Source: a virus
Lineage: Duplodnaviria; Heunggongvirae; Uroviricota; Caudoviricetes
Reading direction: 5' to 3' (one strand)
DNA length: 64,000 nt
Virus record (IMG/VR): IMGVR_UViG_2541047850_000005
Coordinates: 1 to 64,000 of that record
The notes beneath the pieces are model-generated. The model did not search any database, had not been told where the DNA came from, and saw only the letters and a program-made list of their open reading frames with translations. Position 1 is the stretch's first letter, and every line of letters begins with the position of its first letter. Both the position numbers and the translations under genes were made by a program. This document shows, piece by piece, positions 1 through 64,000 of this stretch.

Positions 1-771
1 ACCCTCGACAATATCAGAAAGATTTGTCGAGGGTTCGGACTTTCCCTATGTCTGAACGATTAAATATTAACAGCAATTAAATATTTTGTATATGTTATTC
101 TTCTGGTGGCACGACAAAATCATCGAGCTTATTCTTTTCGTCTCGAAGCAACTTGATTTCTTCTTCTGTTATACATTTGTCATAATCTGTTTGTTCAGAA
201 TGGCACAGTGTAACCGCGAATGGATAGCCGGTATAAGACAGTCCCCTAACAGGTTCTAGTTCACCGTTGTCTTTTTTCCTAAATTTGTAAAAGTCAGGAG
301 TGTCATAATTGGTGACGCTAACAAGAGCATATTTATCATTTTCTCTTGCATACACTTCACTAACACCTCTCGATTCGCCCAACTCTCTACTCACATATGT
401 CGAATCACTTGCAGCATCAAACACAGCCTGACCTAATGGAGTTTTTTTTAAATCATCTATTTTCTCTTTTTCCTTCCTGATTTTAGATTCGTTTTCCAGA
501 TAAAGTTTCACACCATTTTCTTTACATGCTAGATTTTGGCGTTCAAAACGTAATCGTTCTCTTGCCGAGTTGGTACTTTTATCCATTGCAACGAATACAA
601 TCGGGTTACGTTCACGAACATCAAAGATGTGTGCATTGAATGCGGTCGCACCTGTATAGGCGTTCAAGACGTTTTTACCATTCACCTCTCCACATACCAT
701 ATATGAATAGCTATTTGATCTTACCCACCAATAGTGGACACAGAACTAAGTGAGTAAACTCTCAGTTAGAG

Positions 772-1080
772 GTGACTCACATGACAAAAACAGTATCAAC
801 CAGTAAAAAACCCCGTAAACAGCATTCGCCTGAATTTCGCAGTGAAGCCCTGAAGCTTGCTGAACGCATCGGTGTTACTGCCGCAGCCCGTGAACTCAGC
901 CTGTATGAATCACTGCTCTACAACTGGCGCAGTAAACAGCAAAATCAGCAGACGTCTTCTGAACGTGAACTGGAGATGTCTACCGAGATTGCACGTCTCA
1001 AACGCCAGCTGGCAGAACGGGATGAAGAGCTGGCTATCCTCCAAAAGGCCGCGACATACTTCGCGAAGCGCCTGAAATGA
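772..1080 (+). CDS. insE: IS3 transposase OrfA (HTH DNA-binding subunit)
   Basis: 102-aa ORF, sequence matches remembered IS3 OrfA (..[34 protein letters not shown]..); leucine-zipper-like C-terminus. Confidence 0.9.
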
Positions 1081-1943
1081 AGTATGTCTTTATTGAAAAA
1101 CATCAGGCTGAGTTCAGCATCAAAGCAATGTGCCGCGTGCTCCGGGTGGCCCGCAGCGGCTGGTATACGTGGTGTCAGCGGCGGACAAGGATAAGCACGC
1201 GTCAGCAGTTCCGCCAACACTGCGACAGCGTTGTCCTCGCGGCTTTTACCCGGTCAAAACAGCGTTACGGTGCCCCACGCCTGACGGATGAACTGCGTGC
1301 TCAGGGTTACCCCTTTAACGTAAAAACCGTGGCGGCAAGCCTGCGCCGTCAGGGACTGAGGGCAAAGGCCTCCCGGAAGTTCAGCCCGGTCAGCTACCGC
1401 GCACACGGCCTGCCTGTGTCAGAAAATCTGTTGGAGCAGGATTTTTACGCCAGTGGCCCGAACCAGAAGTGGGCAGGAGACATCACGTACTTACATACAG
1501 ATGAAGGCTGGCTGTATCTGGCAGTGGTCATTGACCTGTGGTCACGTGCCGTTATTGGCTGGTCAATGTCGCCACGCATGACGGCGCAACTGGCCTGCGA
1601 TGCCCTACAGATGGCGCTGTGGCGGCGTAAGAGGCCCCGGAACGTTATCGTTCACACTGACCGTGGAGGCCAGTACTGTTCAGCAGATTATCAGGCGCAA
1701 CTGAAGCGGCATAATCTGCGTGGAAGTATGAGCGCAAAAGGTTGCTGCTACGATAATGCCTGCGTGGAAAGCTTCTTTCATTCGCTGAAAGTGGAATGTA
1801 TCCATGGAGAACACTTTATCAGCCGGGAAATAATGCGGGCAACGGTGTTTAATTATATCGAATGTGATTACAATCGGTGGCGGCGGCACAGTTGGTGTGG
1901 CGGCCTCAGTCCGGAACAATTTGAAAACCAGAACCTCGCTTAG
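1077..1943 (+). CDS. insF: IS3 transposase OrfB (DDE catalytic subunit)
   Basis: 288-aa ORF overlapping orfA stop (ATGA); DDE integrase-core motifs (..WAGDITYL.., ..HTDRGGQY.., ..DNACVESFF..). Confidence 0.9.
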
Positions 1944-2258
1944 ACCTGTGTCCATATTACGTGGGTAGGATCAATTTTCACCTAACTGAATAGCTCGCAT
2001 ATTCGTGAACCGACCAGCATCAGGATCTAGCAGTGTAGAGCGAATATCCTTTTCAACTAGATCTATGGCTCGCTCTTCATCAGAATCACAACCTGTTAAT
2101 AGTAAAGCCGCTATTAACAATGCTAATGAGTATTTTTTATTCACCCCATTCTTCATGAAACTTATTCCATAATCAATTTTTGGTGGAATGTACGGTTAGT
2201 CTGTCTACGCATCATAGAGATGTATATAATGACCAAAAAAGACTTAAAAAGGTAGACT

Positions 2259-2777
2259 ATGGTTAAAGACATCACCTACGGCATACCGGCTGAAGTCTGG
2301 CCGCGAGACTACGAACATGCTGAGCGCACCTTGCTCTTCTGGCGGAGTGCAAAATTTCCTGTAAGAGTCACTCTCGAAGACGGCCAAGTGTTTTGCATGT
2401 ATGTCTACGGGCTATTGAGCGCAAGAAATAAGCTGAACCTCACACCAGATCCGCTTAGCAACACAAATCGTATAAGGCTCCCTCTTGAGCGCATTAGCAC
2501 AATTGAGTCGGGCATAGAAGAGGTTGACACTTCATTCACAGGTCGACTAACGCTAAACAATGAACAGATGGTTAATCAGCCATCACGTCGTGACTTTTTT
2601 AAGATATGTCGTCAGGCTTACCAAAACGGCAAATCTATAAGGGTCTACATGGCAGACGGTCGCGAAATTGAGGGAACGTCAGATGGCGTTGACGCCTGTC
2701 TAGTCACACTTAAGTTGGAAGACGGTAGAAAAATACTTATTTTCTTCGATTGGGTTGAACGAATCCTTCCGTTTTAA
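2259..2777 (+). CDS. hypothetical protein (172 aa, internally repeated)
   Basis: ORF with upstream AT-rich promoter-like region; no recognised domain. Confidence 0.5.
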   Translation: MVKDITYGIPAEVWPRDYEHAERTLLFWRSAKFPVRVTLEDGQVFCMYVYGLLSARNKLNLTPDPLSNTNRIRLPLERISTIESGIEEVDTSFTGRLTLNNEQMVNQPSRRDFFKICRQAYQNGKSIRVYMADGREIEGTSDGVDACLVTLKLEDGRKILIFFDWVERILPF

Positions 2778-3075
2778 TTTCTATAAGGGTAATAATCGGC
2801 TAAGTCCGGTTATTATTTTACATGCCATTCGTTTAACACTCATTCAATTCTCCCCCGTATAAATATATAAGGTCAAAAGCCGGAATTTATTATTTATTTA
2901 GGGAACACCTTCGACGATCTAACTTTTATTTCTAGGACTTTCATCCCTGCAAAAAAACTTAAAAAAAACACTTGCAATCTTTTTTCGCGTATCGATAATT
3001 GAACGCATCAGGAACGAGTGCAAAACACTTTCTTTCTTGAGTTAAATTTTAATATTTATACTAAGGAATAAAATC

Positions 3076-3726
3076 ATGACTAACATTATCATTTCTAAAA
3101 AATCCATCATTGAAGCTGCTTCCATTGTATCCGATGAACTGCGCGAAAAAGCAGATCTGGCAACTCAAACATATAACGACCATTATAAAAATGGTACGCA
3201 CACTAAAGCAGACAAAGCAAATATGCAAGCTGCGACCACTAAACTTGCTTACTTCATCAACAACGTCGTAAACGCAGTAGAAGACGAAAAATTATGCTCT
3301 GTTTTCTACTATGCGATTAAAGCAAGTAAACAAGCGCCAGAAGTATTTTTCCGTGATGCTATGACTAATAGTTATTCACTGGAAAAACTGGTTTATCTGG
3401 TTAAATCCATTAAAGCTGGTAAATGTGTTTATTCCGTCGCTGATATGTCTGGATCTCGTGTATTCGCTTTAATCGATATGATTAACGACGAGATCGACAC
3501 GTTCACCAATGGCGCTGTTTTCGATTTAATGAATGAAGCTAAAAAAGCGTGTGAAATTAAATTGGACGCTGGCTATACTCAAGCCAACCAGTTGATCAAT
3601 CTTTGCGAACGTCTTGGACTTGTTGAAAAAGTCAAAGGAGCTGGGATCGCAAAAGCTGGTACTCAGCAATATCGCTTCATTAAAAATGATTTCTACAATT
3701 ATTTAGCTGATGCTTTCAAAGCGTAA
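3076..3726 (+). CDS. hypothetical protein (216 aa)
   Basis: ORF preceded by GGAAT-type RBS (aaggaataaaatcATG); AT-rich; followed by hairpin. Confidence 0.55.
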   Translation: MTNIIISKKSIIEAASIVSDELREKADLATQTYNDHYKNGTHTKADKANMQAATTKLAYFINNVVNAVEDEKLCSVFYYAIKASKQAPEVFFRDAMTNSYSLEKLVYLVKSIKAGKCVYSVADMSGSRVFALIDMINDEIDTFTNGAVFDLMNEAKKACEIKLDAGYTQANQLINLCERLGLVEKVKGAGIAKAGTQQYRFIKNDFYNYLADAFKA

Positions 3727-3773
3727 TTAATGGAATCAAGCGCCCATAGTGGGCGCTTTAAAGGAGCTTTAAA

Positions 3774-3977
3774 ATGATCAGCTATGACAAGATCCGCGCG
3801 GAATATCGCGCAAAGTATCGCGCTTATAAACTGGAATTAATCGATGATTTGATCGCGCAACGCGACCAATTAAATTTTACGTTTTCTGATTTGCTTAACA
3901 GCAAGCAAGATTGCAAGCGCAAACGTGAATACTTACGTTTAAGCGCATTAATCGGAAAACTTCAAAATTCTATTTAA
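3774..3977 (+). CDS. hypothetical small protein (67 aa)
   Basis: ORF with RBS aaaggagc upstream. Confidence 0.4.
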   Translation: MISYDKIRAEYRAKYRAYKLELIDDLIAQRDQLNFTFSDLLNSKQDCKRKREYLRLSALIGKLQNSI

Positions 3978-3998
3978 TTTTTTTTAAGGAGCTTAATC

Positions 3999-4229
3999 AT
4001 GTTTGTTCTTATCGCTGGCGTTAACGTCCATAATGAATATTATGTTAATCGCATCGCTGGGATCGCTGGTTACGCTGGGCGCGCAGTCGAGCTTATAGAT
4101 GAAACGACGCGCAAAATTGACTTATTGAGCGACCAGGAGCGAAAAAAAGCAGACGTGAACGACGCTGATATATTTTTAATGTTAAAAGCGTTTGTAGAAA
4201 TGGGGTTTAAAATCAGTTTACACAAATAA
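3999..4229 (+). CDS. hypothetical small protein (76 aa)
   Basis: ORF with RBS ttaaggagc upstream; followed by strong terminator. Confidence 0.4.
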   Translation: MFVLIAGVNVHNEYYVNRIAGIAGYAGRAVELIDETTRKIDLLSDQERKKADVNDADIFLMLKAFVEMGFKISLHK

Positions 4230-4233
4230 AATC

Positions 4234-4258
4234 GAGCGCCCACTATGGGCGCTTTTTT
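4234..4258 (+). terminator. rho-independent terminator (GAGCGCCCA-cta-TGGGCGCTT + T6)
   Basis: 8-bp GC-rich stem followed by TTTTTT; a near-identical hairpin occurs at ~3739..3759 and a second hairpin+T-run at ~4282..4306. Confidence 0.6.
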
Positions 4259-4844
4259 CGTTTCCAATACACCTACCATAACGCGCCAATGATGGCGCGT
4301 TTTTATTGTCTTTAACTCACTCCAACAACATAAAAATAAGCGCCAAAATAACGCCATAGACGCGATTTTATATCCTTGCCAGTACACACCCATTACTTAA
4401 CACATTAACGCGCTTAAAACGCGTTATATTGCGCTATAGAGTATGGTTAATCATTGGCTTTTAGTCTTGCTTTATGATCCGCGTTTATTTGTCGGCGCGG
4501 ATCGGCATTTTGTTTTGTTCCGTATCCGCTCGCGTATTATGTGCGCGTGATTTTTCACATAATCACACCACTTAATCACGTATGTGATTACGCTACGAAA
4601 GAAATCTGGATGTCTCAGGCGACGAAAGTCATAATAATTTTCCCCGCTCACCTGTCCGACAACCGCTGGTTGGATTCCACCAGCTTCCCGATGTTTTTTC
4701 TACATAAAGGCGAATGCAGCCGTTTCCCGAAAAAATCCTGGCCGTTTCCCGTCGGCTAATGAATACGTTCCTCGCCGTTTCTGAAAATTTCCCTACGGCA
4801 GCTGATGGATATAGAGAAAGGGCCGTTTCTGGCCCTCTTCTCAG

Positions 4845-5327
4845 TTACACGCCATCAAGGATGTGGATGCGGTTGCTTGCGTATACATTCAGCATAAAGT
4901 TAGCGCAAAACAGTTTCCATGTATCAACGCCAGCGGTATACGTAATGTTTTTGCATTTAATTGCATTGTTGGCGATCCGCATCCCCTGCGATACTGCTTC
5001 ATCGTCGGAAAATTTGAACGACGATTGAGTTTTAATCCAGACAGAAATCTGCGTAGCGAACTCAATCAGCTTGGACTGGCAGAATCGCCCGGAGCGCACC
5101 GGAAAGACGAACGTTCCGAATCCAGAATTTACCACATACGCTTTCTCAAATACCCGCGAGTAACGACGATTGCCAATGATGTCGCGTGCAATAATGCATT
5201 TTTCTTGTGCTGACAGTTCTACCGTCTCATTGTCGCGCCATGCACCAAGTACTCGTTTTTCAATGTCAGAGAACGTTACAGCGATATTGCCATGTGCGGG
5301 TGCGTTTACAGTAGCGATAAAATTCAT
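4845..5327 (-). CDS. hypothetical protein (160 aa)
   Basis: ATG at 5325..5327 with AAGGAA RBS; conserved AACAAATTGTTTTC motif upstream. Confidence 0.5.
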   Translation of the reverse strand: MNFIATVNAPAHGNIAVTFSDIEKRVLGAWRDNETVELSAQEKCIIARDIIGNRRYSRVFEKAYVVNSGFGTFVFPVRSGRFCQSKLIEFATQISVWIKTQSSFKFSDDEAVSQGMRIANNAIKCKNITYTAGVDTWKLFCANFMLNVYASNRIHILDGV

Positions 5328-5677
5328 GATTAATTCCTTATCGTAAATAACAAATTGTTTTCTTGTTGGCGTTAATTATCGTTGTACGAATAAGGCATCA
5401 AAGTGGAAAGTTGCGGTAGCCGGACGGGAACAGGTGGGTTTGTCGGTTGCCTGGAGGTAAGAGGTTGGTGTTTTTAGCCTGCGGGAAACAGGATGGTCAT
5501 TTAAGGCCACCAGCAGTGGTGGCCTTAATAATTATCGACCGATTACGCTAAGGATCTTTTCCTCAACTGATTTGTTGTTGCGACTAAACTGCCTTGCGTA
5601 TCTGATGACAGAAGAGGCGTTTTGCTTTCTGACTATCTCGGCTCTTTCCTTCAGGCGTTTCTTGAAATCGCCCATAT

Positions 5678-6052
5678 TTACCACCAGGCGCAGAAGGTCA
5701 GTCTGTTATTGTGAAAGTCGTGGTTCTTAATCAGCTCTTCCACAAGTTTTTTCAACTCCCCCACGTCATGCCAGTACCCTTCATCGTACTCCTGACTGCC
5801 GAAGAAAAAACCTTCACAGGTAGGTAAGTACTCTTCGCAGTTACTTTCGTTCATGTGCATCAAATGAGCTTTCAGAGCACAAATGTCATTCATCGTTAAT
5901 TCTAAAAGCTCACAATTTTTGACTTCACCTACGTTGCGTTCCATCCACCCAAAGAGAGCATTGAACTTACGGAAGTAAGCAACCTTCTTTCTGGATGCAT
6001 CGTTATTCAGATCGTTTTTTGGTTGCGTCTCAATGTAGATATCAAGTCCCAT
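5678..6052 (-). CDS. hypothetical protein (124 aa, Cys/His-containing)
   Basis: ATG start with AAGGAAACC RBS and upstream palindromic motif. Confidence 0.5.
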   Translation of the reverse strand: MGLDIYIETQPKNDLNNDASRKKVAYFRKFNALFGWMERNVGEVKNCELLELTMNDICALKAHLMHMNESNCEEYLPTCEGFFFGSQEYDEGYWHDVGELKKLVEELIKNHDFHNNRLTFCAWW

Positions 6053-6170
6053 GATGGTTTCCTTATCAAGTTGCTTTCAGTGAAAGCATTTTCACAAATC
6101 AGATAAGGCAGAAAACAAATTGTTATCGGGCATAAGAAAATGGCGCGGTTTACGCGCCATTCAAAGAGGA

Positions 6171-6566
6171 TTAAGCGAATACGCTTTCAGGGATTAAGGT
6201 GTCAGCAGGAATGCCGGAGGTAATGCGCAGACCATACTGACCAATCCAGGTAGTGTTAGTGTTCAGACTGGAAGCGAATACGGTGTTAACCATATTCATC
6301 ATGGTTTCAAACACCTCTTTATTCACCTTACGGAAGTAACTTTCAATTTTCAACAACAACGGGTCCGTTGCATCAAAAATGGACTGATATTGCGCCTCAT
6401 ATTCCCCGCCTGATGTATCTCCTTTACGCACAATAGTACTTGCCTGAACTTCAGTTCCAGTTTCGGTGTTGTACGTAACGACGGTGATTTTAGCTACATT
6501 CTTACCTTCGGCGCTTTCTGAAGCATAGTAGACATCAACTGTCAGGTTTTCTCGTTTAACGCTCAT
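6171..6566 (-). CDS. hypothetical protein (131 aa; start moved to internal ATG with GGAGAG RBS)
   Basis: ORF track 6171..6578; ATG at 6566 has a better Shine-Dalgarno. Confidence 0.5.
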   Translation of the reverse strand: MSVKRENLTVDVYYASESAEGKNVAKITVVTYNTETGTEVQASTIVRKGDTSGGEYEAQYQSIFDATDPLLLKIESYFRKVNKEVFETMMNMVNTVFASSLNTNTTWIGQYGLRITSGIPADTLIPESVFA

Positions 6567-6692
6567 ATCACTCTCCATAGTGTCTTGGTTATTTTTCTAT
6601 TTTATAGACATAGGTATGTACTTACAATACAAAAAAAACCCGTAAGGATGGCGGGGCTGTCGTACTGTCGACTAATTACCACTTGCACATTA

Positions 6693-7004
6693 TCAGGCTA
6701 TTGCCATCACTGATGCTCTCTGAATCTCTTGCTGGGCCACGCGGTTAACTTCCATCAAAGCCAGTTCGAGCTGATGTTCCGGCCACATTCTTTGAAATGC
6801 CATCCAGCCTTTTCCACGCTGGCGACGAACATTCATTACATAACGAGTAAAGGTGTTTTTATCGAAAGACACCGCTGTTTCACGGAACAGACGAATAGAG
6901 GTTCCATTGGCAACGATGTCCAGCAAAGTTAATTGAGCAACCAGCGCAGGCTTCTCTTTTCTCTTCTGGTCTTTGTCCAGACCAAGAACCAATGATTTTT
7001 TCAT
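6693..7004 (-). CDS. hypothetical protein (103 aa; ATG start MKKSLVLG)
   Basis: track ORF begins at a TTG; in-frame ATG at 7004 has GGAG RBS and the conserved motif just upstream. Confidence 0.5.
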   Translation of the reverse strand: MKKSLVLGLDKDQKRKEKPALVAQLTLLDIVANGTSIRLFRETAVSFDKNTFTRYVMNVRRQRGKGWMAFQRMWPEHQLELALMEVNRVAQQEIQRASVMAIA

Positions 7005-7157
7005 CACAACTCCGTAAACAACTTGTTTTCTCAATGTCGTAAATAATACCAGTAAGAAAACGGCTACAAAGCATATTGATCAGGTGCATGAGCGATATGC
7101 AGGTTCTTCCCTGCGGCTATAGAGAAATTAAGCCAGCAATGCTGGCTTTGGTTGGGA

Positions 7158-7487
7158 TTACGCGAATACCTCAAGAAACTCCTGAACGTCCCAATGCTGG
7201 ACGAGGTGAAGATAGACCTTAGAAATCACGTCATTTTCACTATCGCATGTGAAGTAGTACTTCTGGCTGCGGTTGTATGTGTCCACACAAAATTCGCTCA
7301 TATCCATAAAGTCAGCATCTTCACCCATGTCGCAAATCATCAAAGCAGGTGCGTCATCACGAGTCATCAGCTCCAGCACCCATATTGAATTAATCAGAGT
7401 GGAAGACCAACCTTCCAGCTCATAAAACTGGTCAAACTCTTTTTGAGTCAATTTCTTAATTTGGTTGATGTCGATATTTGCAAACAT
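7158..7487 (-). CDS. hypothetical acidic protein (109 aa; start MFANIDIN)
   Basis: in-frame ATG at 7487 preceded by AAGGAT RBS and the conserved motif. Confidence 0.5.
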   Translation of the reverse strand: MFANIDINQIKKLTQKEFDQFYELEGWSSTLINSIWVLELMTRDDAPALMICDMGEDADFMDMSEFCVDTYNRSQKYYFTCDSENDVISKVYLHLVQHWDVQEFLEVFA

Positions 7488-7626
7488 AAAGCAATCCTTA
7501 AACATGTTGTTTTCTGAATTACGTAAACAATACCAGTAAGAAAACGGCCACAAAGTATATCGTTACGGTGCTGCGCTGCCCCGGAGGTTAATAGCGACAA
7601 AAGCCACCGTGCTGGTGGCCTCACTC

Positions 7627-7845
7627 TTAATCTTGGTCGTCCGGGAACTCGCTGTGTACCGCGCCAACCAGCTCCCGCTTTTCATCTTCACTCAGCAGGT
7701 GCCAGATATCCTTCCCTTTGGGCGATTCCCCTTCTGCCGGGACGAACGACCACAACTTGCGGTACAACTCCGGCCCCACTGCATCCAGACACTCAGCCAG
7801 GGAATCCACGCCCCACACCTCAACCGTCACAGGCATCTTAATCAT
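7627..7845 (-). CDS. hypothetical small protein (72 aa)
   Basis: ORF with GAGGA RBS. Confidence 0.45.
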   Translation of the reverse strand: MIKMPVTVEVWGVDSLAECLDAVGPELYRKLWSFVPAEGESPKGKDIWHLLSEDEKRELVGAVHSEFPDDQD

Positions 7846-8439
7846 CTCTTCATCCTCACTTCGTTTCTATAACGTCTAAATATGCTGTTTACTTGTTGGT
7901 GTTATTATCGCAATAAGACAAAGGCGAAAAAGGATTTTATGTCGGGAAAGCCAGGCTGGGCAGTGAATATCCGGGAACGACACGAGAGCCAGTATTTACG
8001 ATATTCTGCTCTACGCACGCCGCGGGGCTGGTGGGCAGAATAATCCTCTCCCCGAAAACCTACTGAAATCGATTGTGACCCGCTGGCTGTCTGGCACAAT
8101 TACGCTGTATCTGGCATTCAGAGGGAATCCAGCGGTAAGCAAGTCAGCCTGCACGTGAGCGTCTCTCTTCTTCCCGCACATTACAGGTGGGTAGCTGCAA
8201 CTCTCTCTCGCTATACCGGTACGCCGCCGTTCCTGAACCGGCATCGAGCCTTTTCCCGAAATCCACACAGGCAACTCGACCGTTTCCCTGAAAATCCCCA
8301 GCCGTTTCTGTAGCGTATGCAACCTTTTCTCTGTATGGACCGAAGGCTGACCGTAGGGGTGTTACGGGGGATGATGGTAAGATGTTGAATAAATACGAAA
8401 AAGGAGGCGACACCCCTCCTTCCCTCCCCACTTATACAT

Positions 8440-9300
8440 ACCTTGCTTCTTCGCTATACATGTTGTGTTTTCTTCGTGTTTTATCTGTCTCAACCTCTCT
8501 ATAGGCGTTAATGCTTACTCCTTCCAGAACGTTCTATACGGCGACTATTTCTGTTGGTGAATTGGGTGTGTTGTTTTCTCTGTCGATGTATGTGGTTTCG
8601 TTCGTTTTGCGGTGGTTCTTCTATGGGGTGTTCTCGTCGTTTTGGTGATTGTTCTTCTCCGTGTATGGAGTAATGGCAGGTGGGCGATTCCTTTCGTTAT
8701 TGTGTTTGAGTTGTTTGTCTGGAGTGTGTGAAGGGCTTTTGTAGTTATTCGTGTATTGGGTAATGGCGTTTCCCGTGATTGTTATGTTTCGTGTCTTTTG
8801 GGATTGAGAGAAACCTTGCGGTTACAGGCTTCGTTGGGGTTTCAGCGGTTCAGGTGTTTCTTCGCTGTTTGGGTAATGGCGTGTCGTGGGTATCGCGCGT
8901 ATGAATGTTTTCGGATTGCCTGTGAAAGTTAGGTTGGTTATCCGGTAGCCTGGGAAGAAGAGGTGGGGTCTTTTCGGTAGCCTGCCATAAAGAGGTTGGT
9001 TGTTTTGGGTAATGGCATATGTGTTATTTGGTTGTTTTGTTATGCCTGAAAATAAGTTGTTTATATGGTTGTGTAACGCAACGGGAGCGATTTTGAGCGT
9101 GTGTTTTTGTTGGTAGTGTGTTGAGTCGTCTGTGGTGAAAATTGGACGCTGTGGAGCTGTCTGCTGCGTAGGTTTACGGGTATAAGAAGTGATGTGTGAA
9201 AACGTCAATTTTTTAGACCAAATCGGGAGAAAGCGTTGATGTTTCGTTGATCTGTTATTTAGTTGTTTTCTTATTGGTATAAACAACTGTAACCTATTGA
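8440..9300. repeat. strongly G+T-skewed non-coding tract with degenerate ~100-135 bp repeats (recurring GGGTAATGGC core)
   Basis: plus strand nearly devoid of C/A runs; GGGTAATGGC-like core recurs at ~8664, ~8762, ~8872, ~9008; CGGTAGCCTG repeated twice. Confidence 0.5.
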
Positions 9301-9414
9301 TATTTAAGGATGTGATTGCAGGCATGGAAGGGGAGTAGTGGCGATCAACGGATTCTTATAGAAAAGAATCAAATTGTGACCGCCATTATCAACGGTTTGA
9401 ATATGTTTGCAGAT

Positions 9415-9714
9415 TTACCAGTTCCAGCACTCAAGCCCTTCAACGACCGGCGCACCACAATCAAAATGTACAGAGTCAAAGCCTACATCAAGTACTTTCT
9501 GAATGTTAGCAATCGCGCCTTCGGATATACCATATCGACGCAAGTCGTCTTTCCAGACATCATCCTGTAACCCGGCGTGGACAATACAACCGCCATCAAT
9601 TTGTGAAACCCAATCCAGCTCATTGCTTGCGATCATGAATCGGCGAGCATCTTCCTCTGATGTATGAGATGAACTGATCAATGCCACCTGGTAGGCTTGG
9701 GTAATGTTCAACAT
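9415..9714 (-). CDS. hypothetical protein (99 aa; start MLNITQ)
   Basis: in-frame ATG with GGAG RBS; two copies of conserved motif upstream (9727..9790). Confidence 0.5.
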   Translation of the reverse strand: MLNITQAYQVALISSSHTSEEDARRFMIASNELDWVSQIDGGCIVHAGLQDDVWKDDLRRYGISEGAIANIQKVLDVGFDSVHFDCGAPVVEGLECWNW

Positions 9715-9823
9715 TTCAACCACTCCAAAACAAGTTGTTTTCTTATGTGGCTTATTATCTCTAACAACAAAAGGCAGAAAACAAATTGTTTTAGGTACTG
9801 TGTAAATCAGAAGGGATTGTGTC

Positions 9824-9854
9824 TATATGAAAATGCCCGGCGTGTTGCCGGGCA
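9824..9854 (-). terminator. rho-independent terminator downstream of metG
   Basis: hairpin ATGCCCGGC-N5-GCCGGGCAT followed by TTTT on the minus strand. Confidence 0.6.
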
Positions 9855-9875
9855 TTGCGAAGAGAGGTTGCTTAA

Positions 9876-11909
9876 TTACTTAACCTGGTGACCAGGTTTA
9901 GCACCAGCATCCGGGCTTAACAGGAAGATATCTTTCCCACCAGGACCAGCAGCCATCACCATGCCTTCTGAGATACCGAAACGCATTTTACGCGGAGCCA
10001 GGTTAGCCACCATAATGGTGTGACGACCAATCAGTGCCTGTGGGTCTGGATAAGCAGAACGAATGCCGGAGAAGACATTACGCTTTTCCCCACCGAGATC
10101 CAGTGTCAGACGCAGCAGTTTGTCAGAGCCTTCAACAAACTCCGCGTTTTCAATCAGCGCCACACGCAGGTCAACTTTGGCGAAGTCGTCAAAGGTGATG
10201 GTTTCCTGAATCGGGTCGTCAGCCAGTGGGCCAGTTACCGGTGCGGCTGTGGCTTTCACTTCTTCTTTGGATGCTTCCACCAGTGCTTCCACCTGTTTCA
10301 TATCGATGCGGTTATACAGCGCCTTGAACGGATTCACTTTGTGGCCCAGCAGCGGTTGCTGGATACCATCCCAGGTCAGTTCTGTATTGAGGAATGCTTC
10401 TGCGCGCTCGGTCAGTTTCGGCAGTACCGGTTTCAGGTAAGTCATCAGCACGCGGAACAGGTTAATGCCCATAGAGCAAATCGCCTGCAGATCGGCATCG
10501 CGACCTTCCTGCTTCGCCACCACCCACGGAGCCTGTTCATCGACATAGCGGTTAGCCAGGTCAGCCAGTGCCATGATTTCACGGATAGCTTTACCAAATT
10601 CGCGGCTTTCCCATGCTTCGCCAATCACTTCAGCGGCATCAGTAAAGGTTTTGTACAGTTGCGGGTCAGCCAGTTCGCTTGCCAGCACGCCGTCAAAACG
10701 CTTGTTGATAAAGCCTGCATTACGGGAGGCCAGGTTAACCACTTTGTTCACGATATCGGCATTCACTCGCTGAACGAAATCTTCCAGGTTGAGATCGATA
10801 TCATCAATGCGCGAAGAGAGTTTCGCAGTGTAGTAGTAACGCAGGCTGTCGGCGTCAAAATGATTCAGCCAGGTGCTGGCTTTAATGAACGTGCCGCGAG
10901 ACTTGGACATCTTCGCACCGTTCACCGTCACATAGCCATGAACAAACAGGTTGGTCGGCTTGCGGAAGTTGCTGCCTTCCAGCATGGCAGGCCAGAACAG
11001 GCTGTGGAAGTAAACGATATCTTTACCGATGAAGTGGTACAGCTCGGCGGTGGAGTCTTTCTTCCAGTATTCATCGAAGCTGGAGGTGTCGCCGCGTTTG
11101 TCGCACAGATTCTTGAAGGAACCCATGTAGCCAATCGGCGCGTCCAGCCAGACGTAGAAATATTTGCCCGGCGCGTTCGGAATTTCAAAACCGAAATAAG
11201 GGGCGTCGCGGGAGATATCCCACTGTTGCAGGCCAGATTCAAACCACTCCTGCATTTTATTTGCCACCTGCTCCTGCAACGCACCGCTGCGGGTCCATGC
11301 CTGCAGCATTTCGCTGAAAGAAGGCAGATCAAAGAAGAAGTGTTCGGAATCACGCATTACCGGCGTAGCACCAGAAACTACCGATTTCGGCTCGATCAGT
11401 TCAGTCGGGCTGTAAGTCGCGCCGCAGACTTCACAGTTATCGCCGTATTGATCTGGCGCTTTACATTTAGGGCAGGTGCCTTTTACAAAACGGTCCGGCA
11501 GGAACATGCCTTTTTCCGGGTCGTATAACTGAGAGATGGTGCGGTTTTTAATAAAACCGTTCTCTTTCAGGCGAGTATAAATAAGCTCGGACAACTGACG
11601 GTTCTCTTCGCTGTGCGTCGAGTGATAGTTGTCATAGCTGATGTTAAAGCCTGCAAAATCAGTCTGGTGTTCCTGACTCATTTCGCCAATCATCTGTTCC
11701 GGTGTGATACCAAGCTGCTGTGCTTTCAGCATGATCGGTGTGCCGTGGGCATCGTCGGCACAGATGAAATTAACCTCGTGGCCGCGCATTCGCTGGTAAC
11801 GAACCCAGACATCAGCCTGGATGTGCTCCAGCATATGGCCGAGGTGGATTGAGCCGTTAGCGTACGGCAGCGCGCACGTCACCAGAATTTTCTTCGCGAC
11901 TTGGGTCAT
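9876..11909 (-). CDS. metG: methionine--tRNA ligase
   Basis: 677-aa product starting [26 protein letters not shown] (HIGH motif), KMSKS motif, C-terminal tRNA-binding domain; track ORF extends upstream of the true ATG. Confidence 0.95.
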
Positions 11910-12066
11910 AGTAGGCATTACTTCTTTGTAGTGAAAAGGGGCTTGATAGTAACAAAATGGCCTTATGTCTGCCATGTGATAACAGCATTTCTCATAAATG
12001 ATTAAATGCCGTAGCTGGAGTACACTACAAGGCGACAATTGCGCAAATTAAAATAAAGGAGACGGG

Positions 12067-13167
12067 ATGAGCGAGTCCAAATCGCCGGATGCCCTGAGAG
12101 CAATGGTAGCCGGTACGCTGGCTAATTTTCAGCACCCAACCCTGAAACACAACCTGACTACGCTTAAAGCGTTACACCATGTTGCGTTGATGGATGACAC
12201 ACTGCATGTCGAACTAATCATGCCTTTCGTGTGGAATAAGCCTTTTGAAGACCTGAAAGAGCAATGTAGTGGTGATCTGCTCCGTATCACTGGCGCAAAG
12301 GCTATCGACTGGAAGCTGTCGTACAACATTGCCACGCTTAAGCGCGTCAAAAACCAACCAGGCATTAATGGCGTTAAGAACATTATCGCCGTCAGCTCAG
12401 GCAAGGGCGGCGTTGGTAAATCCTCCACGGCGGTAAACCTGGCACTGGCGTTGGCTGCTGAAGGTGCGAAAGTTGGTATTTTGGATGCCGATATCTACGG
12501 GCCATCAATTCCAACCATGCTTGGCGCGGAAAACCAACGTCCAACCTCACCGGACGGTACTCACATGGCACCGATTATGTCTCATGGACTGGCAACCAAT
12601 TCAATTGGTTATCTGGTAACTGACGACAATGCGATGGTGTGGCGTGGTCCGATGGCGAGCAAGGCGTTAATGCAGATGTTGCAGGAAACTCTATGGCCTG
12701 ATCTGGACTATCTCGTTCTCGATATGCCGCCGGGTACTGGTGATATTCAGCTGACGCTGGCGCAGAACATTCCTGTAACTGGTGCTGTTGTGGTAACTAC
12801 GCCGCAAGATATCGCGCTGATCGATGCGAAGAAAGGCATTGTGATGTTCGAAAAAGTCGAAGTGCCGGTACTGGGTATCGTCGAAAACATGAGTGTGCAT
12901 ATTTGCAGTAACTGCGGTCATCACGAGCCAATTTTTGGCACCGGTGGCGCACAGAAACTGGCCGAGAAATACAACACGCAGTTGTTAGGCCAAATGCCAC
13001 TTCATATCTCTCTTCGTGAAGATCTGGATAACGGAACACCAACCGTTATTAGTCGTCCAGATAGCGAATTTACGGCTATTTATCGTGACCTTGCAGATCG
13101 CGTTGCTGCCCAAATGTATTGGCAAGGTGAAGTAATACCTGGCGAAATCGCATTCCGCGCAGTGTGA
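12067..13167 (+). CDS. apbC: Fe-S cluster carrier ATPase ApbC/Mrp
   Basis: P-loop SSGKGGVGKSSTAVNLA, CxxC motif (HICSNCGH), divergent from metG as in enterobacteria. Confidence 0.9.
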   Translation: MSESKSPDALRAMVAGTLANFQHPTLKHNLTTLKALHHVALMDDTLHVELIMPFVWNKPFEDLKEQCSGDLLRITGAKAIDWKLSYNIATLKRVKNQPGINGVKNIIAVSSGKGGVGKSSTAVNLALALAAEGAKVGILDADIYGPSIPTMLGAENQRPTSPDGTHMAPIMSHGLATNSIGYLVTDDNAMVWRGPMASKALMQMLQETLWPDLDYLVLDMPPGTGDIQLTLAQNIPVTGAVVVTTPQDIALIDAKKGIVMFEKVEVPVLGIVENMSVHICSNCGHHEPIFGTGGAQKLAEKYNTQLLGQMPLHISLREDLDNGTPTVISRPDSEFTAIYRDLADRVAAQMYWQGEVIPGEIAFRAV

Positions 13168-13194
13168 TAAAAAGGTGGTGCAATGCACCACCTA
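13168..13194. terminator. hairpin terminator between convergent apbC and umuD-like gene
   Basis: AGGTGGTGCA-a-TGCACCACCT stem with A/T runs on both sides (bidirectional candidate). Confidence 0.5.
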
Positions 13195-13204
13195 AACAGT
13201 TCTC

Positions 13205-13594
13205 CTACATCACAGGACAATCATCAAACTCGCCACTTCTTGCGTCGTTGATAATGTGAGTGATCACACCAAACACGGCATTGCTGCCCGTGCATCCATC
13301 ATCATCCTTTGGCAATGCTTCCTTCTTACCAGTTCTTAAATCCTCCAGATGCTGACGTGGATACTTCCGGTATCTTTTTACGCGATATTCCCCATCCAGA
13401 GCACATACAAGAAGAGATCCATCAACAGGAGTGAGTGAGGAATCGACCACCAGCAATGCACCCTGCAATATTCCCTCACGATGATGGCTATCAGCTGCCC
13501 TCAAGAAGTAGGTCGCTGAAGGATGTCTAATTATCTGCTGATCAAGAGAAATACGGCTCTCAGCATAATCCGCCGCAGGAGAGGGGTACCCCAT
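13205..13594 (-). CDS. umuD: UmuD-like S24 peptidase (translesion-synthesis accessory, HumD/UmuD' type)
   Basis: 129 aa; alignment-by-eye to UmuD (..HPSATYF..A.DS....GI..G.LL.VD.....G.......DGE..VK..); Ser and Lys of the S24 dyad present; LexA box upstream; no umuC adjacent. Confidence 0.75.
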   Translation of the reverse strand: MGYPSPAADYAESRISLDQQIIRHPSATYFLRAADSHHREGILQGALLVVDSSLTPVDGSLLVCALDGEYRVKRYRKYPRQHLEDLRTGKKEALPKDDDGCTGSNAVFGVITHIINDARSGEFDDCPVM

Positions 13595-13612
13595 AGCGTT
13601 TTACCTCAAAAA

Positions 13613-13632
13613 TACTGTTTATCTGTACAGTA
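13613..13632 (-). promoter_or_regulatory. LexA (SOS) box TACTGTTTATCTGTACAGTA upstream of umuD-like gene
   Basis: perfect CTGT-N8-ACAG core ~20 bp upstream of the ATG at 13594. Confidence 0.7.
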
Positions 13633-13751
13633 TACATTAAAGAAGCACCTTTGGTGCATTAGAGAAATGCAAAACGATAATAGAGGCTAAATCGAGGTAG
13701 AAAACACATTGTTTAAGGCCACTAATTGTGGCCTTAATGGAGAGGGGATGC

Positions 13752-14276
13752 TTATTGGCTATGGCTAAAAATCAAATTAGACACTTCATGTGGTTGTAGC
13801 TCGTCAAGATCCGGTGCCACAAAACCTTTTCCGAAAGACTTCACAAGTGATTCACCAGCCGCATCATTGTCACCTATTACACGAAAGTCATACGGCAGCA
13901 TTGCCAGTTGACGACGTAATCCTGCTGAGAAAGTCGAACCTAACAGCGCCCACGAATTTCCGCCCGCGTTGTGCACTGCTGCACTTTTAAAAATCGACTC
14001 AGTTATCCATATCGGTCCATCTTTTAAAGGAAGATAGGTTCCCCATAGTAGCTGTCTGCCGTGCGCTCGTGTGAAATACCGGGCCATCTTCGGATTGCTG
14101 TGCTGCTTAGGAGCGCCTGGTCTGTATGTCTGATACCCGGCCAACATCCCATCAAACCTGTATAGAGGGAATGTAACAACTCCTTCGCTTTCATCGATCC
14201 ACTGTCTATATGGGTGTATATCATGGCGGTAGTTACGAGTCAGCAAATGAGCTTCCAGCTTTCCAAATTTGGTCAT
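13752..14276 (-). CDS. Toprim-domain protein (primase-like)
   Basis: ..PIWITESIFKSA.. and ..VIGDNDAAGE.. resemble Toprim Glu and DxD motifs; start set at internal ATG MTKFGK. Confidence 0.55.
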   Translation of the reverse strand: MTKFGKLEAHLLTRNYRHDIHPYRQWIDESEGVVTFPLYRFDGMLAGYQTYRPGAPKQHSNPKMARYFTRAHGRQLLWGTYLPLKDGPIWITESIFKSAAVHNAGGNSWALLGSTFSAGLRRQLAMLPYDFRVIGDNDAAGESLVKSFGKGFVAPDLDELQPHEVSNLIFSHSQ

Positions 14277-14289
14277 AACTTCGCATCCC

Positions 14290-15144
14290 TCATAACACTT
14301 CCCATTTATCACCATATTTCTCCATAGCTCTTAGCCAGTAAACATGGCCACTAGGCATAGTGATGTGAGGCTCGCCAAACTCTTCTCCATGCACATCAAA
14401 GATGTCCCCAACAGAGAATTGGGGGATTTCTGTGCCGTTTTCACCTATATGCGTAATTCGTATACGTTTCGGTTGAGATTCGCCCCCTTTGAGCGAGTTG
14501 TTCACGGCTCTTGCAATCTTCTCCCGCAATTGCTGCGTTCCGTGATACGAAACCGCAATATCCCGCAACTCGTTCACCAGTTCTCGAATTTGGTGATCTT
14601 TAAGCTCATTATTTGGGTGATGGGCAACAACTCTGGTTAATTCACCCTTGTCTTTTGCTCTTACGTATGCAGCTCTTGTGCATTCGACCCATGTATTACC
14701 GCCTACATTAACTTCGTAGATTAGGCTGGACTTATCTGTTAATTCGGCACAAATACGGGCCGTGGTCTGACAACTAGAGCATTCGCAGTGATCACGGAAA
14801 CCGTGATCTACTGGCTTCGGTTTCACATCATCAACTTTTTCTACCCTATTGGAATTTAAATACTTCGAAGCCTTGCTATGCCAATCGCTGGTTTTAGGAT
14901 CTTGTCCATCCATCAAACGCCAGGCTTCAGCGATTAACTCATAACTAGTGACTGTAGCTTCCTGCGCATCACCAATAAGTCGTGTAATCTCTCTTTCAAG
15001 CCGACCGCCTAATTCCGTTTTAGTGCAATGTTCTGACCAATCGCCAGCCTCAAGAAGCGCGAGAATGTTTAAAATATCGTCCAATAGAACGGTAGTATTT
15101 TCGACTTCCTTCTGAAGCTCTCCGGCTGCTGATTTATGCGTCAT
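14290..15144 (-). CDS. hypothetical protein (284 aa, Cys cluster HCECSSCQ; possible primase zinc-binding partner)
   Basis: ORF with ATG; immediately upstream of the Toprim gene. Confidence 0.5.
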   Translation of the reverse strand: MTHKSAAGELQKEVENTTVLLDDILNILALLEAGDWSEHCTKTELGGRLEREITRLIGDAQEATVTSYELIAEAWRLMDGQDPKTSDWHSKASKYLNSNRVEKVDDVKPKPVDHGFRDHCECSSCQTTARICAELTDKSSLIYEVNVGGNTWVECTRAAYVRAKDKGELTRVVAHHPNNELKDHQIRELVNELRDIAVSYHGTQQLREKIARAVNNSLKGGESQPKRIRITHIGENGTEIPQFSVGDIFDVHGEEFGEPHITMPSGHVYWLRAMEKYGDKWEVL

Positions 15145-15410
15145 TCGTCATCCTCATCCGACTCATCCTCATCACAGGTTGAGAGTAGTGGGTTAGTCAT
15201 TCGTCCTACTTGAGTGGCGTAGCCACGCCGACAGAGATTGCGCAGCACACTGTATATTTCGAACATCTCGGTTCGTTCCTCACCAACATCAAGCTCAGAT
15301 GCTATAGCGTGGCATTCAGTCGCGAGAGCCGATATTTTCTGAAATAACTCTGCTTTATTCACTCTTCGACTCCTGCGGAGGTTCTGGTAGCGGCATCCAG
15401 TGTGTGACAT
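15141..15410 (-). CDS. hypothetical small acidic protein (89 aa)
   Basis: ORF overlaps the 3' end of the upstream gene by ~56 nt; start uncertain. Confidence 0.3.
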   Translation of the reverse strand: MSHTGCRYQNLRRSRRVNKAELFQKISALATECHAIASELDVGEERTEMFEIYSVLRNLCRRGYATQVGRMTNPLLSTCDEDESDEDDE

Positions 15411-15963
15411 TGCTAATCAGACCATATTCATTCGTTTGAGGATGGTTGCCGTTATCGTCTCCGTATTTAAGACTCTCCATAAAGCCATAATGCCTATCAC
15501 CATTAACGCTCACAAAGCCGTAATAAGCAGGTATAACGCCGATCTCACACGTAACCAGCAAAGGAAAACTAGTTCTCCAATTTAGCTCGCCGATTACAGG
15601 CATCTGCTCACTACAGCTTATCCAACCATCAGGAGTAACCGGATAGTTGCGCATTGCGACCTTAAATGCCTCATAGAAGCAACCTTTCAGATTATTGAAC
15701 TGACGCCCGTTCAGAGGGCCATGTTCTGTCAACATGTTGTGTAATTTCCATGCCGCGTCGTTAACTTCGTTGGATGATCTGGGAGGCAACTTGCAAGTTT
15801 GGCTTACAGGTTCTGCACTATCAGCTTCGCGCCGCTTCTGTAGCTCTGCTGCCATCGCTCTCACGACTTCAACTGGTGCCCTTGCAGCAAACTCTATGTT
15901 GGTGATCAGCTCATTAAGATATTGCTCGCCTGGATACTGTTTCTTATCGGTTATAGTAGTCAT
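15355..15963 (-). CDS. DUF551-like phage protein (202 aa)
   Basis: C-terminal ..TPDGWIS..W.PLPEPP motif reminiscent of DUF551; start at internal ATG MTTITDKK abutting upstream stop. Confidence 0.5.
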   Translation of the reverse strand: MTTITDKKQYPGEQYLNELITNIEFAARAPVEVVRAMAAELQKRREADSAEPVSQTCKLPPRSSNEVNDAAWKLHNMLTEHGPLNGRQFNNLKGCFYEAFKVAMRNYPVTPDGWISCSEQMPVIGELNWRTSFPLLVTCEIGVIPAYYGFVSVNGDRHYGFMESLKYGDDNGNHPQTNEYGLISNVTHWMPLPEPPQESKSE

Positions 15964-15964
15964 A

Positions 15965-16402
15965 TCACTCTCCTTTTCCCTGAAGCATGGCAGCGTGGCA
16001 GGCATCCTCTACGCCCTTAACTGCATCTGCGCAGTAGTTATAGCGATTGCATTCCACTAACTTCTGCTTGAGATTTTCAATTGCTTGCGCGACATCAGCC
16101 TGTATTACGGGAACGAGGGGAGCGGCGTATACTTCAATTGTCCCATTATCAATAGGCCACTCCCCATCCTTGATGTAGTCACTTGTGCCGTCAACTTGCT
16201 GTTCTGCAATGTGGAATGCACCTATTGGTTTTGTCTCAAGTGAGGCCAGTGCAATTCGTGCCAGTTTTAGATCTCGTTCGACCATCTCAATAACAACTTT
16301 GCAGTCCGCACCTTCTTTACTAACACGTCCTTTCAAGTCTTCCAGATAACTAACGCTTTCGCGTGCATGGGAGATTAACTGTTCTTTGGTTAAGGTGGTC
16401 AT
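15965..16402 (-). CDS. hypothetical protein (145 aa)
   Basis: ATG overlapping upstream stop (translational coupling). Confidence 0.5.
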   Translation of the reverse strand: MTTLTKEQLISHARESVSYLEDLKGRVSKEGADCKVVIEMVERDLKLARIALASLETKPIGAFHIAEQQVDGTSDYIKDGEWPIDNGTIEVYAAPLVPVIQADVAQAIENLKQKLVECNRYNYCADAVKGVEDACHAAMLQGKGE

Positions 16403-16587
16403 TAGGCAGCTCTCTCAACAACAAGCAATTCGTCGTAGTCATAATCAGTTTCGGAACCATCCGTACCGAACAGAGTCACTTTGTCATCTTCCATCCAAAA
16501 AGATTTAACCGCACATTGTTGACCTTTAGATGTTATGAGCACATCACCAGGGATTACATCTTCAGCGCGAACTTCTAGTGTTCTCAT
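16402..16587 (-). CDS. hypothetical small protein (61 aa)
   Basis: ORF in operon context. Confidence 0.4.
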   Translation of the reverse strand: MRTLEVRAEDVIPGDVLITSKGQQCAVKSFWMEDDKVTLFGTDGSETDYDYDELLVVERAA

Positions 16588-17114
16588 CGTGCTGACCCCT
16601 CTTTGGTTAAAATGCCTGCTGCAATGCTGTTTATGATGCTGTCAGTGCATGGAGTAGAAAGCTGGGCATCTCCAGCAATTTTCATGACCTCAACATCCGC
16701 ATATCGAATACCGAGGTGTATCAGACCGGCTATACCTGACTTAAGTCGAACATTTTCCATAAACAGATCTTTTTCCCGCTGTTTAGCGGCTTCCAACTCC
16801 ATCGACAATTTTTCCAACTGCTCTTTATGCTTCTTGTATTCCTGATACGCGTGCCAAGACTGACCTTTGCGCACACTATCAGTGATATCAGCAACCTGCT
16901 CCGGTGTTAGCGTGGTCAGTGGCTGTGCTGGAAAAATCATCACCTTCCCGGCATCCCAATCAAAACCCGCCTGAATTGACTGAACCTCAACTGATGGTGT
17001 TGAACCGATGCGACCAGGCGAATGAACAACGATCGTTACATCCATATCGCGACGATGGCTGTGGTTGTTGGACAAAATACGATTCACCAACTCAGAAAAT
17101 TTGGAAAATTTCAT
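16584..17114 (-). CDS. hypothetical protein (176 aa; start MKFSKFSEL)
   Basis: track ORF extended upstream; ATG at 17114 abuts the stop of the upstream gene. Confidence 0.5.
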
Positions 17115-17434
17115 GCTGATCCCTCTTTTTCTCCCCGGATAATTCTGTTGCACACATCCACACACTCGTCGCAGATGAAAACGGCGTCCCCAGCAATTAA
17201 CTTTTTGACGGCGTACTGGGATTTGTTGCAGAAGCTGCAACAAAGTGTTCGCCTGACTGATAAGGATGGAGCGCCAGATGTCAGCCGCTCCATATCGTTC
17301 TTGCGACGCAATATCACACGGCTGAACTCAACCAGTTTCTCCGGGGATATCTCCTCCTCCGTAGCAAGCGCCTCTAATCGTTCGAGTATGTGGAAGGCTT
17401 TTTTCTGGGTAATTGCAGAATGCGATGTGGTCAT
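17111..17434 (-). CDS. protein with ClpX-type C4 zinc-binding domain (ZBD) homolog
   Basis: C-terminus ..[34 protein letters not shown].. closely parallels the ClpX N-terminal ZBD (CSFCGKSQ..KLIAGP..YICDECV..C); start at ATG with AAGGAGAG RBS. Confidence 0.65.
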
Positions 17435-17435
17435 C

Positions 17436-17966
17436 TCACTCTCCTTTGATGCGAATGCCAGCGGCGCGGGAATCATTCCATCGCTTTACTTCTTCACGAA
17501 TTACGTCAATGCATTCTTTCGAATCCATTAGGTAATCTTCATCAAAAAGACGTTCCTGTTCGTTTTCTATCGCAACAATGATTGCTTCAACTAACTTTTG
17601 TGCCTGAGAATCACTTTCTAACTCTGCTATGCGCTTACTTCCATCCGAGATAACGCCCTCGTAATACTCACGCTGCTCGTTGAGTTTTGATTTTGCCAAC
17701 TCCAGTTGTTTTGTTAGTTCCGCAATACGGCAAACATCGTTGATACGCGTTTCCTCTAATGCGTTGATCTCATCCAGTAGTGCCAGCACGGTTTCTGGTC
17801 CGGCCAGAAATTTGAAGGCGTTGAGGGCATCAATATCAACACCGCTATCTTTAAGTTCCTGTTCACTTAACAAGTCATCATCAGCTGGCAACATTAACAG
17901 GCGTTCCATTGCTGGAATTGCACGTTCCGCCACCTCACGCAGTGCCTGGTAATTAATTTCGCTCAC
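17436..17966 (-). CDS. hypothetical acidic coiled-coil protein (176 aa)
   Basis: ORF, operon context. Confidence 0.5.
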
Positions 17967-18207
17967 TGGCTGCCTCCTGCTTTTCTGCCTTCAACACCAT
18001 GCGAGAACCATCATCCAGCTCCCACACTATCTCACCACCTTCAGCCATGACCAGTTGCCACACCAATTGAGCAGCCTCATTGGTAACATCACGACCTGGA
18101 TCATTGCCAACGCGCATACGTCCACCTTCAACATCGCGCATTTTTGCCAGCATGATAGTTTTTGATAGCGGTGAAAAACCAAGCTGTAGTCGTGCTGAAT
18201 TACTCAC
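17953..18207 (-). CDS. hypothetical protein (84 aa)
   Basis: ORF, operon context. Confidence 0.4.
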   Translation of the reverse strand: MSNSARLQLGFSPLSKTIMLAKMRDVEGGRMRVGNDPGRDVTNEAAQLVWQLVMAEGGEIVWELDDGSRMVLKAEKQEAASERN

Positions 18208-18710
18208 TGGTTGCCTCCTTTGCGAAGCTGGTCGGCGAACAAACGTACACCAGACGCTTCACTGCGTAGAAACTTAACGGCATCATCAAAACCACCTCGT
18301 TCTGCGTCGTCTGCTCCGTTGTCGAGGTTATCTGCGTACATCTCTACCCCCTGCGCCCGTACTTCAGCCAGAAAAGCATCGGTGGCTGGAGTCTCCGTTA
18401 ATTCGCTAACCCAATTATCTCCGTGTTCCTCGGCACGCATCGCATCGAATGCTCGCTCAGATTCTTTCAGGGCTGCATTCTCCGCCGCTAATGCGTCTCT
18501 CTGCGCCCGCAACTTCTCAATTTCGGCAGCCATGTAGTAACCAACCATAGCGAAGACGGCAAAAGAGTTGTCTGCCTCATCAGGCGACACTGAGGCCATT
18601 AGCAGACCATCGTAATAATCGTGACTCCCATTGGTGATCGCCACCGCATAGGAGTCGTGGTTCTCACGCTTGTGAATGAGAACTACGGGGTTTTCGATTT
18701 TGTTACTCAT
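18204..18710 (-). CDS. hypothetical protein (168 aa)
   Basis: ATG preceded by GGAAAAACAC-type leader seen at many genes of the island. Confidence 0.5.
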   Translation of the reverse strand: MSNKIENPVVLIHKRENHDSYAVAITNGSHDYYDGLLMASVSPDEADNSFAVFAMVGYYMAAEIEKLRAQRDALAAENAALKESERAFDAMRAEEHGDNWVSELTETPATDAFLAEVRAQGVEMYADNLDNGADDAERGGFDDAVKFLRSEASGVRLFADQLRKGGNQ

Positions 18711-18848
18711 GTGTTTTTCTCTTCTTTGCTGTTACATAAGCACTACCAAGTGCTGGTTTATTTTCACAAATAAGAAAATGTAGAAAACAATTTATTTAAG
18801 GCCACAACTTATGGCCTTTATTTATTCATGCCGAAGGATTTGTAGCGT

Positions 18849-19229
18849 CTAATTGCCGTATAAAATGGGGTGAGGTGCTTGCCAGTAGGCTCCACCGGTC
18901 CATGTGAACCCCATGCGAATAAGAGTGTTTATTGCGGCTTTGGTAGACTCCGATTCGACACTGGCTTTACGAAACTCTTGAACCTCTTTCGCCAACCTGT
19001 ATGTAATTGTGCAGGGGACGATTGCAGCCCAGCCTTTCTCATGACTGTTAATGACCATCTGGATGTGACCATCCAGAATAGGTTGATTAGACATGTTATT
19101 GAAAATGTCTGCCTGTTTTTGAATGTGAAGAAAAAGCCTTGCCAGCTCCATTTGCTCACTACGAGACAAGGGATTATCAAGAGGGCTTTTTGCAAAAGCG
19201 GCTATACGCTGTGCGTCAATGCCAAACAT
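18849..19229 (-). CDS. hypothetical protein (126 aa)
   Basis: ORF, stop/start abutting next gene. Confidence 0.5.
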   Translation of the reverse strand: MFGIDAQRIAAFAKSPLDNPLSRSEQMELARLFLHIQKQADIFNNMSNQPILDGHIQMVINSHEKGWAAIVPCTITYRLAKEVQEFRKASVESESTKAAINTLIRMGFTWTGGAYWQAPHPILYGN

Positions 19230-19933
19230 CAGCGCACCTCACCATCTTTATGGCTGGAGTTAACTTCCGCCATTAAATGTCTGACGTAATCGACAAGAGA
19301 GCCACCTGGTGGAATCTGGCATTCCTCAACTAACTGGAAGTAGATATCCGCAGCATTACGTGTATTGCTACCCGCGCATATTCTTTCTTCCCGAAGTGCA
19401 TGAAGCTCGTTGATCAAACGGTCACACTCTCCGTTACGCTGATCCACAACAGCCTCAAGTTCTGCGACGCGTTCACCTGGCGTCTTACCTTCTTCGCGTT
19501 GGATGGTAACGACGAAATCGCCAATTGCAGGGACGTTGTAATCCAGCTCAAGGTAGTTTTTGGCACCGCTGCGGACGAACTCACCCGCGAACATGGTGGC
19601 GAACATCTCAGAGGCCATTGTGCTGTTGAAAAGTGACTCCAGATCTAACGGAGTCCCGGCAGCCAGAGCCTCTTTTGCTGTATCCATTGCATCCATGAAC
19701 CGATCAAACTCATTAGCGCGCTTTTCCAGGTCTTTCCATTGCTCGCTCCAACGTTTGGCAATGAAGTCTATGAATGTTTTCGCGGATTCATCAAAATCCC
19801 CCTCAAACTTAACGATGCCTTTATCAATAATGATCTGGCCTACCGCATCCTCTGCATAACCTTTCAATGTAAACTTGAAAGGAAAATCAGAATGGCCTGT
19901 GACGTTAAAATGCTCTAACTGGAGGTTGTTCAT
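19229..19933 (-). CDS. hypothetical protein (234 aa)
   Basis: ORF with ATG and A-rich leader. Confidence 0.5.
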   Translation of the reverse strand: MNNLQLEHFNVTGHSDFPFKFTLKGYAEDAVGQIIIDKGIVKFEGDFDESAKTFIDFIAKRWSEQWKDLEKRANEFDRFMDAMDTAKEALAAGTPLDLESLFNSTMASEMFATMFAGEFVRSGAKNYLELDYNVPAIGDFVVTIQREEGKTPGERVAELEAVVDQRNGECDRLINELHALREERICAGSNTRNAADIYFQLVEECQIPPGGSLVDYVRHLMAEVNSSHKDGEVR

Positions 19934-19994
19934 ATGTTTTTCTCTTATCGTTTAGTTATTACATTCTTACACAAATTAAGTAAGTATTTACCTA

Positions 19995-21680
19995 TCATTT
20001 AACGCGTTTGAAAACGTATACGCTGACTGTGATCCCTGTGTCTTCAAACTCGTTGGTAAACGACTTCCCTCTGGCATAAACGTAATTATCCATCGTCATC
20101 CAGTCCAGTATTGGCGCAGTGCCCGGCAATACTGCTACAAGACGCCCGCCGACTTTCAGATGCCCCAGCGCAGCCAGCGTGTGCTCTCTATGACGACCAA
20201 GCGAGTACGGCGGGTTCATAACGATTTTGTCGAACTGATAACCTGCGTTGTCCTCAGACCACTTTATGAAGTCGCAGCAAATCGTGTTCGTATACCCTTT
20301 TCCACGCAGGATATCAGCGAAGAGAGGTGCGATTTCTATACAGGTAACATCTTCCAGATCGGCGTTAATATAGGCCAGAAGATCCCCACGTCCGGCTTGA
20401 GGCTCCAGCAGCTTCTCACCAGGCTTCAATTCAGTGGCTCTGGCAACGTACTCAGCAATCAAGCGTGGGGTAGGGTAGAACTGGTGTGATTTTGTATCCG
20501 GTATTAAACCGGTAGCCACAATCGTATTTAGCGTATGGCCGATCTCATACTGGAACTGCCAGTGCTTTTTCTCCTGCACGCCGCCAATGAAGCTCAGTGT
20601 GCGCTCAAGCTCTTCCACCTGCGACTTCTGGAGAGCTGAATCAGAGAAGTACCATACGCCTTTGTCTTTGCTCAATCGCCCGTCACGAAGCGCAGTGCGA
20701 ACCGGCACGGAGATCGTCTTCTGGATTAACCCGAACTGCTTTGGTGCCCGTGTTTTTGGCGCAGTTCGGCATGGCGCGGGGATTGCAGCAGGCATACTGT
20801 AAGCCAGCACCTCATTCAACTTCCAGGCCACGTCAGGATGTATTTCAAAGTGAACGTTGCCGTTCTTGAACATCTTCACGCGCATCAGATTTCCATCGAC
20901 GTTCATCCAGTCACCGGTCTGGCAGTCGTTTGCCCTATACGCAGCTGATAGCACCTCAGCAGTGCGGTTGATGGTAATAAATTCTTTGTGCGCGAAGAAA
21001 TGAAGCAAGACACGCAGATCGTCGATGTAGTCCTCTTTGCGATAGTTCACGCTAACGCTGTCCCGCCAGAAATCAGAAATGCAGTCAGCGATTATCAGCC
21101 GCTCGCTGAAACCGTTTGTCTTATTTGTCTTGTGCGCAGGACTCAGCGCCTTAAACAAGCCATACACGCGCTCAGAGAGATATTTGTGCCTGTCATTCAG
21201 CAAATTAAGCATCGTGGGTATGACCGTTTCTGCTTTGAACTCCGGTACACCAACGAACTCTTTAACCTTCATCTGATAGCCGGTTCTGTCAGTTTTGATG
21301 ACTTCCTGCTTGCCCTCGATAAATTGCTCACGCCACTCGTCGCGACGGGAAGCTGGCATGATCAGCAGAACGTTAGTCATATCCGTGACCTTCCTCCAGT
21401 ACTCGGCCCAAATATTCTGTTTCACCCATTCCAGATCGACGTTATCCAGCCAGACTCGATTCAAACGTGAGCGATCTTCATCTGGTCGGTGGTTTAGTCG
21501 AAGCAGGCGATTAATCATGTTGTGGCGTTCATCGCCATAAACGAAGTCGTGTACCTGATACATGAAGGAGATCTCTTTCTCGCACTCGGCCACAATTTCG
21601 TGGATGACGTTCATTTCCTGTCGATAGTCGATAGCAGTGTTTGAGCTGGCATCGTCCATGATGGAAAGAGCTGTATTCAT
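19995..21680 (-). CDS. two-domain protein with C-terminal gamma-class N6-adenine DNA methyltransferase domain
   Basis: FYPTP (motif X-like), LEPQAGRGDL (SAM-binding GxG), NPPY catalytic motif in the last ~170 aa; ~400-aa N-terminal domain unassigned. Confidence 0.7.
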   Translation of the reverse strand: MNTALSIMDDASSNTAIDYRQEMNVIHEIVAECEKEISFMYQVHDFVYGDERHNMINRLLRLNHRPDEDRSRLNRVWLDNVDLEWVKQNIWAEYWRKVTDMTNVLLIMPASRRDEWREQFIEGKQEVIKTDRTGYQMKVKEFVGVPEFKAETVIPTMLNLLNDRHKYLSERVYGLFKALSPAHKTNKTNGFSERLIIADCISDFWRDSVSVNYRKEDYIDDLRVLLHFFAHKEFITINRTAEVLSAAYRANDCQTGDWMNVDGNLMRVKMFKNGNVHFEIHPDVAWKLNEVLAYSMPAAIPAPCRTAPKTRAPKQFGLIQKTISVPVRTALRDGRLSKDKGVWYFSDSALQKSQVEELERTLSFIGGVQEKKHWQFQYEIGHTLNTIVATGLIPDTKSHQFYPTPRLIAEYVARATELKPGEKLLEPQAGRGDLLAYINADLEDVTCIEIAPLFADILRGKGYTNTICCDFIKWSEDNAGYQFDKIVMNPPYSLGRHREHTLAALGHLKVGGRLVAVLPGTAPILDWMTMDNYVYARGKSFTNEFEDTGITVSVYVFKRVK

Positions 21681-21783
21681 AATTGCACCATTAAGAAATG
21701 ATTTGTTTAATGATGCAATTATTTCAAAAATAAAAAGGTGCTAAATAGAAATTAACAGGCAATACTTAAAATAAAGGCATTGA

Positions 21784-22458
21784 CTAATCATACTTGGATG
21801 TATTTATAACCAGGACTTTATTTGTATATAGTTTTTTTACATCCCATGTAACATTACTTGAATACCATTCACCATTATATATTTGGTTTCCCGTTGCGCC
21901 TGTCATTGTTACGTATACAGGTCTGTCGTAAGGTGTTCGTCTATAGTTATATACTCCAACCATTGCAGGCATTATCGCACACGGGTATCCCATATTTATG
22001 GTAAATTGAGGATTTGTAATAGTGATAATCTCTGCATCAAGGGGCATCATCTCACCGTGATATACCATTTTACCTGCGCTATTATACATGGCAATACCAT
22101 ATCCTGAATGTGGTAACACCATATCAGAAAAAGCATAAACTGTTATCGTTCCGGGGTTTCCTCCAACCTGATTCAGTCTGAGAACATTATACCCATCTCT
22201 AAATTCATGAACGAACATCATATTCGCCTTATTACTGCTTTTTATAAAGAAAAAACATGATTTGTTCGACGGTATTGAAGTCTTAAAAACAGAACCTTTA
22301 GACGTGGACATTGTCCCCCTATTAATCAAATTTTGCGGTGTAAATTCTGGACTCATCCACACATTACCATTTGACTGAGTAATTGACATCCCGAACATTA
22401 TTGTTATCCCCAATATGTATATATATAAGATCCAAGTCCCTTGTATAAATTTGACCAA
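21784..22458 (-). CDS. hypothetical Tyr/Asn/Thr-rich protein with N-terminal hydrophobic segment (AT-rich cargo gene; start uncertain, TTG or internal ATG)
   Basis: ORF in markedly AT-rich segment; overlaps upstream ORF in another frame. Confidence 0.4.
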   Translation of the reverse strand: MVKFIQGTWILYIYILGITIMFGMSITQSNGNVWMSPEFTPQNLINRGTMSTSKGSVFKTSIPSNKSCFFFIKSSNKANMMFVHEFRDGYNVLRLNQVGGNPGTITVYAFSDMVLPHSGYGIAMYNSAGKMVYHGEMMPLDAEIITITNPQFTINMGYPCAIMPAMVGVYNYRRTPYDRPVYVTMTGATGNQIYNGEWYSSNVTWDVKKLYTNKVLVINTSKYD

Positions 22459-22685
22459 CTTACTGTATTGCCGTTAATAGTGATAGTTGGTGTAGGTATA
22501 TTTACATGGTTATCGTTATTTAAAGGCATCAATGAGCACACAGCATGTAATGATTTGCCAGGTGGTGGATTTGGGTAAGTCTTAGAGCCTGACGTGGTTG
22601 TAAATCGATCAAGAAAAAAAATAGGAGTAAGGAAGCCGGTAACGTTAACTCCCTTATTATTGTAGATCCCTGTACCGTATGCCAT
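22404..22685 (-). CDS. hypothetical protein (93 aa), possibly the N-terminal part of a frameshifted gene with 21784..22458
   Basis: ATG start; 55-nt out-of-frame overlap with the next ORF. Confidence 0.35.
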   Translation of the reverse strand: MAYGTGIYNNKGVNVTGFLTPIFFLDRFTTTSGSKTYPNPPPGKSLHAVCSLMPLNNDNHVNIPTPTITINGNTVSWSNLYKGLGSYIYTYWG

Positions 22686-22739
22686 TTTTCATCCTTGTTT
22701 TTATCAACATAATATGGCCGATCATGCGGCCATATCAGA

Positions 22740-23309
22740 TCAATTAGAGCTTTGAAAGGCTTTGTGTGGCTGTGTTGCGAGGTTATGTCGATGGCTTAAC
22801 TCACGCATCATGTCTTCAAAGCGACTCTTTGTGTCGTCGAGTTGGTCAGCCATTGCTCCTAAAAGCTGACGAACTACCATCGGATCGTCGCTGTTTAGTG
22901 ATGGCATTTTATAACCCGCCTGAGAAGACATCAGATTGAATGCAGACATCAACATCGTTAGAGAGGATTTAAGCCCGGCAATTTCACGATCTTTGCTGGC
23001 AATAATCGTCTCACTTTTGTTACTGTCATGAGTTCCTTGAGTCTCGCTCACCATATCCAAAGTCGCCTGCAACTTATCAGCGCGCTCTTTTTCAGCAAGA
23101 TAATGAACACCGAAATGATGTGCTAAAGCTACAACCTGAGTTGGCTCTTCAAAGGTGGACTCAAAATTAAGTGCTGTAACCACTCTCTCAAAAATGGAAA
23201 CGTCTTCTATTCCTCGAAGAATGGCTAACATTTTGACCAGTTCATTAGCATCCATTTCTTCGAATAAGGCGTTTTGTTCATCAGCTATCGCTTTGCATTT
23301 CTTGCACAT
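22740..23309 (-). CDS. hypothetical protein (189 aa)
   Basis: ATG with GGAAAAACAC leader and conserved motif upstream. Confidence 0.5.
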   Translation of the reverse strand: MCKKCKAIADEQNALFEEMDANELVKMLAILRGIEDVSIFERVVTALNFESTFEEPTQVVALAHHFGVHYLAEKERADKLQATLDMVSETQGTHDSNKSETIIASKDREIAGLKSSLTMLMSAFNLMSSQAGYKMPSLNSDDPMVVRQLLGAMADQLDDTKSRFEDMMRELSHRHNLATQPHKAFQSSN

Positions 23310-23448
23310 GTGTTTTTCCTAATGCTTAAACAAGTTGTTTTCTTATTGGCTTTATTGTGATGTGGCATAAAAGGGGAGCAAGCTAAACGTAAAGGTGCAA
23401 ACTCTCTATTTCGGTCAACGAAACACAATGGCCATTTGACCCTTGTCA

Positions 23449-23607
23449 TTAACACGTTGCTTTACGGACTAGCGGATAAGCGAAGTAGATCGCCAGACCA
23501 ATGAGGACGCCATCAGAAATGACAGACATCATCTTTCCCGTAAAATCCACCAACACCGCCATCACCAGAAGAGCAATGACGGTCACAAGCCGGAATCTCT
23601 CAAGCAT
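23449..23607 (-). CDS. small hydrophobic protein (~52 aa, two predicted TM segments), not in ORF track
   Basis: ATG overlaps the TAA of the upstream TerB-like gene (TAATG); translation MLERFRLVTVIALLVMAVLVDFTGKMMSVISDGVLIGLAIYFAYPLVRKATC read by hand. Confidence 0.35.
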   Translation of the reverse strand: MLERFRLVTVIALLVMAVLVDFTGKMMSVISDGVLIGLAIYFAYPLVRKATC

Positions 23608-24032
23608 TAGAGATAAGCATCCAGTGACAACTGAAGCGCCTGGGCGATCTTTTTCAGCGCCTGCTCTTCTGGTTCATCAATGCCGTCTTGGTCGGCAATA
23701 TCAAGGCACAGACAAAGTACATCTACTGCATCATCAGTCCCGGCCACATCCGCCAGCTCACGTAAAGCCTGGGCATTAGCACGGCGCGGTGAGGCTTCGT
23801 ATTGAGCGCGGATATTGGCGCTCATCTGGGCAATCTCACCAGCAAAAGGAGAAAATGCAGGCAGAGCTGCAATTGTTTTCTCAAGAATGGAAATTTCTTT
23901 TGCATCGCATGTACCGTTGGCATAGGAGATCATGTACCCACCCCACACGGTGGCTTCAACCGCATCACGGTTCTCCATTTTTTTGACTTCGATAACTGCT
24001 TTACGAGTTTTCTTTTTGAAGAAACCTAACAT
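23607..24032 (-). CDS. TerB-like domain protein (141 aa)
   Basis: all-alpha composition with ..LCLCLDIADQDGIDEPEEQALKKIA.. resembling the TerB (tellurite-resistance B-like) motif. Confidence 0.45.
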   Translation of the reverse strand: MLGFFKKKTRKAVIEVKKMENRDAVEATVWGGYMISYANGTCDAKEISILEKTIAALPAFSPFAGEIAQMSANIRAQYEASPRRANAQALRELADVAGTDDAVDVLCLCLDIADQDGIDEPEEQALKKIAQALQLSLDAYL

Positions 24033-24125
24033 GTGTTTTCCTTTTGTTATTTGTCAAAACAAGTTGTTTTCTAGTTAAATAAATTGCTTACGCAAAGGCG
24101 GTCAATGCATATGCACTAACAACCG

Positions 24126-24314
24126 TCAGAAATAACCAAGTACCGAACCGACTGGAAAAATAAAAATCCCAACTACACGAGCCAAGGTCATGCCAGCCTG
24201 AAACTGGAGATCGCCAGAGCAAACAAGTTTTATAATGTTCGATACCCAACCGGCGGCCATGAGGGCAAGAATTGCCAGCCAAATTTTTCCAAAGTGATTT
24301 GAAAACCAGTTCAT
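24126..24314 (-). CDS. small membrane protein (62 aa)
   Basis: two hydrophobic segments; ATG overlaps stop of upstream 83-aa ORF (ATGA). Confidence 0.45.
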   Translation of the reverse strand: MNWFSNHFGKIWLAILALMAAGWVSNIIKLVCSGDLQFQAGMTLARVVGIFIFPVGSVLGYF

Positions 24315-24529
24315 ACAACCGCCTTAGTCACAGCATGATCCTGAGTAACTGGATGAACTTGAGGTATCGCATCCACCGTCATCCCATCCAGAGTGACAGG
24401 ACGCTCTGCTGGAGTGGTGGTAATTGTCGTCGACGGAGGTGTGGTGATGGATGAATCCGGCATCAAAAGGCTCTGGCCGGCTGGAACGGCTACCGTCGCC
24501 AGTGAAACTATAATGAGAACGTAGGCCAT
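24311..24529 (-). CDS. small secreted Pro/Thr-rich protein (start MAYVLIIVSLATVAVPA)
   Basis: signal-peptide-like N-terminus, AAGAGG RBS; alternative frame to 24324..24839. Confidence 0.35.
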   Translation of the reverse strand: MAYVLIIVSLATVAVPAGQSLLMPDSSITTPPSTTITTTPAERPVTLDGMTVDAIPQVHPVTQDHAVTKAVV

Positions 24530-24839
24530 TGGTTTCAGCCTCTTTCTTTGAAAATTTTCCATTCGAACTGTCCTTGTTGTTTTTCTCCTTCACTAAAGGC
24601 CGTGCATTTTTCGCTTGGTGTGAAGAACCAGAGGTAACAATCGCCCCCACGTTCGCAACAACTGACGCTTGCTTATCTAAACGTTCATTCAGCAACCGAA
24701 CGGTAGTCTCAAGTTCATCAAGACGTGACAGAACACGACCGCTAAATAATTCGGCCAAAATTTGACGTAGTGAACGAGGACGTTTAGTTGCAGAAGTGAA
24801 ATAGGTTTGACGTGCCATGTGGACTCCATCCAGTGTCAT
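24324..24839 (-). CDS. hypothetical protein (171 aa; C-terminal half low-complexity and possibly spurious)
   Basis: longest ORF in track; overlaps the 83-aa ORF in another frame, so only one of the two is likely real over 24324..24562. Confidence 0.3.
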   Translation of the reverse strand: MTLDGVHMARQTYFTSATKRPRSLRQILAELFSGRVLSRLDELETTVRLLNERLDKQASVVANVGAIVTSGSSHQAKNARPLVKEKNNKDSSNGKFSKKEAETNGLRSHYSFTGDGSRSSRPEPFDAGFIHHHTSVDDNYHHSSRASCHSGWDDGGCDTSSSSSYSGSCCD

Positions 24840-24963
24840 AAAGAGTTGCGGCTGGCGATTGCCAGCCGCCTTTCTCGTTCCATCCTGGAACTGTGTCTTA
24901 CCGACACATTGTCATCCTGACGCCGATAAGATACATGATTTATAATGATAGGTAAACACTTAC

Positions 24964-25557
24964 TTACTGCTTGTTATAAACAAAACCAATATCTTTCTTG
25001 TGAGGCATATCTGCTGCGGAAAAAGCTGCGATCTTCGCGAGTCGATCACATATTTCATTTTCACGATGCCCGGCGTGACCTTTAACCCACTTCCAGCGAA
25101 CATTATGTCGACTTGCGGCCTCATCCAGACGCTTCCACAGATCAACATTCTTTACCGGTTTTTTGTCAGAAGTCATCCATCCATTGCGTTTCCACCATTT
25201 CATCCACTGTGTCATGCCGTTTTTCAGATACTGGCTATCAGAGTGCAAAATAACGTTGCATGGATATTTCAAACGCTCCAGCCCGATAAGTGCCCCCATC
25301 ATCTCCATGCGGTTATTGGTGGTGCTATGAAAACCATCTGAGAACTCGCGTTCCTCACCACGATACTGAAGAACGATACCGTAACCGCCCGGGCCACCCG
25401 GATTTTTAAGGCAAGAGCCATCACTGAAGATTTTCACGGTTTTAAGCTGGGGATTGAACTCTACGACAGGCGTTGTGGGATTGGTACGGGGAGAATTTTT
25501 GTTTTTGGCTTTTTTGCGAGTTTTTGCTTGCGATCGGGCTGGTGTCTTCGTCGTCAT
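24964..25557 (-). CDS. rnhA: ribonuclease HI with basic N-terminal extension
   Basis: ..[18 protein letters not shown].., ..TTNNRMEMM.., ..HSDSQYL.., ..[15 protein letters not shown].. match RNase HI active-site motifs; start at internal ATG with GGAG RBS. Confidence 0.85.
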
Positions 25558-25611
25558 ATAAACTCCTGAATCAAGCGCCGCGCCGATTTTTTTTTCCTCG
25601 CGCGTGCGCAC

Positions 25612-26141
25612 ACGCGTGCGTGTTAATAATTATTAAAATAAACAAATTACTTCCCAGAACAGGTTTTTATAAACCTGAACTGAACGAACGAAGTGAGTGA
25701 AGTTCACCTCGAACGAAGTGAGAGGTTGTCTTTTCAGGTAATACTCTCCCAGGGAGGTGAGTATAAAATTCCTCACCAACCTGGTCGTTTCATAACCTGA
25801 AAAGTTATGGTCTAAGTCTACTGCCAGCTTAGACTTGGGAAGTTATGGATGACAGCACCCCAGAACCGAGATCTTCCCACACTTTATGAAGGGGAGTACT
25901 GGATTCAACCTCTCGAAACACCCCAGACTCGACAATCATAAAGTGACCCTTGTCTCTGCTCACTTTGGTTCCCCCTTCCCCGACACCTAAACGGCACCGG
26001 TTCTACGCTGGTAGTGAGCTTTTTAAACCTGACGCCAGTGACGCTTACCCCCACCCATCAGGTCGAGCCTCCAGTCTACGACTGGAAACAATCAGATCTT
26101 AGCACTTACAATTCACTTTATGAATAGTTTGTACTTATCTA
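25612..26141. other. ~530-bp ORF-free region with multiple inverted repeats and short direct repeats (candidate structured ncRNA or cis element)
   Basis: no ORF >=60 aa; palindrome GCGCGTGCGCACACGCGTGCG; hairpins CAGGTTT-ttata-AACCTG, GGTGAG-N10-CTCACC, AAGTCT-N12-AGACTT; direct repeat GAACGAAGTGAG x2. Confidence 0.4.
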
Positions 26142-26396
26142 TCATTGTGATTGATTATTTTCTCGACCATGTAGTTGAACATTCAAGGCAAACACCTCAT
26201 TGATCAACTCACCTAAAAGCTGTTCAACAAGTTCGCGATGCTCCCCAAGATGCAAGCACTTAATTGCCCATTCGTACAAGTTGAAAGCCTGCTCTCGATC
26301 TTTCATCATTTCACGAGCCTTAGCCAGAAAATCGCTCTCTACGAGCGCAACGACATTAGTCGGGTATGACATGTTGGTTTCCTTAAAGTGGTTCAT
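26142..26396 (-). CDS. hypothetical protein (84 aa)
   Basis: ORF with ATG, AAGGAAACC RBS. Confidence 0.4.
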   Translation of the reverse strand: MNHFKETNMSYPTNVVALVESDFLAKAREMMKDREQAFNLYEWAIKCLHLGEHRELVEQLLGELINEVFALNVQLHGRENNQSQ

Positions 26397-26556
26397 AAAA
26401 TCGATTTTAAAGCGTCTGGGAAGGGGGTCTAGTGGATTCTGTAGTGATGTTCAGGTCTGGGAGTCTCTGATACAAAACAGCCTGCTTCCGTATATTAATA
26501 ATTAATATGTAGTTATTTATATACAGAAGCAGGTTAATTACACTCGCCAGAACAAA

Positions 26557-27150
26557 CTAAGCAGCCTTCTTTGATGCTCTTTTTTTTCTGACCACATTCG
26601 CAGGATCATACCCTCCCAGACTTTTCATGACGTCCAAAGGGATCTTGCTTATAGAGTGCCCAGCGTCCTGACAGAATCCTCGAAAAACAACGAGCATACT
26701 GCCACCGGGGTTGATGTTTACTTCTACCTGACCCAAATTGACGTCAGGCTCGACAAACGCTACGCGGCCACCAGACAGAATAATCGTCTCATTCGCATAC
26801 TCTGTTGCACGCTCATACCACTTTGTATCGAGGGATTGAGGAATTAGCATCACTGTTGTAACTCCGCGAGCCTGCTCACGTATAGCCGCATCAATCCAGG
26901 GGGAGATTTTGGAGTAGGGTGGATTGAGGAAGGCAATTGTACCTGGCTGCCCCCATTCAGATTTCAAAGCATCGCGCTCAACGCCTATGAAAATAGGCAG
27001 CTTTGCATTGTCCTTGTTGCAGGCAACGTCAACATCAAATGTCACTCCAAGATAACGTTGAATGGCAGAAAACAGCCAATCAGGTGTTCTCCAGAGATCA
27101 CGAAGAGAGTTGTCGCGCTTTCGCTGTTTGATTTTTTCGGCTGCAATCAT
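26557..27150 (-). CDS. phage-type DNA N6-adenine methyltransferase (Dam-like)
   Basis: ..IAFLNPPYSKISPWI.. (NPPY catalytic motif) in a ~200-aa protein, typical of small phage Dam enzymes. Confidence 0.8.
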   Translation of the reverse strand: MIAAEKIKQRKRDNSLRDLWRTPDWLFSAIQRYLGVTFDVDVACNKDNAKLPIFIGVERDALKSEWGQPGTIAFLNPPYSKISPWIDAAIREQARGVTTVMLIPQSLDTKWYERATEYANETIILSGGRVAFVEPDVNLGQVEVNINPGGSMLVVFRGFCQDAGHSISKIPLDVMKSLGGYDPANVVRKKRASKKAA

Positions 27151-27214
27151 CTTTTTTCTCGATAGGTAAGTGATTACCTATTTTTGCATTTGATTTCATG
27201 TATGGCAATCAAAT

Positions 27215-27260
27215 AAAACGCGCCAGAAATGCGAACAAGAAGCTCTCTGGCGCGTTTTTG
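27215..27260 (-). terminator. rho-independent terminator (CGCGCCAG..CTGGCGCG with T-runs on both strands)
   Basis: 8-bp GC stem, T-tract on the minus strand downstream of 27334..28143; a second hairpin CTGGGTA..TACCCAG follows. Confidence 0.5.
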
Positions 27261-27333
27261 TGGTGCTGGGTATGGGTTATGCTTACCCAGCACTATAAAG
27301 CTCTCTATGGGCTTTATTTTCAGTAGGGGAACG

Positions 27334-28143
27334 TCATCCAATAGTGTACTCCGCGACAAACTTCTTAACGATCGGTGATTCTTCGTTCAATGTTAGATTT
27401 CCACCGTCTCTAACAGCAATTCCTGTAGCTGGAAATACAGCCATCATTTGCCCAGCCTGAGTTGACGCAGTGTTAAGCGGATACGGTTTTTCTGGATTGC
27501 TCATTAAAGCAATCTTAATACTATTACTTGTAGCCTTCTTTTCTGTGAGAAGGTGTCTCATGGAAATTACCGTGTAAACACTAATATCTGGACCTCCGCT
27601 AAACCAATTAAGAAGATTTAATATCTTATCCTTCGCTTTGACAGGCGCGTTTTCGTAAGCGTCTAAGAAAATATCTTTTTCTAAGCCTGCTTTATTGAAA
27701 AACGAATCATCTTTATCACTTAAAGTAAAACGAGGACCTCTTGCAACACGAGCTTTTTTATTTGTATTGCTATCATTTGACTGTTGAACTTTTAATTCAT
27801 CATTAACCTCAACACACTCTTCAACCTCAATAAATCCCAATTGTTCTGGCTCGTTTTCGGCAGCTTCAACACTTTCAGCGTTAATTACGTTTATAGGCTC
27901 ATGCGCTAACTCCAACTCATTTAAAGCAGAGCTGAAATCACCTGCTTTTTCTTCATTGAACAGTTCTTCGGCAACATCATCAGAACTCATGGCTACGCCA
28001 GCATCGAGGCCGAGAAGCAGATCGTCAATATCATCAGTATTTTCAACCTGTGCAGCTTTTTTTACTGGTTCATCAAGTGATTGCAACATGGCTGTCAGCT
28101 CATCCAGATCATCATTTGTCATTACATTTTCAACCGAACTCAT
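27334..28143 (-). CDS. hypothetical highly acidic protein (269 aa)
   Basis: ORF with ATG; N-terminal two-thirds very D/E-rich. Confidence 0.5.
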   Translation of the reverse strand: MSSVENVMTNDDLDELTAMLQSLDEPVKKAAQVENTDDIDDLLLGLDAGVAMSSDDVAEELFNEEKAGDFSSALNELELAHEPINVINAESVEAAENEPEQLGFIEVEECVEVNDELKVQQSNDSNTNKKARVARGPRFTLSDKDDSFFNKAGLEKDIFLDAYENAPVKAKDKILNLLNWFSGGPDISVYTVISMRHLLTEKKATSNSIKIALMSNPEKPYPLNTASTQAGQMMAVFPATGIAVRDGGNLTLNEESPIVKKFVAEYTIG

Positions 28144-28263
28144 GTAAGTCTCCTTCTGTTTAGTTGCATTTGCGTTTCGATGGCTACATTTTGACTAAAC
28201 CTATCAGGCGGAAAAGTATTAAATACAGGCAGGAAATGATTGAAAGGCGACTGTTCTTTAAAA

Positions 28264-28300
28264 GAAAGCCTGCTTCAAACTCTCTTTAAAGCAGGCTTTT
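28264..28300 (-). terminator. hairpin terminator (AAGCCTGCTT..AAGCAGGCTT + T-run)
   Basis: 10-bp stem followed by T-rich tract on both strands. Confidence 0.5.
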
Positions 28301-28303
28301 GTT

Positions 28304-28861
28304 TTACACAATTTCAGAGGGTAATTTAAAAAATCCGTATTTATTACGTGCCTTAAAGAAGCATTGCATCATTAAGTTTGTGTCATATAAGGCACTATGT
28401 GCTTTGGCATGATCGTATATAAAGCCAAGAGAGAAGGCCAATTCTTCAAGGCGAGGACGTTTACCGTCTTCTGTGGCCCACAATCCCGATAACATAGTAT
28501 CTATAACGGGAACGTCTGGCAGTCTTACTCCATACCCTGAAAACTCGTGTCGAATAAATGGTATATCAAACGCTTCGCCGTTATGAGCAATCCACGCACT
28601 ACATGCCCCCATATAAGCGCCAATTTCGCTGGCATGATTTGACAACAAAGGTTCAGCTGCGAGCTGTTCTAATGAAATGCCATGAACGGCTTGAGCTTTC
28701 GGATCTATGTTTCTGCGAGGGTTAAAACGCATCTCCAGACTATCAATATGTCTCTGTGTCTCCAGTTCATAGCGGGTAATTGCGATTTCAATAATTTTAT
28801 GACCAGCAAGGAAATCCAGTCCCGTAGACTCGATATCGATGCCTGCAACAATCGTTGTCAT
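28304..28861 (-). CDS. DEDD-family 3'-5' exonuclease (DnaQ/epsilon-like)
   Basis: Exo I GIDIESTGL, Exo II HNGEAFDIPF, Exo III H..YD motifs. Confidence 0.8.
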   Translation of the reverse strand: MTTIVAGIDIESTGLDFLAGHKIIEIAITRYELETQRHIDSLEMRFNPRRNIDPKAQAVHGISLEQLAAEPLLSNHASEIGAYMGACSAWIAHNGEAFDIPFIRHEFSGYGVRLPDVPVIDTMLSGLWATEDGKRPRLEELAFSLGFIYDHAKAHSALYDTNLMMQCFFKARNKYGFFKLPSEIV

Positions 28862-28870
28862 CAGAACTCC

Positions 28871-29290
28871 TTACAACTTCTTAGCGCCCTTAAGTAGTGC
28901 GCTACGTACAAATTGAGCCGCTTTTTTCAAAGTTTCTTGACTGGTTTCACAGACAATCGGATTTTTCCACTTACCTGACGCAGTGTTGAGAATATTGATT
29001 TGGTTGCTATCCAGACAAACAGAGATATAAAGCACCGTGCCACCAGCCAGCATCAAATGCATAGGAAACAGAGGCTTTTTACTGTCTTCACTGAACTGAG
29101 ACATGGCGATGTTAATGGCTTCACCTACTTGTGCGCCAACAAGCCCCTGCGCAGTTTCGAATATGGCACGAATAGCCAGACGAGCCTCTCGATCGCTCAT
29201 AAGCGACCGGGAATGTTCGTCCGCTACACGAATCAAAGCCTCTGTTGTTTTCCGATCCAGTTCATCTTCAAGCAACATTTCACTAAACAT
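28871..29290 (-). CDS. hypothetical protein (139 aa)
   Basis: ORF in operon with exonuclease. Confidence 0.5.
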   Translation of the reverse strand: MFSEMLLEDELDRKTTEALIRVADEHSRSLMSDREARLAIRAIFETAQGLVGAQVGEAINIAMSQFSEDSKKPLFPMHLMLAGGTVLYISVCLDSNQINILNTASGKWKNPIVCETSQETLKKAAQFVRSALLKGAKKL

Positions 29291-29351
29291 TTTTTATCCT
29301 TAACCCATTTTGAGAGTTTTATTGTCGCAATGTCGAAGAGGCGAACAATTT

Positions 29352-29996
29352 CTAATGAACGGTCACTCGGCCACAGAACCGGTTTTCTATCTTTTCTACA
29401 GCGTTATCTAGCACTCTCATCACTGATCTGGCTCTTGCTTCAACCGTGCGATATCGGTTGGAAACGACGAAGGTTTGCAGATCCCCCCTTTGCGGATGCA
29501 GGTGAATTTTTGTCAGTTCCCCGCACATCAACGCATCAATACGAGCGACATACAGACGGTCTAATGATGCTCGTTGTGATCGCAAGTAATCTCGCTCTGA
29601 GAGAGCGACTCCCGGGCGTAGGCCAGCAATGGCGTTAAAGTTTGAAATAGCAGTTTTGTGGCAAAACTTTTCGATATCGAGGGCTAACTCAATACATCGA
29701 TCTTCATTGGTATGGCCGACCAAATCCAACGTGTAGGCCATAACATCAGCAGGTGTGCGATCGATAACAAAGCCTTCAACACCACGCGTAAGTAGCTCTA
29801 TATGCTTTGCTATTTCCATTTGAATCTGAAGCCGCTCATATAGAGGCATAGACTCACCTACTCGAACACCGAGTCGGCTCATCAAACTTCCGACACCAGC
29901 ATCCACGTAAGGGATTCCGTAATGTTTGTCGATATATTTTGCCAGGGTTGTTTTCCCACTGCCCTGAGCACCAGTGATCCCAATCCGGTAATCCAT
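29352..29996 (-). CDS. P-loop nucleotide kinase (dNMP kinase-like)
   Basis: Walker A GITGAQGSGKTT at N-terminus, 214 aa; sits in nucleotide-metabolism operon. Confidence 0.7.
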   Translation of the reverse strand: MDYRIGITGAQGSGKTTLAKYIDKHYGIPYVDAGVGSLMSRLGVRVGESMPLYERLQIQMEIAKHIELLTRGVEGFVIDRTPADVMAYTLDLVGHTNEDRCIELALDIEKFCHKTAISNFNAIAGLRPGVALSERDYLRSQRASLDRLYVARIDALMCGELTKIHLHPQRGDLQTFVVSNRYRTVEARARSVMRVLDNAVEKIENRFCGRVTVH

Positions 29997-30472
29997 TACG
30001 ACCTTCTGTATACGATCTGCGAAAAGCCAGGCTCTTCCTCGCTGGCTCGTTGGGTAAAAACTGTTTCAACAGGCACAAAGCCTAAATTACGCATCATGCT
30101 TGCCGGGAAGAATGCATCGGCGTTTGGCACATCAACGCCGATGTGGGAGAGCCAAATCTCTTCAACATGCGGCATGAATAGCGAGTAAATTTGTTCCCCG
30201 CCAATCACCCACACAGGCTCTGGTAATCGCAACACATCATCCACACCAGCAGGGTAGAATCCATTTGGTACAAAGCCATGAGAGCGCGTCAAAACGAGGT
30301 TATGACGCTCTGGAAGAGGGCGTTTGAGACTTTCCATCGTTTTACGCCCCATAACGACAGTGGCGTTTTTGGTGAGTCTCTTAAATAGCTTCAGATCGGT
30401 AGAACAACGCCAGGGCAGTTCGTTCGCTATGCCGATCTCATAGTTACGGCCAACAGCAGCTATCATCTTCAT
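29996..30472 (-). CDS. dihydrofolate reductase
   Basis: MIAAVGRNYEIG..LPW.. N-terminal DHFR signature, 158 aa; adjacent to thymidylate synthase. Confidence 0.85.
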   Translation of the reverse strand: MKMIAAVGRNYEIGIANELPWRCSTDLKLFKRLTKNATVVMGRKTMESLKRPLPERHNLVLTRSHGFVPNGFYPAGVDDVLRLPEPVWVIGGEQIYSLFMPHVEEIWLSHIGVDVPNADAFFPASMMRNLGFVPVETVFTQRASEEEPGFSQIVYRRS

Positions 30473-30870
30473 TTGCTCACCTCATAGATGACCGGTCTAT
30501 GATGAGAGTCAGCTAAAGCGGCACGGAGTCGAGGATCGTGCACCAGCGCAGCGATAAGCAGATCGCCTTTATGCTCCGCTAATGTGCGCTTAATATGCTT
30601 CTCATAACTGGTGCCATTCGGTACGAGATGAAGCCAGTCGTAATCAACGCCAAAATCTTTCAGCCATCGTTTAGTGGGCGCTTCAAGAGTTTCAGAGCGG
30701 CTACTGATAAGCACCACTTCAGCCCCTGAGCGAGCAAAACCACGCAACATACGGCTGGTGGGGAAAATGAGTTCATCACCGGCAATGAGCTGGTCTGCAT
30801 CCGTGTCAGGTACAGATTTACGATGGCTGGTATTTGCCAGCACACCTTCAATTTCGCATAAGACATACAT
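30469..30870 (-). CDS. hypothetical protein (133 aa; start MYVLCEIEGV), possible degenerate HAD-like fold
   Basis: track ORF overlaps thyA stop; internal ATG with AAGAGG RBS chosen. Confidence 0.45.
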   Translation of the reverse strand: MYVLCEIEGVLANTSHRKSVPDTDADQLIAGDELIFPTSRMLRGFARSGAEVVLISSRSETLEAPTKRWLKDFGVDYDWLHLVPNGTSYEKHIKRTLAEHKGDLLIAALVHDPRLRAALADSHHRPVIYEVSK

Positions 30871-30883
30871 ACCTCTTGCCATA

Positions 30884-31987
30884 TCACACCGCCACTGGAA
30901 CCTTGATCCACGGTAGAGGGTCATAGCCAAGAATCAGAATATCGTCCCATTTGAAATCATCCAGCTCAGACCATTCATGAGGGAAAATAACGACCGGATC
31001 TGAATGCTCTGGAGCCTGTCGTTTCATTAGCTCACACACACCTTCCATGTGGTTGTTGTACAAATGCACGTCAAAGCCAAAATGCACAAATGCACCGGCC
31101 ATGTGACCCGTAATCTTCGCGAGAAAATGAGTGAGAATGCCATAGCCAGCAATATTGAATGGCATACCAACAAAAGTGTCTACGCTACGCTGTACGAGGC
31201 AGGAGTTGAGGATGCGTTTGGGGATTCCAAGTTCATCCAGTTCAGTTTCAGTAACACTGCCGTCCATCTCCAGATCGTATAGCATCTTGGTGTAGATAGA
31301 CTCATAACCGAGGCGACTGTGTTGAAGACCAATGTCAGTTGCCATCGTTAAACGGGTTTCAAAATCAAGCTCACGACTCCACAAAGAGAAGACAAAGTGG
31401 CAAGGTGGCAGTTTCATATCCTCAAGCTCGCCTACGTTCCATGCGTTAAGCATGATGCGACGATCGGTAGGGTTCGTGCGCAGTGTGTCGACAATACGCT
31501 GTAGCTGATCGATTTCACGGGACAGCACTACGCGATCTTCACTGATACCCAGGTATCCCTCGACTTTGTACCCGCGTTCACGGAAAGTAGCGATCTTGCT
31601 CAGATATTCACTATGGCTCACGATGCGGGTATCTTCCCATCGACGCCACTGCTTACCGTAAACCGGCCCCAAATCGCCATTCTCATCGGCCCATGCATCC
31701 CAAATCTTAACGCCGTTATCCTTAAGAAATTGGATGTTGCCCGTGCCTTTCAGATACCACTCAAGTTCGACAAGCAGTGGTTTAAGATTTACCGCCTTTC
31801 CAGAAATAAGCGGCACAGTCCCACCAGTAAGCATGTAGTAAGAGGGAACGTAGCAGGTGCTTAAAGTACCAGTGCCTGTGCGATCATCAGTCTGCACGCC
31901 GCTTTTAAGCACCGTCTCAATAACTTTTGCATACGATGCGTTTGTTACCTGACCGTTCGTATGCTCACGATTCAAAAGGAGTGACAT
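30884..31987 (-). CDS. thyA: thymidylate synthase (ThyA family) with ~80-aa internal insertion
   Basis: DDRTGTGT, GDLGPVYGKQWRRW, DRRIMLNAWNVGEL, PPCH (catalytic Cys), QRS.D..VGMPFNIA; 367 aa versus ~264 for bacterial ThyA. Confidence 0.9.
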   Translation of the reverse strand: MSLLLNREHTNGQVTNASYAKVIETVLKSGVQTDDRTGTGTLSTCYVPSYYMLTGGTVPLISGKAVNLKPLLVELEWYLKGTGNIQFLKDNGVKIWDAWADENGDLGPVYGKQWRRWEDTRIVSHSEYLSKIATFRERGYKVEGYLGISEDRVVLSREIDQLQRIVDTLRTNPTDRRIMLNAWNVGELEDMKLPPCHFVFSLWSRELDFETRLTMATDIGLQHSRLGYESIYTKMLYDLEMDGSVTETELDELGIPKRILNSCLVQRSVDTFVGMPFNIAGYGILTHFLAKITGHMAGAFVHFGFDVHLYNNHMEGVCELMKRQAPEHSDPVVIFPHEWSELDDFKWDDILILGYDPLPWIKVPVAV

Positions 31988-32069
31988 AAAACCTCACGAA
32001 GATAAGTAATCAATTATTTATCACGTGAGTTTACATTCATTGATAACACAAGACCAGATAGATAAAAAA

Positions 32070-32105
32070 TGGTGGCCATAGGCCACCAAAAAGAATAGTC
32101 GCTCC
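32070..32105 (-). terminator. rho-independent terminator (TGGTGGCC-ata-GGCCACCA + T6)
   Basis: hairpin followed by TTTTTT on the minus strand downstream of 32155..33024. Confidence 0.5.
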
Positions 32106-32154
32106 AGAGTTTTATACGCAAATCAAATATACATTAGTAGATAATCACCTACAA

Positions 32155-33024
32155 TTATTTTTTGATCATTCCGTACATTGCTGAGGCTTTAGCTTGCTCA
32201 ACAAAGGAGGATAAATCGACATCACTATAGGTTGGAGACTTCAGAATCTTTCCATCGGAAATTCGAAAACCGATCATCTTATCGGTGCCATCAGCATGGC
32301 GGAATCCCAGATCTGAAGAGTCGTATTTGCAGTTGGCCACAGCCTGGCGACGTTCCTCGACATCAGCAGGCCATAATTTTGTCATGTTAGACCGATGAAT
32401 TTCGCCAACCAGCTCGACTACATTGATACCGAGGAAATCAGCCAGTCGATAGGTCATCATGCACGCCACATAGATTTTGTTCATGACACGGCGCAGTTCC
32501 TGAATCAGCTCAGAATCCTTAACAGTCTTGTTCTCAAGTTTATCTGCCAGCTCTTCGAGCATACATGACGCCTCACGAGCTTCCTGAAATGGCATTGCCA
32601 TATCATCGAAAACAGTGTTACCGGGCACAAAAATTGTCTGCATAAAGCGATCAATGCTCTGTTCCTGCGTGTAATAGGTCATGCCGGTAGAAATACCACC
32701 TTTGATGGCGACCATCGTACCAACACCAACGTATAAAAAGTCGGCCATTGCATCCAGCAGTTGCTCAATATCCCCATTCATTGCAGCTGGAATACCTTCC
32801 ACTACAGCTTCTTCATGAATCAGGCTTGCACGGAGACGAAGCAGCTCTGGTGTCGGCATAACGCGTCTCGGATGCTGGAAGAGTTCATGAAACTGATCGA
32901 CCATCTTGTAAATACTTTCAGTAGCTACACCATGACCTTCATGCAACTCATATGGTTCTGGCTTAAATCCAATGAGACGATCGGTGGCAAGTTTCAGGTG
33001 GTCAGTCAGTTTGGTAAAGTTCAT
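32155..33024 (-). CDS. hypothetical protein, possibly all-alpha NTP pyrophosphohydrolase (MazG/HisE-like)
   Basis: 289 aa from ATG MNFTKLTDH (AAGGAAC RBS); ..LIHEEAVVEGIP..DIEQLLDAMADFLY.. resembles the EExxE..D motif; weak. Confidence 0.45.
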   Translation of the reverse strand: MNFTKLTDHLKLATDRLIGFKPEPYELHEGHGVATESIYKMVDQFHELFQHPRRVMPTPELLRLRASLIHEEAVVEGIPAAMNGDIEQLLDAMADFLYVGVGTMVAIKGGISTGMTYYTQEQSIDRFMQTIFVPGNTVFDDMAMPFQEAREASCMLEELADKLENKTVKDSELIQELRRVMNKIYVACMMTYRLADFLGINVVELVGEIHRSNMTKLWPADVEERRQAVANCKYDSSDLGFRHADGTDKMIGFRISDGKILKSPTYSDVDLSSFVEQAKASAMYGMIKK

Positions 33025-33101
33025 GCTAGTTTTGTTCCTTCTTAATTCTTGTGATCCATTGTGGCCCAGCGTTGCCAGGCCACATAATGCTTTGTATCGG
33101 T

Positions 33102-34244
33102 TTACAGGTCTGCAAACTGGCTTAGAGAAGCCTTGTCCACGGTAGAATCGATCTGACCTACCAGATATGTGCTTTGCTCTGCCTCTTGTGGTGCAATTTG
33201 CAGTGTGTCGGTTAACAACCACTTGTTCATCCAGACCAGCGGATCGGTGGTAACCTCTGGAAATAAAGCCTTCAGGCCAAGACGATTCATAGCCAGATTG
33301 GTGCGGTATTTTACATAGGTCTTCAAAATATCCGCGTTTAAACCAATCATCGAACCGTCTTTGAAGAGATACTCGGCCCAGTTCATTTCTTGTTCGGCGA
33401 CTGATTTCATGGTGTCGTAAATGACGTTTTCTTCATCAGCAGCAATCTCTTTCCACAATAAACCTTCGCGACCGGTACGCATGAAGCGGATCATGCGTTC
33501 AGTTCCTTCGCAATGCAGAGCTTCATCACGGGCAATAAAGCGCATAATTTTGGTGTTACCCTCAAGCAACTTCCGTTCGCCAAAGGCAAACGTACATGCA
33601 AAACTTACATAGAAACGGATCGCCTCAAGCGCATTAATGGACACCAACGTGCGGAAAAGCTGACGGTGCAAAGGGTATGGCTCCCAGCCATATTCATTTA
33701 CGTACAGACGTTCAAACTCCTTCTCACCTAACGACTGGCGCTCGCAGGTCATCCCATAAAGCCTGTCATATTCAGCAGAGATACTGATCGCTCGGTTGAT
33801 GATTTCTTCATCCGTAACAATACCGTCAAAAACAATGCTCGGATCGTCCACCATGCCACGAATAATGTGGGTGTAGCTGCGGCTATGGATAGTCTCAGAG
33901 AAAGACCATGTTTCAACCCACGTTTCCAGTTCAGGAATAGAGATAAGCGGCAGCAGCGTTGCATTTGGGCTACGTCCCTGAACTGAATCGAGTAACGTTT
34001 GATAACGGAGATTGCTCAGAAAAATGTGACGTTCGTGGTCCCGCAGCTTCGTGTTGAAGTCGATACGATCGCTCGAAATATCAACTTCTTCCGGCCGCCA
34101 GAAGAAAGACAATTGACGTTCAATCAACTTTTCAAAATCACGGTATTTTTGCTGATCGTAACGTGCCACGTTGACAGATTGTCCGAGGAACATAGGCTCT
34201 TTGGTTGCATCATTAGCACCCAAACGGAACGTTGAATATGACAT
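33102..34244 (-). CDS. nrdB: ribonucleotide reductase class Ia small subunit
   Basis: ferritin-like di-iron motifs (..[15 protein letters not shown].., ..DEALHCEG..), C-terminal tail for R1 binding; start at ATG MSYSTF. Confidence 0.9.
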
Positions 34245-34349
34245 GTGTTTTTCCTTTTGCTTTTTGATGTGTTTAAACAAGTTGTTATCCTATTTGTTTA
34301 AACAAGGCTTACAAATCAAAGAGAAGGTGGGGATACACCCCACCATATG

Positions 34350-36665
34350 TCAGATTTTGCAGGCTCCGTCGCACTCATCTTCTGGCTCGACGGCTACAGC
34401 TTGCGTCAGTGGATTCTGCGGTTCGTCGTCATCACGCTTTCCTGCCCCATCTCTGGTGTTGTGGTAGTAAAGCGTTTTAACTCCCATCTTGTAGGCGAGA
34501 AGCAAATCTGACAGTAGCGTCATCATTGGGACTTTATCGTCTTCAAAGCGAGAAGGGTCATAGTTGGTATTGGCCGAAATAGCCTGGTCAAAGAACTTCT
34601 GGATGATCGCCACCTTTGTCAGATAGCCGCGGTTGTCCGGCATATCCCACAGGTATTCATACTGTTCCTTCAGTTTTTCAAACTCAGGCACGACCATCTT
34701 AACGATGCCGTCCTTAGAAGATTTCACCGACACCGGTCCACGAGGCGGTTCGATGCCGTTTGTGGAATTAGTGATCTGGCTGGAAGTCTCGCATGGCATT
34801 TGTGCCGTCAGTGTGGAGTTGCGAAGACCGTATTTTGCAATACGTTCACGCAGTTCTTCCCACGGCATCTTTAACTCAAAGTTGGTTTCGCCACTTTCGT
34901 CTAATGAAGAACGATAGTGGTCGATCGGCAACTGACCAATTGCGTACTTGGTCTGCTCAAACCAGTCACACTCACCTTTTGCTTCAGCAAGTCGGCAGCT
35001 GGCATCAAGAAGGTAATACTGGATAGCTTCGAACGTTTCATGCACCAGTTTATTGCCAGCGGTATCAGAATAACGAACGCCATTCTTTGCCAGGTAATAA
35101 GCAAAGTTGGTTACACCGATTCCCAGGCTACGACGAGCTTTGGCAGGCACTTCAGCTGCCTCCATCGGATAGTCTTGATAATCCAGTAACGAATCCAGTG
35201 CAGCAACGGCATAGAACGCCACCTCTTTAAGAGACTCCAGTGAACGGATGGCTCCGAGGTTAAAAGCGGATAAAGTGCAAAGCGCGATCTCACCGTTCGG
35301 GTCGTCGGTAAATGCCAGTGGACGAGTGGGTAGAGTGATCTCCATGCACAGGTTTGACTGGCGAACAGGTGCAAGAGCAGGAATGAAAGCGCCATGCTCA
35401 TTAATATGATCGACGTTCGCAATATAAATTCGGCCAGTGGACGCTCGTTCCTGCATCAGAGATGAAAACAGCTCAATGGCAGGCACTGACTTCTTGCGAA
35501 TTGAATCATCGGCTTCGTATTTATGGTACAGCTTTTCAAACAGATCTTGGTCTGTGAAAAAGGCTTCGTACATATCAGGCACATCATGCGGGCTGAACAG
35601 AGTGATGTTCTCGCTTCTGACGAGTCGACGGTACATCAGACGGTTACTCATGACGCCGTAATCAAGATGGCGAACGCGGTTTTCATCGATACCACGGTTA
35701 TTTTTCACCACCAGCAGACTTTCAACTTCAAGATGCCAGATCGGGTAAAACGCTGTTGCTGCGCCACCACGAACACCACCTTGCGAGCAAGATTTAACAG
35801 CAGTCTGGAAATGCTTCAGGAATGGAATAACTCCGGTATGGGTGGCTTCACCATTGCGGATCTCACTGCCCAGCGCACGGATACGGCCAAAACCAATACC
35901 AATTCCAGCACGACGTGAAACGTAGTCGATAATTGCGGCTGAAGCTGCACTAATACCTTTCAGACTATCGCCAGACTCAATCAGCACACAACTGGAGAAC
36001 TGACGGGTTGGAGTACGGACGCCGACCATGATTGGTGTGGGCAGAGACAGTTTGAACGTACTTGTAACGTCATAGAAACCTTTGACCATCTCCATACGTG
36101 TTTTGCCAGCGCAGTCGTCTTCCCAATTCTGGAACAGACACATGCCCACCAGCATATAGATATGTTGCGGCCCCTCATGAATCTCACCAGTAACACGGTT
36201 TTGAACGAGGTATTTGCTTTGCAACTGCGCCGTAGCTGCATAGCCAAAAAGATCGTCACGTTTCGGCTTAATGTAATTGCCGAGTTCTTCGATCTCTTCA
36301 AACGAATAATGTGTCAGCAAATCCTTGTCATAAACGCCCTTGTTAACGTTCTTGACAATGTGTTGGTAGAAGTTCGGATAGTCGTAACGACCGAAGGCAT
36401 CTTTGCGGATTTTAAAAATGTTCAGGCGGGCAGCCACCTGCGAGTAATTTGGTGCATCTGGTGAGATCAAATCAGCGGCAGATTTAACCAAAGCCTCATG
36501 CAACTGGCTGGTGGTAATCCCATCAAAAATGCTGGCCGCAGCTCCCATTGCTACAGCGGATGCGCTTACACCACGAATGCCTTCTACGCCATACATTACG
36601 ACGCGGTTGTATTTTTCTTCGGATAACGGCTCTGTTTGGCCGTTACGTTTTACGATGCTTATCAT
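34350..36665 (-). CDS. nrdA: ribonucleotide reductase class Ia large subunit
   Basis: N-terminal ATP-cone (VKRNGQTEPL..), catalytic-site Cys motifs, C-terminal CxxC (..ECDGACKI); 771 aa. Confidence 0.95.
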   Translation of the reverse strand: MISIVKRNGQTEPLSEEKYNRVVMYGVEGIRGVSASAVAMGAAASIFDGITTSQLHEALVKSAADLISPDAPNYSQVAARLNIFKIRKDAFGRYDYPNFYQHIVKNVNKGVYDKDLLTHYSFEEIEELGNYIKPKRDDLFGYAATAQLQSKYLVQNRVTGEIHEGPQHIYMLVGMCLFQNWEDDCAGKTRMEMVKGFYDVTSTFKLSLPTPIMVGVRTPTRQFSSCVLIESGDSLKGISAASAAIIDYVSRRAGIGIGFGRIRALGSEIRNGEATHTGVIPFLKHFQTAVKSCSQGGVRGGAATAFYPIWHLEVESLLVVKNNRGIDENRVRHLDYGVMSNRLMYRRLVRSENITLFSPHDVPDMYEAFFTDQDLFEKLYHKYEADDSIRKKSVPAIELFSSLMQERASTGRIYIANVDHINEHGAFIPALAPVRQSNLCMEITLPTRPLAFTDDPNGEIALCTLSAFNLGAIRSLESLKEVAFYAVAALDSLLDYQDYPMEAAEVPAKARRSLGIGVTNFAYYLAKNGVRYSDTAGNKLVHETFEAIQYYLLDASCRLAEAKGECDWFEQTKYAIGQLPIDHYRSSLDESGETNFELKMPWEELRERIAKYGLRNSTLTAQMPCETSSQITNSTNGIEPPRGPVSVKSSKDGIVKMVVPEFEKLKEQYEYLWDMPDNRGYLTKVAIIQKFFDQAISANTNYDPSRFEDDKVPMMTLLSDLLLAYKMGVKTLYYHNTRDGAGKRDDDEPQNPLTQAVAVEPEDECDGACKI

Positions 36666-36738
36666 GTATCACCAAATAAAGAGGGCCACTAAATATAGTG
36701 GCCCATGTTAATAGATAAGCACCTACCTATCAATGAAA

Positions 36739-37308
36739 TCAAATGAGAGACTTAAGAACATCGCGCACCTGGCGGAACTGATCTGTTTGCATACCGGTAT
36801 GGATGGCAGCCACCGCATCAGCCAAATGTTCGTTTTTGTTCACGAGAACATCCTGTCCAGATTGCTTACGACGCAGCCACGGTGCTTTAGGGTGTTTTTT
36901 CGTAGCCCACTGGATAATCTCTTCTTTCGATGTAGTAAGTTTATTGCCGACAAAATGCTTGATTTCGTTTGGAGTAACCTGGATCAATGGCTTATCCACA
37001 CACGCAAGTACACCGATACAAATACCGTAAGACGTCTGCGAACGAGAGTTTTGGCTCCCAACCGGTAGCTCACAAAAAACCATATTTGCCTTATCAATGA
37101 TTGGCTTCGCAACACGCCATATTTCACTGGCTCGGCGCAGATCGTCACTGTTCACACGAACGGTCTTTTTGTTACTCCCCGCTTTAGTCTCAACAAGAGT
37201 AAGGCCGTGAATCTCAAGTTCGTCCGTCTCAAGGTCTAAAGTGCCCACAGCAAGCCCAAAGTTGCTCATTGAGGGATCAACACCAACTACGCTGATTTTT
37301 TTACTCAT
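36739..37308 (-). CDS. RuvC-fold Holliday junction resolvase-like protein
   Basis: N-terminus ..ISVVGVDPSMSNFGLAV.. resembles the first acidic motif of RuvC/YqgF-type resolvases; 189 aa. Confidence 0.55.
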   Translation of the reverse strand: MSKKISVVGVDPSMSNFGLAVGTLDLETDELEIHGLTLVETKAGSNKKTVRVNSDDLRRASEIWRVAKPIIDKANMVFCELPVGSQNSRSQTSYGICIGVLACVDKPLIQVTPNEIKHFVGNKLTTSKEEIIQWATKKHPKAPWLRRKQSGQDVLVNKNEHLADAVAAIHTGMQTDQFRQVRDVLKSLI

Positions 37309-37317
37309 ATAGTCTCC

Positions 37318-38076
37318 TTACCATGTTCCCCATATAGGGTTTTCCAATAATCTCGCCTCCAACGAATTGGCTACTATTGCCGTTTGCAACGTTGGTTGGG
37401 GATAGTTTGCAAAGTCTGAATACTCATTTTCCTGCGTGACACGTTTATCTGCGGCATGTTTATCTGCGGCATGTTTTACACCACTTGCTATGAAATGACG
37501 CATGATGCCCAACAGCCTCCGACTGTCTGCACTATCGTTTGCTAAAACATGAGGGAGCTGAAGTTCGATTTCTACCATTTCTCCATACTTACCAACAAAC
37601 TGTAGTTTGTCCGCACTGTACTTTTTATCCCTCCTTTGGATAAGGAAACCAATAAAAGCATCACCTGGCGATGCCAAACTATCCACCCGCTTATTGGCAA
37701 GTCGAATAAGGTTCGTGAAAGCCATACAGTGATGCGCACCCATTCCCCCAAAGAACCCTTCGCTATTAATGTTAAGATCTTCAGTTTCATGGGATGCAAT
37801 AAACCCAGGCCCGACGTTGGGAAGATATCCCCCCTCAACAAAAGGATTAATCAGGATCGGCGCAATACATCCAGGTGGTAGTGATTTCAAACTTTGCATC
37901 AATGGCGTCTCGGATATTAGACCAAGCAACGCGGCGAATTGTACTCCGTCAATATTGTTGCTGCCCCACAGAATACGTGGAGCCGCACCATTGGAAGTAT
38001 GCCCATTGATCAGTTTTATCGACTGCATCACTGCAAATACCTGCAAAAACTGCGAGCGGCTTAATTTAAACGACAT
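37318..38076 (-). CDS. hypothetical protein (252 aa)
   Basis: ORF coupled to sbcC-like gene. Confidence 0.5.
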   Translation of the reverse strand: MSFKLSRSQFLQVFAVMQSIKLINGHTSNGAAPRILWGSNNIDGVQFAALLGLISETPLMQSLKSLPPGCIAPILINPFVEGGYLPNVGPGFIASHETEDLNINSEGFFGGMGAHHCMAFTNLIRLANKRVDSLASPGDAFIGFLIQRRDKKYSADKLQFVGKYGEMVEIELQLPHVLANDSADSRRLLGIMRHFIASGVKHAADKHAADKRVTQENEYSDFANYPQPTLQTAIVANSLEARLLENPIWGTW

Positions 38077-39982
38077 AGCTGCGCCCCTCTTTAACTTCCA
38101 GCGTAATAGTTTCCCGGAACCATGACTTCATCTCTTTATGGGAGATAATCAGCACAGTACCTCGCTCGCGAGCTTTGGACTCCAGAATACCCATGAGGCG
38201 TTCAAGACCGGCTGTATCGAGTGCATCGTCAATTTCGTCGCCGATAAACAAATCGATGTTTTTACTCGCCCGGTTACTAACCAGATCCTGCAATGCCAAA
38301 GAACACGCAATGCGAACCTTCCGCTTCTCACCACCAGAGAGGGTCTGGAACGACTTACTTGAACCTTTCTTCTGCACACTAATGTTGAATTTGTCGCGAT
38401 ACTCACCTTTTTTGGTGACATCCATCGTCGACCACTCAGCAGTAATATTCCCGTCAGACAACGTATTGAGATACTCGGCAGTGCGTGTATTCAGGAAAGG
38501 CGTAACAGACGTCAAAATATGAGAACGCACCCCGGCAGGAGAGTAGACCTGACGAGCTTTTTCCAATAGCAACGTTTGTTCCTGAATAGCCTTCAACTCA
38601 TCTTTTAAGGACTTGAAGGTAGACTTACTGGATACCAGGTTATCTTCGTGTCTGGCGATAAGAGCAATAAACGGATTAATCTCTTTTGATATACGATCGA
38701 CCTCAGTACGAGCACGAGTCACAAGAGACTCAATAGCAACAACCTCCTTCTCACGATGACGCAAAGATGAGAGTTGTTTCGTAAGCTCTTCAATCCGGGC
38801 AATGATAGCCGTTACATCAGGTGTCGTTTTAACAAGGGCAGACTCAATGCTTAACGCTTTCTCAAGATTCGTTTTGTGTTTAGCCATTGCCTCTGCAAGT
38901 GTCTTCGCCTGACCAATTTCCTGACGTGCTTGTTCAATGAAATTCTCCTTCACCGTTGATAGATCTTCTTCGCAGTAGGCTTTGCCACAAGTAGGGCATG
39001 GTGATCCCACTTTAGTACCAACCTCTTCTGCTTTGGTCTTAAAATTACGCGCGCGGCTCATTGCATCAGCCTGACTATTTTCTGTAGCTTTGATGCTTGC
39101 CCGAATATCAGTTATCGCACCACGAACTTTGAGCAACTTGGCGTCATGTTCTTCTTTTGAGGCTAACTTTTTGCGCTCACTTTCGATTGCCTTCTCGGTA
39201 TCACGGATCTGTTCGGGAAGAGTGCGGATCTCAAGTTCAACTTCCGTTAACTCAACTTCGGCACTGGCCAGCCCAGCCAGGGCATCGTCATAACGTTTAG
39301 AACGCTCTTGCTCCCATGATTCAGAGGAGGCTTTCGCTGACTCAATTTCTGACTGTGTTGCCTCAATGGTCGAGATTGTCGACTCCAATTTGGTTTTAAC
39401 CACATCCATACGTGCGGCAGCTGCATTAGCTCGCTCACGAGCAATAGCGTAGGCGCGTGTCAGTCTGTCAACGCCAGCGGCTTCTTCTACGATGGTTTTG
39501 AGGTTTTTGTCGGACATTCCAGGTAAATCTGGCATAGCTTCTTGGCTCGCATAGATGGAAGCCATGAAAACCTCTTTAGATGCACCGATCAGACGCTCGA
39601 CGAACTCTTGCGTCAGCGCATCTTTGCCTTTCGTCATATCGCCGTCTTCACCACGAACGATAAGCCGATTTTTGAACTCTTTGTGTTTACGGTGACGAAT
39701 GATCGCATATCTCTTGCCTTCATCCTCGATGGTTACTGCAACACGACAGTTCTTTTCATGGTCGGTAGACAACACATCGTCACCCTTCACACCATGAGCT
39801 GTTTCGCCATAAAGACACCACATCAGGCTATTCATTAGCGTTGACTTTCCAGAGCCATTACTTGATGCGGAACTATCATCACTATTAACACCCTGAATGA
39901 GCACTAAACCACGCTGATCTAACTCGACCTCCGCGCTGGCGATAGCCATAAAATTCTCAACCTGGAGCTTTAAAAACTTCAT
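38066..39982 (-). CDS. sbcC: SbcC/Rad50-like ATPase (T4 gp46-like recombination nuclease subunit)
   Basis: Walker A ..SNGSGKST.., zinc hook CPTCGK in central coiled coil, signature LSGGEK, Walker B LFIGDEIDD, H-loop ISH. Confidence 0.85.
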   Translation of the reverse strand: MKFLKLQVENFMAIASAEVELDQRGLVLIQGVNSDDSSASSNGSGKSTLMNSLMWCLYGETAHGVKGDDVLSTDHEKNCRVAVTIEDEGKRYAIIRHRKHKEFKNRLIVRGEDGDMTKGKDALTQEFVERLIGASKEVFMASIYASQEAMPDLPGMSDKNLKTIVEEAAGVDRLTRAYAIARERANAAAARMDVVKTKLESTISTIEATQSEIESAKASSESWEQERSKRYDDALAGLASAEVELTEVELEIRTLPEQIRDTEKAIESERKKLASKEEHDAKLLKVRGAITDIRASIKATENSQADAMSRARNFKTKAEEVGTKVGSPCPTCGKAYCEEDLSTVKENFIEQARQEIGQAKTLAEAMAKHKTNLEKALSIESALVKTTPDVTAIIARIEELTKQLSSLRHREKEVVAIESLVTRARTEVDRISKEINPFIALIARHEDNLVSSKSTFKSLKDELKAIQEQTLLLEKARQVYSPAGVRSHILTSVTPFLNTRTAEYLNTLSDGNITAEWSTMDVTKKGEYRDKFNISVQKKGSSKSFQTLSGGEKRKVRIACSLALQDLVSNRASKNIDLFIGDEIDDALDTAGLERLMGILESKARERGTVLIISHKEMKSWFRETITLEVKEGRSYVV

Positions 39983-40211
39983 ATAACACCTTTGATACCG
40001 TGTGTTAGCTTTTGACCTTCTTTCAATCTGAACTCCGTATGCGCCGGGAAGGATCTGCGCCTCAATACGCCTTTTCTGGTTAACCTTCCAAGATAAAACG
40101 CTACGGGATTTCCTTGTGGCGGGTAGGGCTTGTGAAACATCACCGTCTGGCCTCGTTCAAGTCTTTTCATCGTGATGGCAAAGTCTCGAAAGCTCCCATA
40201 ACGACTTTGCC

Positions 40212-41297
40212 TCACACAGCCTCCGAACTCTCCGCTTCGGTGAGGATTTCCTGACACAAAATATCCAACTTGCTCAGATCAAATCCGCCGTCAGTATCGT
40301 GGACAATCTTGCAATAAGCAGATACCGACTCTCCCAGGCTATCGATTTTGCTGGTTTCCGTTGTGCTTACTGTCCCTTCCATCATTGATGACTTACGGAT
40401 GAAGTTGCACACGACACCTTTTGCACCCATTGTTTTGAGGATGTTCTGGTACTTAATGCCTTCTTCATCGTTCTCAATTACGGCGCGGAAACGCACGTAG
40501 TTGCCGCGAATTTGGTCATCGGCAACATAATCTTCTAGGTTAATGAATTTAGGCGCACTGGTTTCGTAGTGACTGAAACTGCCGTCCGGGTTTACGATCA
40601 TGTAACCAGCCAGAGATCCAACATCTCCCCAATTTTGATGGGTCAGCGCACCGACACTGATAACTCCAGGAATGACCTCTTTGTGGTTGTGGTAATGCCC
40701 ACTAAGCACGAGACGAAAGCCGATATCCTTTAACTCCTGCGCATCGATACCGACGTCAGGCATTGTTGGAATGGCTTTGTTAATGGATGTATGGATAACA
40801 ACGTCATGATTATCACCTTCTACGCTCTTACGTAATGCTTTCAGATCGCTGATAAGCTCCGCATGATTGTTACGCCAGCTAATCAGGTGGACAGTCACAT
40901 CACCAATTTTTATTGAGTGTGGGCGTTTGCCACATACGATTACCACGCCGATAGAACTCAGCGATGCTGCTGCGTTGGCGCTATATACTGAATCGTTGGT
41001 TTCAAGATCGTGATTACCGGCCAGCATTACTACTGTCAGATCAAGCTCGTTGATAATCCACTTGTACGTTTCAGTTACGTAATGCAAAACAGAAGGGGAC
41101 ACAGTTCCTCGGACGTGAAATGTATCACCGGCAACCAACATGTACTTACAACCGGCCTTCTTCATGGCGATGGCTGCTTCTTTCGTTGCTTCCAACTGTA
41201 TTTCAAGTCTGGAGTTAAGCCCCTCAGCGTTCGTCGTGGAGAACGCATCCCATTTGTGGTAGTGGCAGTCAGAAATGACGCCGTATGGCAAAGTCAT
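40212..41297 (-). CDS. sbcD: SbcD/Mre11-like nuclease (T4 gp47-like)
   Basis: calcineurin-like phosphoesterase motifs (..ISDCHYH.., ..AGDTFH.., ..GNHD..). Confidence 0.85.
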   Translation of the reverse strand: MTLPYGVISDCHYHKWDAFSTTNAEGLNSRLEIQLEATKEAAIAMKKAGCKYMLVAGDTFHVRGTVSPSVLHYVTETYKWIINELDLTVVMLAGNHDLETNDSVYSANAAASLSSIGVVIVCGKRPHSIKIGDVTVHLISWRNNHAELISDLKALRKSVEGDNHDVVIHTSINKAIPTMPDVGIDAQELKDIGFRLVLSGHYHNHKEVIPGVISVGALTHQNWGDVGSLAGYMIVNPDGSFSHYETSAPKFINLEDYVADDQIRGNYVRFRAVIENDEEGIKYQNILKTMGAKGVVCNFIRKSSMMEGTVSTTETSKIDSLGESVSAYCKIVHDTDGGFDLSKLDILCQEILTEAESSEAV

Positions 41298-41551
41298 GTG
41301 TTTTTCCTTTGTGGTTATTTTGATACAAATTTTAAGAGCAATGAGAAGGTAAACAACTATGCATAACGGTATGTTAGGAATGAAACGAGCGTCTTAATAT
41401 ACAAAATTTATAAGTAAGTATATACCTATTTGTTGTGACGCAACTTTGCTTGTCTGTATGACTAAAAATAAGACAGGATCACTGTAGAACGCTATGAGAG
41501 CTATTTTGAGGGGGCGTAGATTCTATCTACGCCAATATACGATCTGGAGGG

Positions 41552-42196
41552 TTACAGCGCGTCAGTGGGCTTTTTACGCGCTGCGTTTATGCTTATGACG
41601 CCAGCTTTTGGACGTGGGTCAACAAGGTTAAGCTCTTCTTCACTGTGGTATTCGAGGTCGAACTCACGTTTTACATGTCTGATGTAGATTGCGGTGAGCA
41701 GGCTATCTTTGGTCAGAAAGTGTCCGTAGGATTTGCGGATCACTTCTTTTACCTTCTCGATTTTCTCACCACCCATACAGAGATGATTAAATCGGCTGTG
41801 TTTCCGCAACATTTCGTCTACTGGGCCTGAGTAAACCTTGTCCACTTTCCCAAAACGGATGATTTTCCCTGTGTCTGCGGATACGAGGCAAATCAGCTTG
41901 TCTGGTGATAAACGATCTCGCCACGTCACACCTGAACGGAGTGTGTTGAAGTAGGGGGCATCCAATCCGATGATCGGTTTACGAAATGCGAGCAATGGAA
42001 CGTACCTGATGCAACTGTTTAAATGAAAATTCACACCAGCCTTATCAAGTTTTATTCTGGTTTCGTAGATCGGGCACTTCGCCGCTATACCGCAGATGTC
42101 ACAAAGCAACTTCTGCTTGTTCAGGTTGGAATTTGATTCGATAGTGTAGGAGCCGTCTTCAAGACGACGAACCCAGCGCGTGCGTTTTAGATCCAT
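41552..42196 (-). CDS. hypothetical protein (214 aa)
   Basis: ORF; divergent from repA origin region. Confidence 0.5.
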   Translation of the reverse strand: MDLKRTRWVRRLEDGSYTIESNSNLNKQKLLCDICGIAAKCPIYETRIKLDKAGVNFHLNSCIRYVPLLAFRKPIIGLDAPYFNTLRSGVTWRDRLSPDKLICLVSADTGKIIRFGKVDKVYSGPVDEMLRKHSRFNHLCMGGEKIEKVKEVIRKSYGHFLTKDSLLTAIYIRHVKREFDLEYHSEEELNLVDPRPKAGVISINAARKKPTDAL

Positions 42197-42282
42197 ATGT
42201 CATTTTTCTGTGATTGTTAGCCGAGGCAACGATAACCCACCAGGTGCGCCGAAGGTAGTAAATGCCTGTTTTAATTATTCAC

Positions 42283-42356
42283 ATATCCACAGGATAGATC
42301 CTAATAAAGAGATCCATAGATAGATCCTTGTATAGATCAAATAAGATCCCCGATCG
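42283..42356. promoter_or_regulatory. origin-like element: DnaA-box-like TATCCACA plus cluster of six GATC (Dam) sites
   Basis: ATATCCACA at ~42283..42291; GATC at ~42297, 42311, 42323, 42335, 42345, 42352 within ~60 bp, immediately upstream of iterons. Confidence 0.5.
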
Positions 42357-42395
42357 CTGTAAGCCGCGCCACGACTGGTCTGAAGCCATGTTCAT

Positions 42396-42497
42396 GTATG
42401 CTGTCAGCGGTAATTGATAGTCTGTCAGCGGTTCACCGTATGCTGCCAACTGTTTTTGGTATTCTGTCAGCGGCAAATCAAGTATGCTGTCAGCGGT
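42396..42497. repeat. iteron cluster upstream of repA (about 4 copies of TATGCTGTCAGCGGT-like 15-mer)
   Basis: direct repeats at ~42398, 42421, 42461, 42483. Confidence 0.8.
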
Positions 42498-42517
42498 TGA
42501 ATGACAAAGGTGTCCAC

Positions 42518-43612
42518 ATGTCCACAAAAAATAAAAAAGGTAAAAATAACAAAGAAGTAGAAGATAACATCGACAACTTTGAAGAAGGTTCCCTTGAATT
42601 GTACACAGGGGAACTTGTCCCTAATAGCAACAATACAGTCCAACCAATTGCGTTGATGCGACTGGGGTTGTTCGTCCCCACGCTTAAGGGAACAAAATAC
42701 AGTAAACGTAACAAGCCAAATGAGATCGATGCTTCAAAGGAGCTTGTCCAGCTCGAAGTAGCCCGTTCTGAAGGCTATTCCGATATCAAGATAACCGGTC
42801 CTCGTCTCGACATGGATCATGATTTCAAAACGTGGGTGGGCGTTGTGCGTTCGCTGGCAGAATACGGCGAACCTAATGGTCGTGTCGAGTTAAGCATCAC
42901 GAAATTTGCGAAGTTTTGTGGCTATCCATCGTCACAGATCCGCAAAACACTCCGCGACCGGCTTACAAACAGTCTTTTGAAGATCATGCGTACAACTCTG
43001 TCTTTCCAGAGAACGTATGAAGAAAAGAACGTCGACGGCTCTAACAAGATCTCGCTTCTGATGGTGCACCTCATCAATAGCGTGGACTACAACGAGCAGA
43101 AAGATACGGTGGTGTTCTATGCAGAACCGAAGCTGGCCGAACTATATCGCTTTGACCATAAGGTTCTTTTGCAGTTAAAGGTTATCAATAAGCTACCACG
43201 CAAAGAAACAGCACAGGCTCTGTACACCTTCATCGAAAGTCTTCCAACCAAGCCTGCGCCGGTATCGCTTGCTCGATTGCGTGCGCGACTCAATTTGAGT
43301 AGCAGGAATGTCAGCTCGCAGAATCAGACTATACGTAACGGCTTAAAAGCTCTCCAAGATTTGGGCTATCTCGAATACAGCGAGATTAAGCGTGGGCGGT
43401 CGATCTATATCCAGATTCACAGCCGCAATCCAAAACTCAAAGTCGCACCGCCAAAACCTGAAGACATCGAACCCAAAAAACCAGATGAGAAAGCTGGGGA
43501 AATTGATGCCAAACAGAACATTATCAACAAGATAACCGAACTTTCGCAGAATTTGACGCCTGAAAATATCAAGATGATTGAGATCCTTTCCAATAGTCTC
43601 AAACTGCTTTGA
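42518..43612 (+). CDS. repA: iteron-type plasmid replication initiator (RepA/RepE-like)
   Basis: 364-aa basic protein flanked on both sides by iteron arrays; start set at ATG MSTKNKKGK (track ORF runs through the upstream iterons). Confidence 0.7.
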   Translation: MSTKNKKGKNNKEVEDNIDNFEEGSLELYTGELVPNSNNTVQPIALMRLGLFVPTLKGTKYSKRNKPNEIDASKELVQLEVARSEGYSDIKITGPRLDMDHDFKTWVGVVRSLAEYGEPNGRVELSITKFAKFCGYPSSQIRKTLRDRLTNSLLKIMRTTLSFQRTYEEKNVDGSNKISLLMVHLINSVDYNEQKDTVVFYAEPKLAELYRFDHKVLLQLKVINKLPRKETAQALYTFIESLPTKPAPVSLARLRARLNLSSRNVSSQNQTIRNGLKALQDLGYLEYSEIKRGRSIYIQIHSRNPKLKVAPPKPEDIEPKKPDEKAGEIDAKQNIINKITELSQNLTPENIKMIEILSNSLKLL

Positions 43613-44143
43613 TATGCTGTCAGCGGTGAAATGTATGCTATCAGCGGCTATTTTTCTGAAAAGTATGCTGTGAACGGTTAAAGATATGCTACCAGCGGTA
43701 TAGTGAGATAAACGTATGCTGTGAGCGGTAAATCATCTATCACCACTCAATGCTCTTTTATACCTCCCCAGTGGTTACTAACCTCGAAGAGTGCATTCCA
43801 TATAGGTTTGCGCTCACTAACATTCTATTCCCATTGCGCTGATTACTTGTAGTGAAAGGTATTTATTGCCTGCTGCTCCCTGATAGAACGTATGCTGTCA
43901 GCGGTGTTTTATTGAGGAATTTTTGTTTGGATATGCTATCAGCGGTAATTAATGGCATATGTCAGACCTTCGTATGCTGCCAGCGGTAATTTTGTTCTGG
44001 TTATACCCATACCGGTACACATTATTCATGCAATGTCTTAAGTATGCTGTCAGCGGTAAAAAATCGAGTAAAGTATGCTGTGAGCGGTGAGATAGACTCT
44101 CGATATGCTATCAGCGGCAGTTGATTGTGTATGCTGTCAGCGG
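43613..44143. repeat. iteron array downstream of repA (about 12 copies, incA-like copy-control locus)
   Basis: TATGCT(G/A)(T/C)(C/G)A(G/A)CGG(T/C) repeats at ~43613, 43634, 43663, 43684, 43715, 43891, 43932, 43973, 44043, 44073, 44104, 44129. Confidence 0.85.
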
Positions 44144-44191
44144 TGACGACTATGAAATATGACTGCGGAACGTGCCGCAGTCAGTTTGCAT

Positions 44192-44404
44192 TTAGTGTAT
44201 TTTCTTCAACAGACCCCAAAGTGTTCCGGCTTTTGTAGTCAGTTTTCCTGTTTCTGGATCGTACATACGCCATTCACGCCGCTGGTGGACGATATACCCA
44301 TCTTCACGTTCCAGACGCTCAAGAATGCCAGGCTGCTTGAAACCCTTAGCACGCCAGTATCCGCTTGTTTTCTCGATTTCCAGACCTGCCAGTGTTAATG
44401 CCAT
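44192..44404 (-). CDS. hypothetical basic protein (70 aa)
   Basis: ATG overlapping stop of upstream gene (TAATG). Confidence 0.4.
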   Translation of the reverse strand: MALTLAGLEIEKTSGYWRAKGFKQPGILERLEREDGYIVHQRREWRMYDPETGKLTTKAGTLWGLLKKIH

Positions 44405-44739
44405 TATCCAACCTCCTTGCAGTCATCGAAAAGGTAGCTTTGCTGAGAAGCGTGAACGCCATAGAAGCCCTTGTATTTGTTGTATACGAAGTGGTCTTCT
44501 CCGACGCCGGTTAATTTGCCATTACGGTTTGTGAGATATGGGGATGACAATACTCGATCGTCACGCACAACATAGAACTGGTCGCCGCTGTCTACGACCA
44601 TCGCTCCATATGGTGCTTTTATGACGTCGGTAAGAGCGCCATTCTTAACGTCGGCTACAGACATTTCACACTGATAAACAGTGGTGTCGGTCACAACGAT
44701 CGAGGAAAGGAACAACAGAGCGAATGGGATGGCCTTCAT
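44404..44739 (-). CDS. hypothetical secreted protein (111 aa, signal peptide)
   Basis: N-terminal MKAIPFALLFLSSIVVT hydrophobic signal; AAGAGG RBS. Confidence 0.5.
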   Translation of the reverse strand: MKAIPFALLFLSSIVVTDTTVYQCEMSVADVKNGALTDVIKAPYGAMVVDSGDQFYVVRDDRVLSSPYLTNRNGKLTGVGEDHFVYNKYKGFYGVHASQQSYLFDDCKEVG

Positions 44740-44954
44740 GCTGCCACCTCTTTGATTACATCAAATGCTGAATTAAATACGAGCACGATAGCCAAAGCGT
44801 TTATGACTACGTCGTTCACCGGGGAAAAGACTTTACGAATGACACCGGTGAAAATGCAGTCGATGACAAAAGCTATTGAAACGATGAGTAACAAGTATTC
44901 AATAAAAATCTTAATGATAGGTAGATACTAACTTATATAAATTTTACTGTAAAC

Positions 44955-45230
44955 TCACTCAAAAGTGCTGATGCTTAAAATACGCTCAAGATGTGCGGCA
45001 TCTTCATCACTGATTTGTTGAGTCTCTTCTACGTACCAACAGTTGCCGTTATGCCAACAAACACCATCATCATCAACCATCACTGAATCAGCGTCATGAC
45101 CTGTATATTCAACGAGAATACGCTGGATCAGCGCGTCAGTTTCTTCGTCGTTAAGACCATCGGCTTTGACCATAAAAAGCGGAAACACGTCATAGACAGT
45201 GCTGGTAACGATTCGAACTAAAACTCTCAT
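44955..45230 (-). CDS. hypothetical acidic protein (91 aa)
   Basis: ATG with GGAAAAACAC leader. Confidence 0.45.
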   Translation of the reverse strand: MRVLVRIVTSTVYDVFPLFMVKADGLNDEETDALIQRILVEYTGHDADSVMVDDDGVCWHNGNCWYVEETQQISDEDAAHLERILSISTFE

Positions 45231-45285
45231 GTGTTTTTCCTTTTGTGGTTAGTGTTTACTTATTTTGTTAGTTATGAATAGGCGA

Positions 45286-45711
45286 TCAATCTTCTTGTTT
45301 AGGGAAAAACTGTTCAATAACTCTGTCAACGGCTGTGTCTATATGGAGTAGATGCCACACAACCATATCTTTGCTTCCCATGCCTTGTGTGAATATCACG
45401 TCATACTTACGCCATGCGCAGTGGAACCAATATGCTGAGTCATCAATTGGTAAATCCTCTCCCGCCTCTTTGAAGTATTTCAGCAGCATTGCCTGCTCTG
45501 CCGTTGGCGTTGGGCCTATTTCCTGAGCGTACATACGGATGAATCGCTGCCAGTCTGTCTCGTCGGGGGTTGGATCTGGTGGGGTCATTTCTGAGATAGC
45601 GTTTCGTAGCTGATGCGCCCAATCAGGTTCAGGAAAGCCTTTTGCTACTTCATCATCAATAACATCCAGAGCCACGTTTGCGGCATCGTAGAGTTTCTTA
45701 ATAGCTGTCAT
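45286..45711 (-). CDS. hypothetical protein (141 aa)
   Basis: ATG with conserved motif upstream. Confidence 0.5.
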   Translation of the reverse strand: MTAIKKLYDAANVALDVIDDEVAKGFPEPDWAHQLRNAISEMTPPDPTPDETDWQRFIRMYAQEIGPTPTAEQAMLLKYFKEAGEDLPIDDSAYWFHCAWRKYDVIFTQGMGSKDMVVWHLLHIDTAVDRVIEQFFPKQED

Positions 45712-45803
45712 GTTTTCTTATCCTTTTAAACAAATTGTTTTCTTAATAAGATAATTGCGATAAAAAAGGCGTCCAACTGGACGCCTGATCTTCTCAAAGA
45801 GAG

Positions 45804-46634
45804 TTATTTCACTGTAATGAAAGGAGTGTTAGCCCCTTGAGTCATGTACTGCGGTAACTGGCCATTCCATTTATTGATGGCTTCCAGCTCCATAACGTTC
45901 GGGTTTTGACGCAGAGCTTCACCGCGCAGACGAATGGCGTCTGCTTCTGCTTGCGCACGAGCACGGATAGCATCAGCTTCACCATTAGCCTGTTCACGTA
46001 GCATATTCGCCTCAGCTTTACGTTGTTCAACTTCCTGCTGACGTTGCAGAGTACGCTGGTTAGCCGTTACTTTGGCGTTGATAGATTCAATGACGGTTTT
46101 TGGGTAATCAGGCTTTCCAACCCATGACAGGCTCAGTACCTCAATACCAACCGGAGACATCTCTTTCTGAATATCTTTCAGTGCGTTGTCCAGCAATTGT
46201 GCCTTACCACCGTCGATAAATGAGTCAGTGGTCATACGGCTGGCCAAACGGTTTAGAGAGTCGGCAATTTTCTGACGCAGATCTGATTCGGTGATATCGT
46301 CTACGCCTTTGCGATAGGTCTGGAACACCGTCGTTACCTTGTCACGATTAACCAGATACGCAACGCCAATTTTGTGACCAATAGCAGTACCGTCACTCAT
46401 CTGGAATGTGAACGGCTCGTCGTAGGTCTTCATTTGTTTGAAGGTCGGGAATACGTAAAGTTCGGTGTTAAGACCTGTCCATTGGCGACCAACGCCAACT
46501 ACTTCACCAATCCCTTTGTCTTCACCTAATTTGTTTACTTTGATGCCAACGTATCCAGGCTCCACGCGATCACAGCCAGTAAGACCCATTGTGCAAACAG
46601 CGGCCACGATCACTGCCAGTAAACCTTTCTTCAT
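45804..46634 (-). CDS. SPFH/band-7 (prohibitin/HflC-like) lipoprotein
   Basis: lipobox signal MKKGLLAVIVAAVCTMGLTGC, SPFH-like core followed by A/E/R/Q-rich coiled coil. Confidence 0.7.
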   Translation of the reverse strand: MKKGLLAVIVAAVCTMGLTGCDRVEPGYVGIKVNKLGEDKGIGEVVGVGRQWTGLNTELYVFPTFKQMKTYDEPFTFQMSDGTAIGHKIGVAYLVNRDKVTTVFQTYRKGVDDITESDLRQKIADSLNRLASRMTTDSFIDGGKAQLLDNALKDIQKEMSPVGIEVLSLSWVGKPDYPKTVIESINAKVTANQRTLQRQQEVEQRKAEANMLREQANGEADAIRARAQAEADAIRLRGEALRQNPNVMELEAINKWNGQLPQYMTQGANTPFITVK

Positions 46635-46637
46635 TAC

Positions 46638-46838
46638 TTACTTCTCCTTCGAATTGATGAGTGACTTTAGAAACTTACGACCTGCAATAAACCCGATCAC
46701 AGGAGCGCCAAAAGCAACGATGATTCCAAGCATTACGGCAATGTCGCTTTTAGTAGAGATCAGCGACGGAACCAGCAAACAGTAGATGAAAACTACAGAT
46801 AGACCTGTAACTACTGCCATAAGATAGAGTTTGATCAT
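46638..46838 (-). CDS. small two-TM membrane protein (66 aa), partner of SPFH gene
   Basis: two hydrophobic segments; stop 3 nt before SPFH start (coupled). Confidence 0.5.
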   Translation of the reverse strand: MIKLYLMAVVTGLSVVFIYCLLVPSLISTKSDIAVMLGIIVAFGAPVIGFIAGRKFLKSLINSKEK

Positions 46839-46930
46839 GTGTTTTCCTATGTGGTTGTTATGCGAAAATAATAAGTAAGTGCTTATGTATTTTCAAGAGA
46901 TAAAAAAGGCGTCCTGTGGACGCCTTGTGT

Positions 46931-49270
46931 TTACTCTTCTACTGACTCGGTGGGGTTGTCTTTTGCTCTTCGGTCGTCGATTGCCTGCAAAGCCGCAATG
47001 ATTTCAGCCAGTGGCTTCTCCCGATACATCTCGACGATCTGCGATTTGGTGTATTTCTTGTCACCAATTTCAACTCGCCCGCTGGCGTTCTTTGGCAGGT
47101 ATCCTTCTTCCAGCATGTACTCGACGAGCGATTCGATAACGTCGAGGCCACGAGTAGGATCGAAGTAGAATTTCCAGGTGCATTTGCCATACGGTGGTGC
47201 AACTTTGTTTTTGATGCATTCTGCGCCTACGTCCTGGCCGATCTTCTCTTTACCATCCTTCATCACCGATGCACCAAGACGGATACGTACAGAAGCGTAG
47301 AACTTCGGTGAATCTCCACCTGGCGACGTAGTAGGGTCGCCAAACATTACACCGATTTTTGTGCGAACCTGATTCAAGAAGATGATGCAGGCGTTGTATT
47401 TGCGTGCCCACAAAGCCAGAGTAGGGAAGTTCGCACTTGTCGCACGAGCCAGTGCCGTATTGTCGTTCATGTTTAGCTGATCTTTGTCTTTGGCAGTGCC
47501 TTCAGCCATCTTTTCGAACTTCTCGGCTTTGGAGTTCGGAACCATAGACGCAAGTGAGTCAGCCACGATACAGATAGGTGCTGATTCAGGAATAAGCTCT
47601 TCATCACGTACCAATTTAAGAATTGTGCCGATCAACTCTACAGAGTCTTCGAAGGTATCAGGCTGCTTGTATACCCACTGACCGTCATCCTCATCTGCGT
47701 TCAGGCCATTGGCTACAGCCAGGCCAACGTCAAAACTGTTTTCATGATCGAGGAATACCGCCAGACCATCTTGTTTTTGAGCGGAGATCATCGCTGCTGT
47801 TGCAAGGAATGTGTTGTGGCTGATAATCCCGTTAGACCAGAAAGAGTGTGTTTCCGGCATCGCTACGTCGAACGTTGGTGCTTCACCTTCCTCAATAGCC
47901 ACGACTTCGTCGTAGAATAAGTTAGAGCCAATTACCGCTGCCAGTTGTGCAAACAGATGCTCGTTAAAACGATTCTTTCTGCCAATGAAGGAGACATAGA
48001 TTTCTCGCAGTTTGTCTATTCCGACACGATCGCCGCGGCCAATAACGTGGTCTACCAGAGCGTAGTCTTCACGGGTGGTCTTGGTGAGCGACTCGTAGAG
48101 TGATTTCACTAAGCCGCTGATGTGCGGAACATAGCCTGAGTAAGTGCGGTCAAAACCAATGTCCCGTTTGGTTGCCACTGATAAACGTGCCGGAGATTCG
48201 AAACCAATCGTTGACAGAAAAAGGTCGTAATTAGAGCCACTGAATGACAGCCGGTAATATGTATTTTCATAACCCGCGACGTGTTTTTCAGAGATAGTTG
48301 ACGTAATCCCCAGATTCAGGAGCATGAGGCGAATTTGCTGTAGCAGCAGCCCACTCGCGCTCACAACCTCAATGCAGCGACCACCATTGACGTGGCATTC
48401 CAGCTCAAAGTAGCCGCGAAGGAATGCAATTTGAGCCTCGCTATTGGCGCGACGCACACTCAACGGAACCTGCTTGCCAGCAGCTTTCTCATACTCCAGA
48501 CCATATTCTTTAAAAAGCAGCGAACGCACCTCTTTGCTAAACAGCACATGGTCTTCCGAGCCGTTATGTTTTCTCGTAACTGGCATCTTGTCTGATACCA
48601 GCGAAATGAGGCGGTAGTACTCATCCTTGATGAATGGATCTGTGTTAGAAAAATGCACAGAATTTTCAGAGGCCACGTATCCGTCAGCAATTAAATAGCC
48701 CATCAGTTTTGCGATATTGGCATCCAAGTGCTGATCGCCGAATTGATGTGTGCCAACCATTGAAGGAATCGTGTCGCCTACACTGATTTTTTCAGCATAC
48801 CGCCAGACGATATTGCCTAAGTCGTCAACCACACGAATTGGGTGACGGAACGTAGCCTCGATGTAACCCCCTGATGCCAGCTTAATGCGCTTGAATTTGC
48901 GACGGTTGTTCCATGTCAGGTGTGAGGTTTTCTCTATCACGCCATTTTCATTGATGAGTCCAACGTTATGCTCTACATCGCGAGTAGTGCATGTTGCTTT
49001 GTGCCCCTCAATCTCAAACAGTTCTTTCACTGTTACCATTCCACGCTCCGTCAGCAGCATGGTGTCTGCGGTAACACATTTCCCCGCACTTGGAGGACCG
49101 AATACTTCGACGATACGACCACATGGGAAACCGCCATCGTAACGACCGGAAATCGCTTTGTTTAACGGAGGAAAGCCTGTGTCAATCCAATGAGTTACTT
49201 TCTGAATTTCGTCGTTGCTACCGATTTTCTTTTTCAGAGCAAGTGCCAGTGCGGATTTTCCTTTTGCCAT
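46931..49270 (-). CDS. recA: RecA-family recombinase interrupted by a 422-aa intein
   Basis: exteins align by eye with E. coli RecA (RIVEVFGPPSAGK|T.., ..IIFLNQVRTKIGVMFGDPTTSPGGDSPKFYASVRIRL..); extein total ~357 aa. Confidence 0.85.
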   Translation of the reverse strand: MAKGKSALALALKKKIGSNDEIQKVTHWIDTGFPPLNKAISGRYDGGFPCGRIVEVFGPPSAGKCVTADTMLLTERGMVTVKELFEIEGHKATCTTRDVEHNVGLINENGVIEKTSHLTWNNRRKFKRIKLASGGYIEATFRHPIRVVDDLGNIVWRYAEKISVGDTIPSMVGTHQFGDQHLDANIAKLMGYLIADGYVASENSVHFSNTDPFIKDEYYRLISLVSDKMPVTRKHNGSEDHVLFSKEVRSLLFKEYGLEYEKAAGKQVPLSVRRANSEAQIAFLRGYFELECHVNGGRCIEVVSASGLLLQQIRLMLLNLGITSTISEKHVAGYENTYYRLSFSGSNYDLFLSTIGFESPARLSVATKRDIGFDRTYSGYVPHISGLVKSLYESLTKTTREDYALVDHVIGRGDRVGIDKLREIYVSFIGRKNRFNEHLFAQLAAVIGSNLFYDEVVAIEEGEAPTFDVAMPETHSFWSNGIISHNTFLATAAMISAQKQDGLAVFLDHENSFDVGLAVANGLNADEDDGQWVYKQPDTFEDSVELIGTILKLVRDEELIPESAPICIVADSLASMVPNSKAEKFEKMAEGTAKDKDQLNMNDNTALARATSANFPTLALWARKYNACIIFLNQVRTKIGVMFGDPTTSPGGDSPKFYASVRIRLGASVMKDGKEKIGQDVGAECIKNKVAPPYGKCTWKFYFDPTRGLDVIESLVEYMLEEGYLPKNASGRVEIGDKKYTKSQIVEMYREKPLAEIIAALQAIDDRRAKDNPTESVEE
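47813..49078 (-). other. intein with LAGLIDADG homing-endonuclease domain inserted in the RecA P-loop (between K64 and T+1)
   Basis: starts with Cys (CVTADTML), ends ..IISHN followed by Thr; LAGLIDADG-like motifs LMGYLIADGYV and AFLRGYFELECH. Confidence 0.75.
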
Positions 49271-49272
49271 GA

Positions 49273-49545
49273 TCAGGCTCCTTTTGTTTCGTTGATTCGT
49301 TTTAAAGCGGCGGATTCGTCGAATACAATCGCATCGTGGTTAAGGTGTCTGGATACACGAGCGAGGATTTTTACGACCTGCTCGCTGACTAATCCAAACT
49401 CGCGATCTGTCGCTTTCATTCCGGCAGCGTCTAGAATTGACGGCAGTGCGATGACAGCGTACTCACCGTGATAAAAGACAATCTCTTTTGCCAGTTGGGT
49501 AGGGGTGGTTGTAGCGCCATTAATAATCGATTTAAGCATTAGCAA
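49273..49545 (-). CDS. hypothetical protein (90 aa)
   Basis: ORF between FEN and recA genes. Confidence 0.4.
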   Translation of the reverse strand: MLMLKSIINGATTTPTQLAKEIVFYHGEYAVIALPSILDAAGMKATDREFGLVSEQVVKILARVSRHLNHDAIVFDESAALKRINETKGA

Positions 49546-50534
49546 TACCTTTCGAATGGAAGAACAAACACTTCAAGGTCTTCAAGGAACGAACGGAAAT
49601 TCAGCTCGTAGCACAGTTGCTCGAATGCTTTCACGTCACGATTGCCTTTGATTGTTTCGATTTCGGTAGGCGGAAACTTCGTCTCAATCAGGTTCATTAG
49701 CGTGATGTTTCTCTTGAACGCTTCGAGCATTCGACAGCCTGTTTTCTCGTTGAAGGCATTCTTCGCTAGTTTGTTGAAGGCGGTCTTATGACGCCCTTTA
49801 TTAACCACGATTGAGCCGTCGTTGATGCCGCGTACCATCGTTGCGACACTTCCCCATTCATGCAGTAGCTCTTTCGCACCGCCAGCACCAATGCCACCAA
49901 CACCGCTAATGTTGTCCGATTTATCGCCTTGTAATGCTTTTGCTTCCAAAAATGCGCGAGGAGTAGCGAATCCTGTCAGCTCCGCAAATTGCTCAAAATT
50001 AACCTGCTTGTTTTTGGCGTCTTCGCGCAGGCTTACCCAGCTTACGTTTTCGCGAACTAACTGAAGCCAGTCGCTATCGCCTGTTAACAGATAGATGTGT
50101 TCAACGATTGGCTGCGGTGCAATGCTGGCTACCAGCAGCCCGGCCAGATCATCCGCTTCTGCATCTTTTGCAATGAGTTGGGTAACTCCAAGCGCGGTCA
50201 TCATTTTGAGGATGTATGGCTTCTGGATAGCAAAGCCTTCCTTCATCTTTTTCATATCAGGATCGTCGTCGCGATTTGCTTTGTAGTCCGGGTAAAAGTC
50301 GCGACGCTTGTCACTAAATCCATCCCAAAGAATCATAGGTCGGGCATGGAGGATGGAGGCATAACGACGGACGTTCTTAACAAAGCCGAAAGCAGCCTGT
50401 ACTTCCATTTCGCCGTTGTGCAATTTGTCAGATTGTTGGTGGTAATAACCCAGGCTATTGCCATCTACGAAGAGATAATTCTCCGGTACATTCCTTCCAA
50501 AAAGTAAGGCGTCCGTAGACGCCTTACTGGTCAC
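49539..50534 (-). CDS. 5'-3' exonuclease / flap endonuclease (T4 RNase H / Pol I 5'-exo family)
   Basis: ..LFVDGNSLGYY.., ..GDSD.., ..GDKSDNISGVGGIGAGGA.. (helix-hairpin-helix region); apparent GTG start. Confidence 0.8.
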   Translation of the reverse strand: MTSKASTDALLFGRNVPENYLFVDGNSLGYYHQQSDKLHNGEMEVQAAFGFVKNVRRYASILHARPMILWDGFSDKRRDFYPDYKANRDDDPDMKKMKEGFAIQKPYILKMMTALGVTQLIAKDAEADDLAGLLVASIAPQPIVEHIYLLTGDSDWLQLVRENVSWVSLREDAKNKQVNFEQFAELTGFATPRAFLEAKALQGDKSDNISGVGGIGAGGAKELLHEWGSVATMVRGINDGSIVVNKGRHKTAFNKLAKNAFNEKTGCRMLEAFKRNITLMNLIETKFPPTEIETIKGNRDVKAFEQLCYELNFRSFLEDLEVFVLPFERYC

Positions 50535-50543
50535 GTAATGGGA

Positions 50544-51572
50544 TTAAAGAGAGTCCAGCTCTCTCAGTAGGTCATCCAGACCTTCATCTTCCGTCGCAGA
50601 TGCGGCTGCTACAGATGTCGCTGCGACTGCTTCAGACTCTTTGACTGATACTGCAACGGCAGCGGAACTTGCTTCTGGTTTAAATTCAGTTTCAACGGCA
50701 CGGAGGATTTCTTCATCAACCAGACTGGTTGGTTCAGAAGCTGGGGTGTGAGCGGTAGCTACAGCAGTCGCACCCTCCGTATGACCAGTGACAGAGCCAA
50801 ATCCAGGCAGTGCCGCAGCCGATGTTTTCGCGGTTGAGGAAATTGCTGGTGCAGATGCTGCGGCAGTTGGTGCAGCGATGCCAATCAGACGACCCATAGT
50901 GCGAACTGTCGACAGAAGACGAGTTTCATCAGCCTGATTTGCGTATGCGATCAGATCATGCTGGGTGTTCCAGAATTTATCTTCGATATCGCCTTTGTAG
51001 ACTTTACGCTTAGGCGAGACGTCATATTTGGTATCGCGACCAGAGCCAGTACGTTTAATCAGGAATGCGTAGCCTTCCTCTTTGCTCAGTGGATTACCGA
51101 TATCATCAGCGATGTCTTCGGTGATTGCTTTGCAGATATCATCGAATACAGTAGACGGCAGCTCGATTAACTGGCATTTCTCAGCATCTGCGAAATCCTC
51201 ACGAGCAGAAAGAATGCCGTTGACCAGGTAGCGAGGAGTGGCACGCATTTGACCGATGCGTTCTTCCATTGCTTTGTTACCCTTGTGACGAGCGCGACCT
51301 TCCATCACCATTTCGCATAGCTGACAAGCGCGACCGTGAGTATGTTGCTCACAAATATAAGCGTTGGTTGCTTCTTTACCTTCCTCGTTCTGATACTTAA
51401 CGTAGTGCATACCGAAAGTCTGGAAGAACTTACCGTTTGGGTCGTCTTTATTCGGGAAGATGCGGATATAGTTGACGCCGTCTTTTAAGCGAGTCAGATC
51501 AACGTTGTTACCACGTTTGGCGGCAATGTCTTCACGAGTTTTGTTAAGCAAATCAAGTAATGTCTTAGACAT
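50544..51572 (-). CDS. single-stranded DNA-binding protein, T4 gp32-like
   Basis: ..IRIFPNKDD.. and His-Cys-Cys-Cys spacing (MHYVK..ICEQHTHGRACQLCE) reminiscent of gp32 zinc site; long Ala/Ser-rich linker and acidic C-terminal tail. Confidence 0.6.
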   Translation of the reverse strand: MSKTLLDLLNKTREDIAAKRGNNVDLTRLKDGVNYIRIFPNKDDPNGKFFQTFGMHYVKYQNEEGKEATNAYICEQHTHGRACQLCEMVMEGRARHKGNKAMEERIGQMRATPRYLVNGILSAREDFADAEKCQLIELPSTVFDDICKAITEDIADDIGNPLSKEEGYAFLIKRTGSGRDTKYDVSPKRKVYKGDIEDKFWNTQHDLIAYANQADETRLLSTVRTMGRLIGIAAPTAAASAPAISSTAKTSAAALPGFGSVTGHTEGATAVATAHTPASEPTSLVDEEILRAVETEFKPEASSAAVAVSVKESEAVAATSVAAASATEDEGLDDLLRELDSL

Positions 51573-51689
51573 GTGTTTCTCCTTGTTGTGATTTGGCCGA
51601 TGGCGCTATGCGCGTTGGGCTTTCGTTCATTCGTGGCTCTTTCGAGCTGTTTAATGATAGATCAGTGCTTACTTATTATCTATCAAAAA

Positions 51690-52121
51690 TCAACGGGGAG
51701 TAATAAAGCGTTCAGAGCCTAATCGCTCTAATTCAACGATGGCCATCTTTGACGCCTGAACGATCATGTCTCGGCGATGCGAAAAGGCGGCGACAGCATG
51801 TTTGTATATGTCTGCGATGTGCCGTGCTTCATCCAACTTCTGCCGTTTAGACAGATACTGTGGGTTTGTTTTAACCTTAGCGTCCAGTACAGATTCGTTG
51901 AACTTAATGCCGTTCATACTCAAGTTCTTACGCTCTGTGTCGTATAGCTTTGCTTCAACAGCTTCAAGGTTAAGTTTTGCTTCTGCGACACTTCTTTCTG
52001 CATGGGCGAGTTTTGAGCCATATTCCATCAACAGGCGGGGTTGTCTACGCCAGACTTCCTCCAGATTGTCTCGGTCAAACTCGAGATCAGACATTATTTT
52101 CTCGTAAATATCGGTGATCAT
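51690..52121 (-). CDS. hypothetical coiled-coil protein (143 aa)
   Basis: ORF immediately downstream of the polymerase gene. Confidence 0.5.
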   Translation of the reverse strand: MITDIYEKIMSDLEFDRDNLEEVWRRQPRLLMEYGSKLAHAERSVAEAKLNLEAVEAKLYDTERKNLSMNGIKFNESVLDAKVKTNPQYLSKRQKLDEARHIADIYKHAVAAFSHRRDMIVQASKMAIVELERLGSERFITPR

Positions 52122-52246
52122 GTGCTTTCCTTTTTACTTATCATCTTATATTGATTATATCATTGTGATGATAAGGCAAGGAGTTCGAGGATAGGGGATA
52201 TGAGGGGATAAGAGAAAACATGGCCATAGAGGCCATGTTTATTGGA

Positions 52247-55200
52247 TCACGACTTAATAGTTTCTGCTACGTCGGCTAATATCGCTTCTAGTCGTTCTCC
52301 CTCTTCAGGTCTGAAGTAAAGAATGTTGGGGTTAAACCCGTAAAAGACAGTAACGTCAAGGTCTGGAAGATACTCCTTCCTGCCGACCAAATCGGATGGC
52401 TTGTTTTTGTTGTTAAACAATGCCGTTGCCCGGCTGCCACACGTCAGCACATAGGTCGGACGCACCAGATTGATCTCTTCACGTATAAAGTCGGTGAACT
52501 GGCCGATCTCGTCTTTGGTGTAGTCTTTTTCTTTGTCTTTAACCTTCTTGCAAACGCCTGTGACATAGAGATCGCCCATGCGTAAATCTCCAGCCGTCAA
52601 TAGCTTGGCCTTAAAGTCGTCGTATCCGTTCTCCATAAAGTAACCTGTTCGAGCATCATTGCCGTTCGCATTGTCCAGAATGATCATGATTTTCGGCTTA
52701 ATACCAATGCTGGGGCGGATTAGTTCATCACCTAAGCCCATTTCAGCCGCCATCCGTGTCATGAGCACGTTAATCTCAGCCGAACGTTTGGGGTTCATCT
52801 CAAACGGACGTGAGGCTTTAACTGCGTCTATGACAAGATTTCCCATCAATTCCGCTTGGTCGCGGAGACGTTCTGGATCAGTTGCTGGCAGACTACCTGG
52901 CTCGATGGATGCAAACGCACCTACTTTTCGCAGTGATTCGCGCACTCGACTATTACAGGCACGTTTCTCGACAGCTTCTTCGAATTGCGCCAGTGACTCG
53001 AATTTGCCGCCAACTTTTTCTCGCGCTCTCATGATGGCTTGGCAGCCATTCTCAGAACACCCCTTCACAGCAGAGAAGGGTGCATACAGAACCTGGCTGC
53101 CATCTTCAAGCGTGCGGATCTCGATTCGGTTAGATGACACGTTAACGTCTGGTGGCAATACGCGAATACCATAGGTCAGCGCATCTTTAACCAGCCCTTG
53201 GTGTTTATCTTCGCCAAGAATAGTGAGAGCAGCAGCGAAAAACTCTGCGGGATAATGAGTTTTCAACCACATAGATTGATAACTGATTAAGGAGTAAGCA
53301 ACAGAGTGTGATTTGTTGAACTGGTAGGCACCATTTTTTTCGAATGCGGTCCAGATCTCCTTCGCTTTCATCTCTGATAGGCCAGGATGTGACGCTGTAA
53401 CGCGTACTGCGTTTATAGGTAGTTTTGCGCCGTGCTCAAGTGCCTCTTCGACAGTTTTCAGAGTTCCGTCTTCGCATTTAAAATGTTCCGCACGGTGAAT
53501 GCGCTGTGTAGTGCCATCTTCCAGCTCAACGTCTATCCAGCCAGCTTGAGCCTGAACGATGAACTTCTCGCCCATGCTCTTCATTTTTTCCATGTTCTTC
53601 TTACCGATTGCGGAACGCACACCGTCAGCTTCAGCCATTGTGAAGCCGGCAAGCAATCGAGTCGCGTTCATCGTCTGTTCCTGATAGAGAATCACGCCAT
53701 TTGTTTCCGCGGTAAGTTCATCAAGAACGGGGTGTAATGATTCCGGCGTCATAAAGCCTTTGGCGACAGAAACATAGTCATCCAACATGCCTGATTGAAT
53801 TGGCCCCGGCCGGAAGAGCGCAGTTGTAGCGACGACCGTTTTAAAGCTCATTGGCTCAATTCCACCACCTAAATCTTTAAGCAGCTTGCGCATTGGGCCT
53901 GATTCAAGCTGGAAAACACCTTGAGTGTACCCAGCAGCAAAACCATCCAGTACCTTGCGATCTTCAAGAGAAATGGCATCAAGATTGATATCCTCACCTG
54001 TGTTCTCTTTAATGTAGCGTTTTGCACTATCGAGCAAATCGAGAGTCGCCAGGCCAAGTACATCCAGCTTAATTAGGCCCATAGCCTCGCAGTAACGCTT
54101 GTCAAATGCGATACAACGCGCGTCACCACGGCGTTCAACCGGTGTACGTTCTGTCAAGGGAACACCTGCTACGATCATCCCTGCCGCATGTCTGCCAAAG
54201 CCACGCATAATGCTTTGTAACTTACAGGCTGCATTGAATGCATCAGGATATTTTGTCGCGTATTTGTCGAGACTTGCTAGTTGTTCGCGCAGCTCTTCCA
54301 ATGGAAGGCTATCATCCTCGACGTTCTTCAGTTCTTTTGATACCGCCATATCCGCAGCATCGACACCGTAAATACGCGCAGTGTCACGCAGCGCAGAAGC
54401 AGCGCCCAGATAGGTGAAGTTCGGAATACCGGCAACGTAATCTTCGCCATAGCGTTCATTCAGATACTCGATCACCTCATGACGACGTGCCTGACTGAAG
54501 TCTAAATCAGCATCCGGCAAGTCGAGACGCTCAGGGTTGATGAAACGCTCAAACAGAAGACCGTGACGGATTGGGTCGACGTTGGTTATGCCTATGCACC
54601 ACGCCACCAGAGAACCGGCAGAGGAACCACGACCAGGCCCAACGGGAATGCCAGTTTCACGACTATGATTCATCAGATCGCGCACCATCAGGAAGTAACC
54701 ACAGAATCCCAGGCGAGTCAGCGTGTCCATTTCGTACTTTAGCCGCTCAACATAAACCCTGTTCTCAGAAGCAGGTGGTGTGTATCCAAACTCTTTTGTG
54801 GTAAGACGTTTACGCAGCCCTGCAACAGCCAGTTTCATCAGCGTTGCAGGTTCGTCGTCTGCCATCTTGGGCAGTGCTGGTGGCAATTCATGCCAGCGCC
54901 ATGTGCAGGCATCGATAATGGTATCCTGCGTTGTTGAGGCCATTGCAGCTGTTACCGGCACATCCATGCGAACGGAGAAGGCTTTAAGCGACTCAAGGAG
55001 ATGGCGGCGACCATTGACGGCGTTATCTCGCTGGTGGGGGATACGCAGACGATGCGGCTGGTCGATTTTTATGTTGTTCGTAACCATGTGCGCAATGTCT
55101 TTAATGTCTGCATCGTCGATCGATTCGTAATAAGCGGGATAGAACGCTACTGGCTCTATTTTCAGTGCGCTGGCTACTTTCATCGCTCGGACGTTAATCT

Positions 55201-55765
55201 GGTCGTAGAATGGGGTAGGGTGCGGATAAACCACGCTATAGAAGTTGTCTTTTCCACCCGCTGTAATCAGTGTGCTTATGATTTTTGCAAAATCGTTGCG
55301 TTGGAACACGCTACCGATGTCGGAAGTGAGCAGGATGATGTTGCCTTTGGCATATGTAGAAACCAACTGTTCGAGCGAGAGACGCGGTACAAAGTAGAAC
55401 TGTTCTCGTGTGTTGGCCACCGTCATTAGTTCGCAGATGTCGCGATATCCTTGCTCATTTTTAATTAGAGCGGTAAACGAGTAGTTACGTCCCCGCTCTA
55501 ATGATTCCATACATCTCATAGATTCTTTAGCAAGTTTAGCACGGTGCTCGTATGTGGGATCATCAACAATGTTTAGTTTCACACCACAAATAACCGCCAT
55601 GTCGTCACCAGCGGCACGTTGTAGTGGAATAACGCTCGCAATATTCATGCTATCTGCTGAAATTACAGCGGTGTAGCCAGCTTCTCTGGCAATCTTCACC
55701 GCGTTTTCTGCTTTTAAAGCCGACTCCCCAAGTGAGAAGTCAGTTCGAACCATCAGTGCCTTCAT
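52247..55765 (-). CDS. dnaE: DNA polymerase III alpha-like (DnaE-type, C-family) replicative polymerase
   Basis: 1172 aa; N-terminal PHP-domain-like region, large multi-domain architecture typical of DnaE; the island encodes its own DnaQ-like exonuclease. Confidence 0.85.
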   Translation of the reverse strand: MKALMVRTDFSLGESALKAENAVKIAREAGYTAVISADSMNIASVIPLQRAAGDDMAVICGVKLNIVDDPTYEHRAKLAKESMRCMESLERGRNYSFTALIKNEQGYRDICELMTVANTREQFYFVPRLSLEQLVSTYAKGNIILLTSDIGSVFQRNDFAKIISTLITAGGKDNFYSVVYPHPTPFYDQINVRAMKVASALKIEPVAFYPAYYESIDDADIKDIAHMVTNNIKIDQPHRLRIPHQRDNAVNGRRHLLESLKAFSVRMDVPVTAAMASTTQDTIIDACTWRWHELPPALPKMADDEPATLMKLAVAGLRKRLTTKEFGYTPPASENRVYVERLKYEMDTLTRLGFCGYFLMVRDLMNHSRETGIPVGPGRGSSAGSLVAWCIGITNVDPIRHGLLFERFINPERLDLPDADLDFSQARRHEVIEYLNERYGEDYVAGIPNFTYLGAASALRDTARIYGVDAADMAVSKELKNVEDDSLPLEELREQLASLDKYATKYPDAFNAACKLQSIMRGFGRHAAGMIVAGVPLTERTPVERRGDARCIAFDKRYCEAMGLIKLDVLGLATLDLLDSAKRYIKENTGEDINLDAISLEDRKVLDGFAAGYTQGVFQLESGPMRKLLKDLGGGIEPMSFKTVVATTALFRPGPIQSGMLDDYVSVAKGFMTPESLHPVLDELTAETNGVILYQEQTMNATRLLAGFTMAEADGVRSAIGKKNMEKMKSMGEKFIVQAQAGWIDVELEDGTTQRIHRAEHFKCEDGTLKTVEEALEHGAKLPINAVRVTASHPGLSEMKAKEIWTAFEKNGAYQFNKSHSVAYSLISYQSMWLKTHYPAEFFAAALTILGEDKHQGLVKDALTYGIRVLPPDVNVSSNRIEIRTLEDGSQVLYAPFSAVKGCSENGCQAIMRAREKVGGKFESLAQFEEAVEKRACNSRVRESLRKVGAFASIEPGSLPATDPERLRDQAELMGNLVIDAVKASRPFEMNPKRSAEINVLMTRMAAEMGLGDELIRPSIGIKPKIMIILDNANGNDARTGYFMENGYDDFKAKLLTAGDLRMGDLYVTGVCKKVKDKEKDYTKDEIGQFTDFIREEINLVRPTYVLTCGSRATALFNNKNKPSDLVGRKEYLPDLDVTVFYGFNPNILYFRPEEGERLEAILADVAETIKS

Positions 55766-55945
55766 GTGTTTTTACCTTTCTGGTTTTTTTGATTTTGTCA
55801 TTTGGGAAGCCTACGAACTTCCCATGCATCGAAATCGCAACTTCTTTTGCTGATTGGTGACAATAAGGCTTGTCTGGACACACCAGACAAGCCTTACCAG
55901 TTTCAGAAGCAGCGATAAGAGAGCCGAAACATCCTTTACGCACGA

Positions 55946-57181
55946 TCAACCAAATATTTTTTGAACAACTTCACGAGCCGCTTGTGCAGAAGCTGAAGGG
56001 AGTTTGTTAATGAAAGAACGCTCAATACCTGTCACAAAATCGCCTCGCATCATTCCAATCTTGGCCGACAACAAAAGCTCACGAGGCCCAATCGGTTGGC
56101 TGATATTGTGTTCTTCGTATCCATCGCGAACGATACCGGCAAACTTAACCATCTTTTCAGCGTATTCATCCACGATGCCGGCATTTATCAACATGTTGAT
56201 CTCTGCCTCTTTGCTCATGTATTTCACATTCGAAACGATGCCAAAACGCGAAAAGTTAGCGGCGTTCTGGATGTTTGTACCCTGGTACAAGCCGGTTTCA
56301 TCACCAGATCCGTTCGTGTTGCCAGTGCCAATGAAAGCAAACCGTTCATGCGGAGTAATGCGACGCCATTCTGGAGTCGCCTCTTTGATGACCAACGCTT
56401 CACCTTCCAGCACTGGCTGATACACGCCAAGAATCTGTGGAAACGCAAAGTCGTATTCATCCGCGAGGTAAACCCAGCCATGCTTCATTGCGAGCGCAAG
56501 CAAACCAGGCTCGAAATACGTAGAGCCATCACGCGCCAGAATTTGTCCCGTAACATGAGCCTCTTCCATTGATGCTGTATGTTGGGCACGGATTAACGGA
56601 CGATTGAGCAAAGCACATAGTTGTGTAGGCAATGAAGATTTGCCTGTTCCTGCATGACCCCACAAATAGCCTGGTATGCCAAGTTCAAGCATCATGAAAA
56701 TGTCTTTGATCAGTTCGAAGTCGCCATATACGTATCCCTTCTTCACTTCTGGAACGAACTCTGGAAACGGCGTATTGACGTTGACGCTAACCATGAGCGG
56801 CGTCCCACGTTTTGTTCCGAGTTCTTTCACCGTTACATTTAGCATTTCGTGAGCTGCGACCAGATCTGTCTTGTACTCAACTGTGCCTGTATAGCCTGGG
56901 CTATTGGTCACGCCAGATGATTTGGCCATTTCGCTTTTTTGCTCGGCACGTTTAGCTTGAATTGCATCAAGTGCCTTTTTCGATAGCGTTGGCTCATCTG
57001 GAAACTGCGTTGTGTACATTTTCAGTACGGTGTCAGGATCGGCATCTTTTACTGACTCAGGAATGCCCTCGCAATTACCATTGGCTACATGGGACTTAAA
57101 ATAGTGAAATGATTTTCCGCACCACTTGCAAACAAGGTAATCAGAAGGATTTTTTTCATTTTGCAGTGCAGTAGTAGTCAT
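55946..57181 (-). CDS. CobS-like MoxR-family AAA+ ATPase with N-terminal Cys/His zinc-ribbon-like segment
   Basis: Walker A ..GHAGTGKSS.., Walker B ..VYLADEYD..; N-terminal CKWCGK..H..C. Confidence 0.7.
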   Translation of the reverse strand: MTTTALQNEKNPSDYLVCKWCGKSFHYFKSHVANGNCEGIPESVKDADPDTVLKMYTTQFPDEPTLSKKALDAIQAKRAEQKSEMAKSSGVTNSPGYTGTVEYKTDLVAAHEMLNVTVKELGTKRGTPLMVSVNVNTPFPEFVPEVKKGYVYGDFELIKDIFMMLELGIPGYLWGHAGTGKSSLPTQLCALLNRPLIRAQHTASMEEAHVTGQILARDGSTYFEPGLLALAMKHGWVYLADEYDFAFPQILGVYQPVLEGEALVIKEATPEWRRITPHERFAFIGTGNTNGSGDETGLYQGTNIQNAANFSRFGIVSNVKYMSKEAEINMLINAGIVDEYAEKMVKFAGIVRDGYEEHNISQPIGPRELLLSAKIGMMRGDFVTGIERSFINKLPSASAQAAREVVQKIFG

Positions 57182-57276
57182 GCGTTTTTCCTTTGTTTTC
57201 TAATGAGCTTTCAACTTCTTATATAAATATACCATCAAATATCGTAAGTGATTACTTATCATTAAGGCTATTCTAA

Positions 57277-59385
57277 TCACTTCAAAATGATACGAGATAG
57301 TTCAGTAACTACAGATGAACCAAGACTATCAACGCTCGTTACCAGGGCATGGTTTGCGTAAAATCTCTCCGGTGCGTCAGTCATGATGCCAATTGCCATC
57401 AAATCAATGTCAGTCTGCGTTTCAATTTGCTTCGCAACCGAACGCAAATGAGCGTCAAAACCTCTCCCAACAGCCAACGGCTCGCCATCATTCAGAACAA
57501 GCATGATCTTCCTGTCCTCCATGCGACCGGAAAATAACGATGCAAGGCTGGCTATGCTTTCACCATCCACGTTATTAAGAAGTGGGAATGTGTAGCCTAC
57601 GCACCCCATACGTGAGCGAACTTCGCGAGAATTTACCTTTTCATTCCAATTTTTGATGATAGGTAGCATTAAAGATTCAAAGCGAGAGAACTCATACTTG
57701 ACAGCCTTAAGTTCTCCTGCCGCCATATGACTACCAAATGTAGTGAAGCCGGTGATAATGTTGGGAACATTTATTCGATCAAGGGCATCGGCGATGGTAT
57801 ATGCACTTGCAAGAGCCAATTGTATCGTTATACCACTCATTGAACCTGATAAATCAATCACTTGTTGAACACAGGCGTTAACGGCTTTAGATTCTTCTTT
57901 TTTACGAAACACGCGATCATCATTCATTGCTAATCTGTAGATACTAGAACCATGAATGCGCCCCCGACGCTGGCCCGGTATAAACTGAACTCTGTTTCTG
58001 CTTGCTATTGCTCGCTCCAGGTCTTTTGCCAGCGTCGACGAAACACCTGACGAAAGATGCTTTTCAATATATTTGTCGAAGAGCTGGTTGCCTTCAGGAA
58101 CGATGCGATAGCGGCTGATTGGATATCCTCCTAAATCAATATCGGAGAATGTTTTAATAAGCCGTTTGATATGGGCTTCTGCCTGATCAATCGAGCCGAT
58201 GAAGTCGTATGAGCGATTGTATGGCCTGTATTCACTTTTCGAGCTTTCTGTTAACTCGCTTTTAATCGTTTCGGATAGAGCATCTTCTGTCATGCCTCCG
58301 ACTTCATCTTCTATGCTATCCAGCTCCTCTAAAGCCTCTTCCAGACTCATTTTTGACGTAGTTGGAATATCTGAAGAGCCGTCTTCTGTCGTTTTTCTTT
58401 TTTCGTGGTCAGCGGTTAATGATTCTGACGCCGCGTTATCAGAAGCATCAGAATCTGATACCTCTTTATCATTTTCTGTATCATCGAATATTGTTTCTGA
58501 TGATTCAGAATTATCTGAATCATCACTGTCGTTATTATCATGTTTGTGCTTACTATGTGATTCTGATTTGATAGATTTGTGATTATCTAACAATGAGGGT
58601 GTCTCATGATCTTCGTTGTCTTCATTGTTTTCTCCAGAGGCATCCGTCTGGTCAGCGTCTGAAGGATCGGAAGTTTTTCCCGGAGCTGACTCCTTACCTT
58701 TGCTTTCACTTTCAGTGTCTTTGAGGATCTTAGCTATGGTCGCAGCCACCTTTACACAATCCTCGGTGCAAGACATGTTACGCACGGCCACATCGATACC
58801 ATGTTCTTTTAATAATGAAATTGGTTTCTCAATGACAGGCCAATATTCATCCATGAAATCTACGAACGGTGCTTGGCCATCCCAGGCTCTTACAACCGGA
58901 CAGAGAAAGAAGTTTAGAAAAAGCGCGCGCTGATCTTTGCCACAATAAGCAATAGCCTCTGAAGCCTTTGGTTTAAAGACTTTTTCGATTATAAGGCGCT
59001 GAGTTGCCATCAGATTACGTCTTGTTCCGTTAAAGACCTGACCCATTTTTCGCTCGATGAACACGTCTTCTAAGGCATTCCATAGCGACCAGGAAGGAAC
59101 GCGTCCTTTTTCTTTCATTTTGTTGGACACACGAATATCGGTAAACAAAATGTGAGCAACCTCATGATCGAGAAATCCGCGCACAGCATTCATCAATGCC
59201 GGTGTTGCGTTATCCGGGATTGATGGGATGTTTACGAGAATTGGCTCTCCATCATCATTATAGCGTACATAAGCGTCGTCCCCTCGTTCTGCAACAGGGA
59301 TGTTTTTACCTGAAAGGAGAGCGACTACTCGTTTTACACTGTCACGGAAGTCCTGAACCTCTTTGATGGAACGTTTTTTAGACAT
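57277..59385 (-). CDS. CobT-like protein with C-terminal von Willebrand factor A (vWA) domain and acidic low-complexity central region
   Basis: MIDAS-like motif ..VIDLSGSMSG.., D/E/S-rich linker, 702 aa; adjacent to the MoxR-like ATPase. Confidence 0.7.
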   Translation of the reverse strand: MSKKRSIKEVQDFRDSVKRVVALLSGKNIPVAERGDDAYVRYNDDGEPILVNIPSIPDNATPALMNAVRGFLDHEVAHILFTDIRVSNKMKEKGRVPSWSLWNALEDVFIERKMGQVFNGTRRNLMATQRLIIEKVFKPKASEAIAYCGKDQRALFLNFFLCPVVRAWDGQAPFVDFMDEYWPVIEKPISLLKEHGIDVAVRNMSCTEDCVKVAATIAKILKDTESESKGKESAPGKTSDPSDADQTDASGENNEDNEDHETPSLLDNHKSIKSESHSKHKHDNNDSDDSDNSESSETIFDDTENDKEVSDSDASDNAASESLTADHEKRKTTEDGSSDIPTTSKMSLEEALEELDSIEDEVGGMTEDALSETIKSELTESSKSEYRPYNRSYDFIGSIDQAEAHIKRLIKTFSDIDLGGYPISRYRIVPEGNQLFDKYIEKHLSSGVSSTLAKDLERAIASRNRVQFIPGQRRGRIHGSSIYRLAMNDDRVFRKKEESKAVNACVQQVIDLSGSMSGITIQLALASAYTIADALDRINVPNIITGFTTFGSHMAAGELKAVKYEFSRFESLMLPIIKNWNEKVNSREVRSRMGCVGYTFPLLNNVDGESIASLASLFSGRMEDRKIMLVLNDGEPLAVGRGFDAHLRSVAKQIETQTDIDLMAIGIMTDAPERFYANHALVTSVDSLGSSVVTELSRIILK

Positions 59386-59943
59386 GGCTAATCCTTTGTT
59401 ATGAAAACAAATTATTTACTAGTATGTTTAATGTAGCACTGCGCGAACAGGGAACTAAGCCATTCGCGCAGGTAGCAGAGGGGTTAACAGGTTCTGACGG
59501 CTAAAGAGCCAGAGCCGGTATTGATAAGCGTGAAGCGTTTGTTATTAAGTAGGAATATAAAGGCTGTTGCGTCATGCATACCAACCTGAATCTGCTCATT
59601 TGGTAATTCGGTGAGAATGTCAGCTACACATTCATCAGCTAATTTTTCAACGTGTCCGATCTCAAGAGTGATTAGGCTGGAAATAGTTGTTTTCATTCAA
59701 TCAATCCATTCTAACTTAAAATATGGTAGGGAGTACTATTAAATCTTATATCATAATTGAACTTATCTATATCATATCTGAGTTAGTTTTGTTACATGTT
59801 ATTAGTCGTTTTTCTCCATTAATGAATGCTGATTGGTTAATATTTGTGCCTGTAGAAAAAATGATTATATCTTTACAACCCTAACCTTTGATGTAATATC
59901 GGTAAGCACTTACCAGAGAGTTTAACGCGCAAAGGTCGCAATA

Positions 59944-60330
59944 ATGTCTGACAAAAACATTGAATTTATAGAAAGTCGCTATGCTGCTTTTATCGCAGGG
60001 CTGATTGAATCCTCACCTATGAGTCAGGCCCAAATAGCCAGACTTATTGGTTATAAAAATGCCAACAACCTTTCTTTAATTAAAAGTGGTAAAATTCCTT
60101 TGCCTATCGATAAGGTTCGTCCGCTGGCGTTGGCGCTGGGTATTGAGCCAAGTCGTCTTATGATGATGGTGCTGGAAGAACGCCAACCTGAACTCGCAGC
60201 ATTTTTATACAAAGAAGGCACCGCTCCTCTTAACGAGGACGAAAAACAGGTTCTTGCTGCATATAACGAGCGATTCGGTAAAGAGAAAGGCGCATCACAA
60301 AAGGTTGTTGAGGCCATAAAGTCTCTATGA
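59944..60330 (+). CDS. HTH (XRE/Cro-CI-like) DNA-binding protein
   Basis: ..SQAQIARLIGYKNANNLSLIKSGK.. helix-turn-helix; convergent with and overlapping the integrase 3' end. Confidence 0.65.
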   Translation: MSDKNIEFIESRYAAFIAGLIESSPMSQAQIARLIGYKNANNLSLIKSGKIPLPIDKVRPLALALGIEPSRLMMMVLEERQPELAAFLYKEGTAPLNEDEKQVLAAYNERFGKEKGASQKVVEAIKSL

Positions 60331-61428
60331 AAAATTTAGACGAATAAGCTCTGTTGATAGACGATCTCCCTTGAATTTGTGGTCAATTTCGTCTAAATCC
60401 GGTTGCTCTACGATTGATGCGATGTACGTTGAGAAACTTTCTAAGGCGTCTCGCATCTCGTCCATATAATCGTGCCGGTCGTAGACCCGATCTATCCCCT
60501 CAAGACTGTGGTTCATGATTTTGCGTGATACCTCCTGGCTTATGCCTAATGCTGGGAAGTAACTACGCGCAGTACGACGCAAATCTCGGGGTGTAAATGG
60601 CGCAAGCTCCATCAGTTCTGGTCGTTCCAGAATACGACGTAATGCCTGGGCTATTGCCACTTTAGACATAGGAAGGTCTTTCCCGATTTTTTTATTCGAA
60701 GGCACGAGCCACTGGCTGTCTTTACCGTATTCGAACAACTCTTCAATGCATGTGCGCATTAATGTGCTTAAAGGCAGCGAATGCTCACGTGCTGACTTGT
60801 TTCTCTTGCCTTGATTCCAAACTCCACGCTTAAGATTGAACTCACTTTTTTTAGCCCTCAGTACTTCGTCAGGTCGTCTTGCTGATACAAGACACAGCCT
60901 GGCCGCCCATTTTGTACCAGCGCACACATTGAAGTAGTCCCATATATTCCAGAACACCCATACCTCTGCGTCGGTCAGCTTCCGCTCGCGAGGTGTGGGC
61001 TTTGCGCCACCGGCAACTTTGTTTAGTGACATATCGTTTAACGGTGACACGTCTATCATCCCCTGGAAGGCGCACCAGCTAAGGAACTGCTTCATCAGAG
61101 AGAAAACGCGGCGGCCCATAACAATTTTGCCATCCAGTATTAGTGGGTTGACCAGTTGGTTCACCATGAACCTATTAATGTCACTTACTTTTACATCGGC
61201 AATGTGCGGCAAAACATGTATCAAAATACAATGAACAGCGATCTCTGGCCGACGTCTGGTTATCAGCAGAGATAAGCGAGTGAATAACATGAATGCGTCC
61301 GAGAATTTCATATCATTGCTAACCTGCGAGATCATAACGGCCTGCATTTGAGATGCTCTTTCGAGATACTCAATCGCCTCTTTTGAGGTGTTCTCAGCAG
61401 CGCGTGCTCTGTCAAAGCTATTTTTCAT
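60325..61428 (-). CDS. int: tyrosine recombinase / phage-type integrase
   Basis: C-terminal catalytic region ..FTPRDLRRTARSYF..RKIMNHSLEGIDRVYDRHDYMDE.. (R..H-x-x-R..H/Y pattern of tyrosine recombinases). Confidence 0.8.
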   Translation of the reverse strand: MKNSFDRARAAENTSKEAIEYLERASQMQAVMISQVSNDMKFSDAFMLFTRLSLLITRRRPEIAVHCILIHVLPHIADVKVSDINRFMVNQLVNPLILDGKIVMGRRVFSLMKQFLSWCAFQGMIDVSPLNDMSLNKVAGGAKPTPRERKLTDAEVWVFWNIWDYFNVCAGTKWAARLCLVSARRPDEVLRAKKSEFNLKRGVWNQGKRNKSAREHSLPLSTLMRTCIEELFEYGKDSQWLVPSNKKIGKDLPMSKVAIAQALRRILERPELMELAPFTPRDLRRTARSYFPALGISQEVSRKIMNHSLEGIDRVYDRHDYMDEMRDALESFSTYIASIVEQPDLDEIDHKFKGDRLSTELIRLNFS

Positions 61429-61444
61429 ATGACAATCACCGAGT

Positions 61445-61464
61445 TACGCCGATTTACTGTATAA
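61445..61464 (-). promoter_or_regulatory. LexA (SOS) box TACTGTATAAGTAAACAGTA upstream of the integrase gene
   Basis: CTGT-N8-ACAG core, 17-36 bp upstream of the int ATG. Confidence 0.6.
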
Positions 61465-61522
61465 GTAAACAGTATATTAGGCATAGATTCTTATAGGATC
61501 AAGAGTAAAAGTAACTCATTTT

Positions 61523-61563
61523 CAGTAATGATTCCATACATAGTAGGTATGGAATCATTACTG
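61523..61563. repeat. perfect 16-bp inverted repeat CAGTAATGATTCCATA-N9-TATGGAATCATTACTG
   Basis: read directly; located ~100 bp outside the integrase start, candidate recombination or protein-binding site. Confidence 0.5.
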
Positions 61564-61892
61564 CATTTTCAGCCAATTCTGTAGCGCCTACGACTACGCT
61601 AACGAAGCGTTCGGGGTAACAGTTCCTCCCATCGTTAACTTGGTGAATATGTACTATTATCTACTAACTTAATAGGGCAATGTGATAAGGGGCATCAATT
61701 TGTATAGTCTGCATTCACTGCCCTTATAGCCAGGCGTGATAGTGGAAAAACGGTCAGGATCAAATCATCTTGGATGACAAAAAAACTATTGCAAAAAATA
61801 ATAACTAGTATTTTCCACTTTCTGAGTATGTGTGGGTTTTTAATAAATACTGTCTATATATTATACCAAAAAATATAAATATTTAGATAATA

Positions 61893-61917
61893 AATAAAAA
61901 GCCACAATGCGGTGTGG
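61893..61917 (-). terminator. rho-independent terminator downstream of AraC-family gene
   Basis: GCCACA-ccgcat-TGTGGC hairpin followed by TTTTT on the minus strand. Confidence 0.55.
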
Positions 61918-61960
61918 CAAGATCTGAAGGGGTATATCAGAGGGCTGGTTTAATTGTGGG

Positions 61961-62743
61961 TTATTTTGAGATATATAAAGTTTTGTGTGGCTGTTTATTT
62001 TTCAGGTAAAATTGTTTAGGTGTCATATTGAAGTACCTCTTAAACACTGAGATAAAGTATGCTTCACTTGTATATCCTAAACACTTGGCGACAAAACCAA
62101 CTTTCCCAGTGTTGTGTTCTAATAGTTGTAACGCGTTTTTCATTTTAGTATCTAAAGTTAACTGTGTAAAAGTATAATTTTCCTCTTTTAGTCTTCTCCT
62201 CAATGAGGATTCTGAAGTATAAAGAGCGGAAGCCATTTCGCCTATACGCCATTGTTGAGTTAAGTTTTTTTCTAAGATGGATGATACTTTTTCTGAAATC
62301 AAAATTACTGGCATTGACTGCTTAAAGAAGTTTGTAAGTTCATAGGTGTCTATGCGGCTGAATAAAAATAACAGTATGCTAACGCGTCTAAAACCTGATT
62401 TTTCATTTTTAAGTTGTCTAAAGGCTAACTCTTCTTCCGTGTTCAGACTTGGTCCGATAATTAATGGTGGTTTGTTGTTGGTCGGGTGTATATTAACGCA
62501 GGAGAGAAATTTCACAATAATTCCAATATCCTCATCTTGAATAGTATAAATTTCGTCAGCAGAAACACGTCCGCTCAAACCAACAATTTTACTCTTTTTG
62601 CTAATAATGAAAAATGTATTTTTTAAAAGTTCTATCTCTTGATGCTCATTCAAATAAATTTTTATTGATTGATGTTTGACATAAACTAAGGTGTATTTAT
62701 TAAATATCATGTTTTTAAATGGCAACATGGTATTTTCCATCAC
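61961..62743 (-). CDS. AraC/XylS-family transcriptional regulator
   Basis: C-terminal double HTH signature (..IGEMASALYTSESSLRRRLKEE.. and ..VGFVAKCLGYTSEAYFISVFKRYFNMTPKQF..). Confidence 0.8.
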   Translation of the reverse strand: MMENTMLPFKNMIFNKYTLVYVKHQSIKIYLNEHQEIELLKNTFFIISKKSKIVGLSGRVSADEIYTIQDEDIGIIVKFLSCVNIHPTNNKPPLIIGPSLNTEEELAFRQLKNEKSGFRRVSILLFLFSRIDTYELTNFFKQSMPVILISEKVSSILEKNLTQQWRIGEMASALYTSESSLRRRLKEENYTFTQLTLDTKMKNALQLLEHNTGKVGFVAKCLGYTSEAYFISVFKRYFNMTPKQFYLKNKQPHKTLYISK

Positions 62744-62799
62744 GCAAATTTTTATATTACCACACCATGATTATGATGTGGTACATACTATATGAATAT

Positions 62800-64000
62800 C
62801 TATTCGCAAACTAGGGAGAGTCGACTTATCTTGCTTTGGTTTGCTTTTAATTCAAATCGTGCGGAGCATTGGCTTTCTTTATTGTCTCCCCATTGGACAT
62901 GCATTTCACCTCTGTCAGGCATACCACTCATCCATACCTGCCCATCGTTCGAAACAATGCTTGTTACACTGATATCTCCGGCTTCTCCTTTTAACGAGGC
63001 AATAGCGCCAAAAGGAACGAAATTACCATTTTTTCTAATCAAAGTAATAAGTGCCTTATGTCCAGATACTACATTAAATTTGGCGTGAACTAACGCCCCA
63101 CGGGAAGGTACTACCGTTAAATCAGATTTAATTATTTCAGTTTCTTCATTAACCTTGTTTACGTCTAGAGATATTCCATTTTTTCTATAGGGTGAAAGGT
63201 AAGGAACCACAGCATATCCATTGAAATCTGTGCTAATACCAATACCTCTTTTTACTTTGATGTCTTCTACGCCATTAGTGTCGATCAATGCATTAGCTCC
63301 GTCAAGAGATAACGGCTGAGACAATACAATCCCTTTTTTGTGTACAACTACTCCACCGCTAATGCCAAATTGTAATTGTTTTGAGTTATGTTGATGTGAC
63401 ACTGTTGATTGTATCTCTCCCTTGGAGGATTTATATCTCAGCGTTGCATTACCTGAACTGGAGTCACGACTACCGCTATGATAACCTTCCATGAAACTAT
63501 AATATAATTGCTGGTCTATAAAATAACCACTCACACCTGCTTGTGTATTTGTGCTATTTCCTGAATTGTATACATTTGTTGTCAATGATGCATTACTATA
63601 GTTCGAAAAAGAACTAAAAGGTACTGAAACTGAAAGATAAACAGATTTATCTATATCTTCATATTGTGGTTGTTTATTATAGTTTAATGACAAGGATGTA
63701 AATACCTTTTTTACAGGAAACGAATACGATAGCCGAAATTGGCGACTATCTTTAGCATTTCTATAAGTAGTCCAGTCTGAGGATAAGGTCAATTGGTTAG
63801 TATTGCCAATACTTTGTTGCAACTGAGTGGTAATTCTATTTATTTTATTAAATTTGGAATTATTACCAATCTTCATCTGTTGATAATCATTAAAAGAATA
63901 GAAGTTCTGTGAATTATAAAGTTGCTCTGTCAAATTCAAATAAGTACCTGTAGACTCAAATCCTTTCGCAAACATTAGTCGAGTTACAGAACCATTTTCA
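62800..64000 (-). CDS. fimbrial usher protein, C-terminal portion (gene continues beyond window end)
   Basis: C-terminal usher signature ..VPFGAIASLKGEAGDISVTSIVSNDGQVWMSGMPDRGEMHVQWGDNKESQCSARFEL..; the track ORF is open to the window edge. Confidence 0.8.
   Translation of the reverse strand, partial: ENGSVTRLMFAKGFESTGTYLNLTEQLYNSQNFYSFNDYQQMKIGNNSKFNKINRITTQLQQSIGNTNQLTLSSDWTTYRNAKDSRQFRLSYSFPVKKVFTSLSLNYNKQPQYEDIDKSVYLSVSVPFSSFSNYSNASLTTNVYNSGNSTNTQAGVSGYFIDQQLYYSFMEGYHSGSRDSSSGNATLRYKSSKGEIQSTVSHQHNSKQLQFGISGGVVVHKKGIVLSQPLSLDGANALIDTNGVEDIKVKRGIGISTDFNGYAVVPYLSPYRKNGISLDVNKVNEETEIIKSDLTVVPSRGALVHAKFNVVSGHKALITLIRKNGNFVPFGAIASLKGEAGDISVTSIVSNDGQVWMSGMPDRGEMHVQWGDNKESQCSARFELKANQSKISRLSLVCE

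Follow-up and report, generated by a model that had tools for sequence, protein, structure and literature searches.

A conserved, structured noncoding RNA encoded in the early operon of SSU5-type phage-plasmids and transcribed in lysogens

Within a 64,000-nucleotide stretch of DNA from a tailed virus (the window), a 584-bp gap without an open reading frame (25558-26141) harbors a structured noncoding RNA, co-oriented with the surrounding genes, that has its own sigma-70 promoter, a 5' hairpin, a multi-domain fold maintained by compensatory base changes, strong sequence conservation, and a discrete transcript in lysogens. On balance, the gap is probably a stand-alone gene for a structured noncoding RNA of approximately 455 nucleotides, the folded RNA being its trans-acting product. 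We infer that the folded RNA itself is functional and acts in trans, and our best guess is that it serves the plasmid-prophage state in a regulatory role or as a scaffold.

Clinical Enterobacterales often harbor SSU5/pHCM2-type phage-plasmids, elements that carry both resistance and defence cargo; to our knowledge, the maintenance of their lysogeny and their switch to lytic growth are essentially unexplained. The RNA, which lacks RefSeq annotation, gives experimenters a practical way into phage-plasmid biology, since the phage-plasmid PhiR41_1 grows on E. coli K-12, and is a new target, large and structured, for structural studies.

The edges of the gap are formed by the start codon of rnhA (ATG at 25557) and by the stop codon of a gene for a 76-aa protein (Table 1), and the RNA is embedded in a long operon of early genes that all lie on the same strand, more than 12 kb from the plasmid replicon (parA partition gene, 12-13 kb). 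A first-pass annotation had described an ORF-free structured region between the RNase HI and Dam-like methyltransferase genes. That region is real, contains no conserved open reading frame, and on its minus strand reaches a minimum free energy of -209.8 kcal/mol versus -167.3 +/- 6.5 in shuffles (z = -6.6; z = -5.1 on the plus strand), but the Dam gene is not adjacent to it, the 76-aa gene lying in between. The GC palindrome reported there is also present, in imperfect form, at 25599-25622; it is better described as a (CA/CG)n tract, the length and register of which differ among relatives (including a 10-nt deletion and extra CACG or CACA units), and it lies outside the conserved RNA, within the variable leader of rnhA. 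C-rich runs, likewise reported, are found on the plus strand and correspond to G-rich runs on the transcribed strand. The A-run and GC-rich segment before rnhA read, on the opposite strand, as a hairpin followed by a T-run, and in one relative (L041) a terminator-like site was called in antisense orientation at the equivalent position.

The rnhA gene, the product of which carries a basic N-terminal extension of approximately 39 aa ahead of the RNase_H domain, is a downstream neighbour that is separate from the RNA unit. While most relatives have rnhA downstream of the RNA, some have deleted or replaced it and kept the RNA, and the DNA in this position is an insertion hotspot for cargo and defence genes. 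In Citrobacter a betT cargo gene takes the place of rnhA, and in Buttiauxella, which has no rnhA there, a convergent UvrD-helicase/AAA-ATPase pair adjoins the RNA; in both, the RNA is intact and displays compensatory changes. A riboswitch, T-box or ribosomal leader was rejected, since the downstream gene is not constant (rnhA, betT, or helicase/ATPase) and the RNA remains intact. The functional tie to RNase HI that had been suggested on the basis of adjacency was not borne out either: no comparable element precedes the RNase H genes of distant phages (38-49% identity).

A sigma-70 extended -10 promoter (TTCATA-17-TGcTAAGAT) occupies positions 26124-26096, with conservation at its key bases: across 33 diverged sequences the TT of the -35 hexamer and the TA..AT of the -10 hexamer are invariant, as is the TG, but in the Klebsiella lineage the -10 hexamer reads TAGAAT and no TG stands at the correct distance. 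A promoter scan of relative L041 called this same site, which there reads TTTAAA-17-TAAAAT and has a TG upstream. The position and orientation of the promoter match the beginning of the conserved block; the RNA would be transcribed from this extended -10 promoter and carry a stabilising hairpin at its 5' end. The sole promoter-like site on the plus strand (26083-26112) lies in the non-conserved flank and is directed away from the RNA. A degenerate palindromic repeat at the -35 hexamer, which in relatives takes the perfect form GGTAAGTACTTACC, may serve as an operator or form a processing hairpin; nine similar sites were found in the window versus 1.3 expected, and at least 13 intergenic copies at a looser threshold. 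The 5' end of the transcript was placed from promoter geometry, and the 3' end from a U-rich tract together with a drop in conservation. A simple terminator scan returned no canonical terminator at the 3' end of the RNA; the tract is U-rich in most lineages and weak in the Klebsiella lineage, and the preceding UGGGAAGUAAU is able to pair with AUAACUUCCCA (25846-25836).

The at least three stem-loops of the first-pass annotation proved to be part of a larger architecture, in which a core of approximately 415 nt, with at least ten helices, follows a variable 5' hairpin. Covariation and invariance were judged on 33 family sequences, and folding with covariation, as that annotation had proposed, gave a consensus structure of 127 pairs (97.9% of cells paired) in which 19 pairs are changed on both sides, compared with 11.5 +/- 1.6 in shuffles (0 of 500 reach 19) and with at most 7 in slid controls. 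The core contains 458 G·U cells versus 6 A·C cells, which identifies the minus strand as the folding strand. Approximately half of the helices (P4, P6, P8 and P9) never vary, and these are therefore predictions only.

Among the individual helices (Table 1), P2 shows one compensatory pair (UA/CG/UG), and P3 shows one-sided changes of G·U to and from G-C or A-U. The P5 domain contains UCGAGUCUGGGGUG, a paralogue (direct repeat) of a motif in P6, and in Buttiauxella its inner helix has been remodelled into a perfect 9-bp stem. P8 has invariant pairs, its apical loop alone differing in sequence and length. The 3' module contains the duplicated sequence noticed at first pass, CGAACGAAGTGAG, which indeed occurs twice in exact form (25685-25697 and 25710-25722), and positions 25680-25702 constitute the 23-mer CTTCACTCACTTCGTTCGTTCAG. 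A long-range pairing of GAGAGGUUG with CAACCUCUC was also considered, and is weakened by a mismatch in Buttiauxella.

Table 1. Features of the RNA locus and its flanks (window coordinates; helices run from the 5' to the 3' end of the RNA)
Feature	Position	Strand	Evidence or remark
Dam-like methyltransferase gene	26557-27150		Pfam Dam; one gene beyond the 76-aa gene, upstream
76-aa protein gene, PHROG 5343	26142..26372	-	constant upstream neighbour of the RNA
Degenerate palindromic repeat copy (family consensus ATAGGTAAGTACTTACCTAT)	26124..26142	.	abuts -35, overlaps stop codon of the 76-aa gene
-35 hexamer TTCATA (family consensus TTYAHA)	26119..26124	-	TT invariant, 33 sequences
Extended -10, TGcTAAGAT	26096..26104	-	hexamer T, A .. 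A, T invariant in family; 17-nt spacer
Predicted ncRNA transcript, ~455 nt	25635..26089	-	promoter, covariation, G·U/A·C asymmetry, identity, RNA-seq of Cyrano homologue
P0, 5'-terminal hairpin	26067..26089	-	sequence variable, pairing kept; 6/10 pairs changed on both sides
P1, long hairpin, G-rich apical part	26026..26064	-	4 compensatory pairs; 99.8% of cells paired
P2 around hairpin P3, with invariant junction GGGGAAGGGGGAACCAAA	25958..26019	-	
P5 domain (CACUUUAUGA/UCAUAAAGUG and inner helices)	25880..25945	-	4 compensatory pairs
P6 domain (UGGGAAG/CUUCCCA and GGGUG/CAUCC), contains UCGGUUCUGGGGUG	25836..25879	-	invariant in 33/33; helix predicted
P7 hairpin	25810..25834	-	2 compensatory pairs and G·U/G-C/A-U variation
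P8, three-part long hairpin (UUUUCAGGU.../...ACCUGAAAA; CCAGG/CCUGG; GGUGAG/CUCACC)	25731..25803	-	RNAalifold prediction
3' module, two UCACUUCGUUCG copies, each in hairpin context	25680..25725	-	invariant in family
P10 hairpin	25653..25684	-	2 compensatory pairs in apical stem (GGUUU/AAACC, GGGG/CCCC, GGGA/UUCC)
U-rich tract (UUUGUUUAUUUU), presumed 3' end	25635..25646	-	conservation ends here; follows UGGGAAGUAAU
Alternating purine-pyrimidine (CA/CG)n tract	25599..25622		imperfect palindrome, 12-nt arms, 92%
A-run (5-9 A, polymorphic length) and GC-rich segment	25575..25595		just upstream of rnhA ribosome-binding site
AGGAG ribosome-binding site of rnhA	25563-25567		
rnhA, RNase HI, 197 aa	24964..25557	-	Pfam RNase_H 1e-44, residues 40-178

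Among relatives, the core shows 91-96% identity, compared with 74-79% for rnhA, the 76-aa gene and dam, and the RNA is the most conserved stretch measured within the four-gene neighbourhood that was compared; its 3'-most 230 nt or so are near-invariant, in loops and helices alike. Searches with nhmmer over sequence collections found the RNA confined to the SSU5 family, where 687 PLSDB plasmids from 11 genera carry it (among them pHCM2 of S. Typhi and numerous K. pneumoniae plasmids), as do 232 of 5426 complete E. coli genomes (4%). Individual records misannotate it, either as a 44-aa protein (CYRAN_81 of phage Cyrano, which falls inside the RNA) or as part of RNase H, extending its N-terminus. 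A small protein-coding gene, such as CYRAN_81, or a type I toxin is scarcely credible as an explanation of the locus: apart from that one annotated CDS, such a reading could draw on a 36-aa ORF, the only one in the gap with an ATG start, but the frame and length of that ORF are changed among relatives by 1-nt indels, substitutions are compensatory in stems rather than concentrated at third codon positions, and PGAP leaves the locus blank in 233 RefSeq records. The gap was judged non-coding because of the frame-breaking indels, and the short conserved genes that might have overturned the reading as an RNA were not found; a hok/sok-like toxin was rejected for want of a conserved ORF and of any hydrophobic peptide.

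The RNA belongs to no catalogued family. A search of the whole window against Rfam 15 at gathering thresholds, a step suggested at first pass, gave no matches, whether to C4 antisense RNA, RNAI, ROOL, GOLLD, OLE, raiA and HEARO or to group I and II introns, T-box, 6S, RNase P and tmRNA, and a relaxed search of positions 25400-26600 (E<=10) produced chance-level hits only, the best scoring 21 bits against a threshold of 56. ARAGORN predicted no tRNA or tmRNA genes in the window. A retron (msr-msd), raised at first pass as a long shot, was discarded, as no reverse transcriptase is present: the neighbours encode only RNase_H, the 76-aa helical protein and Dam, and the 'Reverse Transcriptase' of one record is a label on the RNase H gene. 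A search of the rest of the 64-kb window for antisense targets found complementarity to the RNA of at most 12 nt, which does not exceed chance, and literature searches on SSU5, pHCM2 and phage-plasmids brought up no described RNA or origin.

The transcript itself is visible in published RNA-seq data (GEO GSE154648) from E. coli LF82 carrying the phage-plasmid Cyrano (OV696614, with the locus at 78,478-79,060), in which the CYRAN_81 segment displays log2(fpkm+5) values of 6.8-10.35 across five conditions (PMC9928086), compared with 3.1-5.8 for the gene upstream of the RNA and 2.6-5.0 for rnhA (PMC9928086 Table 1, S1 Table). The segment is 10-40 times above either neighbour in these lysogens, as counted over the 135-nt annotated CDS only and in data that may not be strand-specific, and its level increases inside macrophages. 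The RNA is made while the surrounding lytic genes are silent, its locus is among the few of the element transcribed in dormant cells, and the low expression of rnhA indicates little read-through. The 76-aa protein was considered as a Rop-like RNA-binding partner and set aside, as a PDB sequence search and a Foldseek search with its AlphaFold model (all-helical, pLDDT 73) gave no informative match; its gene is poorly expressed when the RNA is abundant (Cyrano).

A high leader with low downstream genes is also the OFF state expected of the main rival explanation, which is unlikely: a cis-acting attenuator or immunity leader in the manner of phage P4 CI. Here a promoter active in lysogeny would drive a long leader that ends by self-termination ahead of rnhA and the early genes beyond it. 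P4 CI, P1 c4 and N15 CA are immunity RNAs of phage-plasmids (references in PMC3632133) and provide the precedent, and the location within a long same-strand early operon fits. The segment UGGGAAG occurs twice (25879-25873 and 25656-25650) and CUUCCCA, the second strand of P6, only once (25842-25836), so that the latter has an alternative partner in the downstream copy. According to this explanation, the pairing of CUUCCCA with that copy would create an 8-bp stem directly before the U-tract and act as a terminator, the P6 pairing would prevent it, a signal or factor would shift the balance so that the early genes are read, and the released leader could act in trans on a superinfecting relative. 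Both pairings exist, the stem-to-U-tract geometry is terminator-like only for the long-range one, and the order of the segments resembles the A-B-C order of phage P4. However, the complementarity extends over just 7-8 nt and shows no variation, all three segments being invariant; the downstream gene is inconstant and the RNA survives its replacement; 455 nt and at least ten helices far exceed what attenuation needs; no C4 family match was obtained from Rfam; and the U-tract is poor in the Klebsiella lineage. Competition of the duplicated UGGGAAG for one CUUCCCA would be equally compatible with a cis-acting switch and with a trans-acting RNA.

Elements of the 3' module recur far outside the family. 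The 23-mer, a hairpin of the 3' domain, is found exactly in 53 non-SSU5 metagenome contigs and has exact copies in T4-like phages and immediately behind tRNA genes of haloarchaea, and the module is 93% identical to one in unrelated phage contigs. In T4-like contigs two inverted copies of the module enclose AT-rich or direct-repeat DNA. In archaeal contigs the 23-mer lies beside duplicated tRNA 3' ends, which are a hallmark of integration sites, and in haloarchaea the unit with the duplicated end measures 75-85 bp; Rfam searches of the unrelated contigs and genomes that contain the hairpin motif returned tRNAs only. The folding of the module is ambiguous. Its plus strand reads GA-AC-GAA-GU-GA, a Watson-Crick-closed C-GAA-G triloop on tandem G·A mismatches, and at the sequence level the mini-hairpin ssi signature (..AC-GAA-GT.. 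with GA/GA flanks) occurs twice on that strand; an RNA energy model favors the plus strand for the hairpin caps (-8.2 versus -4.2 kcal/mol), and a standard DNA energy model gives them no special stability. Two further leads were dropped: (i) the doubled 12-mer has more than 120 genome matches, in random orientation relative to genes, and a rough estimate predicts approximately 100 for any 12-mer within tandem repeats; and (ii) the 11-mer CACUUCGUUCG is identical to the E. coli tRNA-Pro(CGG) anticodon arm along its 5' side, a mimicry judged coincidental because the identity goes no further and because organisms whose tRNA-Pro sequences differ have the motif too.

These observations bear on two further explanations, both of which the first-pass annotation had anticipated in proposing a secondary origin, a recombination site, or an R-loop element tied to RNase HI. 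An RNA-primed R-loop origin, as modelled by ColE1 RNA II and T4 oriF/oriG, would have the transcript form a persistent hybrid near the downstream AT-rich stretch, be cut by RNase HI and prime the leading strand. It is improbable, although the locus combines a promoter, a long structured G-rich transcript, a 30-60-bp AT-rich segment, a GC-rich tract and an adjacent RNase HI gene, although the inverted module pair around AT-rich or direct-repeat DNA in T4-like contigs looks origin-like, and although the hairpins of the template strand are capped by C-GAA-G, a type of cap described at the single-strand priming signals G4 oric and RSF1010 ssiA (PMC13037366). There is no GC-skew inflection at 25.6-26.1 kb; the RNA is abundant in lysogens, when lytic replication is off; rnhA is dispensable for retention of the element; the replicase is of the Pol III alpha type rather than the Pol I type; no conserved antisense promoter, RNA I-like partner or Rfam RNAI match was found; the sequence of the AT-rich segment is not conserved; and the 5' stabilising hairpin, with wobble asymmetry throughout, is the pattern of a stable folded RNA. 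Inspection of the alignment by eye revealed no iterons and no conserved DnaA boxes.

Still less probable is a DNA-level element (a recombination, insertion, partition or protein-binding site, or single-strand hairpins) of which transcription is incidental. The insertion hotspot just downstream, the palindromic repeat abutting the promoter, hairpin caps that fold best on the non-RNA strand, and the position of the 23-mer beside archaeal tRNA 3' ends would all accord with it, but duplex or cruciform DNA cannot explain the asymmetry between G·U and A·C cells, and a conserved promoter at the correct distance, a discrete transcript, and compensatory changes in hairpins that lack the character of palindromic protein sites all speak for RNA. 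The origin, recombination and R-loop proposals of the first-pass annotation accordingly lose ground to its suggestion of a structured noncoding RNA, which the conserved promoter, strand-specific covariation, conservation above that of the neighbours and the published transcript uphold.

If the preferred reading of a trans-acting RNA holds, its 3' 230 nt would contact at least one conserved partner, be it a protein of the host or of the phage-plasmid, or a second nucleic acid, as near-invariance of loops as well as helices suggests sequence-specific contacts. That the RNA is made in dormant cells suggests a role in the life of the plasmid-prophage rather than in lytic DNA replication; this role might consist in immunity or control of the early lytic operon, in maintenance, or in protection of the host or element. 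A more ambitious version, which we regard as distinctly doubtful, is that the RNA is a lysogeny or immunity determinant, or a large RNA-only or ribonucleoprotein machine with an activity of its own, and that its 3' module is a portable hairpin unit spread across domains of life. Were this true, a 450-nt RNA would hold the early lytic operon off or protect the element, as a counterpart of P4 CI and P1 c4 that is much larger and has no structural relationship to them, and the shared 23-mer would imply an undescribed universal recognition or mobility mechanism.

Several known systems invite comparison. With hairpin I of G4 oric and with ssiA and ssiB of RSF1010, the 3' module shares a GNA triloop and, in T4-like contigs, facing copies across AT-rich DNA (PMC13037366); in the phage-plasmids, however, unlike in RSF1010 oriV, the module has one orientation only and is part of a region that is transcribed and constrained as RNA; the motif is also found in archaeal tRNA trailers, where DnaG-type priming does not apply. 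ColE1 RNA II is likewise a structured, plasmid-borne transcript of approximately 500 nt with G-rich stretches and a constitutive promoter, and here an RNase H gene is adjacent; the present locus differs in having no antisense RNA I or corresponding promoter, no Pol I-type polymerase and no skew switch, and in the dispensability of rnhA. 

The large ornate RNAs ROOL, GOLLD, OLE, raiA and HEARO are similar in being hundreds of nucleotides long, multi-domain, supported by covariation, associated with mobile elements or prophages, and discretely expressed, whereas the present RNA matches none of their Rfam families, is narrowly distributed (one family of Enterobacterales phage-plasmids) and gives no sign of multimerisation; fewer of its helices are proven by covariation because its primary sequence is so highly conserved. 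The immunity RNAs P4 CI, P1/P7 c4 and N15 CA (Rfam C4) are 70-80 nt long, processed from a leader, and complementary to their targets over 15-20 nt, compared with approximately 455 nt, at least ten helices and 7-8 nt here, where the downstream genes are moreover inconstant and neither sequence nor covariance model gives a match. They are nevertheless, like the RNA described here, noncoding RNAs of the lysogenic or plasmid state, with a promoter in or ahead of an early or antirepressor operon, internal repeats complementary in sequence to a single segment, and a strong leader followed by silent downstream genes.

The window belongs to a phage-plasmid of the SSU5/pHCM2 type: it matches Escherichia phage PhiR41_1 at 100% identity, E. 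coli phage-plasmids that include Cyrano (pLF82) at 97-98%, and both Salmonella phage SSU5 and Klebsiella relatives at approximately 82%. The genes surrounding the gap upstream of rnhA are all carried on the minus strand, and the products of the wider operon include ribonucleotide reductase, ThyA, DHFR, a Pol III epsilon-like exonuclease, an SbcCD-like nuclease, a Pol III alpha-type polymerase and an intein-containing RecA-fold protein that may, at a guess, be the replicative helicase. The first-pass annotation placed a structured, ORF-free region of 530 bp between the RNase HI and methyltransferase genes; the gap is real, but it measures 584 bp, and a small gene lies before the methyltransferase. 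The features listed for it were all located in the sequence, some with corrections: the GC palindrome is present at 25599-25622, but is an alternating purine-pyrimidine tract outside the conserved element, and the duplicated 'GAACGAAGTGAG' corresponds to two copies of UCACUUCGUUCG. The window contains no tRNA and the gap no conserved ORF, its sole ATG ORF changing frame among lineages. A second non-coding gap (26397-26556), between dam and the gene for the 76-aa protein, contains a long AT-rich hairpin (26478-26535) followed on the minus strand by a U-rich run, which together are probably the dam terminator, as well as a promoter-like site (26431-26404); because of this candidate terminator and promoter-like site, this stretch appears to be a series of small separate transcription units.

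Coordinates of features in the window and in comparison sequences
Feature	Coordinates	Strand	Remarks
779-aa protein, RecA-fold ATPase domain split by intein with LAGLIDADG endonuclease	46931-49270	-	Pfam RecA, Intein_splicing, LAGLIDADG_3
Dam-like methyltransferase	27150-26557	-	first in transcription order
76-aa helical protein, function unassigned (PHROG 5343)	26372-26142	-	
Gap with RNA	26141-25558	-	
RNase HI (rnhA)	25557-24964	-	
-35 element TTCATA	26124-26119	-	
Extended -10 element TGcTAAGAT	26104-26096	-	
P0 hairpin	from ~26089	-	~7 nt 3' of the -10; sequence differs per lineage, pairing kept
Palindrome copies	59901-59914, 41413-41426, 36714-36727, 27165-27178, 26124-26142, 24951-24964, 19979-19992, 6613-6626, others		
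CYRAN_81, annotated 44-aa 'hypothetical protein' of Cyrano	78657-78791; L351 2680-2814		inside RNA (P5-P7)
Hairpin module copies, T4-like contigs	L200 9026-9073, 9201-9255; L220 3940-4190		
23-mer elsewhere	L372 3890-3912; L374 692-714; L398 2434-2456		exact match

The gap is the best-conserved DNA of its neighbourhood. It was matched by blastn in 687 PLSDB plasmids, nearly all of them non-mobilisable and approximately 100-120 kb in length, from Klebsiella, Escherichia, Enterobacter, Salmonella, Citrobacter, Cronobacter, Shigella and other hosts, and is present in 12 phage records and in 232 of 5426 complete E. coli genomes, with no PGAP annotation beneath it. When compared with five diverged relatives, the core shows 91-96% identity, as against 74-76% for dam and 74-81% for the 76-aa gene; the corresponding value for rnhA is 74-79% in four of the five and 92% in the closest, L033. 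The conserved block starts sharply, approximately 25 nt past the predicted transcription start, and ends ...CUGGGAAGUAA, after which follows a U-rich tract of variable sequence. Its 3' ~230 nt (P6-P10) are essentially invariant in loops and helices alike, which implies sequence-specific contacts beyond the fold alone.

That this region is structured, as initially proposed, was borne out by its folding, which is much more stable than that of dinucleotide shuffles (z = -6.6 for the minus and -5.1 for the plus strand). A structure extending from P0 to P10 (helices and domains numbered 5' to 3') was built using RNAalifold and hand curation, with counts made on 33 distinct sequences. Standard pairs account for 97.9% of cells, and the covariation analysis in relatives that the first-pass annotation had suggested revealed 19 pairs changed on both sides, versus 11.5 +/- 1.6 in column shuffles (none of 500 reaching 19) and 2-7 in slid controls with partners moved 1-3 columns; the covariation score was 0.107, versus 0.067 for shuffles and at most 0.039 for slid controls. 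Direct covariation supports P0 (6 of 10 pairs altered on both sides), P1, P2, P5, P7 and P10, and the most diverged member, from Buttiauxella, displays extra compensatory changes in P1 and in P5, where an interrupted inner helix becomes a perfect 9-bp stem; P4, P6, P8 and P9, which never vary, are predicted helices. When read on the minus strand, the core helices contain 458 G.U and 6 A.C cells, and a change on one side of a pair always gives G.U on that strand, never on the plus one. This asymmetry, which agrees with the promoter, is decisive in assigning the folded molecule to the gene-sense (minus) strand.

Every lineage carries, 5' of the conserved block, the arrangement TTYAHA, a 17-nt spacer and (TG)nTAnnAT, and the bases that are invariant in the 33-sequence alignment (the -35 TT, the TG and TA..AT) are exactly those important to an extended -10 promoter; a consensus promoter scan of the relative L041 returned TTTAAA-17-TAAAAT with an upstream TG at the homologous position. 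P0, with its variable sequence and retained pairing, looks like a typical stabilising hairpin of an RNA 5' end. In strain LF82 grown in LB, CYRAN_81 is expressed 12-fold over prophage background and appears on the list of Misson et al., with its cut-off of at least 5-fold (PMC9928086). Its log2(fpkm+5) values in two replicates were 6.82 / 6.92 (LB stationary), 9.34 / 9.02 (1 h), 6.94 / 6.89 (6 h), 8.97 / 8.23 (macrophage, 1 h) and 10.35 / 10.30 (macrophage, 6 h), with 3.1-5.8 for the upstream 76-aa gene and 2.6-5.0 for rnhA (PMC9928086 S1 Table). The segment thus stands 10-40 times over both neighbours in all conditions, in a count that spans only the 135 nt of CYRAN_81 and whose reads possibly come from either strand; this difference indicates that the promoter is active in the plasmid-prophage state and that most transcription stops before rnhA. 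The RNA, whose 5' and 3' ends are predicted, is expressed as a discrete unit in lysogens, and the earlier proposal of a structured non-coding RNA is sustained by conserved promoter, minus-strand covariation, high conservation and published RNA-seq from lysogens. CYRAN_81 itself is an apparent mis-annotation due to the unrecognised RNA, as is SSU5_090 (L002 5562-6326), an RNase H annotated at 765 nt versus 594 nt elsewhere, whose N-terminal extension reaches into the leader and into the 3' portion of the RNA.

The rnhA leader of the window (25575-25622) comprises an A-run and an alternating purine-pyrimidine (CA/CG)n tract with a propensity for Z-DNA, the length of each differing among strains (A5-A9; +/-10 nt); on its opposite strand, a GC hairpin and T-run make up a canonical terminator directed at the RNA gene, which was called in L041. 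A palindrome of approximately 20 bp (consensus ATAGGTAAGTACTTACCTAT) recurs in at least 13 copies across the window, with 9 matches at no more than 3 mismatches versus 1.3 expected, almost all in short intergenic spaces of minus-strand operons and one adjoining the RNA promoter. The copies might serve a global repressor as its operators, in the manner of P1 C1, or might be intercistronic RNA hairpins.

Collection searches with the 3' module (25680-25725) identified, in unrelated low-GC phage contigs, a module of 45 nt with 93% identity. Genes for a late sigma factor, an SbcCD-like nuclease and a helicase are present on these contigs, which we infer to be candidate T4-like phages; there the module forms an inverted pair around AT-rich DNA or 47-bp direct repeats. 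Adjoining it in L200 (9322-9560) and L220 (4232-4470) is a non-coding region of ~240 nt, 75% identical and with no Rfam match, that may represent a further phage RNA. The 23-mer CTTCACTCACTTCGTTCGTTCAG (25702-25680, minus) is found exactly in 90 metagenome stretches, of which 80 were retrieved (27 SSU5-like and 53 not). Many of the 53 are high-GC, haloarchaeal-type contigs, in which the 23-mer lies 2-3 nt past genes for tRNA-Ala(GGC), tRNA-Ala(CGC), tRNA-Arg(CCU) and tRNA-Arg(GCG). After it come a sequence complementary to the 3' strand of that tRNA, another hairpin whose loop is a variant, and a directly repeated copy of the tRNA 3' end. The variant loops (TCGCTTCGCTCG, TCGCTGCGCTCG, TCACTCCGTTCG) display R/Y covariation, and the complementary strand reads GA-RC-GNA-GY-GA, which amounts to a 'mini-hairpin' with a GNA triloop, stacked upon tandem G.A pairs (PMC13037366); by an RNA energy model that strand folds better (-8.2 vs -4.2 kcal/mol), whereas a DNA model rates the two as equal. 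The raw genome-match count of the doubled 12-mer is probably close to what tandem repeats would give by chance, and its orientation relative to genes is random; chance does not account for the exact 23-mer being shared between domains of life. A portable hairpin unit is one possibility, and the main conclusion is unaffected. A tRNA-Pro mimic was considered for CACUUCGUUCG (25685-25696, 25710-25721), which equals the 5' half of the E. coli tRNA-Pro(CGG) anticodon arm (A26 to G35); the identity stops there and was judged coincidence.

The RNA is independent of rnhA. In the Citrobacter plasmid pCF20-4P-1-3 (L349 2940-5263), a betT choline transporter is carried as cargo directly 3' of it, and in the Buttiauxella plasmid p1WJP83 (L350 1990-3498) rnhA is cut to a few codons, followed by a convergent UvrD-helicase and AAA-ATPase pair that is possibly a Gabija-like defence system; both plasmids retain the RNA and the 76-aa gene intact, and the DNA directly 3' of the RNA is a hotspot of insertion and replacement. 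In two IMG/VR variants whose rnhA region is disrupted, the RNA is absent but the palindromic repeat is present, and no comparable element was found upstream of distant phage RNase H genes. These observations bear on the suggestion that the site is an RNase HI-linked origin, R-loop-dependent or RNA-primed: persistence of the RNA without rnhA, a cumulative GC skew that is monotonic across the site, and its abundance while lytic replication is off all run against it. With no conserved antisense promoter found, a polymerase of the Pol III alpha type, and an AT-rich stretch 3' of the RNA that lacks sequence conservation, a replication origin here is very improbable.

By a modest preference, the RNA is read as a folded molecule that acts in trans during lysogeny and has a conserved partner, although no complementary target was found within the 64-kb window; sequence and AlphaFold-model searches with the 76-aa protein (PDB and Foldseek) gave no clue to its function. 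The main rival is modelled on the satellite phage-plasmid P4, in which an RNA derived from the leader (seqA-cI-seqC) causes early-operon transcription to terminate prematurely. UGGGAAG occurs twice (25879-25873 and 25656-25650), each copy complementary to a single CUUCCCA (25842-25836), in an A-B-C order that recalls that of P4; only pairing with the downstream copy, which creates an 8-bp stem 3 nt 5' of the U-tract, provides terminator-like geometry. The complementarity is short, however, the pairing segments never vary, and the downstream genes differ among relatives, so that such an attenuator or immunity leader would seem unlikely. The RNA also displays internal paralogy, with UCG(A/G)(G/U)UCUGGGGUG at equivalent sites in P5 and P6.

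An Rfam scan returned no family at the gathering threshold or at E<=10, and we rate the RNA as a new RNA family, outside all those in Rfam, of a general kind already known. It is of interest in that its host element is widespread clinically, that it is the most constrained sequence of its neighbourhood, and that it is experimentally tractable. Among known systems, its nearest counterparts are either the phage-plasmid immunity RNAs, in lysogenic expression and early-operon position, or the large ornate RNAs found on mobile elements, in size, complexity and lack of assigned function; its resemblance to ColE1 RNA II is superficial.

Follow-up and report, generated by a model that had tools for sequence, protein, structure and literature searches.

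An SSU5-type E. coli phage-plasmid carries a known deoxynucleotide-supply gene block whose long ThyA is very probably a canonical thymidylate synthase

In the 64,000-nucleotide stretch of viral DNA analysed here (the window), a group of genes at positions 29352-36665 includes an unusually long ThyA homolog, which raises the question of whether this protein is a thymidylate synthase (TS) or, as a preliminary description had entertained, a dUMP or dCMP hydroxymethylase that starts a pathway to modified DNA bases. Our analysis strongly favors the first answer: the region is very probably a known deoxynucleotide-supply (DNA-precursor) block, carried by an E. coli phage-plasmid of the SSU5 type, with ThyA acting as a canonical TS. 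The features are as follows.

36683-36733, minus strand: immediately 5' to nrdA, a terminator-like hairpin (36683-36704) and a site resembling a promoter (36705-36733), both consensus matches only
34350-36665, minus strand: nrdA, class Ia RNR alpha, 771 aa, with an N-terminal ATP-cone (PF02867 1.6e-131, PF00317, PF03477; NF006578 equivalog, 1301 bits, cutoff 813)
33102-34244, minus strand: nrdB, class Ia RNR beta, 380 aa, ATG at 34244 (PF00268 5.5e-46; NF006576, 608 bits, cutoff 346)
32155-33024, minus strand: MazG-like all-alpha NTP pyrophosphohydrolase, 289 aa (PF01503 2.2e-8; phrog_671 1.8e-49)
32070-32088, minus strand: terminator-like GC-rich hairpin (8 pairs, 6 of them G-C) followed by TTTTTT, between the mazG-like gene and thyA
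30884-31987, minus strand: thyA, ThyA-type thymidylate synthase, 367 aa (PF00303 2.4e-79; TIGR03284, 222.7 bits, cutoff 108)
31523-31633, minus strand: ThyA insert 1, residues 119-155, net about +34, a beta-meander and a pair of short helices, placed where the small domain is variable (alignment gaps and model)
31208-31378, minus strand: ThyA insert 2, residues 204-260, net about +51, a module of three helices within the beta-hairpin that follows the strand of the catalytic Cys (alignment gaps and model)
30469-30882, minus strand: small HAD/PNKP-phosphatase-like ORF, 137 aa (PF25109 8.9e-5, below the gathering score; phrog_5387 3.8e-89; phrog_415 8e-10)
29996-30472, minus strand: dihydrofolate reductase (DHFR) of the DfrA51 family, 158 aa (PF00186 2.9e-34; NF047324 DfrA51, 334.1 bits, cutoff 322)
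29352-29996, minus strand: P-loop nucleoside/nucleotide-kinase-like protein, 214 aa (PF13521 2.1e-9)

The seven co-oriented dNTP-synthesis genes that had been described at these positions are thus borne out by ORFs and strong family matches. For the MazG-like protein, NrdB and the HAD-like protein, the starts given above were corrected from those of the longest ORFs, that of nrdB being taken from the Cyrano and SSU5 annotation. The earlier gene identifications and the likening of the arrangement to that of T4 were also right; the T4 frd-td-nrdA-nrdB cluster likewise holds DHFR, TS and class Ia RNR genes in one orientation and serves phage dNTP synthesis. Unlike the ThyA of the window, T4 TS is 286 aa long, is encoded by an intron-split gene and lacks insert 2, and T4 encodes elsewhere the gp42 dCMP hydroxymethylase, the gp56 dCTPase and glucosyltransferases, for which the window has no counterparts.

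Sequence identity of the window is 99.9% to the SSU5-type phage-plasmid Escherichia phage PhiR41_1, 98.5% to Cyrano and 76.5% to SSU5, a Salmonella phage-plasmid. The block is orthologous to SSU5_078-084 and to the blocks of PhiR41_1, Cyrano and pJN2-26, in the identical order nrdA, nrdB, pyrophosphohydrolase, thyA, small ORF, dfr and AAA-family ATPase, and this order recurs in two contigs, one from Xenorhabdus and one metagenomic. The proteins of SSU5 and the window are 80-89% identical (86% for NrdA and SSU5_078), and 372 PLSDB plasmids carry thyA-HAD DNA. We observed no substantive difference between the window and these relatives, of whose SSU5-type family it is an E. coli member, and the records of PhiR41_1, Cyrano, SSU5 and pJN2-26 already annotate the long ThyA gene as thymidylate synthase. 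The block is an ordinary thymidylate and dNTP supply module that had been catalogued before.

Two features of the earlier account, in which the block was a self-contained operon, do not hold up well. It is probably not a single operon, because the strong terminator-like hairpin at 32070-32088 stands between mazG and thyA, and nrdA has further hairpins on either side. Downstream of this hairpin, thyA, the HAD-like ORF, dfr and the kinase gene are separated by a 1-nt gap and then by 4-nt and 1-nt overlaps, and thyA is probably translationally coupled with the DHFR gene in this tightly packed unit. Likewise, to call the dNTP synthesis self-contained was an overstatement, as no NDP kinase, SHMT, dCMP/dCTP deaminase or redoxin is visible within the window.

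The ThyA sequence matches E. coli TS with E values of 1e-64 to 7.6e-61, and its PPCH motif lies at residues 194-197. The catalytic cysteine and the folate and dUMP motifs are kept, as had been described: at all 21 catalytic, substrate-binding and folate-binding positions checked, the C-terminal carboxylate register included, the protein has the state of E. coli TS. In E. coli numbering these are R21, E58, W80, W83, Y94, R126, R127, L143, C146, H147, Q165, R166, S167, D169, F176, N177, H207, Y209 and the V262-A263-I/V264 terminus, the C-terminus of the window protein being PVAV. Among 49 long and short TS homologs, R21, E58, W80, W83, Y94, R126, R127, C146, H147, R166, S167, D169, N177, H207 and Y209 are invariant.

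Compared with E. coli ThyA (EC 2.1.1.45, also PF00303 and TIGR03284), the protein has 103 additional residues and is about 48% identical where the cores align. The length noted earlier therefore stands, but the single insertion of about 80 aa does not: alignment gaps resolve the added length into a 15-aa N-terminal extension, insert 1 and insert 2, all lacking from E. coli ThyA, with the two inserts contributing about 85 conserved net residues. An AF2 model of the protein (pLDDT 94.3, pTM 0.92) superimposes on ternary complexes of E. coli TS with a TM of 0.94, and both inserts are well folded in it (pLDDT above 90 for insert 1). The rates pN and pS are 0.03-0.25 and 0.57-0.95 for insert 1, and 0.11-0.16 and 0.79-0.86 for insert 2; since pN is far below pS, both inserts are under purifying selection. 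No solved TS structure covers the inserts (TMq 0.68), and a profile search with insert 2 of 1.84 billion representatives matched TS proteins alone.

Long TS proteins of jumbo phages (SPN3US and the Erwinia group, about 340-355 aa; 201phi2-1, 457 aa) are about 38-41% identical to the window ThyA and have insertions at the same two sites. They share the insert 2 anchors (S/T)xE(L/M)xxxER ... (I/V)P(K/R)R, and their BFVD models give a TMq of 0.82-0.86 with the window ThyA, versus 0.68 for E. coli TS. Their inserts differ from those of the window in length and sequence, and shorter versions of insert 2 occur among them. We found no enzymatic or genetic test of any long-form ThyA, that of the window included, in the searchable literature. 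Judged from alignment and model, the inserts appear to be folded, lineage-specific surface modules in an otherwise unchanged TS core, the residues that determine the chemistry being unaltered. The fallback reading, in which the enzyme is an ordinary TS decorated by an insert, is thus the one supported, with two inserts in place of one.

The DHFR is 89% identical to SSU5 DfrA51 and keeps A6, I13, D26 and S48. SSU5 dfrA51 lifts the trimethoprim MIC to 256-512 mg/L, and the SSU5 protein is therefore an active DHFR (PMC12217456). The dfr gene lies two genes downstream of thyA and keeps its place beside the long thyA in all the relatives that were compared. The HAD-like protein between them has EIEG where DxDG would be expected, a degenerate form of the nucleophile motif, and its orthologs form the series DLDG, TIDG, EIEG; given the loss of the Asp nucleophile, the protein in the window is probably not a phosphatase. 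The kinase matches the dNK/TMPK/NadR fold type and may be a dTMP/dNMP or deoxynucleoside kinase.

The MazG-like protein is about twice as long as a single-domain MazG, with invariant residues E71, E76 and D95 and an invariant H210-R-S-N-M-x-K216 motif. Of the relatives with a solved structure, DR2231 of D. radiodurans (154 aa) comes closest; it cleaves dUTP and matches the family profile weakly (E 5.8e-5). Both proteins have the EE motif, an ADxLYV helix and an EVHRxNxxK motif. Unlike DR2231, the window protein has an internal insertion of about 80 aa and a conserved C-terminal domain, and its second metal motif has an invariant Ala92 for Glu79, with D91 and D95 nearby. By analogy, it would cleave dUTP (or another dNTP) to the dNMP and PPi.

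Taken together in a pathway, NrdAB very probably, on their equivalog-level matches, convert NDPs to dNDPs, and the MazG-like protein would most likely convert dUTP to dUMP and PPi, thereby feeding TS and keeping uracil from DNA. In the ThyA reaction, dUMP would be attacked at C6 by Cys196, CH2-THF would donate its methylene to C5, and the folate hydride would reduce this methylene to a methyl group to yield dTMP and dihydrofolate; this canonical chemistry is strongly favored because the catalytic, substrate-specificity and hydride-transfer residues and the closing C-terminus are all intact. The DHFR of the packed unit, whose SSU5 ortholog is functional, would regenerate tetrahydrofolate, and the kinase encoded by the last gene might then phosphorylate dTMP, another dNMP or a deoxynucleoside. 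The block would raise the supply of dNTPs, dTTP especially, when the 108-kb element is replicated by the DnaE-type polymerase that it encodes.

Were ThyA a dUMP hydroxymethylase, it would make 5-hmdUMP, and the kinase and MazG-like protein would drive the incorporation of 5-hmdU into DNA and keep dTTP out, as the start of thymidine hypermodification. The known enzymes of this type, SPO1 gp29 (383 aa) and M6 gp58 (351 aa), are likewise long TS homologs, but their extra length is a long unrelated C-terminal extension, whereas that of the window ThyA is largely internal. They match the window ThyA with E values of only 0.02 and 1.5e-4, versus 1e-64 for E. coli TS. Both share with it the catalytic Cys, E58, Y94, R166, S167, D169, N177, H207 and Y209, but they lack W80 and W83, carry D143, N147, N165 and A176, and end differently; none of these substitutions is seen in the window ThyA, which keeps the TS C-terminus. 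SPO1 gp29, M6 gp58 and T4 gp42 each differ at no fewer than 7 of the 21 positions, although the positions that discriminate TS from dUMP hydroxymethylases are empirical, drawn from these three sequences rather than from mutational proof, and, judged by sequence alone, an active site like that of TS might still admit water. The folate product of hydroxymethylases is THF, and they can do without DHFR, which is needed only by an enzyme that produces DHF. The DHFR gene packed with thyA therefore counts for a DHF-producing TS, and for a hydroxymethylase this conserved neighbor would be pointless. Such pathways use helpers of the kinase, phosphatase and NTP pyrophosphohydrolase kinds (PMC8989533), which might suit the earlier casting of the adjacent genes, with their kinase, phosphatase-like ORF and pyrophosphohydrolase, as modification partners; however, the kinase shares only its P-loop with the 5-HMUDK M6 gp54 and has no match to any 5-hmdU DNA kinase Pfam family, and the Asp nucleophile is missing from the HAD-like ORF. 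Among 47 scanned ORFs of the window, where many small ORFs are without a family match, no Pfam match to 5-HMUDK, aGPT-Pplase, glycosyltransferase, dCMP deaminase or TET/JBP was found, nor was a dTMPase gene; this search covered the window, with the remaining ~44 kb of the element considered through its record annotation. We regard this reading as highly improbable. Action on dCMP, as a methylase or as a hydroxymethylase like T4 gp42, would yield a 5-modified cytosine. T4 gp42 shares the superfamily and the catalytic Cys, and MazG-superfamily dCTPases accompany such pathways in T4, but no similarity to T4 gp56 could be detected for the MazG-like family, and the window has no glucosyltransferase or other 5hmC-decorating gene. 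Moreover, blastp aligns gp42 with the window ThyA over 75 residues only (E 5e-5), and gp42 lacks R21, W83, H147, Q165 and the TS C-terminus. Position 177, an established determinant of pyrimidine specificity in the TS superfamily (PMC8670742), is Asp in gp42 and Asn in the window ThyA, and the chance that the latter acts on dCMP appears extremely small. Since every catalytic feature of a normal TS is kept and the inserts lie on the surface, it is very unlikely that this ThyA makes modified bases.

A further proposal, which concerns the inserts only and is compatible with canonical TS catalysis, is that they provide a second role, whether docking one of the other enzymes of the block (the co-translated HAD-like pseudo-phosphatase, the DHFR, the kinase or the RNR) into a complex that synthesizes dTMP or dNTPs, extending the dimer interface, or binding nucleic acid. 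We consider this possible but rather unlikely: with no homolog outside TS, the insert sequence allows no function to be transferred, and its length and sequence vary much between lineages, as expected of tolerated surface decoration. In its favor are the confident folding of the inserts in the model, the selection acting on them, their retention across Enterobacterales phage-plasmids, with shorter or longer forms in jumbo-phage TS, and the tight packing of the four cassette genes. The structure of T4 TS reportedly also has surface insertions, which are said to have been discussed in connection with a dNTP-synthetase complex.

The preliminary description had placed seven co-oriented genes for nucleotide synthesis together, and all seven were found at the stated coordinates on the minus strand, each with a strong family match.

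Genes of the nucleotide-synthesis block
34350-36665 (-), nrdA, 771 aa
33102-34244 (-), nrdB, 380 aa
32155-33024 (-), MazG-like protein, 289 aa
30884-31987 (-), thyA, 367 aa
30469-30882 (-), HAD-like protein, 137 aa
29996-30472 (-), DHFR, 158 aa
29352-29996 (-), P-loop kinase-like protein, 214 aa

Along its whole length, the 7.3-kb region that holds these genes shares 99.9% identity with Escherichia phage PhiR41_1; it is 99.3% and 98.0% identical to two 'CMS-2020a' phage-plasmid records, 98.5% identical to Cyrano, and 76.5% identical to Salmonella phage SSU5. This near-identity to the first four records, together with the likeness to SSU5, indicates that the window comes from an E. coli phage-plasmid of the SSU5 type. 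The genes that flank the block are consistent with this assignment, and include a Rep3-type RepA with iteron-like repeats, a DnaE-type Pol III alpha, a gp32-like SSB, UvsX/RecA, UvsY, SbcCD, a RuvC-like resolvase, an RNase H, an epsilon-like exonuclease and a Dam methylase. The gene order of the block is identical in the annotation of Cyrano, SSU5 and pJN2-26, and is also present on one Xenorhabdus and one metagenomic contig, where ThyA is just 50-55% identical. The segment from thyA through the HAD-like gene, taken alone, has matches in 372 PLSDB plasmids, mostly non-mobilizable elements of ~110 kb from Escherichia, Enterobacter, Salmonella, Citrobacter and Cronobacter. The region is the dNTP/thymidylate supply module of a very common family of Enterobacterales phage-plasmids and has been catalogued already. 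Its significance is small beyond correct annotation. Such genes were reportedly pointed out two decades ago in the related S. Typhi plasmid pHCM2.

The seven genes are co-oriented, as described at the outset, but their description as one operon is less well borne out. A consensus scan found a strong terminator-like hairpin at 32070-32088, in the interval from the MazG-like gene to thyA, and further hairpins around nrdA, whereas the thyA, HAD-like, dfr and kinase genes are separated by a 1-nt gap and then by overlaps of 4 nt and 1 nt. Given these hairpins and this tight packing, two or three transcription units, one of them a four-gene thymidylate cassette, are more likely than a single operon, judging from pattern matches and not from transcripts. 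The four genes of the cassette are probably translationally coupled.

The ThyA homolog exceeds E. coli ThyA by 103 aa, in keeping with the ~100 aa estimated initially, but this length does not reside in a single ~80-aa insertion. The HMMER alignment to solved thymidylate synthase (TS) structures splits into three blocks, in which query residues 18-118, 156-203 and 261-367 match E. coli TS residues 3-102, 107-154 and 161-264, respectively, so that the extra length is made up of an N-terminal extension and two inserts.

Additional segments of ThyA, placed by HMMER alignment
N-terminal extension, 15 aa
Residues 119-155, insert 1, in the small-domain region
Residues 204-260, insert 2, in the beta-hairpin following the catalytic-cysteine strand

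The small domains of TS enzymes vary in the region where insert 1 sits. In a very confident AlphaFold2 model, for which 49 homologues were used (pLDDT 94.3, pTM 0.92), insert 1 forms a small beta-meander and two short helices, and insert 2 forms three helices. Foldseek comparison of this model with E. coli TS ternary complexes yields a TM score of 0.94 when normalised to the target but 0.68 when normalised to the query (E 1e-31), indicating that the TS core is standard and that the inserts are covered by no solved TS. Comparison of thyA between the window, SSU5 and pJN2-26 shows saturation at synonymous sites (pS 0.57-0.95), whereas pN within the inserts is 0.03-0.25, which is similar to that of the core or up to ~2-fold higher. 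The inserts are genuine protein segments under selection and not junk. That they are introns or inteins is contradicted by the continuous reading frame, by the low pN against saturated pS, and by their folding in the model; for inteins they are also too small, and intein motifs are absent.

ThyA scores 266.7 bits against PF00303 (cutoff 24.3) and 222.7 bits against the TIGR03284 equivalog model (cutoff 108.35), and it falls below the cutoffs of the narrower NF0024xx models because the inserts split the match. It had been proposed that this protein is either a dUMP or dCMP hydroxymethylase that starts a hypermodified-base pathway or an ordinary TS with a decorating insert. We compared its residues with those of E. 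coli ThyA, T4 gp42 (a dCMP hydroxymethylase), SPO1 gp29 (annotated as a dUMP hydroxymethylase) and M6 gp58, a TS homologue that adjoins the thymidine-hypermodification genes of M6 (PMC8989533). At 21 compared positions ThyA has the E. coli TS state, the sole change being the conservative I264V. The PPCH cysteine and the folate and dUMP motifs are retained as first reported, and all match E. coli TS. The catalytic pair C196-H197 corresponds to Cys146-His147 of the E. coli PCH motif, and the dUMP phosphate ligands R36, R176, R177, R267 and S268 correspond to R21, R126', R127', R166 and S167. Likewise retained are the uracil specificity residues N177 and D169 (E. coli numbering), the general acid/base residues E58, Y94, H207 and Y209, and the folate-binding, hydride-transfer and solvent-excluding residues W80, W83, L143 and F176, and the C-terminus, PVAV, lies in the same register as the site-closing V-A-I/V carboxylate of E. 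coli TS. The core catalytic residues are invariant over 49 homologues, both long and short.

In contrast, SPO1 gp29 and M6 gp58 are without W80 and W83 and carry D143, N147, N165 and A176, whereas ThyA has the TS state at all of these positions, including H147 and Q165. Both proteins also bear long, unrelated C-terminal extensions, whereas ThyA ends like TS; since their extra length is C-terminal, being a long TS homologue does not link ThyA to them. T4 gp42 additionally has Asp at position 177, the pyrimidine-specificity residue (PMC8670742), whereas the equivalent Asn278 is invariant in the ThyA family, which argues against a dCMP hydroxymethylase of the gp42 type. By blastp, ThyA matches E. 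coli TS with an E value of 1e-64, as compared with 5e-5 for T4 gp42, 0.02 for SPO1 gp29 and 1.5e-4 for M6 gp58. A dUMP hydroxymethylase of the gp29/gp58 type is thus disfavored by a sequence nearer to TS and by the absence of the characteristic substitutions, and its partner genes gave no Pfam match among 47 ORFs of the window. It is established that a hydroxymethylase releases tetrahydrofolate and hence does not need DHFR. An enzyme that produces dihydrofolate does need it, and the DHFR conserved in the thyA cassette thus lends indirect support to dTMP and dihydrofolate as the products of ThyA. The hydroxymethylase and hypermodification reading failed all tests applied, including the alignment on discriminating residues that had been suggested as a check, in which ThyA sides with E. 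coli TS and has none of the hydroxymethylase substitutions. The more modest reading, an ordinary TS with decorating inserts, holds. ThyA should be annotated as a true thymidylate synthase and not as a base-modification enzyme. We found no study of this ThyA in the literature on SSU5 or pHCM2 thymidylate synthase or ribonucleotide reductase.

Among 47 ORFs of the window there was no Pfam match for 5-HMUDK (the 5-hmdU DNA kinase), aGPT-Pplase, glycosyltransferases, dCMP deaminase, trimeric dUTPase or TET/JBP, nor for AADT or dTMPase/dTTPase as hydroxymethylase partners, the rest of the element being assessed by annotation. Many small ORFs are matchless and the structural half was judged from the record annotation, so this result is absence of evidence and not proof. 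The DNA-modification genes detected in the window are just the Dam-family methylase (26557-27150) and a DUF4942 protein. Scans of the window for tRNAs and Rfam families were empty.

The kinase and the pyrophosphohydrolase-like protein, which had been thought to fit a hypermodification pathway, do not support one. The family profile of the kinase scores 8 bits against the 5-HMUDK M6 gp54, over 23 P-loop residues only; the kinase has no match to the 5-hmdU DNA kinase Pfam family, and its fold is closest to those of the small-molecule kinases NadR-RNK, dNK and TMPK. The MazG-like protein has no similarity to T4 gp56, and its reading as a gp56-type dCTPase was rejected. It matches PF01503 at 34.8 bits (cutoff 21.3). 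Of the acidic metal-binding motifs of the family (EExxE ... ExxD) it conserves E71, E72, E76 and D95, but the second motif has an invariant Ala92 in place of its Glu, directly preceded by D91. Its best solved relative by family profile is D. radiodurans DR2231 (E 5.8e-5), whose primary paper reportedly describes dUTP specificity. The two proteins share an EE motif, an ADxLYV helix and an EVHRxNxxK motif, but the MazG-like protein is twice the length and carries Ala at the position of DR2231 Glu79, so that we can only infer its activity and substrate. A passage in PMC5122711 cites DR2231 as a MazG-like enzyme that can cleave dUTP. Like ThyA, the MazG-like protein is expanded, with an ~80-aa insertion within its four-helix core, and this form is restricted to SSU5-type elements. 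Its C-terminal region is highly conserved, with the motif IG(F/Y)RxSDGKILKSPTY, and has no family match.

For the HAD-like protein, the following loci of the family were compared.

HAD-like loci
30469-30882 (-), window
8137-8574, locus L008
8095-8532, locus L009

The preliminary description was right to call this ORF degenerate. The DxD(G/T) nucleophile motif is absent, being EIEG in the window, SSU5 and pJN2-26 and TIDG in Xenorhabdus; DLDG is found only in a distant orthologue. Phosphatase chemistry appears to have been lost in the lineage of the window, SSU5 and pJN2-26, and the protein may be a pseudo-enzyme. The gene is kept, and is tightly packed between thyA and dfr, despite the decay of its motif.

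The DHFR narrowly passes the NCBIfam DfrA51 model NF047324 (334.1 bits, cutoff 322), is 89% identical to the DfrA51 of SSU5, and retains A6, I13, D26 and S48. The dfrA51 of SSU5 raises the trimethoprim MIC up to 256-512 mg/L (PMC12217456), indicating that this orthologue is an active DHFR. However, in an earlier study the SSU5-like DHFR of E. coli O104:H4 conferred no resistance, and the authors assign such genes to deoxynucleotide synthesis (PMC7725336). The two reports conflict on trimethoprim resistance from E. coli SSU5-type DHFRs, the clinical meaning of the DfrA51 family as a trimethoprim-resistance gene is disputed, and automatic AMR calls on SSU5-type plasmids possibly overstate resistance.

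Both inserts recur in ThyA proteins of 350-378 aa encoded on ~100-120-kb contigs of Salmonella, Klebsiella, Raoultella, Enterobacter, Providencia, Morganella and Xenorhabdus. After these, at 38-41% identity, come TS proteins of jumbo phages, such as SPN3US, CR5 and Erwinia phages, and metagenomic TS proteins of 324-354 aa; here the insertions occupy the same two positions but are shorter, and the anchor motifs around insert 2 are shared with ThyA. Longer jumbo-phage models in BFVD, of the type of the 201phi2-1 TS (457 aa), reach query-normalised TM scores of 0.82-0.86 to ThyA, as compared with 0.68 for E. coli TS. This occurrence in both jumbo phages and phage-plasmids indicates that insert-bearing TS is recurrent in large phages and not singular to the window. 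T4 TS is not a precedent for insert 2, as the reconstructed td has a short hairpin like that of E. coli. A profile of insert 2 (A4, 16 sequences) searched against 1.84 billion representatives matched five proteins; four of these are TS, frameshifted forms included, and the fifth is an unrelated repeat protein with a weak match. This argues against a mobile or independent domain and offers no function by homology. In many jumbo-phage records (H27-H66; for example SPN3US, NC_027402, 197588-198646), the tblastn match to ThyA spans two features, annotated 'thymidylate synthase' and 'hypothetical protein', or once 'restriction endonuclease'; this suggests that thyA is split, mis-called or interrupted there.

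We found no paper that discusses insert-bearing TS in a literature coverage that was not exhaustive. The modest interest of ThyA lies in a phage-restricted TS subfamily with two folded inserts, also present in jumbo phages and without a solved structure. It is conceivable, though we consider it improbable, that the inserts serve as docking surfaces in a co-translated thymidylate complex with the degenerate HAD-like protein, DHFR and kinase, which would channel dUMP to dTMP to dTDP toward the replisome of the element. Such a complex, if real, would be a defined, minimal phage dNTP-synthetase complex.

Several other features of the window merit description. An intein that contains a LAGLIDADG homing-endonuclease domain interrupts the gene for the RecA/UvsX-like recombinase (46931-49270, minus strand, 779 aa); the ORF matches Intein_splicing at residues 73-486, LAGLIDADG_3 at 279-356 and RecA at 484-703. 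A site at 42392-42497 carries 2.5 copies of a 42-nt iteron-like repeat, including TGTCAGCGG, and is probably the plasmid origin. These repeats overlap the 5' end of the longest ORF for the Rep3-type RepA (42398-43612, plus strand), the true start of which is probably downstream of them.

A full-length methionyl-tRNA synthetase with catalytic, anticodon-binding and C-terminal tRNA-binding domains is encoded at 9876-11975 (minus strand), divergent from a Mrp/ApbC-type P-loop ATPase (PF10609) at 12067-13167 (plus strand). The pair presumably mirrors the host metG/mrp arrangement and may be a captured chromosomal locus. At 781-3726 (plus strand), an IS3-family transposase (rve, HTH_21) lies beside a FljA-like 'repressor of phase-1 flagellin' (PF03614, 1.3e-68) in a patch of low GC (0.39) that looks like inserted cargo. 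The end of the window (61961-63975, minus strand) encodes an AraC-family regulator and a PapC-type fimbrial usher, with GC down to 0.34. The phage-plasmid here carries chaperone-usher fimbrial cargo, and the usher ORF may run past the window end. A CobS-like AAA_5 ATPase is encoded together with a CobT-like VWA protein at 55946-59385 (minus strand), directly downstream of the gene for the DnaE-type Pol III alpha (52247-55765); for this pair the cobalamin-enzyme annotation in deposited records is probably a misnomer.

What the first reader, a model, noticed from the sequence alone, without database searches (positions are those of the whole stretch)
42283..44143. P1/F-type origin: DnaA-box, six clustered GATC sites, and two iteron arrays bracketing repA
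About 4 iterons (TATGCTGTCAGCGGT-like) sit upstream and about 12 downstream of a basic RepA-like initiator, preceded by a TATCCACA DnaA-box-like site and six GATC sites within ~60 bp. This architecture (origin iterons plus a downstream copy-control array, Dam-site cluster) is that of P1 oriR/incA and F ori2/incC. An iteron plasmid replicon inside an integrase-bearing island implies the element can exist as a low-copy plasmid; the island also encodes its own Dam-like methyltransferase.
Basis: partly seen in the sequence, partly recalled or inferred. Interest (0 to 1): 0.6.

Follow-up and report, generated by a model that had tools for sequence, protein, structure and literature searches.

The report
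P1-type plasmid replicon of phage-plasmid

Summary
Window 42275-44144 contains two tandem DnaA boxes and six GATC sites within 59 bp, the only such cluster in the 64 kb. It also contains five phased iterons, a 364-aa basic RepA gene, and 12 more iterons downstream in two blocks of 5 and 7. There are 16 iteron matches against 0.11 expected by chance.

RepA is 43.5% identical to phage P1 RepA (E 2e-64) and passes the Pfam Rep3_N threshold. The origin core aligns base by base with P1 oriR: DnaA boxes, tAGATCC heptamers and a GCCGCGCCACGnCTGG segment. It is therefore a homologue of the P1 replicon, not merely an analogue. The link to F ori2/RepE exists only at superfamily level.

The "integrase-bearing island" reading is wrong. 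The whole window is 99.7-99.9% identical to the circular phage-plasmid PhiR41_1. The region occurs in 120 of 5,426 complete E. coli genomes, always on plasmids and never on a chromosome. It matches plasmids typed IncFIB(H89-PhagePlasmid). A Dam-family methyltransferase is indeed encoded at 26557-27150.

The replicon is already known, and interest is low. Minor variations are an all-direct control array, a 12-versus-9 iteron polymorphism, and no adjacent par operon.

The parts
42275..42291 (+). Two tandem DnaA boxes overlapping by one base: TTATTCACA (exact match to TTWTNCACA) and ATATCCACA (1 mismatch). This is the left edge of the origin.
   Evidence: They align with the annotated DnaA site of P1 oriR (L005 2167-2184).
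42293..42355 (.). AT-rich stretch (34% GC) holding six GATC sites. Five lie in tAGATCC-type heptamers and one in CGATCG. Spacing is 14, 12, 12, 10, 7. Presumed DNA-unwinding element and Dam/SeqA target.
   Evidence: the only cluster in the window, P about 0.001. Searches show the same spacing in pJN2-26, and SSU5 and Cyrano differ only in the first interval (13, 12, 12, 10, 7); the sites align with P1 Dam sites 1-5 annotated.
42356..42396 (.). GC-rich spacer (59% GC) containing GCCGCGCCACGACTGG at 42363-42378. It is conserved with P1, which has GCCGCGCCACGTCTGG.
42397..42497 (+). Five direct origin iterons, core TATGCTGTCAGCGGT, start-to-start 21, 21, 21, 23. The third is degenerate (TATGCTGCCAACTGT), as it is in Klebsiella pJN2-26. 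Equivalent to P1 incC.
   Evidence: Compared with pJN2-26, iteron cores differ at 6 of 75 positions and spacers at 12 of 26 (Fisher p = 6e-5).
42456..42485 (+). Putative repA promoter TTGGTA-18-AAGTAT inside iterons 4-5, the positional counterpart of P1 PrepA (TTGCTA-18-TAGGAT). Inferred, and weak.
   Evidence: Read directly from the sequence against the P1 annotation. The consensus promoter scan found nothing on the + strand.
42509..42526 (+). Two DnaA-box-like 9-mers, GTGTCCACA and ATGTCCACA (2 mismatches each), straddling the repA start codon. pJN2-26 has GTATCCACA here and P1 has CTATCCACA a few bases upstream. Low confidence.
   Evidence: Sequence reading.
42518..43612 (+). repA: 364-aa basic initiator (pI 9.46) of the P1 RepA / RepFIB family. 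It has a C-terminal tail of about 55 aa that P1 RepA lacks.
   Evidence: Rep3_N, E 3.9e-9. (43.5% to P1 RepA, 48% to SSU5/Cyrano, 85-87% to Klebsiella phage-plasmids). (phrog_775, E 5e-133). (alignment and tail). The start at 42518 is supported by the alignment and by assemblies rotated to begin at this ATG.
43613..43729 (+). Proximal control array of five direct iterons (spacing 21, 30, 21, 30). It begins on the base after the repA stop codon, much as P1 incA, whose first iteron starts on the last base of repA.
43730..43890 (.). Spacer without iterons between the two arrays. No function was found, and it is the least conserved segment.
   Evidence: 7 of 14 differences from p09EL50 fall here, 4.35% against under 1% in the iteron arrays and repA. 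(fold z-score -0.07). (no Rfam hit). (only tiny ORFs).
43891..44144 (+). Distal control array of seven direct iterons (spacing 41, 41, 70, 31, 30, 26). Three of them (44043-44129) are missing in phage PhiR41_1.
44160..44183 (.). A 9-bp-stem GC-rich hairpin that scores as terminator-like on both strands. It lies between the last iteron and the convergent cra-like gene (44192-44404, -).
26557..27150 (-). Element-encoded phage-type N6-adenine (Dam family) methyltransferase, 197 aa. A possible accessory to the GATC-dependent origin. Its target sequence was not tested.
   Evidence: PF05869, E 1.5e-37. (TIGR01712, 112.5 bits against a cut-off of 97).

Best explanation
Window 42275-44144 is the plasmid-prophage (lysogenic) replicon of an SSU5-supergroup phage-plasmid, of the replicon type PlasmidFinder calls IncFIB(H89-PhagePlasmid). 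It is an evolutionary homologue of the P1 oriR-repA-incA replicon.

Proposed mechanism, with the steps inferred from P1:
1. RepA monomers, activated by DnaK/DnaJ/GrpE, fill the five iterons, which are phased two helical turns apart.
2. Host DnaA binds the tandem boxes at the outer edge.
3. Together they open the AT-rich tAGATCC heptamer region, and host DnaB and the replisome are loaded.
4. The six GATC sites make firing depend on full Dam methylation. After passage of the fork the hemimethylated origin is sequestered by SeqA, which prevents immediate re-firing.
5. The repA promoter lies inside iterons 4-5, so RepA represses its own synthesis.
6. The 12 downstream iterons hold copy number low by titrating RepA and by RepA-mediated pairing ('handcuffing') with origin iterons.

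Shown here: every sequence part, its non-random occurrence, homology of both the protein and the origin core to P1, selective conservation of iteron cores, and exclusively plasmid location in nature. Inferred: every biochemical step.
For: Iterons: 16 matches against 0.11 expected, all in one orientation and bracketing repA.

GATC and DnaA: a unique GATC cluster and tandem DnaA boxes.

RepA: 43.5% identical to P1 RepA, E 2e-64; Pfam Rep3_N above its cut-off; phrog_775, E 5e-133.

Origin core: it aligns column by column with P1 oriR, whose DnaA site, Dam sites 1-5, incC iterons, PrepA and incA iterons are annotated in NC_005856.

Family-wide conservation: among 76 RepA-family loci analysed, from species across the Enterobacterales, every one has 4-7 GATC within 60 bp upstream and all but one have at least 5. 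All have DnaA-box-like sites, upstream iterons and a downstream array. The iteron sequence changes with RepA lineage.

Selection: iteron cores are conserved against spacers in the comparison with Klebsiella pJN2-26, 6/75 against 12/26, p = 6e-5.

Natural location: the region is found in 143 PLSDB plasmids and in 120 of 5,426 complete E. coli genomes, in 185 places all on plasmids. The window is 99.7-99.9% identical to circular phage PhiR41_1.

Typing: hit H87 is a 110,844-bp plasmid of strain 47258, matching by strain name and length the plasmid p47258-4 that PMC12838234 types IncFIB(H89-PhagePlasmid). The pECOH89 RepA is reported identical to that of p09EL50 (PMC3999498), and p09EL50 is 99.3% identical to the window across this region.

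Copy number: the sister element Cyrano/pLF82 has 5.5 copies per cell by qPCR (PMC9928086).
Against: No experiment on this particular replicon was found in the searchable literature.

No consensus sigma-70 promoter was detected upstream of repA. The proposed promoter rests on positional homology with P1 and matches the consensus poorly.

The control array differs from P1: 12 copies, all direct, in two blocks, against 3 direct plus 6 inverted in P1.

No par operon follows it.

The element encodes much of its own replication machinery, including a Pol III alpha subunit, a proofreading subunit, RNase H and a RecA-like protein. Dependence on host factors could therefore differ from P1.

The specificity of the element's Dam-family enzyme is unknown.
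Confidence: 0.9

Rival explanations
1. This is an integrated genomic island or prophage that carries a dormant plasmid replicon and is normally chromosomal.
For: A tyrosine recombinase is encoded about 17 kb away, at 60325-61428.
Against: The whole window is colinear with the circular 107,998-bp PhiR41_1 at 99.7-99.9% identity, with no chromosomal flanks. None of the 185 places in 5,426 complete E. coli genomes is chromosomal. PMC9600943 states that SSU5-type elements have been found exclusively extrachromosomal. By analogy with P1 Cre, the recombinase is more likely a dimer-resolution enzyme; this is an inference.
Confidence: 0.02
2. The replicon is of the F ori2/RepE (RepFIA) type rather than the P1 type.
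For: The general layout is the same: DnaA boxes, an AT-rich region, origin iterons, a rep gene and control iterons. RepA also matches Pfam Rep3_N, the superfamily that includes RepE.
Against: A sequence search and a profile search of all PDB chains returned no hit at E up to 10; from my own knowledge the PDB holds RepE. By contrast P1 RepA matches at E 2e-64. The origin core is alignable with P1 oriR, including the GATC heptamers. From my own knowledge, those heptamers are not a feature of F ori2.
Confidence: 0.02
3. The downstream arrays, or at least the distal seven-iteron block, do something other than copy control. Candidates are a centromere, a second origin or a replication-fork barrier.
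For: The distal block is separated from the proximal block by a 161-bp spacer and has irregular, wider spacing. All copies are direct, unlike most relatives. SSU5/pLF82-type relatives carry a second origin-core module.
Against: The repeats have the same sequence as the origin iterons, so they must bind the same RepA. No DnaA boxes, GATC cluster or AT-rich element accompany the distal block. Three of the seven copies are dispensable in the viable phage PhiR41_1. The position is equivalent to P1 incA.
Confidence: 0.05
4. The RepA origin is a relic. The element is maintained and replicated from another origin by its own replisome genes.
For: The element encodes a Pol III alpha subunit, a proofreading subunit, RNase H, a 5'-3' exonuclease and a RecA-like protein.
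Against: repA and the iteron cores are intact and nearly invariant across more than 100 plasmids: 0 differences in the upstream iterons and 2 in 1,095 bp of repA against p09EL50. MOB-suite assigns a single replicon cluster to p09EL50 (rep_cluster_488). The replicon diverges in step with its iterons between lineages, which signals function.
Confidence: 0.03

Closest known systems
Phage P1 plasmid-prophage replicon (oriR/incC - repA - incA; IncY)
   Same: RepA is 43.5% identical over residues 32-309. The order of parts is the same: tandem DnaA boxes, then five tAGATCC GATC heptamers plus one GATCG, then GCCGCGCCACGnCTGG, then five direct iterons phased at 21 bp, then repA, then a control array at the repA stop codon. 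Both elements also encode their own adenine methyltransferase; for P1 this is from my own knowledge.
   Different: The iteron sequence differs: TATGCTGTCAGCGGT here against ATGTGTGCTGGAGGG in P1. There are 12 control iterons in two blocks, all direct, against 9 in P1 (3 direct, 6 inverted). This RepA has a 31-aa N-terminal and a roughly 55-aa C-terminal extension that P1 RepA lacks. No parAB operon follows the control array. The host element is an SSU5-like siphovirus, not a P1-like myovirus.
IncFIB(H89-PhagePlasmid) replicon of pECOH89 / p09EL50, in phage-plasmids that may correspond to the pSLy3 group (that group assignment was not tested)
   Same: This is essentially the same replicon. It is 99.3% identical over 2 kb to p09EL50. 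The pECOH89 RepA is reported identical to that of p09EL50 (PMC3999498). It is 99.1% identical to the plasmid matched to the typed p47258-4.
   Different: There are only point differences and variation in iteron copy number (12 here, 9 in PhiR41_1). I found no record or searchable paper that annotates the DnaA boxes, GATC cluster or iterons. RefSeq starts repA 40 codons too early, inside iteron 1.
Klebsiella 'IncpKPHS1' / pKpn-group phage-plasmid replicon (pKPHS1, pJN2-26)
   Same: RepA is 85-87% identical, the iteron core is the same, there are five upstream iterons and all downstream iterons are direct. PMC6735626 reports four iterons downstream of repA and an iteron-regulated replicon.
   Different: The Klebsiella elements have 8 downstream iterons (4 + 4) against 12 here. 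The spacers are diverged.
SSU5 / pHCM2 / pLF82 (Cyrano) / pMT1-type replicon
   Same: It belongs to the same RepA family (48% identity) and has the same origin-core sequence. Cyrano shares about 95% backbone identity with the window.
   Different: The iteron differs (AACCACTGTAGAGAG). There are two DnaA-GATC-iteron modules upstream of repA, and the downstream iterons are mostly inverted. It is presumably a different incompatibility type, typed IncFIB(pLF82-PhagePlasmid) in PMC12838234.
RepFIB replicons of IncF and Klebsiella IncFIB plasmids
   Same: RepA is about 50% identical, and more than 5,000 PLSDB plasmids match. From my own knowledge, RepFIB also has repA flanked by iteron arrays.
   Different: These are conjugative or large plasmids rather than phages. 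Their iteron sequences were not compared here.

Membership tests
P1 oriR-RepA-incA replicon family | Initiator homologous to P1 RepA | tested here: met
   tblastn gives 43.5% identity over residues 32-309, E 2e-64. The alignment has 105 invariant columns across five RepAs. phrog_775 matches at E 5e-133.
P1 oriR-RepA-incA replicon family | Five direct iterons about two helical turns apart, immediately upstream of repA | tested here: met
   Five copies with spacing 21, 21, 21, 23. P1 has five with spacing 21, 21, 21, 22.
P1 oriR-RepA-incA replicon family | Tandem DnaA boxes at the outer end of the origin | tested here: met
   TTATTCACA and ATATCCACA at 42275-42291, aligned with the annotated P1 DnaA site.
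P1 oriR-RepA-incA replicon family | Cluster of GATC-bearing heptamers followed by a GC-rich segment, between the DnaA boxes and the iterons | tested here: met
   Six GATC in 59 bp, with the tAGATCC consensus and GCCGCGCCACGACTGG. These align column by column with P1.
P1 oriR-RepA-incA replicon family | Downstream iteron array (incA) starting at the end of repA | tested here: met
   Twelve iterons, starting on the base after the stop codon. Number and orientation differ from P1.
P1 oriR-RepA-incA replicon family | repA promoter embedded in the origin iterons (autorepression) | tested here: inconclusive
   There is no consensus promoter on the + strand. TTGGTA-18-AAGTAT at 42456-42485 is the positional counterpart of P1 PrepA.
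P1 oriR-RepA-incA replicon family | parA-parB-parS operon directly downstream of incA | tested here: not met
   The downstream neighbours are convergent small genes, phrog_804 (cra-like) and phrog_2077. This is a feature of P1 gene order, not of the replicon mechanism.
P1 oriR-RepA-incA replicon family | Dependence on Dam methylation, DnaA and DnaK/DnaJ/GrpE; sequestration by SeqA; handcuffing | not testable with these tools
   These need genetics and biochemistry. They are inferred from conservation of the binding sites.
Rep_3 (PF01051) winged-helix iteron initiators (F RepE, R6K pi, pPS10 RepA) | Match to the Pfam Rep3_N (WH1) model above the gathering score | tested here: met
   37.5 bits against a cut-off of 22.4, E 3.9e-9, residues 118-239.
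Rep_3 (PF01051) winged-helix iteron initiators (F RepE, R6K pi, pPS10 RepA) | Dual winged-helix fold like the solved RepE, pi and RepA structures | tested here: inconclusive
   No PDB hit by sequence or by profile. The single-sequence AlphaFold model is unusable, with mean pLDDT 40.4.
F ori2/incC (RepFIA) | Initiator orthologous to RepE | tested here: not met
   No match to any PDB chain at E up to 10; from my own knowledge the PDB holds RepE. The resemblance is architectural only.
IncFIB(H89-PhagePlasmid) replicon / SSU5-supergroup phage-plasmid | Near-identity to the replicon of plasmids so typed, on a circular phage-like plasmid of about 110 kb | tested here: met
   99.1-99.3% identical to p09EL50 and to the 110,844-bp plasmid of strain 47258, linked to the typing in PMC12838234 and to the RepA statement in PMC3999498. 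The window is 99.7-99.9% identical to PhiR41_1.
Chromosomal integrative island or prophage | Chromosomal location with flanking host genes or att sites | tested here: not met
   Zero of 185 places are chromosomal. The window is colinear with a circular phage-plasmid across the record origin.

The most novel reading that the evidence does not exclude
The control locus of this lineage may be a tunable or switchable copy-number device rather than a fixed P1-like incA. It has 12 all-direct iterons in two blocks, whereas most relatives have mostly inverted arrays.

Two mechanisms are conceivable. First, recombination between identical direct iterons yields variants, as in the 12-to-9 change seen in PhiR41_1, with different copy number and hence different gene dosage of cargo such as CTX-M-15. 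Second, the element's own Dam-family methylase, if switched on at induction, could remethylate the six origin GATCs quickly. That would override SeqA sequestration, so the same oriR would also drive early lytic amplification.
Probability: 0.1. Interest if true: 0.35.

Novelty: already known. Interest (0 to 1): 0.12.

Why it matters
The finding matters mainly for annotation. It identifies the window as an extrachromosomal SSU5-like phage-plasmid rather than an island, a class of element that spreads CTX-M-15 in E. coli.

It also gives a base-level map of an origin that public records leave unannotated or mislabel. RefSeq starts repA inside iteron 1, and one GenBank record labels two iterons attL and attR.

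Finally, it shows that closely related backbones carry two non-cross-reacting RepA/iteron sets, which is the likely basis for their compatibility. It raises no new principle of replication control.

Tried and rejected
Structure and sequence searches:
- A single-sequence AlphaFold2 model of RepA had mean pLDDT 40.4 and was unusable, so no fold search was run.
- PDB searches with the protein and with a 5-member profile found nothing.
- NCBIfam gave no hit for RepA.

The region itself:
- Rfam found no RNA family in 41500-44600.
- The consensus promoter scan found no + strand promoter upstream of repA.
- The 161-bp spacer between the arrays has no significant fold (z = -0.07) and no credible ORF.

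Literature and records:
- The P1 genome paper (PMC523184), Gilcrease & Casjens 2018 (PMC5800970) and a 2026 preprint on phage-plasmid heteroresistance are not held.
- A search for a pMT1 or pHCM2 origin description found nothing relevant.
- The F plasmid record AP001918 is not in the plasmid collection, so F RepFIA and RepFIB were not compared directly.

Scripts:
- One script failed on a wrong file name.

Readings considered and rejected: an att-site or CRISPR-like reading of the repeats, a centromere role for the downstream arrays, and an integrated-island reading.
Full report

Yes. The 15-nt core TATGCTGTCAGCGGT occurs 16 times at up to 2 mismatches, against 0.11 expected in dinucleotide-preserving shuffles. 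Every copy lies on the + strand between 42397 and 44144. A 17th copy with 3 mismatches sits in register at 42439.

- Five copies precede the gene, at 42397, 42418, 42439, 42460 and 42483, with spacing 21, 21, 21, 23.
- Twelve copies follow it, in a proximal block of five (43613-43729) and a distal block of seven (43891-44144). A 161-bp stretch without iterons separates the blocks.

Six GATC sites lie at 42297-42355. This is the only place in the 64 kb with four or more GATC in 60 bp; P is about 0.001 under uniform placement.

It is preceded by an exact box, TTATTCACA at 42275, that overlaps it by one base.

The gene at 42518-43612 encodes a 364-aa protein with pI 9.46.

**2. What is the window?**

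It is not a chromosomal island.

- Window 1-25000 and 39983-64000 match the circular 107,998-bp Escherichia phage PhiR41_1 at 99.7-99.9% identity. The match runs colinearly across the start of that record.
- The 2-kb region is present in 143 PLSDB plasmids. Most are non-mobilizable E. coli or Shigella plasmids of about 108-112 kb. One is p09EL50 of E. coli O104:H4, which MOB-suite assigns to rep_cluster_488.
- The region is present in 120 of 5,426 complete E. coli genomes. All 185 places are on plasmids and none is on a chromosome.
- One of those records is the 110,844-bp plasmid of strain 47258. By strain name and length it matches the plasmid p47258-4 that PMC12838234 types as IncFIB(H89-PhagePlasmid).
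- The pECOH89 announcement states that its RepA is identical to that of p09EL50 and 48% identical to that of pLF82 (PMC3999498).
- SSU5-type phage-plasmids are reported to be exclusively extrachromosomal (PMC9600943).
- The sister element Cyrano/pLF82 has 5.5 copies per cell (PMC9928086).

**3. What is the protein?**

- RepA passes the Pfam gathering score for Rep3_N, at 37.5 against 22.4 bits.
- It matches phrog_775 at E 5e-133.
- By tblastn it is 43.5% identical to P1 and P7 RepA over residues 32-309, E 2e-64.
- It is 48% identical to SSU5 and Cyrano RepA, and 85-87% identical to the RepA of Klebsiella phage-plasmids.
- More than 5,000 PLSDB plasmids encode a relative at about 50% identity, some annotated as RepFIB. 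This is one of the commonest initiator families of the Enterobacteriaceae.

The alignment with P1 and SSU5 RepA supports the start at ATG 42518. So does the fact that many assemblies are rotated to begin at that ATG. The 404-aa RefSeq model begins inside iteron 1.

This RepA has a C-terminal tail of about 55 aa. Such a tail is present in 41 of 42 family members examined, and P1 RepA is the exception.

No solved structure is detectable by sequence. A single-sequence AlphaFold model was unusable.

**4. Is the origin homologous to P1 oriR?**

Yes. The RefSeq P1 record annotates oriR in detail: a DnaA site, Dam sites 1-5, five incC iterons, PrepA within them, repA, and nine incA iterons, the first of which starts on the last base of repA.

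Set side by side, the window and P1 share the same string of elements:
- TTATyCAC(A)TTATCCAC;
- GGATAGATCC, followed by further tAGATCC heptamers and a final GATCG;
- GCCGCGCCACGnCTGG;
- five iterons at 21-bp phasing;
- then repA.

The GATC spacing in the window is 14, 12, 12, 10, 7. It is identical in Klebsiella pJN2-26 and differs only in the first interval (13) in SSU5 and Cyrano.

Only the iterons differ. P1 has ATGTGTGCTGGAGGG, SSU5 and Cyrano have AACCACTGTAGAGAG, and the window and Klebsiella have TATGCTGTCAGCGGT. Change of the iteron together with RepA lineage, on an otherwise conserved origin core, is what a functional initiator/site pair predicts.

Between the window and pJN2-26, iteron cores differ at 6 of 75 positions and inter-iteron spacers at 12 of 26 (p = 6e-5). 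Against p09EL50, half of all differences (7 of 14) fall in the 161-bp spacer between the arrays.

**5. How general is the architecture?**

A scan of one genome per species returned 242 confirmed relatives, of which 80 loci were kept. I analysed 76 of those, plus the window and the four reference loci. Every analysed locus has 4-7 GATC within 60 bp upstream of repA, and all but one have at least 5. All have DnaA-box-like sites, upstream iterons and a downstream array. At least six iteron classes appear.

In most loci the downstream array is mainly inverted relative to the origin iterons; P1 has 3 direct and 6 inverted. The window and its Klebsiella relatives stand out in having all copies direct.

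SSU5, Cyrano and Y. pestis pMT1-type loci carry two DnaA-GATC-iteron modules upstream of repA. The window has the compact single module seen in P1.

**6. Mechanism**

By homology with P1 (established knowledge of that system; steps inferred here):
1. RepA monomers occupy the five origin iterons.
2. DnaA binds the tandem boxes, and the AT-rich heptamer region melts.
3. Full Dam methylation of the GATC sites is needed for firing. Hemimethylated DNA is sequestered by SeqA.
4. RepA represses its own promoter inside the iterons.
5. The downstream iterons limit copy number by titration and by origin pairing (handcuffing).

The candidate promoter is TTGGTA-18-AAGTAT at 42456-42485. It occupies the position of P1 PrepA but matches the consensus poorly, and the scan did not report it.

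Its target sequence is untested.

By analogy with P1 Cre, the tyrosine recombinase at 60325-61428 is more plausibly a multimer-resolution enzyme than an integrase. This is an inference.

**7. Differences from P1**

- There are 12 rather than 9 control iterons, all direct and split into two blocks.
- No parAB operon is adjacent. The neighbours are convergent small genes, one of the family that related records annotate as a P1 Cra or Cre-associated protein.
- RepA is longer at both ends.
- Phage PhiR41_1 lacks exactly 87 bp, equal to three distal iterons. The deletion is bounded by two identical iterons. The array therefore varies by recombination, and nine copies suffice for a viable element.

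**8. Verdict**

The island framing and the F comparison are the parts that fail.

The replicon is already catalogued as a PlasmidFinder type, is annotated as RepB/RepA in more than 100 records, and is a plain homologue of the best-studied iteron replicon. Its fine structure seems not to have been written down for this lineage. That is annotation rather than discovery, so interest is low.

Noticed in passing
window 46931-49270 (-); intein about 47813-49078: The RecA-like gene carries a 422-aa intein with a LAGLIDADG homing endonuclease, inserted in the Walker-A loop (GPPSAGK|C...HN|T). The flanking protein parts are 100% identical to the intein-less 357-aa allele of p09EL50, which points to a recent or active homing event.
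   Followed up: partly
window 42398-42517: RefSeq/PGAP models of this gene start at ATG 42398, inside the first origin iteron, giving 404 aa. Alignment with P1 and SSU5 RepA, and the GenBank PhiR41_1 model, support ATG 42518 and 364 aa.
   Followed up: yes
window 44043-44129 against L002 (PhiR41_1): The otherwise 99.9%-identical phage PhiR41_1 lacks 87 bp, equal to three distal iterons. The deletion is bounded by two identical iterons, so control-iteron number is polymorphic: 12 against 9.
   Followed up: yes
L007 (Cyrano) 1770-2400; L006 (SSU5) 1770-2400; L087 (Y. pestis): Cyrano/pLF82 shares about 95% backbone identity with the window. Its RepA is only 48% identical, its iteron differs (AACCACTGTAGAGAG), and it has two complete DnaA-GATC-iteron modules upstream of repA. 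This looks like a replicon swap between near-identical phage backbones and a duplicated origin.
   Followed up: partly
L008 (Klebsiella phage pJN2-26) 2378-2397 and 3648-3667: The GenBank record labels two 20-bp repeats as attR and attL. They are RepA iterons flanking repA.
   Followed up: yes
window 43445-43609 (RepA residues 310-364): RepA has a C-terminal tail of about 50-60 aa: an acidic, proline-rich linker followed by a conserved amphipathic helix. It is present in 41 of 42 RepA-family members examined and absent from P1 RepA. Its function is unknown.
   Followed up: partly
window 43613-44144 compared with the RepA-family loci L009-L088: All 12 downstream iterons are direct. In nearly all other lineages of the family the downstream array is mostly inverted relative to the origin iterons.
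   Followed up: partly
window 12067-13167 (+) and 13205-13594 (-): One gene encodes an Mrp/NUBPL-type P-loop ATPase (PF10609, E 2e-102, which PHROGs calls 'ParA-like'). The other encodes an S24 peptidase of the kind annotated as UmuD in the related phage record. No canonical parAB was seen next to the replicon, and the real partition genes were not located within the window.
   Followed up: no
window about 9900-12000 and elsewhere (PhiR41_1 annotation, L003/L004): The element carries an unusually rich set of host-like genes: methionyl-tRNA synthetase, NrdAB, ThyA, DHFR, Pol III alpha and epsilon subunits, RNase HI and CobT/CobS-like proteins.
   Followed up: no
window 44192-44404 (-): The 70-aa gene convergent on the iteron array belongs to phrog_804. 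Related records annotate it as a 'P1 Cra' or 'Cre-associated' protein. A bidirectional hairpin at 44160-44183 separates it from the last iteron.
   Followed up: no
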